Shown: one piece after another, positions 1-44,383 of the stretch | How the letters are laid out: each line of letters begins with the position of its first letter | How positions within the stretch are numbered: the stretch's first letter is position 1 | NCBI GenBank assembly: GCA_020847415.1 | Contig: JADLBZ010000036.1 | Span: 1 to 44,383 of the forward strand | Source: Planctomycetota bacterium | Lineage (GTDB): Bacteria > Planctomycetota > UBA8742 > UBA2392 | Length of the DNA stretch: 44,383 bases | Direction: 5' to 3' | Translations under genes and position numbers: made by a program | The notes under the pieces: model-generated | Database searches by the model: none | Told to the model about the DNA's origin: nothing | What the model saw: only the letters and a program-made list of their open reading frames with translations

Positions 1-117
1 CCGGAGGAGGGCACGGGGGCTGCGCACCCGGAGGAGGACACGGGGGCTGTGCGCCAGGAGGAGGACACGGGGGCTGCGCACCCGGAGGAGGGCACGGGGG
101 CTGCGCACCCGGAGGAG
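1..117. repeat. 27-bp tandem repeat, 4 full copies plus a partial copy, open at the window edge
   Basis: Copies at 1-27, 28-54, 55-81 and 82-108 (ccggaggagggcacgggggctgcgcac with a few substitutions), partial copy at 109-117. The period is a multiple of 3 and encodes the PPPGAQPPC repeat on the minus strand. Confidence 0.9.
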
Positions 118-397
118 GCGGGGGAGGAGGAACTGGGGGCTGGCCGCCGGGGCAACTGCCGCCAGCGCCACCACCCGAACCGCCACCAGTGCTGCCGCCG
201 GTACCACCTCCAGTGCTGCCGCCGGTACCACCACCTTGGTGGCCAACGCCCTTGCCCTGGCCGTGCTGCGCGTGGCCCTGGCCCTTGGCCTTCTGATGGC
301 CGGTACCCTTGCCTGAGCTGCCAGGCGCCTGCGCAAACGCCGGGGCTGCGCAGAGGGCCAGGAAGCTCGCGAACAACAGGAACTTCTTCATGTTCAT
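1..397 (-). CDS. Secreted Gly/Pro-rich repeat protein; 3' end runs off the left edge (partial)
   Basis: Not in the ORF track (no stop in window). Reverse-strand ATG at 397 (ATGAACATGAAGAAG) gives MNMKKFLLFASFLALCAAPAFA/QAP, a signal-peptide-like start. It continues through a GHQ/GKG-rich stretch and GGGTGGST x2, then PPPGAQPPC nonapeptide repeats. The frame stays open to base 1. Confidence 0.55.
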   Translation of the reverse strand, partial: MNMKKFLLFASFLALCAAPAFAQAPGSSGKGTGHQKAKGQGHAQHGQGKGVGHQGGGTGGSTGGGTGGSTGGGSGGGAGGSCPGGQPPVPPPPPPPGAQPPCPPPGAQPPCPPPGAQPPCPPPGAQPPCPPP

Positions 398-520
398 ATC
401 CTGAGGGGTTTCAAAAGGGGGCTGCGTGTAGATCACGCGCCCGTGCCCCCTTCTTCACGCAGAATTCTGCAAAAACTCTAAGTTGCCGCCATGGTAAACT
501 GTGCGACTTTGTGCATTCAG

Positions 521-553
521 CAAACAAAACCGGCGCGGGGTCTCCGCGCCGGT
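521..553 (-). terminator. Rho-independent terminator downstream of the 577-1935 gene
   Basis: Perfect 10-bp stem accggcgcgg/ccgcgccggt (529-538 / 544-553) with a 5-nt loop. On the minus strand it is followed by TTTGTTTG (521-528). Confidence 0.7.
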
Positions 554-576
554 CGTCATATCTTCAGGTCATTCAG

Positions 577-1935
577 CTATTTGCGCGTGTGACGCAGGGC
601 GTCGAGGGCATAGGCGGTGCAGAGCACACCGCTGTTCTCTTGCCAGCGGTCGCTCTTGTCGTTCACCCAGCTACCATCCGCCTTCTGCCGGGTTTGCAGC
701 GCCTTTACGATGTCCTCGCGCCAGTTGTGCTGCAGGCCGCGCTCGGCCTCTTCCACCGTATCGTCGCCCCAAGCCTTCAGGCTGCGGGACATGCTCATGT
801 AGTAGTAATACAGCCCCATCTCGAAGTCCTTCTCGTTACGGAAGCCGGGGACCTTCTCGACGGTGTAGTTACGCTGGATCCACCCATAGGCCAGCTTGAC
901 GGGGATGCTGTCCTTCTTCAGGCCGGCGAACATATAGGCCCGCAGCAGGTTGTAGGTCATGCTGCCGTAGCTGAAGAGCGTCACCGTGCCGTCGGCGTTT
1001 TTCTTGTGGTCCTCGACCATGCTGGTTTCTTCGCTGTAGATGGCGCCGCCGTGGTCGGGGCTGTCTTTCTCGGCCATCTTCAGGGGCTTGCGCTGCGTGC
1101 TGCCGTCCTCGCCCTTGACGGTAGCCATGGCTTCAAAGCCCTCTTCCTGCACTTCGCCGGCGTTCTGGTTGCGCTTGAGGAACTTCAGGGCGGCGGCCCA
1201 CATGGGGTCGTCTTCCTTCACGCCGCAGGCCTTGAGGGCGTCAATGGCAAAGGTGCTGGTGCTCATGTTCGAGGGCGGCTTGCCCTTGGCCTTCACGCTC
1301 TCGTCAACTTCTTCCTTGCTGTAGGCCCATCCGCCGTAGCCGACCTGGCCCTCTTTGTAGTCGGGGGCCGGTCCTTCGGCGTTGCCCACCTGGCTCTGCT
1401 TCAGGTAGTCGCGGGCCAGCGCAATGTTGTTGGTCAGCTTGCCCTTGAAAGGGCCGTCGGCGGCATTCAGGTCCACAAACAACTGCGCGCAGATGGCTGT
1501 GATGTACACGGCGCGCATGCCCTTGGCCTTGGGCATGATGGACAGCGGCGCGTAGCTGAACGCCCCCGTGGACTCCTGGTTCTCGACCAGGAAGTTCACG
1601 CTGTCGCGGATCATCTCGTTGTTGACGTCCCAGACCTTGGTGCCGAACAGGCCTTGCAGGACCATGGCGGTGTAGGGGATGTTGAAGCTCTTGGGTCCCC
1701 ACCCGCTCAGGGTGCCCTTCTTGTCGTCCGGCGGCGACGCCTGGTTGTACTTGGACTTCAGGAACTCCCAAGCCTTCTGCACAGCTTCATCGCGGGCCTT
1801 CTCTGTGTCAAAAGCCGGCTTGTCCTGCAGCACCTGCGGCACTACGGGCTGCGGCAGCACGGGCTCGGCCCACGAGTAGCTGGCAGTGAAGCCAAGGGCC
1901 ACAGCGGCGGAAACGGCGACAAAGAAGTTCTTCAT
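577..1935 (-). CDS. Secreted prenyltransferase / squalene-cyclase-like (alpha-alpha toroid) repeat protein
   Basis: 452 aa. Signal peptide MKNFFVAVSAAVALGFTASYSWA. Repeated aromatic/Gly motifs typical of terpenoid cyclase/prenyltransferase repeats (GYGGWAYS, HGGAIYS, DGSWVND...VLCTAYALDAL). AGGAG Shine-Dalgarno 6 nt upstream of the ATG at 1935. Confidence 0.7.
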   Translation of the reverse strand: MKNFFVAVSAAVALGFTASYSWAEPVLPQPVVPQVLQDKPAFDTEKARDEAVQKAWEFLKSKYNQASPPDDKKGTLSGWGPKSFNIPYTAMVLQGLFGTKVWDVNNEMIRDSVNFLVENQESTGAFSYAPLSIMPKAKGMRAVYITAICAQLFVDLNAADGPFKGKLTNNIALARDYLKQSQVGNAEGPAPDYKEGQVGYGGWAYSKEEVDESVKAKGKPPSNMSTSTFAIDALKACGVKEDDPMWAAALKFLKRNQNAGEVQEEGFEAMATVKGEDGSTQRKPLKMAEKDSPDHGGAIYSEETSMVEDHKKNADGTVTLFSYGSMTYNLLRAYMFAGLKKDSIPVKLAYGWIQRNYTVEKVPGFRNEKDFEMGLYYYYMSMSRSLKAWGDDTVEEAERGLQHNWREDIVKALQTRQKADGSWVNDKSDRWQENSGVLCTAYALDALRHTRK

Positions 1936-2003
1936 GGTCTGCTCCTGGGGCTCCCTACAGCCAAGTACGTCCTGCCCGGCGGTCCTGACGCAAATTTCGC
2001 GGA

Positions 2004-3158
2004 TTATCCTGCCAAGGCCCGGGCGATGACAATGCGCTGCACCTCGCTGGTGCCCTCGTAGATCTGGGTGATGCGCGCGTCACGGAAGAAGCGCTCGACG
2101 TCGTATTCCTTACTGTAGCCGTTGCCACCAAAGATCTGCACGGCGTCCTTGGCGGCCTTGTTGCAGGCTTCTGACGCGAACAGCTTGGCCATGGCCGCCT
2201 CCTTGACGCAGGAGATGCCGTTGTCGCGGTTCCAGGCGGCGCGGTGCACCAGCAGTCGCGAGGCGTCAATGCGCGTGGCGTTGTCGGCCAGCATCCACTG
2301 CACAGCCTGGAAGTTGCCGATGGGCTGCCCGAACTGCTCGCGCTTCTTTGAGTACTCGAGGGCCTCTTCCACGCAAGCGCGGCCGATGCCCACGGCCTGG
2401 GCGGCAATGCCGATGCGGCCGCCGTCCAGGGTGTCTAGGGCGATGGTGAAGCCCTTGCCCTCGCCGGCCAGCAGGTTGACAGCGGGCACGCGGCAATCCT
2501 CCAGCAGCACTTCGCAGGTGGCGCTGCCGCGGATGCCCATTTTCTTCTCCTTCTTGCCGATCTTCACGCCCTTGCGGTCGGCCTCGACCAGGAAGGCGGT
2601 GATGCCCTTGGTCTTGTGCTCCTTGCTGGTGCGGGCCATGACCACGAACGCGTCGGCGTATTCCGCGGAGGTAATCCACAACTTGGCGCCGTTGAGCACG
2701 TAGTCGCTGCCGTCCTTGAGGGCTTCGCAGGCCTGGGCGCCGGCATCTGAGCCCGCGCCGGCCTCCGACAGGCAGTAGGCACCCATCCACTCGCCGGCGG
2801 CCATCTTGGGCAAAAAGCGCTGCTTCTGCTCGTCGTTGCCCCACTTGGTGAGCAGGCTGGAGAACAGGCTCATGTGCACGGAGAGCGTGACGCCGGTACT
2901 GGCACAGACGCGGTTGATTTCTTCCAGCACCACGCTGGCGGCCTGGTTGGCCATCTTGTTGTCGTAGAAGCCTGCGCCGCCGAACTTCTCGGGGATGGTC
3001 AGGGCGGTCAGGCCCAGTTCGCCCATGCGCGCAAAGATGCGCCGGTCGAATTTCTCCTCGTGATCCATCTTGCGGGCCACAGGCCGCACCTCGCCCTCGG
3101 CGAATTCGCGGGCGGTTTTCTGAAGCAGGGACAGTTCCTCGTTCAGGGTGAAGTCCAT
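2004..3158 (-). CDS. Acyl-CoA dehydrogenase (short/butyryl-chain-like)
   Basis: The ORF 2004-3443 contains MDFTLNEELSLLQKTAREFAEGEV... from an internal ATG at 3158, with GGAGA 5 nt upstream. Motifs YCLSEAGAGSDAG and GGNGYSKEYDVERFFRDARITQIYEGTSEVQR. The upstream 95 codons are Arg/Cys/Pro-rich junk. Confidence 0.9.
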   Translation of the reverse strand: MDFTLNEELSLLQKTAREFAEGEVRPVARKMDHEEKFDRRIFARMGELGLTALTIPEKFGGAGFYDNKMANQAASVVLEEINRVCASTGVTLSVHMSLFSSLLTKWGNDEQKQRFLPKMAAGEWMGAYCLSEAGAGSDAGAQACEALKDGSDYVLNGAKLWITSAEYADAFVVMARTSKEHKTKGITAFLVEADRKGVKIGKKEKKMGIRGSATCEVLLEDCRVPAVNLLAGEGKGFTIALDTLDGGRIGIAAQAVGIGRACVEEALEYSKKREQFGQPIGNFQAVQWMLADNATRIDASRLLVHRAAWNRDNGISCVKEAAMAKLFASEACNKAAKDAVQIFGGNGYSKEYDVERFFRDARITQIYEGTSEVQRIVIARALAG

Positions 3159-3183
3159 GGCAATCTCCGTGTTTAAGGGGTTT

Positions 3184-5376
3184 CTATCCGTTACGGCGGG
3201 CGGGTTCAACGGCCCGCGACGCCAGGGCCAGGGCAATGGCCAGCACCGCGGCAGCCGCAAGGAACGAGCCCAGCAGCACGCCGCCCCCGGACGCGTCCGG
3301 CCGCAGCAGCGACTTGCCGGCGGTGGCGCGGCGCAGCAAGTACTGGCGCAACTCGCGGGCCGACGGCCCGGCCGGGCCATAGGCCCGTTGCAGGTCGGCA
3401 GCCAACGCCAGTTGCCAGCGCGTCGTGACAGGCTCGTCCGCACCCTCCAGCAAGGCGCCCACCGACCGGCCCTGCAACGAGGCCGCTACCGTGCCCAGCA
3501 GCTCGCGCAGCGGGGCCGGCCGGCCCGCCTCGTGCTCAGCCAGGGCTTCCTCCAGGCGCACGCCCGAGAGGCCGTCGGCCAGCAGCAACTGGCGCTCCAG
3601 CCGTTGCAGCTCGGCGTCGTCCGGCCAGAGGGCCAGCCCAGCCGCCAACAGGTCCCGGGCGCGGTCGCGGGCGACGACGCCGGGCGGCTTGTCGCCCTCC
3701 AGCCCGGCACGGATCGCGGCGGTCAGCGTTTCGCGGTCCTGCAGGGTCCGGCCGGATGCTGCAGCGCTGAAGGCCTCGGCGCGCAAGCGGGCGCGGCCCT
3801 GGGCATCCAGCGTGGAGAGGTCTTGCGGGGCTTGCGCCCACAAGGCCGCCGGCAGCAGCGCCAACAGTGCCGCAGCGGCGCGGGCAGGGGCTCGAATTGC
3901 CTCCGGAGGCAGCAGCGAGCCCACCCAGGCGGCGCCAAAGGCCAGTGCCAGGGTGGCCAGCACAACGGCGTGCGAACGATTGGCCAGCGCCACGCCCAGC
4001 ACACCCGCCAGCAGGGCCGGCCGTACCACCCGGAACGTGAAGAACATGTACAGGCGCTCGACCCACGGCAACCGCGAGCCGAACGCAGCCGAGGCCAGCC
4101 GCAGTCCCGCCCCGCTGCGCCGCGCCAGGGTGATGCGCAGCACGGCAATCAGCGCGGGCAGCACTGTCAGCAGAGGCAGCCAGGGCATCTCCCCCCCCAG
4201 CACCCACTGCAGGCCTACGCCGCCCGCCGCCAGTAAGGCCGCCACGTAGCCGGCCAGGGCAGGCCCGGTCCCCGGGCGCGGCGGCAGGAAGCGCCGCGCC
4301 ACCAGCAGCCCGGCGGCGGCAAAGCTGCAGCCCACCAGCACCAGGAACTGCCAGCCCAGGGCCACTTGTTGCGGCTGGGGACGCCAGGCGGGGTCCCAGC
4401 CGGGGAACAAGTCCTGCCCCAGGGCAGGCACCAGCTCAAGAACCAGCAACTGGGCCGAGGCGTGCTCGGGCCCGGGCACAATGCCCTGCCGGAAGCAGAG
4501 GCCGCACAGCAGCAAGAGGCCGGCAATGCCCCCGAGGGCCAGCAGCAGGCCCACGGCAGCCACCAGGGTGCGAGCCTCCGGCCCCACGGCGGCCCGTTGC
4601 GGCAGGGCGCGGCCGGCAGCTACCAGCACGCCGGTGTGCGCACCCAGGGACAGCAGGGCGGTCGCCACAGCGTCGCCCCAGAAGGCAACAGTCAACGGCG
4701 CTTCCCAGCGCGGCGCCGCCACGGCGGCGGCCAGCGGACCCGCGCCGGGCAGCACGTAGCCCACAAACACCCCCAGCACCAGCAGCAGCGCCACCATCGG
4801 CAGCAGCCAGCGCCCCAGCCAGGTCAGCCCCGCCAGCCGTTGCCGCCGCGCCAGCAACCATAGCAGGCCGGTCAGCAGGGCGGCGCAAGGCAGCCCTGCC
4901 CACAACAGCCACGCGCCCGTGCCGTGCCAGGACGACGATGCCGCAGAGAGCTCCAGTTGCTGGTAGGCCAGGGCGGGCGGGCCATCCAGCAGTGAGCGCG
5001 CCACCCAGGCGCCTGCGCGGGCGGCGGTGTACAGCAGGACGGCAGCCAGCGCGACGCGCACCAGGTTCTGCAGGCCGTGCACGGCCTCGCGGCCCGGAGA
5101 CTGGTGATCAAGCTGGCCGGTGGCGAGTTCCAGGCGCACCAAGGCCCCGCCCAGCACATTCAGCACCAGCAGCAGCGCGGGCAAGAACAGCGCCCCGTGC
5201 TGCAGCAGGGCCTGCGTCACCAGGGCCGGCGCACCCATCAGCGCCAGCACAGCCACGGTGGCGCCCAGAAAGGCGCCCCGCGAGTGCCAGCGGGTGTGCA
5301 GGTACTCGGTGGCCATGGCCGAGATTAGAGCAGTTTCGCCGCCGGCCTGCAGCCCGGGCTGTTGTTGCGCCCACAT
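3184..5376 (-). CDS. Polytopic membrane protein of unknown function with a soluble Ala/Leu/Arg-rich C-terminal region and a final TM helix
   Basis: 730 aa, with many hydrophobic helices over the first ~500 aa. The N-terminus (TRWHSRGAFLGATVAVLA...LVRLELATGQ) weakly resembles the start of sodium:neurotransmitter symporter (SNF) family proteins. The last ~230 aa are helical-repeat-like and end in LLGSFLAAAAVLAIALALA. Start uncertain (ATG 5376 or ATG 5316). Confidence 0.6.
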   Translation of the reverse strand: MWAQQQPGLQAGGETALISAMATEYLHTRWHSRGAFLGATVAVLALMGAPALVTQALLQHGALFLPALLLVLNVLGGALVRLELATGQLDHQSPGREAVHGLQNLVRVALAAVLLYTAARAGAWVARSLLDGPPALAYQQLELSAASSSWHGTGAWLLWAGLPCAALLTGLLWLLARRQRLAGLTWLGRWLLPMVALLLVLGVFVGYVLPGAGPLAAAVAAPRWEAPLTVAFWGDAVATALLSLGAHTGVLVAAGRALPQRAAVGPEARTLVAAVGLLLALGGIAGLLLLCGLCFRQGIVPGPEHASAQLLVLELVPALGQDLFPGWDPAWRPQPQQVALGWQFLVLVGCSFAAAGLLVARRFLPPRPGTGPALAGYVAALLAAGGVGLQWVLGGEMPWLPLLTVLPALIAVLRITLARRSGAGLRLASAAFGSRLPWVERLYMFFTFRVVRPALLAGVLGVALANRSHAVVLATLALAFGAAWVGSLLPPEAIRAPARAAAALLALLPAALWAQAPQDLSTLDAQGRARLRAEAFSAAASGRTLQDRETLTAAIRAGLEGDKPPGVVARDRARDLLAAGLALWPDDAELQRLERQLLLADGLSGVRLEEALAEHEAGRPAPLRELLGTVAASLQGRSVGALLEGADEPVTTRWQLALAADLQRAYGPAGPSARELRQYLLRRATAGKSLLRPDASGGGVLLGSFLAAAAVLAIALALASRAVEPARRNG

Positions 5377-5489
5377 TGAAAGGAGGGGGTGTTCGTTCCG
5401 TTCCGCTGTCGCGTAAGGCCGCGACGGGCGCTCGCGTCACGCGCCCTGCGGGCTTCCGACGCTCGCTGTCGCGGAAAAGACCGCAAGCG

Positions 5490-5507
5490 AGGGGTGGAGC
5501 CACCCCT
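5490..5507 (-). terminator. Hairpin downstream of the histidine kinase gene
   Basis: aggggtgg-agc-cacccct, with a short T run (GGTCTTTTCC) further downstream on the minus strand. Confidence 0.35.
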
Positions 5508-5527
5508 TACTCAATCGTGATGAACCG

Positions 5528-7273
5528 CTATTCGCGTTCGGGGTGGCTGGAGGCCGGCAGGTGGATGCGGAAGGTGCTGCCCTTGCCCACTTCGCTTTCG
5601 GCCTCCACGCGGCCGCCGTGCTTGAGGGCCACGTGTTTGACAATGGCCAGCCCCAGGCCCGTGCCGCCCAACGCGCGCGAACGTGCCTTGTCCACGCGGT
5701 AGAAGCGTTCAAACACCCGGGGCAGTGATTCGGCGGGGATGCCGCAGCCGGTGTCCCTGACCTCCAGCAACAGCCCCAGCCCGCTGCGGGCCACGCGCAC
5801 GTCCACGGCGCCGCCGCCCGGCGTGTAGCTGATGGCGTTGTCCACCAGGTTGTCCAGTGCCGAGATCATGTCCTCTTCGTTGACCAGGCCCGTTGCTGCT
5901 TCGGCCATGGCATGAAGCCGCAGGGCCACCTGCTTTCGGGTGGCGTCGTCCTGGTGCTTCTTGACCACGGCGGCGGCCAGCTCGTTCAGGTCAAGCTGGC
6001 GGCGCGACTCGTCAGAAACGCCGCCTTCCAGGCGCGAGATGTTCAGGATGTCCGCCACCAGCTTCGAGAGCCGGGAGGCGTTGGCCATGATCTTCTCCAG
6101 GAACGGCTGGCGGACGGCCTCGTCGGCGGCGGCGCCGCCCAGCAGGGTTTCCACATAAGCACAGATGCTGGTCAGCGGGGTCTTCAGTTCATGGCTGACA
6201 TTGGCCACGAAGTCCTGGCGCATTTCCAGCAGCTTCTGGTCCTCGGTGGCATCCGAGACCAGGACCACCCCGTGGGGCTCGCCGCTGCCGCTTTCAAACA
6301 GGGGGGTGGCCACGAAGGCCAGCACGCGGCGCTGTGTTGCACGCGACCGGTCCTCCACGCGCAGGCGGCGGGGCTCGTTCAGCGTGGGCAGGTCGTGCAG
6401 CATTTCGTCTATTTCGGGCAGGCGCACGGCCTCCCACAGCGCGCGGCCCACCAGGTTCTCATTGGGGCGGCCCAGCATCTGCAGGGCGGCGCGGTTGGCC
6501 ATGATGACCACGCCGTTGGCGTCCACCACCAGCAGGCCCTCGGACATGTTATCCATGATGGCGGCCAGCTCGCGGCGGTTGGCATCAAGCTGGCCCACGC
6601 GGCTGCGCAGCTCACGGCTCATGGCATTGAAGGCAATGCCCAGCTCGCCCAGCTCGTCGCTGCGGTCCAGGCTGACGTTGGCGTCGAGATCGCCGCCGGC
6701 GATGCGCTCGGCGGCGTCTCGCACCACCTGGATGGGTCGTACCAGGTAGCGCGCCGCCAGCACCGAAAGCGCCAGGCCGGCACCCAGCAGCATGGCCACC
6801 ACGGCAAGCACGCTGTTGCGTATGGAGGAAAGGCGCTGGTCAACCACCCGGGCGTCCACAGCCACGCGCACTACGGGCAAGGCTGCGTCAGCCGGGTCCG
6901 CCAGGGCCACATACAAGTAATCCAGCCCGCGCGTGGCGCTGTGTCGCAGGGCGGCCCCGTGGCCGGTTTGCAGGGCCTGGCGCACCTCAGGGCGCGTGGC
7001 GTGGTTATCCATCTCGGCGGCCAGTGCCTCTGAGTCCGCCAGCACCTTGCCGTCACGGGCAATCAGGGTTACGCGCGTGTTGCCCAGCTGGCCCAGGCGG
7101 CGCACGGCGGCCTCGGGTGCTGCCCCCTCGTCGGCCACCGCGGCGCGCACCAGGCGGGCGCGCACGTCCAGGTCCTGGGTCAGTTCCTGCAGCAGGTCTT
7201 CGCGCAGCTTGAGCTCGACATAGGCCGTGGCTGCACCCAGGAACAGCAGGACAGCCAGGCCGTTGAGGCCCAC
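5528..7273 (-). CDS. phoR: Sensor histidine kinase, PhoR-like (TM, HAMP, PAS, HisKA, HATPase)
   Basis: 581 aa. H-box FVANVSHELKTPLTSI, G-boxes DTGCGIP and GGTGLGLAIVKHV, PAS-like MSEGLLVVDANGVVIMANRAA. Directly downstream of phoU and a PhoB-like regulator. The start is a GTG; a CTG further upstream is possible. Confidence 0.85.
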   Translation of the reverse strand: MGLNGLAVLLFLGAATAYVELKLREDLLQELTQDLDVRARLVRAAVADEGAAPEAAVRRLGQLGNTRVTLIARDGKVLADSEALAAEMDNHATRPEVRQALQTGHGAALRHSATRGLDYLYVALADPADAALPVVRVAVDARVVDQRLSSIRNSVLAVVAMLLGAGLALSVLAARYLVRPIQVVRDAAERIAGGDLDANVSLDRSDELGELGIAFNAMSRELRSRVGQLDANRRELAAIMDNMSEGLLVVDANGVVIMANRAALQMLGRPNENLVGRALWEAVRLPEIDEMLHDLPTLNEPRRLRVEDRSRATQRRVLAFVATPLFESGSGEPHGVVLVSDATEDQKLLEMRQDFVANVSHELKTPLTSICAYVETLLGGAAADEAVRQPFLEKIMANASRLSKLVADILNISRLEGGVSDESRRQLDLNELAAAVVKKHQDDATRKQVALRLHAMAEAATGLVNEEDMISALDNLVDNAISYTPGGGAVDVRVARSGLGLLLEVRDTGCGIPAESLPRVFERFYRVDKARSRALGGTGLGLAIVKHVALKHGGRVEAESEVGKGSTFRIHLPASSHPERE

Positions 7274-7304
7274 CAGGCGCCACAGCAGCGGACTGCGCAG
7301 GATA

Positions 7305-8042
7305 CTAGGGCTCTTCGAAGCGATAACCGACCCCCCGCACCGTCACAATGGCGGCGCCGTGCTCGCCCAGCTTCTTGCGCAGGGCCGCCACGTGCACGTC
7401 AATGTTGCGGGCGGTGACGAACACGTCGGGCCCCACTACGGCGTCCAGCAACTGGTCGCGTGTAAACACGCGGCCCTTGCGCCGCACCAGGAAGCTGAGG
7501 AGTTTGAACTCGCTCAGGGTCAGTTCAAGGGGTTCCCCGGCCAGGCGCACCTCGTGGCGGCGCAGGTCAATGGCAACCGGGCCCGCGCGCAGCATGTCCT
7601 TGTCGGGCTCGCCCTCGCGGGGCTCGGCCCGGCGCAGCACGGCCTTGATGCGCGCCAGCAGCTCGCTGGTGCTGAAGGGCTTCACGACATAGTCATCGGC
7701 CCCCAAAGTCAGGCCCACCACCACGTCGGATTCCGCGCCCCGGGCGGTCAGCATCACAATACGGATGTCACGCGTGCGGGCCTCGGCCCGCAGGCGCTTG
7801 CAGACTTCAAGGCCGTCCATGCCCGGCAGCATCAGGTCCAGCAGCACCAGGTCGGGCAGGGTTTCCGTCGCGGTGGCAAGGCCGGCTTCACCGGTGCCGG
7901 CGCTCTGCACCTGGAAGTGGGCCTTCTCGAGGTTGTACTTCAACACCTCGGTGATGTCGGGTTCGTCCTCGATGATCAGGATGCGCTGGGTCTTTGCCAT
8001 TGGCGGCTTTGTGGTCTCGTGGGTCGCGGTGGCTGCGGGCAT
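7305..8042 (-). CDS. phoB: OmpR/PhoB-family response regulator
   Basis: 245 aa. Receiver domain ILIIEDEPDI...LLDLMLPGMDG...KPF, and a winged-helix output RGVGYRF. The ATG at 8042 overlaps the phoU TGA by 1 nt (TGATG). An alternative ATG lies at 8000. Confidence 0.85.
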   Translation of the reverse strand: MPAATATHETTKPPMAKTQRILIIEDEPDITEVLKYNLEKAHFQVQSAGTGEAGLATATETLPDLVLLDLMLPGMDGLEVCKRLRAEARTRDIRIVMLTARGAESDVVVGLTLGADDYVVKPFSTSELLARIKAVLRRAEPREGEPDKDMLRAGPVAIDLRRHEVRLAGEPLELTLSEFKLLSFLVRRKGRVFTRDQLLDAVVGPDVFVTARNIDVHVAALRKKLGEHGAAIVTVRGVGYRFEEP

Positions 8043-8707
8043 CAGGACGTCCTGTGTCGAACAATATCGCCGGAAAGGATATAAAGCACCTGCTGGGCAA
8101 TGTCCGTGGCGCGGTCTGCCCCGCGCTCCAGGTGCCGCACCAGGTGCATGGTCTGCAGGGCGGTTTCCACCATGTCCGAGTGCTGCTCCATGACCCCGAT
8201 CAGCTTGTTGGTCATGCTGCGGTAGGCCTGGTCCACCTCAGGGTCCATGTCCACCACATGATGGGCTTCCAGCTCGTCCAGGTTCACAAACGCCTGCAGG
8301 GCGCGGTCAAACATCTCGACCACGCGCTTGCCCACGGGCGCCACGTCCAGTTCCACGGGAAGGGGAGGCCGCGTGGCCAGGAAAGCTGCCCGGCGGCTGA
8401 TCTGCACCGCGGTGTCGCCGGTGTTCTCAATCAGGCCGTTGATCTTGATGGCCGAGATCAGGTAGCGCAGGTCCTGTGCCACAGGCTGGTTCAGGGCTAT
8501 GACGCGCAGGCAGTCTTCTTCCACCCGCACTTCGCGGGCATCAAGCTGCCGGTCGGCCTCTGCCACCTCCTGGGCCAGGACCACATCGCGCTTCACATAG
8601 GCATCAAGCGCTTTGCTGAGCTCGGTCAGAGCCAGCTTGCCCACGAACAAGAGGTTCTTCTTAAGTGCTTCCATGTCGCGACGTAGGTGGCTGACTTGGC
8701 TGGGCAT
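8042..8707 (-). CDS. phoU: Phosphate signalling regulator PhoU
   Basis: Two PhoU repeats (...EDCLRVIALNQPVAQDLRYLISAIKINGLIENTGD... and ...MTNKLIGVMEQHSDMVETALQTMHLVRHLERGADRATDIAQQV). I prefer the ATG at 8707 (AGGAG 5 nt upstream) to the ORF-track start at 8755. Confidence 0.85.
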   Translation of the reverse strand: MPSQVSHLRRDMEALKKNLLFVGKLALTELSKALDAYVKRDVVLAQEVAEADRQLDAREVRVEEDCLRVIALNQPVAQDLRYLISAIKINGLIENTGDTAVQISRRAAFLATRPPLPVELDVAPVGKRVVEMFDRALQAFVNLDELEAHHVVDMDPEVDQAYRSMTNKLIGVMEQHSDMVETALQTMHLVRHLERGADRATDIAQQVLYILSGDIVRHRTS

Positions 8708-8884
8708 GAGTGCTCCTGCGGCAGAAACTCTGGCAATGGTGCGTAAAGGCTGCATGAAGAGGCCGGCAACCGGCCATTAAATCGGCGTCCTGCATGGAAC
8801 CCGCAAGTCCAACCGGCATGAAGCGCCAGGTTGCCGGCGAATCGGACTGCCCCGGCGCGCGGCGCTTACTATCATCCTAAAGCC

Positions 8885-9886
<1,002 letters not shown>

Positions 9887-9912
9887 GCCCCTTCTCCAGT
9901 GCCCTTCCGGGA

Positions 9913-9969
9913 ACGCCAATCTCCGGATTGGCGTCGTGTAGCAGGCAACGTGGCGGTCAGGAGACCGCC
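9913..9969. terminator. Two hairpins between the convergent moxR-like gene and paralogue 1
   Basis: acgccaatc-tccg-gattggcgt (9913-9934, 9-bp stem) and ggcggtc-agga-gaccgcc (9952-9969, 7-bp stem). Confidence 0.45.
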
Positions 9970-10020
9970 GTATCCAAAGAGGCCAACGCCACCCCATCGG
10001 CTGGATGCCGCCGCCACAGG

Positions 10021-11235
10021 CTACAGCATCTCCAGCAACTCCCGGGCGCGGCGTTCATCGTCGGGTTTCAAGCCCAGCTTCAGTGCCGTGTTGTAGGCCG
10101 CGCGCGCCTTGGCGCTCTCGCCCAGGGCGTGCAGGCACTGGCCCAGGGCGAGCTGCACGGCGGCGTCGCCGGGGGCAAGCCCAGCCACCCGCTCGTACAG
10201 CTTCACCGCGTGCTCTCGCAGGTGGCCCTCGTGGGTGCAGGCCAGACTGCCGCCGCGCACCTGCAAGCCGGCCGCTTCCTTCCACAGGTTGGCGGCGCGG
10301 CTGGCGATGGCGGCATCAGCCGGGTCCAGTCCCGAGGCCTCTTCCCACAGTGCGGCCGCTGCCGCTTTGTCCGTGGCGGCTCCAGCGGACGCAGCCAGCT
10401 CGTCCTTTCGTGTGCGGCGGGTTTCTGCCGCCTTACGCAGATCGGCCCGTTCCCGCGCACTTTGCGCCGCGTACTCGGTACTCACAAAGGTCTGCTCCCA
10501 GGCGGCCAGCCGGAACAGCACTTCGGCCAGGGTCAGCGTGCCGTCCTTCAGCGCAGCATGGACCGACGCCAACTCGGCGCGGGCTTCCTTCTCACGGGCC
10601 TTGGTCAGCTTCTCCAGGCGCTTGGCGGTCACCAACAGGTCCCGCATCGCGCGAAACTCCGCATCCCACAGGGCGGCCACCTGCAGCGGCTCGCCGTCGG
10701 GCAGGTTCTCACGCAGGCGCACGTAGGTCTCCAGGTCCGGGCGTTCTTCGGCGCTGCGCTTGTGCAGCACGGTCAGCACGCGGTTGGCCAGATCGGGATC
10801 TTTGCGGCTGTAGAGCCAGGCGGCGAAAGCGACAAGTTCAGCCGCCCGGGGTTCGCCTTCTACGGGGAGCGTTCCCAGCATGTAGCGCGGCAGCCAGTCA
10901 TCCCAGCCAAAGGTCGTGTTGTCCGGCGCCGGCGTGCGAATGGGCTTGCCCTGGGCGTCAAGAGCGCCGGTGTCCAGCAGCTTGCGCGTGGTCAGGCCGC
11001 GCTCGCTGGCAGCACGAATCTCGTGGGGCTCGGCGCCTGCCGCGCCGGGAAACCAGGTGCGAGGGAATTCCCCCGCAGCACAGCGGCCGGCAAGCCATTG
11101 CTGCATGGCGGCGTGCCAGTCACGCGCGATGGTGGCCTCGGACCCGGCATCCGGAAAGTGCCGCGCCAGCAGGGCCGGCATGGCGGCTGGCAGGCTGCTC
11201 GCCAGGAGCACAGCCAGCATACAGACGCGGGCCAT
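10021..11235 (-). CDS. Secreted protein, paralogue 1 of an unassigned family (C-terminal TPR-like helices)
   Basis: 404 aa from the ATG at 11235 (the ORF-track start 11244 is a GTG). Signal peptide MARVCMLAVLLASSLPAAMPALLA. Shares AELVAFAAWLYSRKDPDLANRVLTVLHKR, LLVTAK and C-terminal LALGQCLHALGESAKARAAYNTAL with the next gene. Confidence 0.75.
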   Translation of the reverse strand: MARVCMLAVLLASSLPAAMPALLARHFPDAGSEATIARDWHAAMQQWLAGRCAAGEFPRTWFPGAAGAEPHEIRAASERGLTTRKLLDTGALDAQGKPIRTPAPDNTTFGWDDWLPRYMLGTLPVEGEPRAAELVAFAAWLYSRKDPDLANRVLTVLHKRSAEERPDLETYVRLRENLPDGEPLQVAALWDAEFRAMRDLLVTAKRLEKLTKAREKEARAELASVHAALKDGTLTLAEVLFRLAAWEQTFVSTEYAAQSARERADLRKAAETRRTRKDELAASAGAATDKAAAAALWEEASGLDPADAAIASRAANLWKEAAGLQVRGGSLACTHEGHLREHAVKLYERVAGLAPGDAAVQLALGQCLHALGESAKARAAYNTALKLGLKPDDERRARELLEML

Positions 11236-11271
11236 GGCATGCACCAGCAGGGGGAGGTCAGGGGTGCTGCA

Positions 11272-11317
11272 GGGGCGCGTGGGCGCCCCCGTGTGTCCGG
11301 CGCAGCGGTGTGCGCCG
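11272..11317 (-). other. Two GC-rich hairpins in the 95-bp gap between paralogues 2 and 1
   Basis: cggcgca-gcggtg-tgcgccg (11298-11317) and ggggcgc-gtgg-gcgcccc (11272-11289). The second has the same outer 7-bp arms as the REP palindrome at 38359-39348. No T tract follows. Confidence 0.35.
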
Positions 11318-11330
11318 CAAATCTTGCGCG

Positions 11331-12677
11331 TCAGTTCTTCTTGCCGCGGGCCTGGTCCTTCTGCTCCATGTTGCGCATCAAGGCCTGCGCCATGGAGCCG
11401 TTACCCTTGTTGCCTTCAATGGCCACCACGCGTTCGTAGTAGGGCTTGGCGTTCTTGCTGTTCTCGAGGGCCTGCCAGCAGCGGCCCAGAGCCAGCAGGA
11501 AGCTGGTGTTCATGGGCAGCGCCGCCGAGATGATCTCGTAATGAGGGATGGCCTTCTTGATGCCTTCGGAGCGGTCACAGCCGTTGCCGTGGTCGGCGGG
11601 GTGGCCGTACAAGTACCAGGCGTTGGCGCACTCGCCGCGCAGGCTCAGGTCGCAGGGGTCCACCTTCAGCAGCAGCTCCAGTTGCTCGGCCTTCGCCTTC
11701 ATGCCCGGCACGTCCTTGTCGTCCTTGGCCAGGGCCTTGGCCTTGGGGACGTTGTCTTTCAGCATGGCCAGGTCGTCGGTGATGGAGTCCGAGACGGCGG
11801 TCAACAGGTCGGCGTTCTTGGAGTTCTTCAGGAACTCCGAGTTGCCGTAGCCCGCCTTGTACTGCTTGATCTCCCACTCCAGCAGCACCAGCATCATGCT
11901 GGGCGACTTTGCGCGGGGCGCCTTGCCCTTGTAGTCACCGCGCGCCGCCACCAGCTCCTTGAATCGCTTCTCGGCGGCCTTCTCGCGGCTGGCCAGACGG
12001 GCGGCTTTGTCCTTGGCGGTGACCAGGATGGTGCGCTCGACCTGGTACTCGGGGTCCCACTCGGCCCAGTCTTCCAGGGTGGCGCCCTTCTCCCAGCCCA
12101 GCTTCTCGATCAGGTAGGCCTCGATCAGCGGGGCAAGGTCCTTGTTGCGGTGGTGCGCCACCGTCAGCACGCGGTTGCCCAGGTCGTTCTCTTTCTCGCC
12201 CAGCAGCCAAGTACCGAACGCGACCAGGTCGGCATCGTTGTCGTTGGACTCGATGGGGTAGGTCTCAACCAGGTACTTGCCCGGCCACTGTTTCCACGAC
12301 AGCCAGTGCCCCTGGCCCGCCACCTTGTAGATGGGGCGGCCGTTGCCGTCGTAGCCGTCCTTGGCCATGTAATAGGCGCTGAACTGCTGGCGGTTGGCGT
12401 CGCGGATCTCGAACTTCGAAGCTTCCTTGGAGGGACGAAACTCGCCGTCCAGCAGCAGGTGCGTCTGCGGGAAGGTGTTCTTGCTGGTCAGCTTGGAAAC
12501 CCAGTCCGGCAGCTTCTCCCACCAGTCACCGGCAACCTTGGACTCCTTGGCGCCCTTGTGGGTCTTGTCAAAAAGCGGCTGGCCGGCCTGGGCTGCCAGG
12601 GTGCCGCAGAAACCGGCCGCCAGCAGCGCGGCAGCAAGGCCTTTCCACATCGTGAACTGCACAAGGGTGCTCCGCAT
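11331..12677 (-). CDS. Secreted protein, paralogue 2 of the unassigned family
   Basis: 448 aa from the ATG at 12677 (AAGGAGG 6 nt upstream; the ORF-track ATG at 12683 abuts the SD). Signal peptide ...WKGLAAALLAAGFCGTLAAQA. Motifs ADLVAFGTWLLGEKENDLGNRVLTVAHHR, ILVTAK, a coiled-coil-like middle, and C-terminal LALGRCWQALENSKNAKPYYERV. Confidence 0.8.
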   Translation of the reverse strand: MRSTLVQFTMWKGLAAALLAAGFCGTLAAQAGQPLFDKTHKGAKESKVAGDWWEKLPDWVSKLTSKNTFPQTHLLLDGEFRPSKEASKFEIRDANRQQFSAYYMAKDGYDGNGRPIYKVAGQGHWLSWKQWPGKYLVETYPIESNDNDADLVAFGTWLLGEKENDLGNRVLTVAHHRNKDLAPLIEAYLIEKLGWEKGATLEDWAEWDPEYQVERTILVTAKDKAARLASREKAAEKRFKELVAARGDYKGKAPRAKSPSMMLVLLEWEIKQYKAGYGNSEFLKNSKNADLLTAVSDSITDDLAMLKDNVPKAKALAKDDKDVPGMKAKAEQLELLLKVDPCDLSLRGECANAWYLYGHPADHGNGCDRSEGIKKAIPHYEIISAALPMNTSFLLALGRCWQALENSKNAKPYYERVVAIEGNKGNGSMAQALMRNMEQKDQARGKKN

Positions 12678-12729
12678 GTCCATCCTCCTTGCGTCAGGCC
12701 CGTTGCAGGGTTCCTCTACCCGGCATCGG

Positions 12730-14010
12730 CTACTTCATGTCCTTCAAACGCGCCTCGGCGTAGTCCCGGTTCTGCTTTTCCGTGTCGCTGAGCTCTTTCT
12801 TGCCCTCGGTACGGCGCAGCACTTCATCAAAGTGCTGCTTGGCCCGGGCCTTGTCACCGCCCGCCATGAAATTCAGGCCCGCGTGGTTGTGCAGCCCCAG
12901 TTGCGCCGTGTAGATGTCCAGCACAGCCTCCCAGTATACGGCGGCCTGCAGGGCCAGGTCCTTCTTTTCACAACTGGTGCCGTTGTTGGTGATGCCCGCC
13001 CCCTTGCTGCAGGCATCGGCTGCCTTGGCCAGCAGGTCCGGGTTCTGCGGATCGCAGCGCACCAGCGGCACATAGGCGCGGGCGCAACCCTCGGCATCGC
13101 CGTCAATGGCCATGCGGTCGGCCTTGTTGCGGGCGTTCTCGATGTGCTCAAGGTCGGCCTTGATCGCGGCCGTCAACTCTTCGAGGGTCTTCTTGGTCTT
13201 GCTGTTGCCCGCCGTGGCTGTGCCGGCAAAGGCTTTCTCGAAGCGCCCCACGCGGACCAGAAGCACATCCAGCCGCACCTTGGGCGTGCCCTTGCGCTGG
13301 CCGGGCTTGCTCTTTACGTCTTCGCCCTGCTTCAGTTGCAGGTCCTTGAGGGCGTCCTTGGCCTGTTTGTCCAGGGTCTTCAGGCGCTCGGTGGCGGCTT
13401 CAGTGGTGAGCAGCAGGAAGCCCTCTTCGCCGGATTCCAGGTTGGTGGTGGAGGCCTCAGTGAGGCCGCCTTCAGGCAGCGTCCAGCCGTGTTTGGCGAC
13501 CAACCACTCGTCCACTTCCTTCTTGAGCGAGGTTTGCAGCTTGGCCAGGCCGGCCAGCAGGGCGTTGGCGGTCCAGAGCTCTTTCTTGTTCGCGAGCCAG
13601 ACGCACACGCCCACAACCTCCGCGGGTGTGCGATTGGGCGCCTTGAACCACTCCGCCACACAGGCCGGCGGAATGTCATTGAACTTGAGTTTCACGACGG
13701 GCTCGTGGGGCGACCAGGAATACTCCAGCCGGTCGGCGTACCAGCCGCTGCGGGCCAGGGTGGCCCAGGTCAGCTCGTTGGACTTGACCTCTGACAACTC
13801 CACGAAGATGGGTTTCTTGTTGTAGTCCATCCGCAGGCGCGGGCGGGTGGTGTCTTTGAGCGCCGCCTGCAGGAAAGCGCCGATGCCGGCCTCGAAATCC
13901 TTGGCCACGTCGGCCTCGGCCTTGCCGGGGAAGTGCGTCTCCACCAGCCCAGCCAGCAGGCTGGGAGCCAGCAACGAACACAGAAGGGCGCAAAGCGCGG
14001 GCCTGAGCAT
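12730..14010 (-). CDS. Secreted protein, divergent paralogue 3 of the unassigned family
   Basis: 426 aa from the ATG at 14010 (GGGAGA 6 nt upstream). Signal peptide MLRPALCALLCSLLAPSLLAG. Same layout as paralogues 1 and 2: N-domain with AEVVGVCVWLANKKELWTANALL, a charged coiled-coil middle, a Cys-containing segment (CDPQNP...ACSKG...SCEKKD), then TPR-like helices. Confidence 0.75.
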   Translation of the reverse strand: MLRPALCALLCSLLAPSLLAGLVETHFPGKAEADVAKDFEAGIGAFLQAALKDTTRPRLRMDYNKKPIFVELSEVKSNELTWATLARSGWYADRLEYSWSPHEPVVKLKFNDIPPACVAEWFKAPNRTPAEVVGVCVWLANKKELWTANALLAGLAKLQTSLKKEVDEWLVAKHGWTLPEGGLTEASTTNLESGEEGFLLLTTEAATERLKTLDKQAKDALKDLQLKQGEDVKSKPGQRKGTPKVRLDVLLVRVGRFEKAFAGTATAGNSKTKKTLEELTAAIKADLEHIENARNKADRMAIDGDAEGCARAYVPLVRCDPQNPDLLAKAADACSKGAGITNNGTSCEKKDLALQAAVYWEAVLDIYTAQLGLHNHAGLNFMAGGDKARAKQHFDEVLRRTEGKKELSDTEKQNRDYAEARLKDMK

Positions 14011-14116
14011 GGCGGGTCTCCCGTCCGGCAGTACGCGGCTGCGGAGGCGGCCCCGTACATATTGTGCCATAGCCGGTGCAGACCTTACACACCTTGCTTG
14101 CCCATTGGCAACGAAA

Positions 14117-14151
14117 ACGACAGGGCGGGCGTAACCCGCCCGCCCTGTCGT
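14117..14151 (-). terminator. Rho-independent terminator after the 14335-14742 gene
   Basis: 15-bp stem acgacagggcgggcg / cgcccgccctgtcgt with loop taacc. On the minus strand it is followed by a T-rich TTTCGTT. Confidence 0.65.
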
Positions 14152-14334
14152 CTTTGCACGGCCGGCCGGCGCCGCGCTCGAATTGAACCTGTGGCGTCCG
14201 CTCCGCCCCGCAGCAGCGTCAGGCCGCGACGGTCGCGCGCGACCGTCGCCCCTCGGGCTTCTGTCGCGCGCTGTTGCGGAAACGGCGGCAAGCGTTGCAT
14301 GAAATCACCCTCTTTATGCAGCTCGAACAAACCA

Positions 14335-14742
14335 CTACGGATGGTCCGTGGCCGTCGTGTCGGCATCTGCCGAGTTTTCATCTGCCTCCCACGGCGCGCC
14401 GCTGCCTGGCGCGGTGTACACGTCCGTTGGCGCGGTCGTGTCGGCAAAATCGTCCTGCTCCCAGGGGTTGCCGCCGGCTGGCACCACCAGGGCTTCCATG
14501 GCCTGGGCCAGGATCTGGAACGGGCTGACCTCGCCGGCGAGCTGGGCCTCGGTGTAGCCGCCCAGAATCGGCTGGCTGGCCACGATGACCGTCTCAGTAA
14601 CGGTTGGGCCGGCATCGGCAGTGGTGGCCTCGGGGGAGTCGTTGGGCGGCTGTCCCTCAGGCGCGGGGTCTTCAAGGGCAAAGACGACTGCGGCTGGCGC
14701 CAAGGCGGCGGCCAGCAAGGCCAGAAGTGTGCTGCGAATCAT
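14335..14742 (-). CDS. Small secreted acidic Pro/Thr/Ala-rich protein
   Basis: 135 aa. Signal peptide MIRSTLLALLAAALAPAAVVFA. The mature part is strongly acidic (EDPAPEGQPPNDSPEATTADAG...PWEADENSADADTTATDHP). GGGAG 6 nt upstream of the ATG. Codon third positions are GC-rich like neighbouring genes. Confidence 0.6.
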   Translation of the reverse strand: MIRSTLLALLAAALAPAAVVFALEDPAPEGQPPNDSPEATTADAGPTVTETVIVASQPILGGYTEAQLAGEVSPFQILAQAMEALVVPAGGNPWEQDDFADTTAPTDVYTAPGSGAPWEADENSADADTTATDHP

Positions 14743-15235
14743 GGTGGGCTCCCGTGTGGGAGCGGCGACGCGGCGGGCTTGCGGGTACCGGAAGGATGAG
14801 CCTTAAGGCACTTGTCGCGGAGCTTCCTGCCGTGGTTGCGGCACACGCCGCCGCTGCCCGCCGGGGCAGCTCCCTGACGCTGCCTCGCACAGGCGCGAGA
14901 CAGCACGGGAAAACCGTAGCGGATAGAAAGCTTGTAAGCGCTGTAGGCGCAGATGCTTGCAGCGAAAGTTAGAACTCACTCCGCCTGTGCTGGAGTCACT
15001 TGCGAGCGGAGGTCTGCAGGCGCAAGGGCCTCAATCTGGAAGACGTTCGTTGTTTTGGTTGCTTGCGGTGTCGGAAAGCTGTCGCATCGGGACGGAACCG
15101 GCAGAAAACGCCAACCACATTCTGCTCCAATTCCGGTCAACCTTTGCAACTGCCGGGCTCTGCTTCACGTATTAGTGTCGTTCAACGTCCGCCACCGCAG
15201 GGCGTGGTCGTAGTTGCCCTGTTTCGGGAGTATGT

Positions 15236-18200
15236 ATGCGCAATTCACGGTTGCTGCTGGTGCTGTTTGTCCTGTTGCTGGCGCTTGGCCTGGGGGGCGG
15301 TGCGTTCCTGCTGTTCGGTGACGGCTCGGGCGATGCCCGCAGTCGCAGCAACGTGGTAGCTTCCGGCAACCCCTGTGCCGGCGGCTCGGGCGCGGTGGAC
15401 CCGCTGGCAGCCGCGAACACCGGTACCCAGGGCAATGCAACCGGCCCTGTCAACTCGGCGACCCACACCGGCCCCGCCGCCAACGAGACCCACCAGCCGG
15501 CAAACACCGTGGCGAAGCCCGCGACGGTGCCGCCGACACCCGGCCCTGAGACCACGCCGCCAGTTGAGGCAAACGGCGACTGGGAAAAGCAGATTTCCAA
15601 AGTAACCATCCGCGGCACGGTGCTTTTCAAGGCCGACAACCGCCCAGCCCCTGGCGCGACCGTCACCGCGGAAGCCCAGGGAAGCGAGGATCTTCAGCCG
15701 GGCGGCGGAGGCGGAAGGATTCGCAGCAGGGGCCGCCCATCCAGCCACAAATACGGCGGCGACAAGCCGGCCACCGAGATCTCCGGCAGCACCACCACCA
15801 ACGGCGCGGGCGAGTACGTGCTGGAGCTGAGCATTACCAGCTATGTCGCCAAGGCCACGCGCGAGGGCGCCAGGACGCCCCCGATCAAACGCAGGCGAAG
15901 CGGCGACGACCGTGGCAGCAGTGACGACGCCACACCCGACCCCGAAAGCGAAGCCCCCGGCAGCGACCGCAGCGACAAGGACGCCCCGGAATTTGACGGC
16001 GGGCTGGGCTTCGACGGCGAATCCCTGGTGGTGGTCGCCCGCCTGGCGGGCTACGCCCCCGGCCGCTCCGGCGCCATCTGGCCCGCCCCCGGCTCCGAGC
16101 ACGTCGCCAACCTGATGCTGGCTGTGCCCGCCGCTGTCTCCGGTCGCACCGTGGACAGCCTGACCCGCGCCGGCATCGCGGGCGCCCAGGTGTCGTTCAA
16201 CTCGATGGATGACGGCCGCGACGGCTGGACTGCCCCGCGCACGGTGACGACGGACCAGGACGGCTACTTTGCCCTGAATGACCTGCCCGCCGGCACTTAC
16301 TGGTGGTCCATCTCGGCCCAGGGCTACAGCGACTACAACGCCATGAACGGCGAGGGCCGGCTGGATGTCTCCAACGGTGGCGAGCGTAACCTGGGCGAAC
16401 TGCCCCTGATGCCCGAGGGCAGGCTGACCGGCGTGGTCGTGGACGCCCGCACCGGCAAGCCGGTCCGCGACGCCACGATTACCCTGGAGGCAGTCAACGG
16501 CGGGTGGGGCCGCTGGACCCGCGGCGTATCCCGCACCGGCGAGGACGGCCGCTTCACGGCCGAGGGCTTGCAGGCCGGCGTGAACACCCTGAAGGTGCAG
16601 GCTGCCGGCTATGCACGCTTTGAACTGCCTGACGTGAAGACCGAGCCGGGCAAGACCGTGGATGTCGGAACCCTGCGCCTCGATGTAGGGCAGACCCTGT
16701 TGGGTATGGTGCTGAACGCAAACGGCGAGGGCGTGGCGGGTGCCAGCGTCACGCTGGCTGAGCCGCCGGAAGGTGCCTTCAACTTTGTGGACTCCGGCAA
16801 CACGGTGGCCTCGGTGACCACCCAGAGCAACGGCAGCTTCGAGTTGCCCGCCATGTCTGAGGGCAAGTGGCGCCTGATCGTGCGGGCCGAGGGCTACGCC
16901 GACACCCGGCACGACTTCGAGTTCTCCGGCGACACCCGCCCGCTTGAAGTGCGCGTTGTCCGCGGCGGTGCTATCCGCGGCCGTGTGCTGGACGCCGCCG
17001 GCGCGCCGGTGCCCAACATGCAGGTTACGGCTACCGCCCACTCCAGTTCGGCCTATGCCATCATCAAGATCCAGCCCGATGCACAGTTTGGCGGCTTTGG
17101 CGGTTCAACAGCCACCACCGATGCCGAGGGCCGCTTTGTCATTCCCAAGTTGCGCGCCGACGACTACCTGCTGGCGGGCGGCAACGAGGGTACCGGCACG
17201 GTGCGCAAAGACGACATCTCCGTTGAAGACGAGCGCGAAACGGATATCGGCGACCTGCGCCTGGCCGGCAAGGGTGCGCTGCGCGTGTTCGTGACCGAGA
17301 ACGGCGAACCCGTTCAAGGCCTGAAGGTGACCCTGGCGCGCAGCATGAACACCTGGATGAGCGAGAACAAGCTGCAGGGCGTCACCGACGGTACCGGTGC
17401 CACGCTGATTGAGAACGTGCCCGCGGCCGATTACTTCATCCGCACCGACCGCGACAAGGACACCTGGGACACCGAAGTGATGAAAAAGCGCCGTGCCGTG
17501 GTGCGCACCGGCGAGACCGGAGAATTCCGCCTCGAGCTGCGTCCTCGCGACGGCGTGCTGCTGCACGGCCGCCTGACCCTGGGCGGCAAGGCGCTGTTCA
17601 AGGATGTCTACCTGATCGGCACGGGCAACCGCGCCACCGTGATGAAGAACGCCAAGGTGGCCGAGGGCGGCTTCTATGAGTTTGCCGGCCTGGAGACCGG
17701 CGTCTACGAACTCTATGCCCGCGAGTCCGACACCACCGTCGCCGCCAAGCTGCTGGTCAACGCCGAGCAACAAGGCGACCTGGACATCACCCGCGACTTT
17801 GCCGCCATGACCCTGGCCGGCGAGGTCAGCACGCCCCAGAACAGCGCCGCAGAGCGCGCCGCCGTGGACATCACCGTGCGCGCTGCCGATGCCAACGACC
17901 AGATGGGCGGGTGGCTCAGCGGCCGCGCCAAGTGCGACGCCCAGGGGCGGTACCGCATCGAGAACGTGCCCGCCGGGGCTTATCGCGTCACGGCTGTCCT
18001 GGCCGGCGTGGGCAGCACCACCGTGGAGGCCGACGTCAGTGCTGCCAGCCGGCTGGACGCCAACATGGTGCTGGCGGCCAACAGCGGTTCCCTGACCGTG
18101 ACCATCAAGAAGCTGAACGGGCAGTCATCCTCGGGCGTGGGCTTCGGCATGGTACAGTTGCGCGATGCCAAGGGCGCCGTGGTGGCGCTTTCCGACCAGC

Positions 18201-18661
18201 AACAGGGCATGCTGATGCTCTCCGAGGGCACCAGCACCACACTGGAAACCCTGGCCCCCGGCACCTACACGGTGACTGTGCAGGGCAGCGGCTTCCTGCA
18301 GGTCGAGTTGCCGGGCGTGACCATTGAAGTGGGCAAGAAGGCGGCCGTGGACGTGACCCTGACGGCAGGGGCCGAGCTGCACGTGACCTTCATCAACCCC
18401 GAGCTGACACAGGCCCTGCTGGACACCGCGCAGGTGAAGTACTTCACGGCGGCGGGCGTTGAGGTGCCGCGTCAGTCCAACATGTTTGATGCCTGGGGCC
18501 AGCAGGCTCCGCCCGCGGTGCCCACGGTGACGGCCAAGTACCTCAGCACCGATGTCTCCGAGGTGCGCATCAAGGTGCCCGGCTACGCCGAGCTGGTGGT
18601 GCCCGTTCAGCCGCAACCGGGCAAGAAAACCGAACGCCAGGAGTCGCTGGTGGCCGGGTAG
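15236..18661 (+). CDS. Membrane-anchored giant protein with ~10 tandem carboxypeptidase-regulatory-like (CarboxypepD_reg / Cna-B-like) beta-sandwich repeats
   Basis: 1141 aa. N-terminal TM MRNSRLLLVLFVLLLALGLGGGAFLLF, then a Pro/Thr/Ala low-complexity and charged linker. Repeating units follow of the form GRVLDAAGAPVPNMQVTA...DAEGRFVIPKLRADDY, GVVVDARTGKPVRDATITLEA...EDGRFTAEGLQAGVNTLKVQAAGY, and similar. GGGAG 5 nt upstream of the ATG. Confidence 0.8.
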   Translation: MRNSRLLLVLFVLLLALGLGGGAFLLFGDGSGDARSRSNVVASGNPCAGGSGAVDPLAAANTGTQGNATGPVNSATHTGPAANETHQPANTVAKPATVPPTPGPETTPPVEANGDWEKQISKVTIRGTVLFKADNRPAPGATVTAEAQGSEDLQPGGGGGRIRSRGRPSSHKYGGDKPATEISGSTTTNGAGEYVLELSITSYVAKATREGARTPPIKRRRSGDDRGSSDDATPDPESEAPGSDRSDKDAPEFDGGLGFDGESLVVVARLAGYAPGRSGAIWPAPGSEHVANLMLAVPAAVSGRTVDSLTRAGIAGAQVSFNSMDDGRDGWTAPRTVTTDQDGYFALNDLPAGTYWWSISAQGYSDYNAMNGEGRLDVSNGGERNLGELPLMPEGRLTGVVVDARTGKPVRDATITLEAVNGGWGRWTRGVSRTGEDGRFTAEGLQAGVNTLKVQAAGYARFELPDVKTEPGKTVDVGTLRLDVGQTLLGMVLNANGEGVAGASVTLAEPPEGAFNFVDSGNTVASVTTQSNGSFELPAMSEGKWRLIVRAEGYADTRHDFEFSGDTRPLEVRVVRGGAIRGRVLDAAGAPVPNMQVTATAHSSSAYAIIKIQPDAQFGGFGGSTATTDAEGRFVIPKLRADDYLLAGGNEGTGTVRKDDISVEDERETDIGDLRLAGKGALRVFVTENGEPVQGLKVTLARSMNTWMSENKLQGVTDGTGATLIENVPAADYFIRTDRDKDTWDTEVMKKRRAVVRTGETGEFRLELRPRDGVLLHGRLTLGGKALFKDVYLIGTGNRATVMKNAKVAEGGFYEFAGLETGVYELYARESDTTVAAKLLVNAEQQGDLDITRDFAAMTLAGEVSTPQNSAAERAAVDITVRAADANDQMGGWLSGRAKCDAQGRYRIENVPAGAYRVTAVLAGVGSTTVEADVSAASRLDANMVLAANSGSLTVTIKKLNGQSSSGVGFGMVQLRDAKGAVVALSDQQQGMLMLSEGTSTTLETLAPGTYTVTVQGSGFLQVELPGVTIEVGKKAAVDVTLTAGAELHVTFINPELTQALLDTAQVKYFTAAGVEVPRQSNMFDAWGQQAPPAVPTVTAKYLSTDVSEVRIKVPGYAELVVPVQPQPGKKTERQESLVAG

Positions 18662-18720
18662 CCGCGGCTTGGAGCACAGGCAGGCACCACAAGCGCCACG
18701 CCAGGCCGCCCAAACAGCAA

Positions 18721-18745
18721 GCCCTTCGCACGGGGTGCGAAGGGC
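18721..18745. terminator. Hairpin shared by the giant gene (+) and tRNA-Ala (-)
   Basis: Perfect 10-bp stem gcccttcgca / tgcgaagggc with loop cgggg. It lies between the stop at 18661 and the tRNA 3' end at 18755. No clear T tract. Confidence 0.5.
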
Positions 18746-18754
18746 CGGGCAAGC

Positions 18755-18830
18755 TGGTGGACCTGAGGGGATTCGAACCCCTGACCTATGCATTGCGAAC
18801 GCATCGCTCTACCAACTGAGCTACAGGCCC
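18755..18830 (-). tRNA. tRNA-Ala (anticodon CGC), CCA encoded
   Basis: The reverse complement GGGCCTGTAGCTCAGTTGGTAGAGCGATGCGTTCGCAATGCATAGGTCAGGGGTTCGAATCCCCTCAGGTCCACCA folds as a cloverleaf: acceptor 7 bp with the G3:U70 Ala identity pair, D arm GCTC/GAGC, anticodon loop TTCGCAA, T arm AGGGG/CCCCT with TTCGAAT, discriminator A73. Confidence 0.95.
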
Positions 18831-18872
18831 GTCAGGGAGCGTCGCAAGGTACTTTCGCCGCCGCCTGCCGCA

Positions 18873-19991
18873 ATGGGGCGCAGCCCGGCCCTTGCTATAC
18901 TTGCCGCCGTGAAACGACTTGCGCCCTATGCCGTGTTCGCCTGCGCCTGCTGGCTGCTGGCGGCTGTCCTGCCTGCGCCGCCTGCGCAAAAGCAGGACGC
19001 CGCGGAGGCTGCCCGCGCCGCGGGTGTGCGCGTGCTGGGCGCCACGCGCGGCTATGCGGGTACGGCCTTGTGGCTGCGTGCCGGCGATGCCTACCGCCGC
19101 GGCGACATGTACGAGACCCTGGCCGCCTACCAGCTCATCCAGGAGTTTCAGCCCCGCAACCCCGCGGTGTACAGCTACCTGGCCTGGAACGAGGCCTACA
19201 ACCTCTCGGCCCAGTTTCCCGAGCCCGAGCGGCGCCTGGAGTGGGTTCAGCGGGGCTTTGCCACCCTGCACAGGGGCCAGCAGCGCCTGTCGCGCGATGC
19301 CGGCTTGCGGCTGGACGAGTGGCACTTTGTGCTGAACCGCAGCGCGGGCTACCCGCTGGGGGTTCTGGAACTGGAGCTGGAACGCCACGGCACACAGGAC
19401 CCTGCCTGGGGCCTGCTGGCCCGGCGCGCCCTGGAAATGCACCGCGCCCTGCCCGAGAACGAGCGGGCAACCCTGCAGCGGTTTCTTGACGAGGTGGGCC
19501 TGCAGGTGCCGTTGTTCGACACTGCCGAGCGCGCGCAGGAGTTATCGCCTGCCCAGCGGGCGCGCCTGCTGGACCCGGCCTTTGAGGTACTGACACCCGC
19601 CCAGCAGGGCGAACTGGCCGCCGAGTTCAACGACCTGGAGCGCATGCAGCTGCGGGCGCTGGAGCTTCTGTCGCCCGACGCCCGCGCCGTGCTGGCCCTT
19701 TGCCACTGGTGCCGCTTTCACCTCATGGTGCTGGTGCTGGCGCCGGCCGGGAAGCTGACGCCGCGCAGCCTCAGCGTGGACGCCGCCCTGCTGAATACCT
19801 ACCGGCTCGCCCAGCTTTGGCTGGTGCCCGGCACCGAGACGGAATTCACCCCCCGTTACCGTCAGGGAGTTGCAGTTGCGTTCGCTGACGGTATAGAGAA
19901 CGCCCGCCGGTACGGGGATGAGACCGCCGCCGAGTTCTCGGCCCACATGCGCGAGAACTTCGCCGATCTTCCCGGCTGGCTGCCGGAATAG
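18873..19991 (+). CDS. Hypothetical membrane-anchored/secreted protein
   Basis: 372 aa from the ATG at 18873; the ORF-track start 18552 reads through the tRNA. Hydrophobic N-terminus LAPYAVFACACWLLAAVLPAPPA, and the rest is helical with no motif I recognise. Its stop lies 20 nt before the hppA start. Confidence 0.6.
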   Translation: MGRSPALAILAAVKRLAPYAVFACACWLLAAVLPAPPAQKQDAAEAARAAGVRVLGATRGYAGTALWLRAGDAYRRGDMYETLAAYQLIQEFQPRNPAVYSYLAWNEAYNLSAQFPEPERRLEWVQRGFATLHRGQQRLSRDAGLRLDEWHFVLNRSAGYPLGVLELELERHGTQDPAWGLLARRALEMHRALPENERATLQRFLDEVGLQVPLFDTAERAQELSPAQRARLLDPAFEVLTPAQQGELAAEFNDLERMQLRALELLSPDARAVLALCHWCRFHLMVLVLAPAGKLTPRSLSVDAALLNTYRLAQLWLVPGTETEFTPRYRQGVAVAFADGIENARRYGDETAAEFSAHMRENFADLPGWLPE

Positions 19992-20011
19992 ACCGACTCG
20001 GAGATACAGGA

Positions 20012-22738
20012 ATGATCGTTTCGCTGCGCGGCAAGCGCGTGGCCGTGTCCAGCCGCAGGCTGGCACTTGCGGCCGCCATGGTACTGATGGGACTTGGAGT
20101 TACGTTCGCGGCGCTCACCCACGAGGGCGGTCCCGCCGGGTTCTTTGACATGAAGCGCACGACGCACAAGCTGGCGGTTGCGGTGGGCCTGGAAAGCGAC
20201 ACCCCGGTGCTGCTGGCAGAGGCCGAGAAAGAAGGCCCCCGTCGCGCCCGCGGCCCTTTCCGCCAGGGTGACGACCCCGGCGAGAAGCACTGGCACGACG
20301 AGCTGAAGCGGACCACCGAGAACAAGGACGGCAAAGTTGTCGTCAGCAACGTGGAAGGCGCCGGCGCCTGGTCAAGCTGGTACTACTTTGCGCCCACCAT
20401 CCTGCTGGGCCTGATCGCCGCGGCGGCGGCGCTGGTTGTGGCCCTCAAGTTCTTCAAGGACGTCAAGGCCGCCGAGCCCGGCACGCCCAAAATGGTCGAG
20501 ATCATGGACGCCGTGGCCGAGGGCGCCATGGCCTACTTGAAGGCCCAGCGCAAGCGCGTGCTGCCGGTGCTGGGCGCCGCATCCGTGATCATCCTCGCCA
20601 TCAACCTGATCGGCATGCCCTGGTGGCTGGCCATCTTTGTGCCCCTCGGCCTGTTCACGGGCGGCTTCTCCAGCTTCATCACCGGCTGGTACGGCATGAA
20701 GACCGCCACCATGGCCAACGCCCGCACAGCCTACGCCTGCAAGCAGGGCGGCCTGAACGCCGGCCTGCAGGTGGCGTTCAAGGCGGGCTCGGTGATGGGC
20801 CTGTCGGTGGTGGGCATCGGCATCGGGTTCATCACGGTGTGGCTGCTCATCCTGGGCGGCATCTTGGACCCCATCGCGGGCAGCATCACCCTGAATGACA
20901 TCGCCAACGCCATGATCACCTTCGGCCTGGGCGCCTCGCTGGTGGCGCTGTTCGCCCGCGTGGGCGGCGGCATCTACACCAAGGCGGCTGACGTGGGCGC
21001 CGACCTGGTGGGCAAGGTGGAAGCCGGCATCCCGGAAGACGATCCCCGCAACCCGGCCACCATCGCCGACAACGTGGGCGACAACGTGGGCGACGTGGCG
21101 GGCATGGGTGCGGACCTGTACGAGTCGTACCTGGGCTCAGTGCTGGCCTGTATCGCCCTGGCGTGGTCGGCCAGTCAGGCGCTGGGCCACAACCCCTGGG
21201 GCTACGTGGCTGCCCCCATGTGGATTGCCGCGGGCGGCATCATCCTGTCCATCATCGGCACCAAGTTTGTGAAGACCAAGGAAGGCGCCAACCTGGGCGA
21301 GCTGCTGAAGGCCCTCAAGAAGGGCGTCAACGTGGCCTCCATCGCGGTGGTTCCGCTTTCGCTGGTGGTCTGCCTGCTGTGCTTTGGCGTGGCGATGGGC
21401 CTTACGATGTGGTTGGCCTGCTGCATTGGCCTGGCATCGGGCCTCGTCATCGCCTGGGGCTCCGAGAAGTACACCAGCTACGACGACAAGCCCACGCAGG
21501 ACGTGGCCAAGCAGGCCCTTACCGGCCCGGCAACCGTCATCATCGGCGGCCTGGCAGTGGGCATGATGAGCACCTGGATTCCGATCATCACCGTGGCGGT
21601 GGCCACGTTCCTGGCGTTTGGCCTGGGCGGCGGGTTCCTCGGCGGTGGGTTCTCTGCCGGTGTCTACGCCGTGTCGCTGGCGGCGGTCGGCATGCTCAGC
21701 ACCCTGGGCATTACCCTGGCCACAGACGCCTACGGTCCCATCGCGGACAACGCCGGCGGCAACGCTGAGATGGCGGGCCTGCCCCCCGAAGTGCGCGAGA
21801 AGACCGACGCCCTGGACAGCCTTGGCAACACCACGGCTGCCATCGGCAAGGGCTTTGCCATCGGCTCGGCGGCACTGACCGCCCTGGGCCTGATTGCAGC
21901 CTACAGCGATTCTCTGAGCAGCCTCGCCACTTACATGGATGTCAGCCCGCGCTTCAGCTTGGGCGTGATTACGCCCGAGGTCATCATCGGCCTGTTTGTC
22001 GGAGCGTTGCTGGTGTTTGTGTTCTGCGCCCTCACCATGAAGGCCGTGGGCGATGCCGCCAAGGAAATGGTGGAGGAAGTCCGGCGCCAGTTCCGCGAGA
22101 TTGTGGGCCTGCGCGAGGGCAAGGAAGGCGTGAAGCCCGAGCACGGCAAGTGCGTCGAGATCAGCACCCAGGCGGCCATCCGCCGCATGATGCTGCCCGC
22201 CATCATCGCGGTTGTGGGTCCCATTGCGACCGGCGTGTTCTTTGGCGCGGGCGCGGTGTTTGGCTTGCTGGCCGGCGGTTTGGCCACGGGTTTTGCCATG
22301 GCGGTGATGATGGCCAACACCGGCGGTAGCTGGGACAACGCCAAGAAGTTCATCGAGAAGGGCGGCCTGGCTGAGCTGATGATTGCCGACGGCAAGTACA
22401 AGCCCGAGGTTGAGGACCCGCAGCTTGAGGCCGCCAAGGCCACCCAGGGCGGTCCTGACGACGCCCCGGCTGCTGCTGCCCCTGCCCCTGCCGCCGAAGC
22501 ACCCAAGAAGAAGAAGTACGCCCGCTACATGAAGGGCAGCAACGAGCACAAGGCGGCCGTGGTGGGCGACACCGTGGGCGACCCCTTCAAGGACACCAGC
22601 GGCCCGTCGCTGAACATCCTGATCAAGCTGATGAGCATGGTGGCGGTGGCTACTGCTGCCCTGACCCTGCTTGTCAACGATGGCGGCGGCCTGCTCTCGC
22701 AGGCGTTCAGGTTCATCTTCACCACCACCGCTAAGTAA
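20012..22738 (+). CDS. hppA: Membrane-bound (H+ or Na+) translocating pyrophosphatase, K+-dependent-type signature
   Basis: 908 aa. Motifs [85 protein letters not shown] (Ala, not Lys, at the K+-dependence position), DNAKKFIE and [34 protein letters not shown] 7 nt upstream of the ATG. Confidence 0.95.
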
Positions 22739-22755
22739 GCGGCGGCTTGACTTCG

Positions 22756-22787
22756 CGCGGGGGCGGTCCGGAAGGACCGCCCCCGCG
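22756..22787 (+). terminator. Strong hairpin after hppA
   Basis: 14-bp perfect stem cgcgggggcggtcc / ggaccgcccccgcg around loop ggaa, 18 nt after the hppA stop. No T tract. Confidence 0.55.
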
Positions 22788-24479
22788 GTGTGTGAGTTCA
22801 ACCGCAGGTATCTTGTTGCCCTGCGCACCGTGCTGCTGATGACGCTGCTGCTGCTTGCGCCGCTCGTCCGTGCCGGCGAAGACGCCAAGGCTGACTACGA
22901 CGCGGTGCTGGCCGCATTCAAGGCCAAAGACCACGCCCGCACGACCGAGCTTGCAGAAGCCTTCCTGGCTGCCCACAAGGACTACCAGCACGCCGGCGCC
23001 GCCGCCTGGATGGGCGGTAACAGCGCCTTTCGCGCGGGCCTGCACGCCCGCGCCGAGAAGCTCTACCGCACCCTGCTGGCGGACTACCCTCCCAGCCGCG
23101 ACATCGAGAAGGGCCGTGACGAGCTGGTCTCGCTGCTTTCCGAGATGCGCAAGCTGCCCGAATGCATTGCCCAGTGCGAAGAGAACCTCAAAGCCGCCCC
23201 GGAAAGCCCCGCCGCCGAGTGCTGGGTCCTCACCGTGGCGGAGTGCCGCTTTCGGCTGTGGGAGTTTGAGTCCGCCGAGAAGGCCCTGAAGGCCTTCATC
23301 GAGGCACATCCGGCCTCGCCCCTGCTGGCGCGGGCCAGGAGCCTGCTGGACGACATCAACCCGCCCCTGAAGGTGGGGGCTGACGGCGTGGTGGCGGGCT
23401 ACGACGGCAAGTACCGCGACGACCCGCGCCTGGCGGCTGCCCTGAAGGCCCTGCCGGGGGCGGTGAAAGCCGGCTGCGCCATGCTGGAGAAGATGCTGGG
23501 CGTGAAGGTGGCCGGCAAGGCCAGCGCGGTCTTTGAGTTCAAGGACAAGGCCGATTCGCGTATCACAGACCGCGCCACCACCCGCACCATCGCCATGAAG
23601 TACAAGCCCTTCACGCTGATGACCTTCTACACCGAGCACATCGTGGTCTCGCTGCCGGACTTTGAGAGCCGCGTGGCCCACGAGCTGAAGCACGCCGCCT
23701 TCCGCACCCTGATGGGCCAGGCCTACCTGAACCTCCCCGAATGGGTGCGCGAGGGCTTGGCCGTCTACGGCGCCGGCCAGCTTGAAGACCGTATCTGCCA
23801 TGTGGTGGGCAACCAGGTGTTCGGGGGGCAGCCGTCGCTGGCGGTGCTGGATGGACTGGAGGACGCCGACCACGACAGCACCGATTACATCGAAGACGCA
23901 CTGGCCTTTGCGTGGCTGGAGGGCCGCAAGGCGGGCGCCGTGAAGGAGTACTGCCGCCGCCTGCTGGCGGGCGAGGCCCACGACAAGCTTTTTGCTGCGC
24001 TTTCGGGCCTGGAGTATGCGGCAGCCGTGGAAGCGGCCGGCACCTTTGCCCGCGACGAAGTTACCCGTCGCCTGGGCAGCGCCGAGGCCGAGCTGATCTC
24101 GCTGCAGCAAGCTGAGGATGCCGCGGTCTCCAGCGGCAAGGCCGACCACTGGCGCAAGAACACCGGCCTGCGCGAGTATCGCGCCTGGCTGAAGGCCAAC
24201 CCGGCGCACCCCCTGGCCGCGAACTGCCGCTACCGCCTGGCCAAGGCAGTGGTGCTGACCGGCGACTACGAGCAGGGACGCGTGCTTATGGCCGAGGTTG
24301 AGGCCGACCAGCTTCGCACCAGCCTGTGCGACGATGCCGTGTACTGGCTGGCCCGCAGCCACGAGCTGGAGGGCAACGCCGAGGCGGCTGACAAAGAGTA
24401 CGACCGCCTGCTGCATGACTACTCGTGGTCCAGTGCAGCCCAGCGCCTGCGCGACGAGCGCGCCAGGAAGCCGGGGTAA
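22788..24479 (+). CDS. Secreted TPR-flanked putative gluzincin (MA-clan, DUF1570-like) metallopeptidase
   Basis: A GTG at 22788 gives an n-region plus [21 protein letters not shown] signal; an alternative ATG lies at 22839. TPR-like helices at both ends. The centre carries [10 protein letters not shown] (HExxH) followed about 20 aa later by [14 protein letters not shown], a candidate third ligand Glu. Confidence 0.65.
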
Positions 24480-24484
24480 CCGGC

Positions 24485-26410
24485 ATGGCGGAAACCTCCC
24501 TGTTGCAGCGCCAGATTGAGGCCGCCCCGGCTGCGCCCGGCTGCTACCTGTTCAAGGACGAGCGCGGCAAGGTGCTTTACGTGGGCAAGGCCGTGGATCT
24601 CTCCCGCCGCGTGCCCAGCTACTTGCGTCCAGGCGCTGACGGCCGCCCGCACATCCCCTTTCTCATGGAGAAGGCGGAGAGTGTCGAGTTCGTGGTGGTC
24701 AGCAACGAGAAGGAGGCGCTGGTCCTTGAGAACAACCTGATCAAGCGCCTGCGGCCCCGCTACAACATTGTGCTGGCGGGCGACGACAAGACGTTTGTCA
24801 GTGTGCGCGTGGACATGCGCCACGACTACCCTCGCGCCACCATCGTGCACAAGTACCGCCGCGACGGCGCTGTCTACCTGGGGCCCTTCTCCAGCGCGTC
24901 GGCCCTGTACAAGACGCTTGAGGTGCTGCGCACGCGGTTTCCACTGCGGCTGTGCAGCGACCACGTCATGGCCAACCGCTCGCGTCCCTGCATGTATCAC
25001 GAGCTGGGCGCCTGCGTGGCGCCCTGCATGAAGGGACAAGTGGACAAAGCAGCATACCGCGAGCTGCTGCAGGGCTTCATGCGGGTGTTGCAGGGCAAGG
25101 ACGATTCCGTGGCGCGCGACCTCGAGCAGCGCATGGAGCAGGCCGCGACGGCGCTTGAGTTTGAGAAGGCCGCCCAGTGGCGGGACCGCCTGCAGGCTGT
25201 GCGCGCTACTACCACCCGCCAGCGCGCGCAGATCGGCCATGGGCCCGTGAACAACCAGGACGTCATCGGCCTGCACCGCGAGGCCGACCGCGTTATGGTG
25301 GCCCTGCTGATGTACCGCGACGGCAAGCTGGAAGACACCGCCACACGCGAGCTGCAAAGCACCCTGCCCGACGACGAAGTGCTGGCCGGCTTCACCTCGG
25401 CCTGGTACAGCCGCGCTGCCTTTGTCCCCGAGGAAGTGGTGCTGGCCCTGCCCGTGGAAGCGCCTGAGGCCCTGGCCTCGTGGCTGACGGACCGGGCCGG
25501 GCATGCCGTGCGCGTGACCGTGCCCCAGCGCGGCGACAAGGCCAGGCTGGCCGAACTGGCGGCGGTTAACGCGCGCCACGCCTTGAAGGTGCGCAACGAA
25601 AGCGAGCACCGCGCGCGCGAGTTGCTGCGCAGCCTGCAGGAGGCTTTGGGCCTGGAGCGGCTGCCCCTGCGCATGGAATGCTACGACATCAGCCACGGCG
25701 GGCAGGGGCGCGAGACGGTGGGCTCGGGCGTGTGTTTTGTGGATGGCGAGCCCGCCAAGCAGCACTACCGCAAGTACCACGTGAAGAGCCACGACCGCAA
25801 CGACGACTTCGCCAGCCTGCATGAGGTGCTGACGCGCCGCCTGAAGCGCGGGCTGGAAGAGGGCAACCTGCCGGACCTGATCGTTATTGACGGCGGCCCC
25901 GCCCAGCTTGGGCGTGTGCAGGCGGTGTTTGACGAGCTGAATGTGGTGGGGATTGACCTGGTCTCGCTGGCCAAGTCCCGCGACAAATCCGCCCCGGCCT
26001 GGGAGACCAGCTACGGCGGCGAGGCCGCAAAGACACCCGAGCGCGTGTTTCTGCCGGGGCGCGAGGAGCCGCTGCTGCTGGACCAGCGTTCGCCGGCCCT
26101 GTTTCTGCTGATGCGAATCCGGGACGAAGCGCACCGGTTTGCGGTAACGTTTCATCGCAAGTTGAAGCGCAAGCAGGCGGTGCAGAGCAGCCTGGATTCC
26201 GTGCCGGGGCTCGGCCCGCGCCGCAAGAAGGCGCTGATCCAGCGCTTTGGCTCGCCGCGCGGGGTGAAGCTGGCCACGCTGGAAGAACTGCGCGCGATGC
26301 CGGGCATCCCGGAGAAGCTGGCCCAGGCGGTGTTTGAACGCTTTGCCGAAGAACGCGCGCGGCTGCAGGCCAAAGCCGCCCCGGCCCCCGGCCCGGAAAC
26401 CGCGCCCTGA
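24485..26410 (+). CDS. uvrC: Excinuclease ABC subunit C
   Basis: 641 aa from the ATG at 24485. GIY-YIG domain GCYLFKDERGKVLYVGKAVDLSRRVPSY...ENNLIKRLRPRYN, a UVR domain (LEFEKAAQWRDRLQAV), an endonuclease domain and a C-terminal HhH (LDSVPGLGPRRKKALIQRFGS). Confidence 0.95.
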   Translation: MAETSLLQRQIEAAPAAPGCYLFKDERGKVLYVGKAVDLSRRVPSYLRPGADGRPHIPFLMEKAESVEFVVVSNEKEALVLENNLIKRLRPRYNIVLAGDDKTFVSVRVDMRHDYPRATIVHKYRRDGAVYLGPFSSASALYKTLEVLRTRFPLRLCSDHVMANRSRPCMYHELGACVAPCMKGQVDKAAYRELLQGFMRVLQGKDDSVARDLEQRMEQAATALEFEKAAQWRDRLQAVRATTTRQRAQIGHGPVNNQDVIGLHREADRVMVALLMYRDGKLEDTATRELQSTLPDDEVLAGFTSAWYSRAAFVPEEVVLALPVEAPEALASWLTDRAGHAVRVTVPQRGDKARLAELAAVNARHALKVRNESEHRARELLRSLQEALGLERLPLRMECYDISHGGQGRETVGSGVCFVDGEPAKQHYRKYHVKSHDRNDDFASLHEVLTRRLKRGLEEGNLPDLIVIDGGPAQLGRVQAVFDELNVVGIDLVSLAKSRDKSAPAWETSYGGEAAKTPERVFLPGREEPLLLDQRSPALFLLMRIRDEAHRFAVTFHRKLKRKQAVQSSLDSVPGLGPRRKKALIQRFGSPRGVKLATLEELRAMPGIPEKLAQAVFERFAEERARLQAKAAPAPGPETAP

Positions 26411-26473
26411 CCCCCGGTGCATGCGTCGCACCTCGACCCGAAATGCCGCCGCATCCGACCACCGGTGCCGGCG

Positions 26474-27613
26474 CTATCGCCGCACGCGCACCCAGTACCG
26501 CGCCAGTCCCGCATGGTGTTGGCGCTTCCAGGTCTCGATGCCCCCGCCCCAGGCGGTGTAGTCGAGCACCAGGTAGTAGCGGCCGCGCAGGCCGCTGCGG
26601 GTCCAGGCGGCACGGCTCATGTGCAGGGACTGTTCCACCGTGCCCGGCAACGCAACAGCCTCCATGTCGTCCGGGTAGGACCGCTCGTAGTCGGCAAAGG
26701 CGGCCTCATCCAGCAGCATCACGTCCACGGCAAAGTTGGCGCCCGGCTGTTCGCTTTCCGCCTCCACCGTCACGCGCAGCTCGTCGCCTTCGCGCAGCTC
26801 GATGGGACCCAGATAGTCCCGGAAGTCGCGTTCCAGCCGGCTGGTGTCGTTGTACAGGGTCTCGGCGTCCGACTCGGTGGTCTCAAAGGGCCCCTTGCGC
26901 GGTCGGAACTCTTTGCCCACGTGCCCGGCGGCAAGCCAGTTGTCGCCGTCAGCCGTGAGCACCAGGGTAAAGCCCGGCTGAAGGGACTCCTCGATGGCGG
27001 CGGTGCCGGCCTTCTGCACCACGCCCGAGAAGATGCGTGCCAGCAGGTGGTCTATGTGGGTGCAGGTAAACCAGGGCTCGCGGATCTCGCGGCAGGTGAA
27101 GTACGCATAGATGCGCCAGTCCTCGCTGCGGAAGTCCACCTGGTAGCTGACGCCCGCGCCGCCTTCAAAGCGCACGCGGCCGCCGGTCTCGTGCCAGAGT
27201 TCGCCCTTGCCTTGCAGCTTCACGTCGTAGATGCGGCGGCGCGCGGGGTCGGCGTCGGCGGCAAAGGGCTGCGTGACCTGCGCGTTCTCGATGCGAAAGC
27301 GCCCCACCACGCGGCCCTGGTCGTCGCGCAGGGGCAGGCTCTTGCCTACCGGCGTTTCGCGGTAGACGGCGATCACGCGTTCCAGCACAGCCGCGCGATA
27401 GGTCTCGCTGTCCGGGTCGTTGATGAAGCCCTCAAACCACTCGCGATAGGTCAGGGTGGCGCCAGCCGCAATCACGCCCCAGCGGCCGGTGGCTTTCAAG
27501 TACAGTGCCCCACCGCCCAAGGCCGCCAGGATCAACACCATGACCGCGGCCGCCACCCGCCGGGCGGTGCGTTTGCGTGGAAGCGGCGGCTGTTCGGGCC
27601 CCTTCCGGCTCAT
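26474..27613 (-). CDS. Hypothetical N-terminally membrane-anchored protein
   Basis: About 379 aa. MSRKGPEQPPLPRKRTARRVAAAVMVLILAALGGGALYL TM anchor, then a mixed-composition soluble domain with no motif I recognise. The ATG at 27613 (or the GTG at 27619) lies 12-18 nt after the stop of the preceding small ORF. Confidence 0.6.
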   Translation of the reverse strand: MSRKGPEQPPLPRKRTARRVAAAVMVLILAALGGGALYLKATGRWGVIAAGATLTYREWFEGFINDPDSETYRAAVLERVIAVYRETPVGKSLPLRDDQGRVVGRFRIENAQVTQPFAADADPARRRIYDVKLQGKGELWHETGGRVRFEGGAGVSYQVDFRSEDWRIYAYFTCREIREPWFTCTHIDHLLARIFSGVVQKAGTAAIEESLQPGFTLVLTADGDNWLAAGHVGKEFRPRKGPFETTESDAETLYNDTSRLERDFRDYLGPIELREGDELRVTVEAESEQPGANFAVDVMLLDEAAFADYERSYPDDMEAVALPGTVEQSLHMSRAAWTRSGLRGRYYLVLDYTAWGGGIETWKRQHHAGLARYWVRVRR

Positions 27614-27631
27614 ACCCACATGTTAGCGCGT

Positions 27632-27853
27632 TTACTTCGCGGCGGCTTGGGCAGCTTTTGCCGACGGCGCGCAGTGCACCGTCAAGCCGCAGAACAGGGC
27701 GGGCACCCAGCTGCGCTTGTAGCGCGGGTGGCTGTACTCGCAGTGCAGGTAACGGCGGCCTTCGCCATCGAGGCGGACTTCCACGCTGTCGAAGAACTGC
27801 TCGAACAGGTGCTTGAACCTGGCCAGGACAAACTCGTCGTTCAGCTCTGCCAC
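27632..27853 (-). CDS. Small hypothetical protein (73 aa from the GTG; the ORF is open up to 27994)
   Basis: ...AELNDEFVLARFKHLFEQFFDSVEVRLDGEGRRYLHCEYSHPRYKRSWVPALFCGLTVHC... has balanced composition. The GTG at 27853 has GGAGAG 4 nt upstream. The longer form would overlap the methyltransferase by 74 nt. Tight spacing to the downstream gene suggests coupling. Confidence 0.4.
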   Translation of the reverse strand: MAELNDEFVLARFKHLFEQFFDSVEVRLDGEGRRYLHCEYSHPRYKRSWVPALFCGLTVHCAPSAKAAQAAAK

Positions 27854-27920
27854 GGCGCTCTCCAGTTGGGCCGGAGTGTAGTTCGCCCGCGCGGGCAGGA
27901 AAAGCCCTCTGCCATGCCGG

Positions 27921-28712
27921 CTACTCTTCCTCGACGGGCAGGCGCACCGGGGCAATGCCGCCTGAGGTGCCGTCCAGCCACAGGGTGCGCGCACCGAGCT
28001 CGCGGGGGTTCAGTCCTGCCGACTTGCCCAGCAGGGCCACGGGCTGGGGAAGAGCGGCGGACAGATGCCACTCGTTCACACGTCCGCCCGCTTCCTGCAC
28101 CGAAAGGGCCGCGGCGCTCCACCAGGGGGTGATGCGCGTGGCCAGGGGCTCCACGACCAGTGCCTGCCCGCCCGCGGCGGCGTGGTCCAGCATGCGTTGC
28201 AGCAGGCGGGCGCGCAGGGCAGGAGCAAGCTCGTTCAGGGCGAAGGCCGCGACGATGCGCCGGGGCGGCGGCGGCCAACGAAAGCGATCCAGGGTGCAGC
28301 GCAGGGCGCCGCCGCGCACGCCCAGCTCGCGCCAGCTCTGGCGGGCTTCCGCCAGCGCCCAGTCGGCGGTATCCACGCCCACCACAAGGCCCGGGTGCTC
28401 CAGTGCCCAGGCCGCCGAGGCCACGCCGGTGCCGCAACCCAGGTCCACGATCTCGGCCTTGCAGGGGCCGGGCTTGAGGGCGCGCAGCACCTCGCGCACC
28501 ATCACGAAGTGGCGGGGACCGTAATAGAGACAAAACGCCGCGCGCTTGCCGCGCCCCGCAAAGGCATCGCCCCGGATACGTCCGCGCCGCTGCACGTAGT
28601 CGCGGGTCAGGGCTTTCAGGGCGCGGGAAACCTCGGGGTGGGTCAGCTCGCGCAGGTGCCGCGCAAACAGGGCCTCCAGCCAGCCATCCACCGATGCAGG
28701 GCGGGGCTTCAA
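27921..28712 (-). CDS. Class I SAM-dependent methyltransferase
   Basis: Motif I EIVDLGCGTGVASAAWAL, preceded by FCLYYGPRHFVMVREVL (Rsm22-like flavour; inference). A TTG at 28712 overlaps the alr stop (TTGA); an alternative GTG lies at 28691. The rest of the ORF 27921-29150 overlaps alr and is discarded. Confidence 0.7.
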   Translation of the reverse strand: MKPRPASVDGWLEALFARHLRELTHPEVSRALKALTRDYVQRRGRIRGDAFAGRGKRAAFCLYYGPRHFVMVREVLRALKPGPCKAEIVDLGCGTGVASAAWALEHPGLVVGVDTADWALAEARQSWRELGVRGGALRCTLDRFRWPPPPRRIVAAFALNELAPALRARLLQRMLDHAAAGGQALVVEPLATRITPWWSAAALSVQEAGGRVNEWHLSAALPQPVALLGKSAGLNPRELGARTLWLDGTSGGIAPVRLPVEEE

Positions 28713-29827
28713 GCGTACACCCGCACCACGCGCCGTCCCAGGCCGCACAGGAACTCGTAGGGCACGCACTGGGCCCAGCCGGCCACTTCGTCCAGGGTAA
28801 TGGCGGCCTTGCCCTCGCCGCCCAGCAGGGTGACTTCGTCGCCCACCCGGGCGTCGGGCACCGGCCCCAGGTCCAGGGTGGTGTAGTCCATGCTGACGCG
28901 GCCCACCACGGGGCAACGCACGCCGCGCACCAGCATCTCGGCCTTGTTGCTGAGGGCGGTGCGGTAGCCGTCGTCGTAGCCGATGGGCAAGGTGGCAATG
29001 CGCGTGGGTGCCGGCGTGTAGTACGTGCGGTTGTAGCCGATCGGCGTGCCCTCGGGCACTTCCTTGATGAACAGGATGCGCGTCTTCAGGCTCAGGGCCG
29101 GCTTCAGGCGCGCCAGCCAGGGCGCGCCGCCGCCGGGCAGGTGGCCCCACAGGGCAATGCCCGTGCGCACCATGTTGAAGTAGGCGTCGCTGCGGCCGAA
29201 CAGCGCCAGGCTGCTGCTGGCGTGCAGGGTGAGGTCGCGATAGCCCAGGCGGCGGGCGACCTCGACAGCCAGGTTAAAGGTCTCAAGCTGGCGCGTGGTG
29301 AACGCCGGGTTGCGCTCGTTGGGATAGCTGAAGTGCGTGCACAGGCCCACCAGTTGCAGGTGCTTCAGGCGCCGCAGGTTGTGCAGGAAGGGCACGGCCT
29401 CAAAGGGCTGCATGCCCAGGCGGCCCATGCCGGTGTCCACCTTCAAGTGAACGCGCACGGTGCGGCCCTGCCGCTCGGCCTCGGCGTTCAGCTCCTCGGC
29501 CATGGGCACCGTGTGAAGGTTGACCTCAATGTCGGCGGCCACGACGCGAGGCATCTCGCCGGGGATGACGCCGCCCACAATCAGGATGGGGGCCGAGATG
29601 CCGGCCTCGCGCAGCTCCAGCGCTTCGCCCGAGTCGCCCACGCCCAGCGCGTGCACGCCCTGCTGCACCAGGAGCCGCGCCATGGGCACGGCTCCATGCC
29701 CGTAGGCGTTGGCCTTGAGTACTGCCATCAGGCGCGTGTCGCCCACGCGCCGGCGGATCACGTCCAAGTTGTGCCGGATCGCGCCGGTATCAACCGTGGC
29801 CCAGGCCCGGTAGGTTTGCGTGGACAT
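28709..29827 (-). CDS. alr: Alanine racemase
   Basis: 372 aa. PLP-lysine motif AVLKANAYGHGAV. C-terminal domain with the conserved RIATLPIGYDDGY and GRVSMD. Confidence 0.92.
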   Translation of the reverse strand: MSTQTYRAWATVDTGAIRHNLDVIRRRVGDTRLMAVLKANAYGHGAVPMARLLVQQGVHALGVGDSGEALELREAGISAPILIVGGVIPGEMPRVVAADIEVNLHTVPMAEELNAEAERQGRTVRVHLKVDTGMGRLGMQPFEAVPFLHNLRRLKHLQLVGLCTHFSYPNERNPAFTTRQLETFNLAVEVARRLGYRDLTLHASSSLALFGRSDAYFNMVRTGIALWGHLPGGGAPWLARLKPALSLKTRILFIKEVPEGTPIGYNRTYYTPAPTRIATLPIGYDDGYRTALSNKAEMLVRGVRCPVVGRVSMDYTTLDLGPVPDARVGDEVTLLGGEGKAAITLDEVAGWAQCVPYEFLCGLGRRVVRVYA

Positions 29828-29845
29828 GCCCGCCGCCCGAAGGGG

Positions 29846-29959
29846 CTAGCCCTTCTTCTTGGAGGCCTTCTGGCCTTCCACGCGCTTGCGAACCTTGGCG
29901 CGGGCGAGCTTCTGGCGCTTGGCCTTGAGGTGTCCCTTCTTGCTGCTGTTGTAACCCAT
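29846..29959 (-). CDS. 37-aa highly basic small protein (below the ORF-track size cut-off)
   Basis: MGYNSSKKGHLKAKRQKLARAKVRKRVEGQKASKKKG. AAGGA lies 7-8 nt upstream of the ATG at 29959 (GAAGGAAAAAGACGATG). It sits in an otherwise unexplained 170-bp gap between the lipoprotein gene and alr, on the same strand. Confidence 0.5.
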   Translation of the reverse strand: MGYNSSKKGHLKAKRQKLARAKVRKRVEGQKASKKKG

Positions 29960-29998
29960 CGTCTTTTTCCTTCGTTGTAGTTGCGTTCCGGGTTGGGG

Positions 29999-30649
29999 CT
30001 ATTCGGGCTTCACGCTCTTGGCCCAGGCCACCAGGGCCTCGTGGTGCGCAGCCGCGTTGGGTGTATCCAACACGACGCCGACCACAACGTATGTTCCCAG
30101 CTTGCAGTTCAGGGCGGCCACCACCACTTCGCCCGCCTGCATGGCGGTCCAGGCGATGGCGCCGCTGGTCTTGATGTCCGGCTCGCCGGCCGCCACCTGG
30201 GGCGCGAACTTCTTCACTGCCTCGGCGGGGTCCACCGCGTCCTTGCTGACAAAGAACAGCATCCCGCCCGCGGCTTCCTTGCTCCAGTGGTCCCAGTGTT
30301 CTTTGCCCTCGGTGCCGCCGGGAGCCTTCTTGTTGGCCACGGCTACTACAGGCACACAGGTGGAGTCCAGGGGCTTGGTGTGGCGCAGCAGCTCTTCGCG
30401 GCCGTCCTTGCTCAGGTCCACCCAGCCGGCAGGCTTGCTGTGGGCCACCTTGCGGAAGGCGTTGGGGTCGTCCTTGGGCGGGGCGGGCTGGTTCTTGGCC
30501 GGCTGGCTGCCGGACTGGTTGCCGGCCGGCGTGGTCGTGCCGCCTCCGCTGCTGTTTTCCGGCGCGGGCGTGTTCGTGCCGCCGCCGCCGCAGGCGGCAA
30601 GGCCAATCAGGGCAGCAGAAAACAGGGCGGCAAGAACCGCGTGGCGCAT
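29999..30649 (-). CDS. Lipoprotein of unknown function
   Basis: 216 aa. MRHAVLAALFSAALIGLAAC lipobox (LAAC), followed by a Gly/Thr/Pro/Gln linker and a globular domain. GGAGA 5 nt upstream of the ATG. Confidence 0.7.
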   Translation of the reverse strand: MRHAVLAALFSAALIGLAACGGGGTNTPAPENSSGGGTTTPAGNQSGSQPAKNQPAPPKDDPNAFRKVAHSKPAGWVDLSKDGREELLRHTKPLDSTCVPVVAVANKKAPGGTEGKEHWDHWSKEAAGGMLFFVSKDAVDPAEAVKKFAPQVAAGEPDIKTSGAIAWTAMQAGEVVVAALNCKLGTYVVVGVVLDTPNAAAHHEALVAWAKSVKPE

Positions 30650-30870
30650 GGCTGTCTCCGCAACAGGTGACGGCGCGGCATGCTAGTACGGGCGCGCGCC
30701 TCGCGCCACAGCCGGTTGCGCTGCTGCTTCGTTCCAGTTGGATCGGGTTCCAGCAACGCTTGGGGTGGTTCCCGCGACAGCACGCGACAGAAGCCCGAGG
30801 GGCACGTGTCGCGAGCGCACGTCGCGGCCATACGCGGAGGCGACGCCCCACCCCAGCGGGCATGCTGCCG

Positions 30871-33138
30871 CTACCACTGCAGCGGCTTGCCTGCCAGCCC
30901 GTCAATAGCCGCGATGCGCGTCTCGGCCCGGCCCACCGCCTTCATGTGCAGATTCCACACCGGCAGAAACAGGTTGGTCACCTTCTTGGGTGTGGCCTTG
31001 TAGCGCTGCGAGAAGGCCTGCTTCACCACTTCGTCGCTCTTGCGGTTCTGCAGGTCAACCAGGTTCAGGCGCAGGTTGCCGGGCAGGGCACGCTCCAGGG
31101 TGGTCACGTTGTCGAAGTCGCGCACGCGGCTGGCATAGTCGTCGGGGCGGTCTTCCAGGCGCACACCGCCCTCCGGCGTGTAGACGGCGATCTTCAGGTT
31201 CACGGGGTGCAGGTAGACATGGCCCTGCAGGTGATCTGCGGCGCGGAAGTCAAACTGGAACACCCGCTGCATCAGCGTGCGGGTCACGCTTTCCCGGAAC
31301 TCCAGCTGCAGCACCAGGCGGTACTCCATCTCGACGTGGTCCAGCTCTTCATCGTCGCCAAAGATGCCCAACGTGGCCTTGCCCCGCAGGTCGCGCCCCA
31401 AGCGCTCGGCATCGTGGCTGGTCAGGCGGGCTGACAACACCTGCACGGGCTCAGTCAGCCCCAGGTCGGGCCGCAGGCCGGCGGCGCGGCTGAAGTAGCG
31501 CTGCACGCGGCCCTCCTTGAACTGCGCCGCCAGCCCGGCAGCGGCCAGCTTGCGCAGGGTGCTGCGGGCGGCACCCTCGCCCACGTCGGCATAGGCCGCG
31601 TACTCGGCGGCGGTCATGCTGGGCTTGCGGGCCAGCTTGCTGTCGGCCTCTTTCAGGGCTTCGGCTGCGGACGTATCGGGCGCCGCCGGCTCTTCCTCTT
31701 CTTCGTCCTCATCTTCCTCTGCCAGGGGCGCCGCCTTGGCGGTGCGGCCCGCTTTTGCGGGCGCGGGCTCTTCCGCCTCGTCGGCAGGAAGCTCCTCGTC
31801 CTCGGGCTTCTGGGCCTCCAGATGCTCCTCCAGTTCGTTGAAGCGCTCGCGTACCGGGCCGTCCACCTGTTGCTCGATGGCGTCCTCGTTCAGCGTCTCG
31901 TGGCGGGTGTACAGCCAGCGGCTCTGCAGGCGCACCGTGTTGCTGAAGTTGTCGGGCGAGATCAGGATGAACTGGCCGGGCTTGAGCGCCGGCAACTCTT
32001 CCATGATCTGGTCCACGTGCACCGGGTCCAGGGCCTTCACGGTGGGCTGCACCTTGGCCATGTCCTGGCGGGTGGTCAGGCGGCCGATGGCCCAGGTGCC
32101 GAACTGCGCCATGGCCTTGTAGTCCACGTCGGCGGGGTTCTGCGTCGCCATCAGGCAGCAAATGCCGTACTTGCGGGCCTGCTTGAACAGCAGGCTGAGG
32201 CCGGGCTTGCTGGCCGGCTTGCGCACCGGCGGGATAAACGGGGCAACTTCGTCAATGTAGAACAGGGCCTGGGGGGCATCGCTGGGGTTCTCCAGCATCC
32301 AGGCATAAAGCCGCTCCACCAGCGCCGCGACAAAGAACTCCTTGTCTTCCTGGGCGTTCAGGGTGTTCAGGTAAACGACGCTGAGCCGCGCCTTGCCCGG
32401 CACCGCGGCGGAGTTCTCGCCCCGGCCCAGCAGCAGGTCAATGTCCAGGGCCAGCCCCTCGTGAAACAGCAGCCGCCGGGCGCCCACGTCCAAGCGCGCC
32501 AGCTTCTGGCAGGCATGCTCGATCTTCTTGACGTCCAGATAGCGCCCGTACTCCTCCTTGGTGGCGCCATCCAGCTTCAGCAGCCAGTCCGTGAACTGCC
32601 GCAGGTTGCGCGGCATGCGCCCGTTCTTCAGCAGGCCGGCCAGGGCCTTGTCAAAGACCGCCACCAGGCCGGCGCCGTCATCGCTTTCGAGGTCATAGCC
32701 CAGCAACGAGGCCAGCATGCTTGCCATGCCGCTGATGGCCACCACGCGCTCGCGGGCGGGCAGGGCGCTGACATCCATGCTCATGGGGTCCGCCGAGAGC
32801 GCCACGCCCTTGCGCGAGGCCGGCGAGAACAAGACCACGTCGGCCTTCTCGGCAAAGGCCGCCGCCGTGGCGGGGTCAATGCCCTTCTGCTTCAAGTACT
32901 CGGGGTCCTTGGCGTGCAGGGCCAGGCTGCACAGGTCGCCCTGGGGATCAATGCAGATGGCGGGCAGGCCGCTGCGAACAAACTCCTCCACCACTGCCTT
33001 GCAGATAACGGTCTTGCCCGAGCCCGAGCTGCCCAATGCCATCATGTGCCGCAGCAGCGATTTGGGGGCCAGGGACACCGGCGCGGGTGGCTGTGCCAGG
33101 CGGTCGGTGCCCAGTTGGAAGCTTTCGGTCTGCGGCAT
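30871..33138 (-). CDS. HerA/YjgR-like (DUF87/DUF853-type) P-loop NTPase fused to an acidic linker, a wHTH-like segment and an unassigned C-terminal domain
   Basis: 755 aa from the ATG at 33138 (GGGAGA upstream). Walker A MALGSSGSGKTVICKAVVEEF...ICIDPQGDL, Walker B ALFYIDEVAPFIP, and CLMATQNPADVDYKAMAQFGTWAIGRL. Then EDEELPADEAEE...EEDEDEEEEEP, then MTAAEYAAYADVGEGAARSTLRKLAAAGL, then about 220 aa with no motif I recognise. Confidence 0.75.
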   Translation of the reverse strand: MPQTESFQLGTDRLAQPPAPVSLAPKSLLRHMMALGSSGSGKTVICKAVVEEFVRSGLPAICIDPQGDLCSLALHAKDPEYLKQKGIDPATAAAFAEKADVVLFSPASRKGVALSADPMSMDVSALPARERVVAISGMASMLASLLGYDLESDDGAGLVAVFDKALAGLLKNGRMPRNLRQFTDWLLKLDGATKEEYGRYLDVKKIEHACQKLARLDVGARRLLFHEGLALDIDLLLGRGENSAAVPGKARLSVVYLNTLNAQEDKEFFVAALVERLYAWMLENPSDAPQALFYIDEVAPFIPPVRKPASKPGLSLLFKQARKYGICCLMATQNPADVDYKAMAQFGTWAIGRLTTRQDMAKVQPTVKALDPVHVDQIMEELPALKPGQFILISPDNFSNTVRLQSRWLYTRHETLNEDAIEQQVDGPVRERFNELEEHLEAQKPEDEELPADEAEEPAPAKAGRTAKAAPLAEEDEDEEEEEPAAPDTSAAEALKEADSKLARKPSMTAAEYAAYADVGEGAARSTLRKLAAAGLAAQFKEGRVQRYFSRAAGLRPDLGLTEPVQVLSARLTSHDAERLGRDLRGKATLGIFGDDEELDHVEMEYRLVLQLEFRESVTRTLMQRVFQFDFRAADHLQGHVYLHPVNLKIAVYTPEGGVRLEDRPDDYASRVRDFDNVTTLERALPGNLRLNLVDLQNRKSDEVVKQAFSQRYKATPKKVTNLFLPVWNLHMKAVGRAETRIAAIDGLAGKPLQW

Positions 33139-33252
33139 GAAGTCTCCCTGCACCTGAACTGAGGCCAGAAAGCTGGCAATGGAAGCGCGCCCGCGCAATG
33201 GCCGAGTTTGCCGGGGCGATTCCGGCGGATCCATCTTTCACCACGGCGCGGC

Positions 33253-33281
33253 GTGACGACCGTCTCGACGGGCGCTATACT
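33253..33281 (+). promoter_or_regulatory. Candidate sigma70-type promoter for the kinase gene
   Basis: GTGACG (33253-33258), a 17-bp spacer, then TATACT (33276-33281). If used, it excludes the GTG at 33284 and favours the ATG at 33317. Confidence 0.3.
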
Positions 33282-33316
33282 CCGTGGCCCGGCTGGACCA
33301 ACGCCTGCGAGCCCCC

Positions 33317-35266
33317 ATGCAGAAGTGTCCTTCGTGCAAGACCGAAAACCCCGACAACGCGCGATTCTGCATTGATTGCGGCGTTGCGCTTGGCGCCGAG
33401 CGACCCTCGGGCGCGCCCGAGAAGCCCGACGAAATCGGCCGCGTGCGCGGCGAAGCCGACCTGGTGTTTGAGGCCGGCAACGTCTCCTACGATCCCGGCA
33501 CCCTGGTGGCGGACCGCTACCAGGTCGAGAAGGAGCTGGGCCGGGGCGGCATGGGCACGGTGCTGCTGTGCCGCGACAAGTTCCAGGACGACGAATTCTG
33601 CTGCCTGAAGGTCATCAACCCGCAGTTGATTGACAACGAGGAACTGGTCGAGCGCTTCAAGAGCGAAGGCCGCATCGCCCGCAAGATCCGCCACCCGGCC
33701 ATCATTGCCACCCACGACATCTTTGAGTGGAAGGGCCGCTGGCACATCAGCATGGAGTTCTTCCCGGGCATCGTGCTGCGCAAGATCATCAACGAGGCCG
33801 ACACCGCGGGCCAGACGCTGCCCCTGAACGACGCCGTGGCGGTCGTCGAGAAGCTGCTGGACGGCCTGAAGGCCGCCCACGAAGTGACCGTGCACCGCGA
33901 CCTGAAGCCCGAGAACGTGATGATCAAGGGCAAGCCCGGCTCGCCGGACTTTCACCTCAAGATCCTCGACTTCGGCATCGCCAAGAACTTCGAGGTCAGC
34001 AACGCCACGATGGCCGAGGTCGCCATGGGCACCACCGGCTACATGGCGCCCGAGCAGGCCCGTGACGCGGCCAATGTGGACCGCCGGGCTGACTTGTACG
34101 CCACCGCCGTGATCTTCTACGAGTTGATGACCGGCCTGCTGCCCGTGGGCAACTACGAGCCGCCCACGGCCCTGCGGCCCGACCTGCCCGGCTGGGTGGA
34201 TGCCTTCGTGGACAAGGGCCTGCGCGCCCGGCCCGACGCGCGCTATGCCGACGCCATCGAGATGAAGCGTGCCCTGCTGACCGGCGGCGGCACCACGGAC
34301 AAGCAGGGCGCCAACCGCGCCACCCAGGTCTTCACCAGCCCGCTGGCCGAGGCCCGCAAAGAGAAAGACCCCGTGCGCGACGGGCGCTGGCTGCGCGTCA
34401 AGTTGATGGACAGCCGCCAGGGCCTGCTGCACGCCGTGGCCTATTCGCCCGACGGCCAGTGCTTCGCCACGGCCGGCGAGGACGGGAACATCAAGGTGTG
34501 GGATGCCCGCCGCCTGAAGCCCGTGGCCGAGCTCAAGGGCCACTCGGCCTGGGTCAAGGCCCTGCACTTCAGCCCCGACGGGCGCGTGCTGGCCAGCGGC
34601 AGCGGCGACAAGAGCGTGCGCGTGTGGGACACCCGCACCTGGCGCGAGGCAGCCGTGATCAATGGCCACGAGACGCCGGTCATTGCCGTGCGTTTCAGCC
34701 CGGACGGGCACTTCCTGGCCAGCTCGGGTGCCGACCAGACGGCAGTCCTGTGGGACACGACGAACTTTGAGCCGGTCAGCGAGGTGCACGGCGGCGGCAT
34801 TGCGGCCCTGAGCTTCAGCCCGGACGGCCTGCTGCTGGCCTCGGGTACCCTGAACCAGAGCGTGGTGGTGTGGGACATGATGACCGGCGAGGTGCTGGTG
34901 GAGCTGAAGGGCCACCGCGGCACGATTACCAGCCTGTCCTTCAGCCCCGATGGTCGCTATCTGCTCTCGGGCTCGGACGACTCGACCATCCGCGTCTATG
35001 AGGTGCCGGGCTTCCAGCGCACCCTGAAGGTGCGTGACCATTCGTCGCTGGTCTGGTCCATCAACTTCTCCAGTGACGGGCGCGTCATGGCCAGCGCCGG
35101 CGAGGACCGCATGCTGGTGCTGCGCCGCCTGCCTGAATGGGACGAGATGGCCAGCTTCCTGGATCACCCCAAGGGGGTATCGGGCGTGTCGTTCTCGCCC
35201 GACGGCCGCAACATGGTCTCCTGCGGGCGCAGCGGCAGCGTGGCGGTTTACTCGCTGCAGGTCTGA
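33317..35266 (+). CDS. Ser/Thr protein kinase with an N-terminal zinc ribbon and C-terminal WD40 beta-propeller
   Basis: MQKCPSCKTENPDNARFCIDCG. Kinase motifs LGRGGMGTV, HRDLKPENVM, DFGIAK and GTTGYMAPEQ. About seven WD repeats from ~34400 (GH...VWD / VWD / LWD / VWD...). Confidence 0.9.
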   Translation: MQKCPSCKTENPDNARFCIDCGVALGAERPSGAPEKPDEIGRVRGEADLVFEAGNVSYDPGTLVADRYQVEKELGRGGMGTVLLCRDKFQDDEFCCLKVINPQLIDNEELVERFKSEGRIARKIRHPAIIATHDIFEWKGRWHISMEFFPGIVLRKIINEADTAGQTLPLNDAVAVVEKLLDGLKAAHEVTVHRDLKPENVMIKGKPGSPDFHLKILDFGIAKNFEVSNATMAEVAMGTTGYMAPEQARDAANVDRRADLYATAVIFYELMTGLLPVGNYEPPTALRPDLPGWVDAFVDKGLRARPDARYADAIEMKRALLTGGGTTDKQGANRATQVFTSPLAEARKEKDPVRDGRWLRVKLMDSRQGLLHAVAYSPDGQCFATAGEDGNIKVWDARRLKPVAELKGHSAWVKALHFSPDGRVLASGSGDKSVRVWDTRTWREAAVINGHETPVIAVRFSPDGHFLASSGADQTAVLWDTTNFEPVSEVHGGGIAALSFSPDGLLLASGTLNQSVVVWDMMTGEVLVELKGHRGTITSLSFSPDGRYLLSGSDDSTIRVYEVPGFQRTLKVRDHSSLVWSINFSSDGRVMASAGEDRMLVLRRLPEWDEMASFLDHPKGVSGVSFSPDGRNMVSCGRSGSVAVYSLQV

Positions 35267-35441
35267 ACGTCGGCGCCGGCAGGCGCCCGCGAACAGGCGT
35301 CCGGACCGGCCCTGAAGAGGCTGCAGAGGCTACAAAACAGCGGTCGGATTGGAGTCGGCGCGCCGGGCGGGCCTTGGTACCTTTCCCCTAGCCGCAAAGG
35401 AGCACGCGGCAGGCCCCGCAGGGGGCCGGGAGGCAGAAGCC

Positions 35442-36011
35442 ATGGAACACGTACTTTACTGGATTGCAGGAATCGCCACCGCGCTGTTCGCCGTCCGCCT
35501 GGTGCTGATGCTGATCGGCTTTGACCATGACGCGGGCGACGCAGCCGACGCGCTGCACGGCGTGGGCGCCATGGACACCCTGGACGCCGCCCATGCAGCC
35601 GCTGATGTCGCGGACTTCAAGATCTTCACGTTGATGACCCTGCTGGTCACCGGCATGGTGGGCTCGTGGTCCTCCATCCTGGGCCTGGAGCTGGGCTTCC
35701 CTTCCTGGGCGTCCGTGGCCGGCGGCTATGCCGTGGGCTTCGTGGCAGCCCTGGGTGTGGCTTGGGCCATGTACGGCATGAAGAAGCTGGAGTCGGACGG
35801 CACGGTGCGCACCAGCGACGCCGAGGGGCTCAAGGGCACCTGCTATGTGGCCATCCCCGAGGGCGGCAAGGGCCAGGTGCAGGTGGTGGTGAAGGGCCGG
35901 CTGCGCACCTTTGACGCAGTCAGCGACGGGCCGGCGATTGCCAGCTTCAAGCAGATCGTGGTGATGACGCACGTGGATGACCGTACCGTGCGTGTGTGTG
36001 CAACCGAGTAG
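35442..36011 (+). CDS. NfeD/YqiJ-like membrane protein (DUF1449-like N-terminus, OB-fold C-terminus)
   Basis: 189 aa from the ATG at 35442 (GGGAGG upstream). TM helices, an acidic His/Asp loop (FDHDAGDAADALHG), and a C-terminal beta-rich GTCYVAIPEGGKGQVQVVVKGRLRTFDAV. It immediately precedes a flotillin gene, the classical pairing. Confidence 0.7.
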   Translation: MEHVLYWIAGIATALFAVRLVLMLIGFDHDAGDAADALHGVGAMDTLDAAHAAADVADFKIFTLMTLLVTGMVGSWSSILGLELGFPSWASVAGGYAVGFVAALGVAWAMYGMKKLESDGTVRTSDAEGLKGTCYVAIPEGGKGQVQVVVKGRLRTFDAVSDGPAIASFKQIVVMTHVDDRTVRVCATE

Positions 36012-36085
36012 CGTGCGGTTAGGCAGGGCTTCCAGGACGAAACTCCGCGCCCGGGCGGGCGCCCAGCAGGAAGGACTGGTGACTC

Positions 36086-37660
36086 ATGTTCATGGCAGAA
36101 GCAGATTCCACGGTGCTGATCCTGGCGACCATCTTCGTGGGCTTGGTGTTGTTCCTCATCATCTTCTTTGCCCAGCGCTACAAGCGCTGCCCCAGCAACA
36201 AGGTGCTGGTGGTGTTCGGCAAGGGCGTGGGCGGCGGCGCGGCGCGCACCATCCACGGCGGCGGCGCGCTGATCCTGCCCCTGATCCAGGACTATGCGTA
36301 CCTCACGCTGGAACCCATCACGGTCGAGATTGACCTGCGCGGGGCGCTCAGCAAGAAGAACATCCGCGTCAACGTGCCCGCCAGCTTCACGGTGGGTATC
36401 GGCACCAGCCCGCAAATGATGGGCTGCGCCGCCGAGCGCTTGCTGGGCCTGGACGAAGGCAGCATCCGCAAGCAGGCCGAGGACATCATCCTGGGCCAGC
36501 TGCGCCTGGTCATTGCCACCCTGGCCATCGAGGAAATCAACCAGGACCGCGAGAAGTTCCTGAACCTGATCAACGAGAACGTCGCAAGCGAGCTGAACAA
36601 GATCGGCCTCGAAGTGATCAACGTGAACATCCGCGACATCACCGATGAAAGCGGCTACATCGAGGCCATCGGCAAGCGCGCCGCGGCGGAAGCCATCAAC
36701 GCCGCCAAGGTGGAAGTGGCCCAGGAAGACAAGAAGGGTGCCGCCGGTGAAGCCCGCGAGGTCCGCGAGCGCGTGATTGCAGTGTCCGTGGAACAGGCCG
36801 CCGCCGCCGAGGGTAAGAAGAAGGCCGAGCGCGACCAGCGTATCGCGCTGGCACGCCTCGAAGCGGAAGGTGTGGCTGCCGAAGCCGCCGCCTCTCGCCA
36901 GCAGGAAGTCGCGGTCTCGCGCGAACGCGCCGAGGCAGAGAAGGGCAAGAAGGAAGCCCAGGCCGCGCAGCGTGTGGCCCTGGCCGGCCTGGAAGCCCAG
37001 GCGGTGGAAGGCGAAAACACCAGCAAGGCTGACATTGCCGCGCGCAACGCGGTGCTGGCTGAGGCCGAGGCTGAAGCCACCCGCCGCAGCCTGGTGGCCC
37101 GCGCCGACGCCCAGCGCCAGGTCTTTGAGAAGGAACGCCAGCTCGAATCCGCGCGCCTGGAGAAGGAAATCATCGTCAAGGAAGAGATCGCCAAGAGGCG
37201 CATGGAGATTGAGGCCGACGCTCACGCCGAGCAGCAGCGCCGCCACGCCAAGGGCGAAGCCGACGCCATCATGATGAAGTACGAGGCAGAGGCCGAGGGT
37301 ATCCGCAAGGTGCTGCAGGCCAAGGCGGACGGCTATAACAAGCTGGTGATGGCCTGCGCCGAGCGCCCGGACATCGCGCCGACCCTGCTGCTGATCGAGA
37401 AGATGCCGGAACTGGTGGCTGAACAGGTCAAGGCTGTCCAGAACCTGAAGATCGACAAGATCACCGTGTGGGACGGCGGCAACGGTGGAGCCGGCAACGG
37501 CAAGGGCGGGGCCGCGGGCTTTCTCTCCAGCCTGATTGGCGCACTGCCCCCGGTGCACGAGCTGGCCCAGCAGGCCGGTGTGGAGCTGCCGGGATTCCTT
37601 GGTCGCCTCAGCCCGACCGAGAAGCAGGGGCTGGGCGACGCCCCCAAGGGCAAAGCCTGA
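36086..37660 (+). CDS. Flotillin-like SPFH/band-7 protein (YqiK-like)
   Basis: 524 aa. N-terminal TM LILATIFVGLVLFLIIFFA, an SPFH domain, a long Ala/Glu/Arg/Lys coiled-coil (flotillin region), and a C-terminal EKMPELVAEQVKAVQNLKIDKITVWDGG. Confidence 0.9.
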   Translation: MFMAEADSTVLILATIFVGLVLFLIIFFAQRYKRCPSNKVLVVFGKGVGGGAARTIHGGGALILPLIQDYAYLTLEPITVEIDLRGALSKKNIRVNVPASFTVGIGTSPQMMGCAAERLLGLDEGSIRKQAEDIILGQLRLVIATLAIEEINQDREKFLNLINENVASELNKIGLEVINVNIRDITDESGYIEAIGKRAAAEAINAAKVEVAQEDKKGAAGEAREVRERVIAVSVEQAAAAEGKKKAERDQRIALARLEAEGVAAEAAASRQQEVAVSRERAEAEKGKKEAQAAQRVALAGLEAQAVEGENTSKADIAARNAVLAEAEAEATRRSLVARADAQRQVFEKERQLESARLEKEIIVKEEIAKRRMEIEADAHAEQQRRHAKGEADAIMMKYEAEAEGIRKVLQAKADGYNKLVMACAERPDIAPTLLLIEKMPELVAEQVKAVQNLKIDKITVWDGGNGGAGNGKGGAAGFLSSLIGALPPVHELAQQAGVELPGFLGRLSPTEKQGLGDAPKGKA

Positions 37661-37681
37661 TTCGTGCGAGTCGCAAGCCAG

Positions 37682-37705
37682 GGGGCCGGGCGCAAGCCCG
37701 GCCCC
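37682..37705. terminator. Bidirectional hairpin between the convergent flotillin and nadD genes
   Basis: 10-bp perfect stem ggggccgggc / gcccggcccc with loop gcaa. Confidence 0.55.
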
Positions 37706-37714
37706 TGTCGCGTT

Positions 37715-38326
37715 CTATTGGCAGTACAGGCCCTCGGCCTCGATGTAGTCCGCCACCGGGGCGGGCACCCAGTGCCGCCAGGGACGGCCCTGCCCTGCAG
37801 CCGCCCGAATGGCCGTGGACGAGATCTCGGTGGGGGGCATGGCCACCAGCTCGCGCTGCAGGGAATCCACGGCGGCATCGCCCAGGGGCGCGCGCAGGGG
37901 CTCGAACACGTCCATGGTGAAGCCCGGCCGAAGCACGGGCACAAAGCGCACCAGTTTCAGCAGCAGGCCGATGCTGCGCCAGCGGGGCAGGTCCGCCACC
38001 ATGTCGCCGCCCACAATGAAGAAGAACTCGTCGCGCGGCTGGCGGGTGCGCAGCTCGCGGATGGTGTCAATGCTGTAGCTCTTGCCGGGGCGGCGGGTTT
38101 CCAGGTCCTGCACACCCAGGCCCGGCTGGGTGCCGGCCGCCAGGCGGGCCATGGCCAGCCGCTGGGTGACATCGGCGTGGTTGTGCTTGGCCTGGGCATG
38201 AGGGCTCTGGCCGCTGACCAGCAGGTCTACCCGGTCCAGGTTGCGCGCCCGGCGCACAGCCGCAGCCACCAGCAGGTGTCCGTGGTGAGGAGGATCAAAG
38301 GCGCCGCCCAGAAGCCCGATGCGCAT
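37715..38326 (-). CDS. nadD: Nicotinate-nucleotide adenylyltransferase
   Basis: 203 aa from the ATG at 38326. MRIGLLGGAFDPPHHGHL (HxGH motif) and ISSTAIR near the C-terminus. The ORF-track extension to 38599 reads through REP repeats and the RAYT 3' end. Confidence 0.9.
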   Translation of the reverse strand: MRIGLLGGAFDPPHHGHLLVAAAVRRARNLDRVDLLVSGQSPHAQAKHNHADVTQRLAMARLAAGTQPGLGVQDLETRRPGKSYSIDTIRELRTRQPRDEFFFIVGGDMVADLPRWRSIGLLLKLVRFVPVLRPGFTMDVFEPLRAPLGDAAVDSLQRELVAMPPTEISSTAIRAAAGQGRPWRHWVPAPVADYIEAEGLYCQ

Positions 38327-38358
38327 GCCACCAGCATGGCGCAGCGCGCCGATCTTGG

Positions 38359-38463
38359 GTAGGGGCGCAGCCGCGCCCCGGCATGAGCATGAACGGGCAA
38401 GGGCGCAGCAGTGCCCCGGCATGAACATGAACGGGTAAGGGCGCAGCAGTGCTGCGCCCCTAC
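38359..38463. repeat. REP array A (about 3 units, 38-39 bp period)
   Basis: gtaGGGGCGCAGCCGCGCCCC (38359-38379), GGGCGCAGCAGTGCCCC (38401-38417, half palindrome) and GGGCGCAGCAGTGCTGCGCCCCtac (38439-38463). They are separated by conserved ggcatgaRcatgaacgggYaa spacers. Confidence 0.85.
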
Positions 38464-39131
38464 TGTGCTTCCAGCCACGGTTCGGACTCTGAGTCCCCGG
38501 CGTGCTCTGGGTTGAAGCGATCGAGGGCCCATCGCAGTGGGTTGAGGTGGATGTAACGAAGAGCCGCTGTCCATTCGTTGGCCCGAAGCACCCGATCATG
38601 GAAATTCCGCTGCCAGAGCCGCTCGGAGCTCAGGCCAGCTTCTCGTGCCCGCTTAGTAACGGCGGCCTTGAATGAACGAACAATCGCACCCAATGAACCC
38701 GGCTGCACGTTGTGTGGTGTCACACCGCGAATACCACGTAGGGGCGCAGCATGCTGCGCCCCTGCTTCGCGTGCGGAACGCGCCTTCGCTGTCCATGCCG
38801 GCGTGGGCGTGATTTGCACGATGCCGTGAATGTGGTTGGGCATGACCACATGCGCCGGGATGACGACAGCCGGAAAGTGCGCCGGGATCTCGCGCCAGCA
38901 ATCGTCTGCAACGCGGCCCAACCCCGACAATTCGACATGCGCCGCGTGGCCTTCGTCGGCCTCCCGCGCGGACAAGATGCCCCCGTGCGCAAGGGTCTCG
39001 CCGCGCACCACACGGCCCAGCAAACACCGTTGTTCCGCAACGCAAACAGGTACGAAGTAACCCGCCGGCGCCGAGTAGTCGCAGCCGCGCCAACGATGGG
39101 ATGTGCGATCACGTTCCGATCCTTGCGTCAC
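38460..39131 (-). CDS. REP-associated tyrosine transposase (RAYT; IS200/IS605 TnpA-like HUH enzyme)
   Basis: About 223 aa from the GTG at 39131. N-terminal RWRGCDYSAPAGYFVPVCV, HUH motif VMPNHIHGIVQI, GSLGAIVRSFKAAVTK, RNFHDRVLR, and the catalytic-Tyr region LRYIHLNPLRW. The ORF-track N-terminal extension (39132-39323) is a translation of REP repeats. Confidence 0.85.
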   Translation of the reverse strand: MTQGSERDRTSHRWRGCDYSAPAGYFVPVCVAEQRCLLGRVVRGETLAHGGILSAREADEGHAAHVELSGLGRVADDCWREIPAHFPAVVIPAHVVMPNHIHGIVQITPTPAWTAKARSAREAGAQHAAPLRGIRGVTPHNVQPGSLGAIVRSFKAAVTKRAREAGLSSERLWQRNFHDRVLRANEWTAALRYIHLNPLRWALDRFNPEHAGDSESEPWLEAQ

Positions 39132-39156
39132 AAACGCATTATGCCGATTGTGCGGC

Positions 39157-39348
39157 AAGGGCGCAGCATGCTGCGCCCCGGCATGAACATGAACGGGCAA
39201 GGGCGCAGCAGTGCCCCCGCGTGAGCATGAACGGGTAAGGGCGCAGCACACTGCGCCCCGGCGTGAGCATGAACGGGCAAGGGCGCAGCAGTGCCGCGCC
39301 CCGGCGTGAGCATGAACGGGCAAGGGCGCAGCAGTGCTGCGCCCCTAC
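39157..39348. repeat. REP array B (5 units, 38-42 bp period)
   Basis: Units start at 39159, 39201, 39239, 39281 and 39323. The consensus is GGGCGCAGCA-NN-TGCTGCGCCCC, with palindromic arms varying in completeness, plus the conserved spacer ggcRtgaRcatgaacgggYaa. The array ends ...CTGCGCCCCTAC at 39348. Confidence 0.9.
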
Positions 39349-39371
39349 GTCCCTACATGACTGTGACTTGC

Positions 39372-41225
<1,854 letters not shown>

Positions 41226-41302
41226 GGCCAACCTTTCTCGCGTCGCTAGCCGGGCTCTGCCCGGATCCTGCCCCGTAATGCCCCGTAATGCCCCGTCTGC
41301 GT

Positions 41303-42613
41303 TTACTGTTTAGGTATGACGGCAATGCCGTTGATGCCGATGGAGCCGGGCCCGATGGTCAGGCTCAGGTCTTCGTTCCCGCGTCGCACCAACACCTGCA
41401 CGGATTGTCCTTCCGCCACGCCGCCCTTGGCGGCGTTCACGTCCTGCAGGTTCTTCACGGCCACGCCGTTGTAGCGGGTCATGATGTCGCCCACCTGGAT
41501 GCCGGCCAGCGCACCCTGCCCGTCCTGGGCCACAAAGGTGATCATCACCCCTTCCACCGTGGCGTTGCGCGCGGCCATCTGCTGGCCGGCGGCCTTGCGC
41601 ACCTCGGGGTCGGGGTCATTGGCGGCGGCATGCTCAATGGCGGCCCAGGCCTCCGGCGTGTCCTTGCCGGCCAGGGACGTGACCGCCTGCTTGCGGGCAC
41701 CCGCGTTGTCGGTGTTCGTGCTCAGGTAGTCGGTGAGGTAGCGCACCGAGGCCGGGTCCGGGATGTCGTTCAGGGCCGTGATCGCCACCGTGGATTCGTA
41801 GCCCTTGGAGGCCAGCAGGATGTCGCCGGCCAGCCGCGCCCGGTCTGCCGCGGGCTCACTGGTCCACCAGGCAAGGCCGTACAGCGACGAGATGCGGAAG
41901 CCCTGGTCTACGTTGGGGTCGGTCAGGCCCTTGTGCACCAGGCCATAGGTGGTGATCAGCGACGTGTATTCCTGGAAGTTCAGGCCCAGGGTGTTGGGCC
42001 CCTGCCCGAAGGGGTTCAGGCCGAAGTCCGCGGCCACCTGCTTCCACATGGCAATGGCGTCGTCATAGGCGGCGGGTCCCAGCTTCTGAAGGTCCCAAAG
42101 CGCTGCGATGGCGGCCTTCTTGTCCTTGGTGGCAAAGGCGCGCTCGAACTCGGCCTTGCCGCTCTCGATGCGCCGGGCGATTTCCTCAGGCGAGAAGTGC
42201 GAGAGGATGCCGTTGTCCTCGAGCAGCTTCTCGAGTTGCTCGACCCTGGCATTCTTCTGGCGCAGGGCTTCGTCGCTGCCGGCCTTGAGCGTGTCGTACT
42301 TGTCCTTGTACTCGCGGGCCTTGGCCTGCAACTCGGCCTTGTCGTCTGCCACGCGGCCCAGTTCGGCGGCCATGTCGCCGCCGGCATTCAGCGTGCGCTC
42401 GCGTTCCTTGCGGGCGTCCTCGGCTTCGCGGGCGGCTTTCTCGCGGCCCAGCCGCGCTTCATCCAGCTCGGCCTGCAAAGCGCCCACTCGGCGCTCGGCG
42501 GCAGCCAGGTCGCCTTGCGCGTCGCGGTTGGGCCCGAACAGGTACATGCCGCCCACACCGGCCGCCAGGCCCAGCAGGGTGCAGAAGACCGCGGTTGTCG
42601 TACCCTTTTCCAT
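41303..42613 (-). CDS. Membrane-anchored coiled-coil / HEAT-like repeat / C-terminal PDZ protein
   Basis: 436 aa from the ATG at 42613 (AAGGAAG 5 nt upstream). TM TAVFCTLLGLAAGVGGMYLF, then about 130 aa of charged coiled-coil, then HEAT-like repeats (...NDPDPEVRKAAGQQMA). C-terminal PDZ-like VAQDGQGALAGIQVGDIMTRYNGVAVKNLQDVNAA...VQVLVRRGNEDLSLTI. Confidence 0.7.
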   Translation of the reverse strand: MEKGTTTAVFCTLLGLAAGVGGMYLFGPNRDAQGDLAAAERRVGALQAELDEARLGREKAAREAEDARKERERTLNAGGDMAAELGRVADDKAELQAKAREYKDKYDTLKAGSDEALRQKNARVEQLEKLLEDNGILSHFSPEEIARRIESGKAEFERAFATKDKKAAIAALWDLQKLGPAAYDDAIAMWKQVAADFGLNPFGQGPNTLGLNFQEYTSLITTYGLVHKGLTDPNVDQGFRISSLYGLAWWTSEPAADRARLAGDILLASKGYESTVAITALNDIPDPASVRYLTDYLSTNTDNAGARKQAVTSLAGKDTPEAWAAIEHAAANDPDPEVRKAAGQQMAARNATVEGVMITFVAQDGQGALAGIQVGDIMTRYNGVAVKNLQDVNAAKGGVAEGQSVQVLVRRGNEDLSLTIGPGSIGINGIAVIPKQ

Positions 42614-42640
42614 GCGCACTTCCTTGGCTTGGTGCCGCAG

Positions 42641-44383
42641 CTAGCTGCCCGTGGTGGCCAGGGCGGGGTCAGATTGCGGCTGATCCGGCCGCCGGGCCAG
42701 CAGTTCGCGCTTCTTGGCTTCCAGCAGTTCCGCCAGCTTGTGCTGCCTTGTCTTGCGGTCCGCCATGTCCTCCATGTAGCGCTTCAAGAAGTAGTCAATT
42801 GTCTCGGTGCGGATCTTGATGGCGCCGGTGGGCTTGTTCTCGTCAATGTCGTGGAAGGTGAAGTAGGGCGTGCGGCTGGCCGACACGATCTCTTCCACCA
42901 CGCTGTAGATGGGTGCATCGTGGCCGCATTTGAAGCTGGACAGGTCCAGGGCCACCAGGTTGGGGTGGCGCGCCACGTACTTGGCTCCCCACACCTTCTG
43001 GGCGCTGTTGGTGCTGTAGGCGTTCTTCCAGACGTCCAGCACGCTCATGGGGTCGGTGATGCGGCCGCTGCGCAGGTCCTCGGCGAACACTTCGCGCAGG
43101 ATGTCTTCCTCAATTGGCAGCGAATCAAGATTGAAGACGGGGTAGCCCATCTTCTGGAGTTCCTCGACGATCTCGTGGTTGATGCCGGGGTCGCTGTGGT
43201 AGGGGCGGCCCAGAACCACGACGCCCAGCTTGCCCTCGCGCTTCAGGCGCTCCAGGGTCTCGCGGGCAGGCTTGCGCAGGTCCTCGTTGCGGAACTTGTC
43301 CATCGCCGCGTACGCCAGCTTCAATGCTACCGCGTTTTCTTCCTTGGTGATGCCGAACTTTTCGCTGAAGAAGCGGTAGAGCTGGCGCTCGGCCTGGACG
43401 GGGACATACAGGTCCACCACCGGGTTCCAGTACTCCATGTTCTTGTCGGCAAACAGGTCGCCTTCCTTGGTGAAGGCCGCCTTGATCACCTCGGGCGTGG
43501 CGGTCACCGTGGGGCAGGCGCACGAGTTGATGAGCTGGGTCAGGTCCGTCTGCAACGTTGCCGGGATGGGGAAGAGAATGGCGTTGACCGGCTTCTTGTA
43601 GAGCAGGTTGTGCACGTGGGCCAGCGCCACCTTGGCCGGGAAGCACTGGTCAATGCTGCCGCGCCGTGAACCCTCCTTGTACATGGTCTCGTTGGTGTAG
43701 TCCGACCAGACCAGGTTCTTGGCGGGAATGCCGATGGCCTCCAGGTAGGTGCTCCAGAAGGGCCCTGTGTTGTACATGTTCAGGGCCTTGGGCAGGCCGA
43801 TCTTGATCTCCTTGCGGCGGGCGCGGCGCTGCATCTGCGCCTTCACCCGCGGCAGCATGATCTTCTCCAGCAACCCGGGCTTGTAGTCGTCGGGCGCCAC
43901 CACCGGCGGCTCGTAGCTTTCAAAGGCCTTGCGCGCCGCGACGTCCACGAAGTTGGGGTTCGCCTTCTTGATGTCGTCCAGGCGGCCCTTGATCTTGCGC
44001 ATCTCGTTGACGTCTTCCACCGAGCCCTTCTCGCAGGTGGCAATGATGAAGCGCCGGGAGTCGCCCTGGGGCGTCCTGGTGTCAATGAACGTGCGCAGGC
44101 ACTTGTTCTTGCAGAAGTAGCAGCGGGTGCTTTCGTCGCGCTTGCTGGAGTAGTCCAGCCCGAACAGCGACTCGAAGCCGATGAAATGCGTGTGGCCGTG
44201 GCGTTGCGTGACACGGATGGACTCAATGGCGCAGCCGATGGCACCCGACTCGCCGCAGAACTTGTGCACGATCACTTCCGCGTCCGGCACCTTGCTCTTG
44301 ATGAAGTCCACTTGTGACTTCACCGCCGCCAGGTTGCGCTGCGTGCCGCCCTGCAGCACGAACTTGCGCCCCAGCTTGGCCAG
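42641..44383 (-). CDS. BcrAD/BadFG-type activase ATPase C-terminus fused to a DUF2229/dehydratase-like module; 5' end beyond the right edge (partial)
   Basis: The frame is open to base 44383 (...LAKLGRKFVLQGGTQRNLAAVKSQVDFIKSKVPDAEVIVHKFCGESGAIGCAIES is the end of an acetate/sugar-kinase-fold activase domain). It continues with KIGLPKALNMYNTGPFWSTYLEAIGI, CFPAKVALAHVHNLL and CPTVTATPEVIK, typical of the CoA-enzyme-activase-associated domain. Confidence 0.75.
   Translation of the reverse strand: MAKLGRKFVLQGGTQRNLAAVKSQVDFIKSKVPDAEVIVHKFCGESGAIGCAIESIRVTQRHGHTHFIGFESLFGLDYSSKRDESTRCYFCKNKCLRTFIDTRTPQGDSRRFIIATCEKGSVEDVNEMRKIKGRLDDIKKANPNFVDVAARKAFESYEPPVVAPDDYKPGLLEKIMLPRVKAQMQRRARRKEIKIGLPKALNMYNTGPFWSTYLEAIGIPAKNLVWSDYTNETMYKEGSRRGSIDQCFPAKVALAHVHNLLYKKPVNAILFPIPATLQTDLTQLINSCACPTVTATPEVIKAAFTKEGDLFADKNMEYWNPVVDLYVPVQAERQLYRFFSEKFGITKEENAVALKLAYAAMDKFRNEDLRKPARETLERLKREGKLGVVVLGRPYHSDPGINHEIVEELQKMGYPVFNLDSLPIEEDILREVFAEDLRSGRITDPMSVLDVWKNAYSTNSAQKVWGAKYVARHPNLVALDLSSFKCGHDAPIYSVVEEIVSASRTPYFTFHDIDENKPTGAIKIRTETIDYFLKRYMEDMADRKTRQHKLAELLEAKKRELLARRPDQPQSDPALATTGS

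Follow-up and report, generated by a model that had tools for sequence, protein, structure and literature searches.

Three paralogous, predicted exported proteins with C-terminal TPR-type solenoids form a Planctomycetota-restricted family

For much of the gene content of Planctomycetota genomes the sole annotation is hypothetical protein, and the cell envelope of these bacteria is unusual and poorly understood. Two described systems provide the nearest points of reference for the proteins considered here. CpoB/YbgF is a periplasmic, Tol-Pal-associated protein composed of a signal peptide, an N-terminal coiled coil and a C-terminal TPR region, and acts as a non-enzymatic envelope coordinator. 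The Hcp proteins of Helicobacter are secreted, lineage-specific paralogues built from Sel1-like repeats, in which the helical repeats are disulfide-bridged. Both systems resemble the three proteins described below: with CpoB/YbgF they share export, helices in the N-terminal part and a TPR region of modest length at the C-terminus, and with Hcp the occurrence of several secreted paralogues, TPR-like helical hairpins and a pair of cysteines that connects elements of the repeats.

The three genes, referred to as C, B and A in their 5' to 3' order, lie on the minus strand of a 44,383-nt stretch from a Planctomycetota bacterium (the window):

12730..14010, minus strand: gene C, first gene of the trio, 426 aa, C-type orthogroup
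11331..12677, minus strand: gene B, second gene of the trio, 448 aa, B-type orthogroup
10021..11235, minus strand: gene A, third gene of the trio, 404 aa, A-type orthogroup

Open reading frame calls agree with the original prediction of three same-strand genes at these coordinates, separated by 52 bp (C-B, 12678-12729) and 95 bp (B-A, 11236-11330), and database gene calls for the same contig include proteins identical to A (P0002, 404 aa) and C (P0001, 426 aa). Gene B starts with an ATG at 12677, 6 nt downstream of AAGGAGG, and gene C with an ATG at 14010, preceded by the Shine-Dalgarno-like GGGAGA. With a regional GC content of 64-68% and long overlapping frames also present on the opposite strand, the three genes could in principle be spurious or decaying frames of the kind that arise by chance on both strands of GC-rich DNA, a reading to which we assign a negligible probability. 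It is refuted by orthologues of A, B and C in more than 20 genomes, dN/dS values of 0.10-0.26, AlphaFold2 (AF2) pLDDT values of 94-95 for A, and correctly spaced Shine-Dalgarno sequences.

Pairwise BLASTP comparisons bore out the proposal that the three products are strongly diverged paralogues of one exported family. A and B align with E = 2e-35 and 28% identity over 376 columns (A residues 33-381), B and C with E = 7e-11, and A and C with E = 2e-5 across A residues 16-386; the alignments extend across the N-terminal domain, with similarity beyond low-complexity sequence. Judged on sequence, A, B and C are true paralogues, far beyond chance, at 20-28% identity to one another. The shared block (A/D)(E/D)LVAF..WL...LANRVLTV noted earlier is present, and across 33 family representatives W140, N151 and L154 (A numbering) hardly vary. 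The nearly invariant columns of this set comprise W, N, L, A, D-P and P, among which no catalytic-site residue pattern was found.

All three proteins carry a predicted Sec signal peptide, as had been proposed:

13951..14010, minus strand: C residues 1-20, MLRPALCALLCSLLAPSLLA followed by GL, predicted Sec signal peptide with putative cleavage site
12585..12677, minus strand: B residues 1-31, ending in GTLAAQA before GQ, predicted Sec signal peptide with putative cleavage site, based on the heuristic and an alignment of N-termini
11164..11235, minus strand: A residues 1-24, MARVCMLAVLLASSLPAAMPALLA followed by RH, predicted Sec signal peptide with putative cleavage site, placed by eye

These calls were made with a Kyte-Doolittle and charge heuristic, and a basic n-region, a 12-residue hydrophobic core (Kyte-Doolittle mean >2) and a small-residue cleavage motif were detected in A, B, C and 30/30 other representatives. 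In A the core scores 2.50 and is preceded by one basic residue, and residues 1-20 have low pLDDT (61-63) in the AF2 model. The conserved mature N-terminus of C-type orthologues, GL(V/I/L)E..FPGK.E, starts just past the predicted C signal peptide. Outside the signal peptide, no transmembrane-like segment occurs in A, B, C or the 30 relatives, the 19-residue hydropathy maximum staying below 1.4.

The whole-A AF2 model (pLDDT 94.2) comprises two domains predicted with high confidence:

10528..11157, minus strand: family-specific N-terminal domain, A residues 27-236, AF2 fold, with equivalents in B and C
10024..10527, minus strand: C-terminal alpha-solenoid of A, residues 237-404, helical hairpins followed by 2-3 canonical TPR motifs

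Modelled alone, the N-terminal domain reached a pLDDT of 95.2 and a pTM of 0.87, and consists of a helix, a four-stranded SH3/Sm-like beta meander, three helices carrying W140, N151 and L154, a beta-hairpin and a long helix. For the N-terminal ~210 residues no match emerged in Pfam or NCBIfam; in the Pfam comparison no family was hit by more than 2/33 members, with a lowest E of 0.016. Foldseek returned no match at E<=0.001 (best E 0.047 in the PDB and 0.021 in BFVD), with query-normalised TM-scores <=0.25 for the matches in both collections, while the best match of a PDB sequence-profile search was a winged-helix subunit of ESCRT-II, at a marginal E of 0.0033 and 20 bits. The domain is family-specific, with no significant counterpart in Pfam, NCBIfam, PDB or BFVD. 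The family had been described as lacking any catalytic or named domain, which Pfam, NCBIfam and PDB profile searches showed to be true except for the C-terminal TPR; likewise, the Pfam HMM and Foldseek searches placed the proteins in no well-characterised family beyond TPR.

The TPR-like pair suggested for the C-terminus is recovered by three approaches. TPR_19 (PF14559) scores 26.1 bits on A against a cut-off of 25, B and C alone reaching none of the TPR gathering scores; a three-sequence A/B/C profile matches consensus-TPR structures with E = 9e-17, confined to profile positions ~345-410; and Foldseek aligns the A model to CTPR3 (1na0; TMt 0.78, rmsd 2.4 Å) and to the SGT TPR domain (2vyi; TMt 0.72). 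Helices 336-353, 358-370, 374-387 and 391-403 of this AF2 model stack as antiparallel pairs in a right-handed TPR-type solenoid, and the C-terminal TPR of the gene C product is degenerate. The charged, coiled-coil-like middle described earlier is, in the model (pLDDT 94), a single long helix (204-231) with helical hairpins after it that run on into the TPR, and not a free coiled coil. The layout of signal peptide, N-terminal domain, helical hairpins and C-terminal TPR is common to A, B and C. The solenoid also holds a small beta-hairpin (325-332) and a co-varying Cys333/Cys367 pair: the semi-conserved cysteines seen at first reading are real and co-occur, 15 sequences having both, 13 neither and five only one, and the pair is missing from most C-types.

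Comparison with known systems delimits these likenesses. To generic TPR proteins (clan CL0020; TPR_19 PF14559, TPR_16 PF13432) the resemblance lies in the canonical helix pairs of the last ~70-130 residues of A, B and C; the TPR makes up less than one third of each protein, and generic TPR proteins have no counterpart to the ~210-residue N-terminal part or to a fixed three-paralogue array. The sole computed link to CpoB/YbgF is a TPR-only match to 6g5s (E = 0.45). Whereas CpoB/YbgF is single-copy and has a trimeric coiled-coil N-domain, A, B and C form a paralogue trio with a beta meander and a helical domain; no tol-pal genes were found near the trio, nor any significant sequence similarity to CpoB/YbgF. 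Sel1 (PF08238), the repeat of Hcp, gave no match in A, B, C or the family N-domains; in contrast to Hcp, A, B and C have only one putative disulfide, an extra N-domain and a fixed gene order. The SycD/LcrH class II type III secretion (T3SS) chaperones (TIGR02552) display weak HMM similarity over the TPR of A (23.0 bits) and B (17.6 bits), far under the 104.8-bit equivalog cut-off, and C was unmatched. These chaperones are small, cytoplasmic and devoid of a signal peptide, unlike A, B and C with their predicted signal peptides, and T3SS genes were not found near the trio.

An exhaustive HMMER search of 1.84 billion representatives yielded ~40 full-length clusters, all other matches being confined to TPR positions, and the family is restricted to Planctomycetota. 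It splits into three orthologous groups (bootstraps 200/200 for C and 198/200 for A), to which the window genes are assigned with 579 bits for C (147 and 136 with the B- and A-type HMMs), 674 bits for B and 478 bits for A. The order among 24 other distinct loci is C-B-A in 16, C-B in six and B-A-A' in one, a single B-like copy accounting for the last, and all named loci are Planctomycetota metagenome-assembled genomes (MAGs). C and B co-occur in the arrays, the one B-A-A' array being included in these counts, with 0, 1 or 2 copies of A. The expectation that copies are always tandem holds for 23/24 loci and fails for the solo B-like copy (L020), which is an extra copy in genome SJ126. Since each paralogue has its own orthologues elsewhere and the arrangement C-B-(A) does not vary, the duplications are older than the clade; a locus made by local duplication and subsequent divergence, as first envisaged, gives way to ancient duplications. 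The trio is an old gene set particular to one lineage and recurs, its order unchanged, within a limited group of Planctomycetota that have not been cultured. Codon comparison with the orthologues of locus L001 indicates purifying selection on B (dN/dS 0.10), C (0.12) and A (0.26). B, with 55-58% identity to its nearest Planctomycetota MAG homologues, is the most conserved of the three; A, only 68% identical to its L001 orthologue, is the variable member, evolving fastest and varying in copy number.

In the window, the trio has PhoR/PhoB/PhoU, MoxR and a CarboxypepD_reg protein as neighbours. In relatives the array commonly has rpsA on its upstream side and a FixO-like cytochrome c with 4HBT on its downstream side, within a synteny block running from rpsA to 4HBT, AMP-binding and creatininase; rpsA, FixO-like cytochrome c, 4HBT and AMP-binding were not found as neighbours of the trio in the window, where the trio is intact. 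The window has lost the usual neighbourhood, so what is retained is the unit and not its surroundings. Survival of the array through rearrangement is seen only in the window taken together with L001, in L021 and L034, and, where the downstream flank alone is concerned, in L033.

A distance of 135 bp separates the end of the MoxR gene (AAA_3, 214 bits; 8831-9886, plus strand) from the A stop codon. On the model of MoxR-VWA/DUF58/BatA systems, the trio might serve as clients or adaptors of this AAA+ ATPase, and DUF58 and BatA do lie 2.6-5 kb away from the solo B-like copy in L020, but we regard this as highly improbable. The gene is convergent with A and not co-oriented, MoxR is cytoplasmic while the trio has predicted signal peptides, and VWA, DUF58 and BatA domains were not found in A, B, C or 33 N-domains (Pfam, NCBIfam). 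Contrary to the suggestion that copies always lie near a MoxR ATPase, no homologue was found in the 6-10 kb flanks of the other loci except L001, which ends inside A, at E<=1e-3, or 1e-8 for L024-L036, by which the association is largely refuted. Neither the three proteins nor the 135-aa neighbour matched any PADLOC anti-phage defence model (E<=0.1).

In 16/24 other loci the last paralogue is followed directly by a co-oriented FixO/Cytochrom_C gene. The trio might be periplasmic assembly or docking factors that hold or mature this respiratory component, a membrane-anchored c-type cytochrome with a single haem (FixO/CcoO-like, ~250 aa). This appears improbable: the gene is absent from the whole 44-kb window and is missing beside the array in L003, L012, L021 and L029, where 4HBT directly follows the array, and in L034. 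Its adjacency may moreover be inherited and not functional, because it sits within the longer conserved synteny block.

Two further features bear on transcription:

14123..14141, minus strand: terminator-like hairpin between the upstream 135-aa gene and C, 8-bp stem with 7 GC pairs, then TGTCGTTTTC
11236..11330, minus strand: B-A intergenic spacer, two GC-rich hairpins, no U-tract

The first is likely the 5' boundary of a C-B-A transcription unit, although terminator-like sites overall (6 found versus 5.3 expected from shuffles) are not commoner than by chance. The two hairpins reported for the 95-bp spacer exist but are no stronger than those of shuffled GC-rich sequence: the spacer folds with an MFE of -41.5 kcal/mol (z = -1.73), 12/200 shuffles fold equally well, and the structure is not significant. 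The spacer has no U-tract and probably does not act as a terminator. We infer co-transcription of C, B and A only from the short gaps and the upstream terminator-like hairpin.

Our preferred reading, to which we give a probability of about 0.4, is that C, B and A are putatively interacting subunits of a non-enzymatic periplasmic or envelope heteromeric scaffold. Expressed in fixed order from one transcription unit, the products would come together, in the periplasm or the cell envelope, around an obligatory core of C and B, with A as a later, B-derived, faster-evolving and dispensable third subunit. The TPR/solenoid halves would mediate protein-protein contacts and the conserved N-domain face (W140, N151, L154) would bind a partner, while a putative Cys333-Cys367 disulfide, predicted on heuristic grounds in A- and B-types, would make the solenoid more stable outside the cytoplasm. 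Taken by itself, synteny is weak evidence for such a scaffold because most relatives keep the flanking genes too, and conserved order within a narrow clade can reflect phylogenetic inertia. The solo B-like copy of SJ126 also counts against it, as it indicates that a member can exist alone.

That copy also fits with A, B and C being independent binding or adaptor proteins, a role put forward at first reading and still plausible, with a shared scaffold and separate ligands or partners in the periplasm or outside, the tandem order being a footprint of duplication. The strong divergence of the paralogues (20-28% identity) and the fast evolution and variable copy number of A-types point the same way, but C and B remain unseparated and the order unchanged in the arrays (n = 23, one of them B-A-A'), and the trio stays together despite loss of its neighbourhood; we consider this possible but on the unlikely side. 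An extended form of the scaffold reading is more doubtful: here the N-domain would be a new fold combination, and a Planctomycetota-specific periplasmic C+B complex with exchangeable A would act as organiser of a respiratory or envelope component, e.g., the FixO-like cytochrome c whose gene lies beside the array in most relatives.

If true, this extended reading would describe a lineage-specific envelope machine without counterpart in model bacteria. The family by itself answers no long-standing question, yet it is a candidate envelope complex open to experiment, and three 'hypothetical/TPR' genes now belong to a defined family that comprises three orthogroups, keeps a fixed gene order, is confined to one clade and has a confident structural model, and whose alignments could seed a new domain family as a handle for annotation. 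In public databases, members of the family are annotated as 'tetratricopeptide repeat protein' or 'hypothetical protein'.

Three paralogous genes follow one another on the minus strand of the window, head to tail, and are transcribed in the direction C to B to A, with gaps of 52 and 95 bp inside the trio:

12730-14010, minus strand: gene C, ORF of 426 aa
11331-12677, minus strand: gene B, ORF of 448 aa
10021-11235, minus strand: gene A, ORF of 404 aa
14141-14123: terminator-like hairpin between gene C and the upstream 135-aa gene, 8-bp stem with 7 GC pairs, then TGTCGTTTTC

The start codons of the original prediction are sensible: AAGGAGG is followed 6 nt later by the ATG of gene B at 12677, GGGAGA precedes the ATG of gene C at 14010, and public gene calls on the same contig give identical products of 426 aa (P0001) and 404 aa (P0002). 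Because the terminator-like hairpin divides gene C from the 135-aa gene, the trio probably forms its own transcription unit. The two hairpins previously pointed out in the B-A gap do exist, but shuffled sequence matches them in strength (z = -1.73), and neither has a U-tract. No regulatory RNA emerged from the gaps or the region upstream: these hairpins are not significant, and an Rfam scan of the whole window matched tRNA-Ala alone; the tRNA-Ala(CGC) at 18755-18830 (minus strand) is the sole RNA gene found.

BLASTP bore out the proposed paralogy, with E-values of 2e-35 for A-B (28% identity over 376 columns, A residues 33-381), 7e-11 for B-C, and 2e-5 for A-C (A residues 16-386), and the alignments cover the N-terminal domain rather than the charged middle alone. 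The motif block reported in that domain is also present, with W140, N151, and L154 (A numbering, as throughout) nearly invariant among 33 family representatives. Each window gene was further compared with its orthologue in L001, a Logan assembly and close relative of the window:

Gene B: dN/dS 0.10, 91% amino-acid identity
Gene C: dN/dS 0.12, 90% amino-acid identity
Gene A: dN/dS 0.26, 68% amino-acid identity
135-aa neighbour: dN/dS 0.59, 50% amino-acid identity

These ratios indicate that C, B, and A are all functional genes, with A the least constrained member of the trio, and the alternative that they are spurious ORFs is refuted. The identity and dN/dS of the 135-aa protein, in turn, point to very fast evolution.

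A predicted signal peptide, with a basic n-region, a hydrophobic core (KD above 2 over 12 residues), and a small-residue motif just ahead of the conserved mature N-terminus, is found in the three window proteins and in each of the 30 further representatives, none of which has another TM-like segment or a lipobox. Cys333 and Cys367 are both present in 15 sequences, including every B-type member, both missing in 13, and present singly in 5 (Fisher p = 9e-5, uncorrected for phylogeny), a pattern that would be expected for a disulfide in an exported protein.

The C-terminal half is related to the TPR, a protein-protein interaction module. Pfam detects it at the C-terminus of A alone (TPR_19, 26.1 bits vs. 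a cut-off of 25), B and C individually falling below every Pfam TPR gathering score, and NCBIfam gives a sub-threshold SycD/LcrH TPR similarity and nothing else. A three-sequence profile matched consensus-TPR structures with E = 9e-17, confined to profile positions ~345-410. An AlphaFold2 model of A built on the 33-sequence alignment (pLDDT 94.2, pTM 0.79) comprises the following elements:

Element 1: signal peptide
Element 2, residues 33-53: helix
Element 3, residues 59-109: four-stranded beta meander
Element 4, residues 116-176: helices bearing the conserved motif
Element 5, residues 184-203: beta-hairpin
Element 6, residues 204-231: long helix
Element 7, residues 236-403: helical hairpins, including a small beta-hairpin at 325-332

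What had been read as a coiled-coil-like middle is, in this model, a section of an alpha-solenoid ending in canonical TPRs. Foldseek with the full-length model returned TPR proteins only (1na0, TMt 0.78; 2vyi, TMt 0.72; TMq about 0.25), and since these matches dominated the search, the family-specific N-domain (A residues 27-236) was modelled and searched separately. Neither PDB nor BFVD gave a match to this model (pLDDT 95.2) at E<=0.001, the best values being 0.047 and 0.021, respectively; the beta meander of the domain bears a weak local likeness to SH3/Sm-like barrels (Hfq, myosin SH3-like domain, KOW). A Pfam scan of all 33 N-domains gave no consistent match, and a PDB profile search yielded one marginal match (E = 0.0033) of the helix and hairpin part to a winged-helix ESCRT-II subunit, which is no more than a weak hint for the module of three helices plus hairpin. 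Neither the N-domain nor the conserved array of three paralogues has been described, to judge by Pfam, NCBIfam, PDB, and BFVD, and brief literature searches on family and MAG names returned nothing relevant. The TPR half is ordinary, and exported TPR scaffold proteins are of a known kind.

The family to which these genes belong is small and restricted to one clade; its exported, non-enzymatic members combine an N-domain not described before with a TPR tail and are present as three ancient paralogues in fixed order. Word-indexed homology searches gave the query itself and one or two relatives among the matches listed; the family was recovered by exhaustive HMMER over 1.84 billion representatives, as about 40 full-length members (380-480 aa) and additional fragments, the remaining matches being large multi-TPR proteins aligned at TPR positions only. 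Where given, the source names are "hypothetical protein" or "tetratricopeptide repeat protein" and the organism is a Planctomycetota MAG. Two pattern scans over 185,579 species-representative genomes (subgroup alignments A3 and A6) found 16 carriers, 15 titled as Planctomycetota or Planctomycetaceae MAGs and one as "uncultured bacterium", several with names suggestive of wastewater or activated-sludge surveys. An origin from a phage or plasmid was discarded, since a tblastn search with B matched none of 50,697 phage and 72,556 plasmid records, and so was membership of a defence system, PADLOC having matched nothing. In Planctomycetota, hypothetical families confined to one lineage are frequent, and the analysis points to no function for this one.

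Clustering, group HMMs, and a neighbour-joining tree agree on three orthologous groups. Bootstrap support is 200/200 for the split of C and 198/200 for A as a monophyletic group, against only 55/200 for B, so the A-type genes probably branched off inside the B lineage. Divergence within groups averages 1.48 for A, 1.07 for C, and 0.78 for B. Typing of every family ORF in 36 fetched loci, representing 24 distinct loci besides the window, gave four arrangements and never a permuted order:

C-B-A: 16 distinct loci (in L018, A is split into two ORFs)
C-B: 6 distinct loci
B-A-A', with a second A-type copy: 1 distinct locus (the contig begins inside B)
Solo B-like: 1 distinct locus (L020, second locus of MAG SJ126)

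The split A-type gene of L018 (1742-3333) consists of two overlapping ORF pieces (185 and 164 bits); either the gene is a pseudogene broken by a frameshift, or the MAG was misassembled here. At L020 (6585-9332, JADLAK010000053.1), the solo B-like member is divergent and preceded by an unrelated 444-aa exported protein with four internal ~110-aa repeats and no Pfam match; T2SSF and ferredoxin genes lie upstream, and DUF58 and BatA at 2.6-5 kb on the opposite strand.

In most relatives the genes sit in one syntenic block, running rpsA, C, B, (A), FixO-like cytochrome c, 4HBT thioesterase, AMP-binding enzyme, creatininase, and further genes. At L033 (10077-12523), the place directly after the A-type gene, where relatives have the cytochrome gene, is occupied by an inserted IS66-family transposase and PRiA4_ORF3-like gene. 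Some syntenic loci (L009, 14538-15166; L003; L022), but not others, carry an inserted VapB/VapC (PIN) toxin-antitoxin pair between the AMP-binding and creatininase genes. None of the flanking genes of this block is present in the window, where C-B-A is intact despite different neighbours:

5528-8755, minus strand: PhoR-like histidine kinase (HAMP-PAS-HisKA-HATPase), PhoB-like response regulator, and PhoU in a row, a phosphate-regulon control module directly upstream of MoxR
8831-9886, plus strand: orphan MoxR-type AAA+ ATPase (AAA_3, 214 bits, plus AAA_lid_2), with no DUF58, BatA, or VWA gene behind it, convergent with A and ending 135 bp from its stop codon
14335-14742, minus strand: 135-aa acidic exported protein with a signal-peptide-like N-terminus, no family match in Pfam or PADLOC, and a strong terminator-like hairpin behind it; common to L001 only
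15236-18661, plus strand: 1141-aa protein with at least six CarboxypepD_reg (prealbumin-like) repeats, divergent from the 135-aa gene; also in L001, at 72% identity

Constant proximity to a MoxR ATPase had been suggested, and the proteins could then be MoxR clients; this linkage was rejected and the idea is effectively refuted, as no MoxR homologue occurs within the 6-10 kb flanks of any other locus. The FixO-like cytochrome c gene adjoins the array in 16 of the 24 loci, as would suit factors for that cytochrome, but it is absent from the window and several other loci and is part of a longer conserved synteny, and such a role is improbable. A periplasmic heteromeric scaffold, in which C and B would form the core and A would be a later, optional, fast-evolving subunit, is favoured at a probability of roughly 40%, because C and B always stay together in the arrays, the genes never change places, only short gaps part them, and the unit outlived the loss of its neighbourhood. 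Complementary charge between the subunits, which would hint at a complex, was not seen, their pI ranges overlapping. A somewhat less probable alternative to the scaffold is that the proteins act as independent adaptors.

Elsewhere in the window, a 730-aa, Ala/Leu-rich ORF at 3184-5376 (minus strand) has the look of a multi-pass membrane protein and no Pfam match. At the 3' end this ORF runs ~260 nt into the 5' part of the longest ORF for the adjacent acyl-CoA dehydrogenase (2004-3443), and one of the two was therefore probably called from too early a start. A Ser/Thr protein kinase fused with a WD40 beta-propeller (660 aa; 33284-35266, plus strand) lies near a HerA/DUF87-like ATPase (30871-33234, minus strand) and a flotillin/SPFH protein (36086-37660, plus strand), and the H+-translocating pyrophosphatase at 20012-22738 (plus strand) is unusually long at 908 aa.

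Follow-up and report, generated by a model that had tools for sequence, protein, structure and literature searches.

The question raised by this locus is whether a HerA-type ATPase that runs, in a single chain, into an acidic linker, a winged helix-turn-helix (wHTH) and a C-terminal domain of no recognised family is a genuine protein, and what such a protein could do. Ring ATPases of the HerA/FtsK type power chromosome segregation, the resection of DNA ends, conjugation and viral packaging, and they also drive several anti-phage complexes whose structures were solved recently; to our knowledge, nearly all of the motors studied acquire their specificity through a separate partner subunit or a membrane anchor. 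The gene lies on the minus strand of contig JADLBZ010000036.1 from a Planctomycetota bacterium, and the whole stretch of DNA that was analysed, 44,383 nucleotides long, is referred to here as the window. The gene and the parts of its product are as follows.

30871 to 33138, minus strand: complete gene of the four-part ATPase-linker-wHTH-CTD protein, 755 codons plus stop
31804 to 33138, minus strand: HerA/YjgR-like P-loop ATPase domain, residues 1-445 (Pfam, Foldseek, motif translation)
33010 to 33033, minus strand: Walker A motif GSSGSGKT, residues 36-43 (translation)
32248 to 32265, minus strand: Walker B motif LFYIDE (translation)
32164 to 32178, minus strand: ARKYG motif (motif translation)
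32134 to 32148, minus strand: ATQNP motif (translation)
31675 to 31803, minus strand: disordered acidic linker, residues 446-488 (pLDDT, net charge -16)
31486 to 31674, minus strand: wHTH, residues 489-551 (AF2 topology, Pfam matches in homologs, profile matches, charge)
30874 to 31485, minus strand: C-terminal alpha+beta domain (CTD), residues 552-755, 204 aa (AF2, conservation)

The gene is real and intact. The ORF list contains an uninterrupted minus-strand ORF at 30871..33234 (787 aa), which remains open past Met33 to an upstream ATG at 33234, and the resulting 32-codon extension is not conserved among homologs. Met33 (nt 33138) coincides with the start of the homolog consensus and its ATG is preceded, at a distance of 7 nt, by an SD-like GGAG, so that 30871-33138 (755 aa), the interval proposed in an earlier note on this DNA, is the best gene model; the database representative (P0001) likewise has 755 aa. 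The four-part architecture is kept in all 120 of the best database homologs, at 30-68% identity, and in 73 of the best 80 genomic loci, and six of the seven exceptions are truncated at contig ends; judged by sequence comparison, this conservation exceeds chance. A sequencing or assembly frameshift that had fused two or three genes into an artefactual protein would find some encouragement in four of the 80 loci (L052, L055, L062 and L067), where the ATPase and the CTD lie in different reading frames and the low-complexity linker is broken, either genuinely or through sequencing error. The window ORF is unbroken, however, the ATPase and the CTD share a frame in 69 of the 80 loci, and the identical single-chain layout recurs in the 120 homologs, which come from several phyla and from assemblies made independently; this leads us to reject such an artefact as having a negligible probability. 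The single-chain fusion described in the earlier note is thus upheld.

The ATPase domain has a HerA-like fold with its catalytic motifs intact. The Foldseek neighbours of its model are HerA, SIR2-HerA, TdpA, DndH-C and VirB4 (E 3e-17 to 5e-11), with HerA matched at E 3e-17 (9x1m) and E 8e-17 (4d2i), and the DUF4297-HerA and TdpAB defence complexes are also among the best structural neighbours. In Pfam, both HerA_C (34.8 bits) and DUF87 (28.5 bits) pass their cut-offs, and the earlier assignment to the HerA/FtsK superfamily is borne out by the structural (E 1e-17 to 1e-11) and the profile matches together. The HerA_C match (cut-off 22) spans only profile positions 11-107 of 502 (~97/502) and other family members align to positions 255-375; the protein would be, at best, a distant branch of the YjgR/DUF853 family. 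The Walker A, Walker B and ATQNP motifs noticed in the first reading are present and translate at the positions listed above; none of Walker A, Walker B, ARKYG and TQNP varies among 83 homologs, and the family profile aligns the RKYG...TQ(N/R)P block with that of HerA 8xau. With about 80 invariant positions, the ATPase is the most conserved part of the protein. The approximately 35 residues that precede Walker A are modelled, in the full-length AlphaFold2 (AF2) prediction (pLDDT 91.7), as a single beta-hairpin (E7-12 and E19-23), from which it follows that the N-terminal HAS-barrel is absent, as had been supposed.

Between the ATPase and the wHTH, the linker (EDEELPADEAEE...EEDEDEEEEEP, translated from nt 31675-31803) is predicted to be disordered at residues 451-487 (pLDDT <50 in the full-length AF2 model). 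Its description as extremely acidic is correct for the window protein but does not extend to the family, since homolog linkers, which range from 14 to 195 aa and are of low complexity and rich in P/A/S/G/T, show no more than moderate acidity, with -7 as their median net charge.

Residues 489-551, initially described as a short helical segment resembling a winged helix, belong to the wHTH superfamily (MarR/TrmB/IclR-like). The AF2 model displays the corresponding topology, with H1 (489-502), H2 (510-517) and the recognition helix H3 (521-533) followed by a two-strand wing (E537-542 and E545-550), while the wHTHs of homologs match Pfam MarR, MarR_2, HTH_24, HTH_IclR and TrmB, and the family profile matches eS25 (E 1.3e-4) and AdcR (E 2.8e-3) among PDB sequences over this region. 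The domain carries a net positive charge (family median +4) and conserves R525, K541 and G543-R544, with Arg/Lys residues in H3 and the wing. Domains of the wHTH type are also able to mediate protein-protein contacts.

The CTD begins with an invariant RPDLGL motif and is predicted with confidence by AF2 on its own (pLDDT 92.8, pTM 0.87), the full-length model giving the same secondary structure. Described at first as beta-rich, the domain instead appears in the model as alpha+beta, with four helices and two strands of ~20 residues. Its lack of a recognised family was confirmed across all libraries searched: Pfam yields no match for the window CTD and, across 39 members, nothing beyond noise in single proteins, NCBIfam and PADLOC give nothing over the CTD at E <= 1, PHROGs contain no match, and the CTD profile reaches a best E of about 1 against PDB sequences. 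The Foldseek comparison proposed in the earlier note for the residues after the ATPase likewise provides no credible neighbour of the CTD in the PDB (best E 0.37, TM <= 0.18) or in BFVD (best E 8e-3, TM 0.30), none of the matches reaching E <= 0.001. The BFVD match is to giant-virus ‘DnaJ-like’ proteins and, with an rmsd of 17 A, is too weak to be retained; a triphosphate-tunnel (CYTH/TTM) or TBP-like fold, found among the Foldseek noise at TM 0.12-0.18, was rejected, as was an internal duplication (hhalign of thirds, probabilities <3%). A search of 1.84 billion representative proteins with the CTD returned only 180 matches, almost always joined to the family ATPase.

The invariant residues of the CTD (R5, P6, E46, F63, E65, P94, D123, D125, P175, R190, D195 and G199 in CTD numbering) include an acidic cluster, E46, E65, D123, D125 and D195, that could be the putative metal site of an enzyme. 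This cluster is invariant within the close family; in a distant branch of the family, E65 is lost, D195 is replaced by E and the segment containing D123 and D125 is substituted, so that the comparison of the two groups leaves the family as a whole without a shared catalytic motif. The distant branch dispenses with some of the residues that the close family never varies, a pattern that argues for a putative role in binding or structure and against an enzyme.

In evolution the wHTH and the CTD behave as a single unit. They occur together in all 120 best homologs, and in the distant branch, represented by five proteins, the wHTH is inserted within the CTD instead of standing ahead of it. As for the occurrence of the same fusion or of split versions in other genomes, which the first reading had suggested examining, the fusion proved widespread; among split versions, one apparently stand-alone wHTH-CTD protein is plausible, whereas most of the short database proteins with only these two domains are contig-end fragments or a gene broken by a scaffold gap, and they were not retained as two-gene versions. 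A genome scan based on full-length alignment places relatives in 426 GTDB species, from Planctomycetota, Myxococcota, some Verrucomicrobiota and Gammaproteobacteria, and Bathyarchaeia, with a patchy distribution among phyla. Several homologs are labelled by NCBI as ‘DUF853 family protein’, and no account of the four-part architecture emerged from literature searches on YjgR, DUF853 and HerA-like proteins with a winged helix or subtilase. Family variants include an N-terminal Peptidase_S8 (subtilase) fusion and an inserted Lon-type protease domain, the latter keeping a serine motif (DGPSAG) and a lysine motif (GGIEQK); such variants could point to a protein substrate, against a DNA-motor reading.

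Among known systems, the protein resembles YjgR/DUF853 (PF05872 HerA_C; PDB 11kk, ‘HerA like helicase YjgR’) in being a HerA/FtsK-superfamily P-loop ATPase with a near-immediate Walker A and no HAS-barrel, and the family profile matches 11kk at E 1e-5; the literature searched establishes no function for YjgR. The solved chain, which we take to be ATPase-only, has 503 aa, whereas the window protein has 755 aa, with the disordered linker, the wHTH and the 200-aa CTD added; the CTD is therefore not a routine part of YjgR/DUF853 proteins, which are ATPase-only and ~500 aa long. The HerA proteins of HerA-NurA, SIR2-HerA, DUF4297-HerA and TdpAB are the closest structural neighbours (E 3e-17 to 1e-11) and share the RK(Y)G...TQ(R/N)P block. 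The window protein differs from them in its lack of a HAS-barrel and of an adjacent NurA, SIR2, DUF4297 or TdpB-type partner, in its scores of 10-40 bits on NCBIfam HerA equivalogs with cut-offs of 800-970, and in bearing its own wHTH-CTD in place of a partner subunit. FtsK/SpoIIIE belong to the same ring-ATPase superfamily and likewise have, C-terminal to the motor, a tethered winged helix, which in FtsK gamma reads DNA (KOPS). Unlike them, the window protein has no N-terminal membrane domain, the 35 residues ahead of Walker A forming the beta-hairpin; its linker lies between the motor and the wHTH and not ahead of the motor, its wHTH fits MarR/TrmB/IclR-type models, and an additional 200-aa domain follows the wHTH. 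No Pfam match to FtsK_SpoIIIE or FtsK_gamma is found at E <= 1, and the PHROG FtsK/SpoIIIE-like match has E 0.063. The sequence resemblance to type IV coupling proteins and VirB4 amounts to 22.2 bits over 51 residues with Pfam TrwB_AAD_bind and to 10-20 bits with NCBIfam TraD and VirB4, whose cut-offs are 325-650.

Taken as a whole, these features suggest, tentatively and at a level we regard as somewhat short of probable, a self-contained, solitary ATP-driven nucleic-acid motor with a wHTH-CTD targeting or regulatory head, involved in chromosome maintenance or remodelling. Its N-terminal 445 residues would be a RecA-like ATPase of the HerA/FtsK superfamily, HAS-less and of the YjgR-like kind, that forms a hexameric ring and translocates along double-stranded DNA or pumps it through the central channel. 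Hexamer formation and DNA binding are what we infer from the analogy with every solved relative: each of the structural neighbours cited for the motor (HerA 4d2i and 9x1m, SIR2-HerA, TdpA with DNA, and DndH-C) is a hexameric DNA translocase or helicase. The basic winged helix, fused to the family-specific alpha+beta CTD, would be held by a low-complexity tether that is flexible and usually acidic and that could itself serve as an autoinhibitory DNA mimic. The wHTH-CTD head would bind DNA, by sequence or structure, or a partner, and through this binding would load the motor, orient it or gate it, the FtsK gamma winged helix being the closest working analogy. The DNA substrate, the targeting role of the head and autoinhibition by the linker are, like the hexamer, predicted properties, and the protein would act alone on the chromosome and not within a mobile defence island. 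A more ambitious version, which we hold to be doubtful, is that the wHTH-CTD is a DNA- or ligand-recognition head of new fold and that, with the HAS-less HerA-type ring, it defines a new class of chromosomal DNA motors that are solitary and self-targeting in Planctomycetota, Myxococcota and Bathyarchaeia, analogous to FtsK with its gamma domain and evolutionarily separate from it.

The link to phage defence raised in the earlier note would make the protein a single-gene anti-phage or conflict system, with the HerA-like ATPase sensing invading DNA or threading it and with the CTD, joined in some variants by protease domains, as an effector or sensor; we consider this unlikely. Its appeal lies in the defence complexes SIR2-HerA, DUF4297-HerA and TdpAB among the top structural neighbours, in the Peptidase_S8 and Lon-type variants and patchy phylum distribution, in a neighbouring kinase and methyltransferase that match the PD-T4-6/mad6 and mad2 models, and in the PADLOC HerA and mad8 models, which match the ATPase at E 1e-14 to 1e-8. 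These last matches are weak and concern the generic core only, and the NCBIfam HerA scores fall far below the cut-offs: 40.4 against 800 for NF042943, 30.7 against 850 for NF042944, 10.7 against 970 for NF040819 and 10 against 800 for NF040937, so that the anti-phage models stand at 30-40 bits compared with the required 800-850. The best PADLOC match, to Mad8 (PDLC04140), aligns residues 62-425 with positions 28-287 of a 314-position profile (E 1.5e-14), is confined to the ATPase and leaves the wHTH-CTD unmatched. MADS is an eight-gene operon, mad1-mad8 (bioRxiv 10.1101/2023.03.30.534895), and no such operon is present in the window; the kinase and the methyltransferase match their models at the domain level only, are separated by the alanine racemase and lipoprotein genes and have mixed orientations, with the mad-like matches scattered over 7 kb. 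A MADS-like system was accordingly rejected as generic domain similarity without an operon. The surroundings are those of an ordinary chromosome (alanine racemase, UvrC, H+-PPase, flotillin), the neighbours of the gene being a lipoprotein gene, alanine racemase and a kinase-WD40 gene. All-vs-all BLAST of the ORFs in the best 80 loci recovered no defence-island context and no conserved neighbour, partner or effector family, nor did the archaeal loci; the gene has no NurA, SIR2, DUF4297 or TdpB-type partner beside it. What recurs around the 80 loci is restricted to antisense shadow ORFs of the gene itself, Ser/Thr kinases and clade-level synteny. In some 15 Planctomycetota the cytochrome oxidase operon lies upstream of the gene and a kinase of ~1560 aa lies downstream, tail-to-tail with it, and the stable synteny with the oxidase operon fits vertical descent. 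The kinases are similar between loci in the catalytic domain only (25-35% identity) and, outside this clade, adjoin the gene in about 5 of 59 loci, a frequency that does not clearly exceed what kinase-rich genomes would be expected to show; the kinase was therefore rejected as a functional partner. Phages contain no match to the family, five plasmid records have weak matches to the ATPase region without the CTD, and the CTD lacks a catalytic motif common to the whole family. The family is a solitary, chromosomal gene with no conserved partner and no defence-island context.

The solitary chromosomal setting also suits an ATP-dependent transcription factor or nucleoid-associated protein, in which the wHTH-CTD would be a DNA-binding regulator whose CTD oligomerises or senses a ligand, the ATPase acting as a switch or remodeller and not as a processive translocase. 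The MarR/TrmB/IclR matches of homolog wHTHs and the stand-alone wHTH-CTD protein agree with this idea, and regulators of the MarR/TrmB/IclR type are as a rule built of a wHTH with an effector or oligomerisation domain C-terminal to it. It nevertheless seems improbable, given that the ATPase retains all ring-translocase motifs and the highest conservation in the protein, and that no known wHTH regulator contains a HerA-type motor. Some FtsK/HerA-superfamily ATPases move proteins (EssC/EccC, VirB4/VirD4), and the ring might instead thread polypeptides as a coupling-protein- or unfoldase-like protein or nucleoprotein translocase, the wHTH-CTD being its substrate- or adaptor-binding module. VirB4 among the Foldseek neighbours, weak matches to Pfam TrwB_AAD_bind and NCBIfam TraD/VirB4/CedB/CedD, and the subtilase and Lon-protease fusions, with the Lon-like motifs kept, are consistent with such a role. 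The coupling-protein-type matches are confined to the P-loop region, however; the short segment ahead of Walker A offers no membrane anchor, no secretion-system (T4SS) genes occur among the examined window neighbours or in three related loci with Pfam-annotated genes, and Lon-like domains also form non-proteolytic rings on DNA motors, as in RadA/Sms and BrxL. We regard protein translocation as very unlikely.

Across 426 species-level genomes, the family combines its own tethered winged helix with a well-folded CTD without a library match, and shows neither a partner gene nor a defence-island signature. Its characterisation would provide the catalogues with a new domain or fold, would give a role to proteins now labelled merely ‘DUF853’ or ‘HerA-like’, and could reveal partner-free targeting of a HerA-type motor. 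Cultured carriers of the gene include Plesiocystis pacifica SIR-1, Enhygromyxa salina and Nannocystaceae bacterium ST9.

The open reading frame (ORF) listing of the window contains, on the minus strand, a single unbroken frame of 787 codons running from 33234 to 30871. Because homologs and their consensus start at its second methionine, at nt 33138, and a GGAG lies 7 nt 5′ of that ATG, the gene was defined as 30871-33138 (755 aa), which upholds the coordinates given in the earlier note. Each motif quoted there was verified by translation, which locates the following elements:

33010-33033, minus strand: Walker A motif GSSGSGKT (residues 36-43)
32248-32265, minus strand: Walker B motif LFYIDE
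32164-32178, minus strand: ARKYG motif
32134-32148, minus strand: ATQNP motif
31675-31803, minus strand: acidic stretch EDEELPADEAEE...EEDEDEEEEEP
31486-31674, minus strand: wHTH-like segment
30874-31485, minus strand: terminal 204-aa region, the C-terminal domain (CTD)

The full-length AlphaFold2 model, generated with an alignment of 83 homologs as input, was confident (mean pLDDT 91.7) and placed the ATPase at residues 1-445. Only a short β-hairpin precedes the Walker A motif, and the ATPase therefore lacks a HAS-barrel. Foldseek comparison of the full model with the PDB returned HerA-type rings only: HerA-NurA (9x1m, E 3e-17), Sulfolobus HerA (4d2i), SIR2-HerA, TdpA, DndH-C, Deinococcus HerA and VirB4. 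Support from sequence libraries was weak, yet in agreement with Foldseek: Pfam HerA_C (34.8 bits) and DUF87 (28.5 bits) scored above their cut-offs while covering the P-loop region only, NCBIfam HerA equivalogs reached 10-40 bits against cut-offs of 800-970, PADLOC HerA and mad8 models matched at E 1e-14 to 1e-8, and the family profile recovered HerA 8xau (3e-8) and YjgR 11kk (1e-5) among PDB sequences. The motor motifs are intact, all catalytic motifs being invariant across the aligned homologs. Within the HerA clade, the ATPase forms a divergent, YjgR-like branch that lacks the HAS-barrel.

Residues 451-487 form a disordered linker, as judged from a pLDDT below 50. Across the family the linker spans 14-195 aa, is rich in P, A, S, G and T, is unconserved in sequence and is usually acidic, with a median net charge of -7 (-16 in the window protein). 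In the model, residues 489-550 comprise three helices and a wing of two strands, the classic winged-helix fold; the corresponding segment of homologs matches Pfam MarR, MarR_2, HTH_24, HTH_IclR and TrmB (precomputed or scanned), and among PDB sequences the family profile matches eS25, a ribosomal protein with a winged helix, and AdcR, a repressor of the MarR family. This segment is basic family-wide (median net charge +4), and both its recognition helix and its wing hold conserved basic residues.

The CTD (residues 552-755) is an ordered α+β domain in the full-length model and keeps the same secondary structure when modelled by itself (pLDDT 92.8, pTM 0.87): a short strand, a helix, a 22-residue strand, a helix, four shorter strands, two helices, a 20-residue strand and a last strand. 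Pfam gave no CTD match, either for the window domain alone or for 39 members scanned one by one; NCBIfam and PADLOC gave none over the region, PHROGs none to the domain, and the CTD profile none among PDB sequences (best E about 1). Foldseek found nothing at E ≤ 0.001 in the PDB (best E 0.37, TM ≤ 0.18) or in BFVD, where the best matches were giant-virus 'DnaJ-like' proteins (E 8e-3, TM 0.30, rmsd 17 Å). Compared with these two structure sets, the modelled CTD may represent a new fold. Its invariant residues in the close family, in CTD numbering, are R5-P6 (RPDLGL motif), E46, F63, E65, P94, D123, D125, P175, R190, D195 and G199. The CTD profile also matched the 1,512-aa database protein P0248 in 11 short stretches, the best covering profile positions 62-102 (E 5e-7); P0248 is probably a repeat protein whose similarity to the CTD is spurious or very remote.

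The ATPase-CTD fusion is real, conserved and rare. The CTD lay at the C-terminus, downstream of the ATPase, in all 120 of the best matches from a collection of 5.8 billion proteins, and a CTD-only profile retrieved just 180 proteins at E ≤ 0.001 among 1.84 billion representatives; in the complete proteins among these, the CTD always follows the HerA/YjgR-like ATPase of the family. Scanning one genome per GTDB species identified 426 genomes with a relative, including Planctomycetota, Myxococcota (with such cultured carriers as Plesiocystis pacifica SIR-1, Enhygromyxa salina and Nannocystaceae ST9), Bradymonadia, Verrucomicrobiales, some Gammaproteobacteria, Bathyarchaeia and Woesearchaeota. Both ATPase and CTD are present in 73 of the 80 best loci; six are cut by a contig end, and in one, from Woesearchaeota, no CTD was seen. 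Together with the uninterrupted ORF, these counts bear out the single-chain ATPase-linker-wHTH-CTD order read in the earlier note, whose structural interpretation, with an unassigned C-terminal domain, proved right in the model and library searches. A literature search found no description of this architecture, and the proteins constitute a clean and conserved family that is uncharacterised and whose orphan domain is modelled with confidence. At four Myxococcota or proteobacterial loci (L052, L055, L062 and L067) the ATPase and CTD lie in different reading frames, which indicates a frameshift in the low-complexity linker, real or a sequencing error. Short 'wHTH-CTD only' database entries are mostly fragments at contig ends.

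Several variants modify this arrangement. In the 368-aa protein P0190 (locus L087, 1025-2131), a lysine-rich N-terminus and then an acidic stretch precede the wHTH and CTD; its gene has its own upstream boundary, beyond which an unrelated gene encodes a secreted protein; no ATPase was found on its 2.7-kb contig, and P0190 may be a true stand-alone wHTH-CTD module. Inteins of the LAGLIDADG type occur in the ATPase of some distant members, including P0215 and P0255. Proteins of a distant branch, roughly 1,000 aa long (P0235, P0237, P0242, P0247 and P0258; loci L089 7001-10033 and L090 2870-6040) and extended at the N-terminus by about 230 unassigned residues, have a TrmB-like wHTH embedded in the CTD, from profile position ~70 to ~145. 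The insert replaces the middle third of the domain (Y91, P94, D123, D125), while the flanking helix-long-strand units are retained; E65 is not preserved throughout, and E may stand in place of D195. From the variants it follows that the wHTH and the CTD are a coupled unit. Acidic CTD residues that are invariant in bacteria are not all retained in the distant branch and are thus not universally required, a conservation pattern that favours binding or a structural function of the CTD over catalysis.

The window is ordinary chromosome, in which the ATPase gene is solitary. Downstream of it lie a lipoprotein-like ORF and then alanine racemase, and the principal neighbours are:

15236-18661, plus strand: 1,141-aa protein with repeated CarboxypepD_reg domains
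20012-22738, plus strand: H+-pyrophosphatase (membrane)
24425-26410, plus strand: UvrC
27921-29150 and 28709-29827, both minus strand: methyltransferase-like ORF and alanine racemase gene, overlapping
33284-35266, plus strand: Ser/Thr protein kinase with seven-blade WD40 propeller, divergent, 146 nt from the ATPase start codon
35349-36011, plus strand: 220-aa ORF without Pfam matches, upstream of the flotillin gene
36086-37660, plus strand: SPFH/Band-7 flotillin, 524 aa

The UvrC and H+-pyrophosphatase genes lie within 10 kb of the ATPase gene, and the last two entries resemble an NfeD-like/flotillin pair in layout. With the boundaries of the ORF listing, the methyltransferase-like ORF (Methyltransf_25; weak PADLOC mad2 match) shares about 440 nt with the 3′ portion of the alanine racemase gene; it probably starts further downstream than listed. 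A Pfam scan gave no match for the long ORFs at 3184-5376, 10005-12791, 39291-41249 and 41288-43669.

Homolog neighbourhoods in other lineages are mutually unrelated. In about 15 related Planctomycetota (L007-L021, L024, L029, L033; L001 3953-14879) the homolog follows a COX1/2/3/4 cytochrome c oxidase operon in the same orientation, at a distance of 13-100 nt, an arrangement that the window gene lacks, and at most of these loci it is tail-to-tail with a ~1560-aa kinase-TPR-PDZ gene, usually 1-7 nt away. Both adjacencies are clade-level synteny, and co-transcription with the oxidase genes is possible in that clade. Kinases near the gene in many other genomes and lineages resemble one another in the catalytic domain only, and the phyla carrying the ATPase gene are kinase-rich.

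On the evidence gathered, the protein is best read as a solitary translocase or remodeller of DNA that would form a hexamer, working by analogy like a HerA/FtsK ring motor, whose own tethered wHTH-CTD head would target or gate the motor and whose acidic tether could be autoinhibitory. The phage-defence link suggested in the earlier note, under which this would be a single-gene defence or conflict protein, is without the usual supporting contextual evidence: no neighbour proved widely conserved when all ORFs from 80 loci were clustered, tblastn recovered no phage record and five plasmid records, all with weak matches confined to the ATPase region, and PADLOC matches are generic. The kinase-WD40 protein does match the PD-T4-6 (E 1e-62) and mad6 (2e-48) kinase models strongly; a MADS operon was nevertheless rejected, these matches and that to mad2 being at the level of generic domains. 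Another alternative is an ATP-dependent wHTH regulator. A protein-substrate translocase is suggested by protease fusions: P0175 and P0207 (L005 1385-5293), roughly 1,300 aa long, have a Peptidase_S8 subtilase domain N-terminal to the ATPase-wHTH-CTD, and L006 401-3197 has a Lon-type (S16) protease domain, with a DGPSAG serine motif and a GGIEQK lysine motif, between ATPase and wHTH-CTD. The L006 gene call is split before the wHTH-CTD by a scaffold gap, which is the only interruption.

Tested for membership, the window protein falls outside HerA, FtsK, the coupling proteins and MADS, and is at best a distant branch of YjgR/DUF853. Unlike HerA proper, it has no HAS-barrel or partner gene, and its equivalog scores are sub-threshold. 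Coupling proteins differ by their membrane anchor and T4SS neighbours, both absent here, and their family scores are also sub-threshold; the window locus has no MADS-like operon. With FtsK the protein shares a design logic (motor plus γ domain), but it belongs to a different lineage, bears an extra unrecognised domain and lacks the motor and γ signatures and the membrane anchor. YjgR/DUF853 is the nearest sequence family, although the window protein matches it only in part and YjgR has no counterpart of its C-terminal 310 residues.
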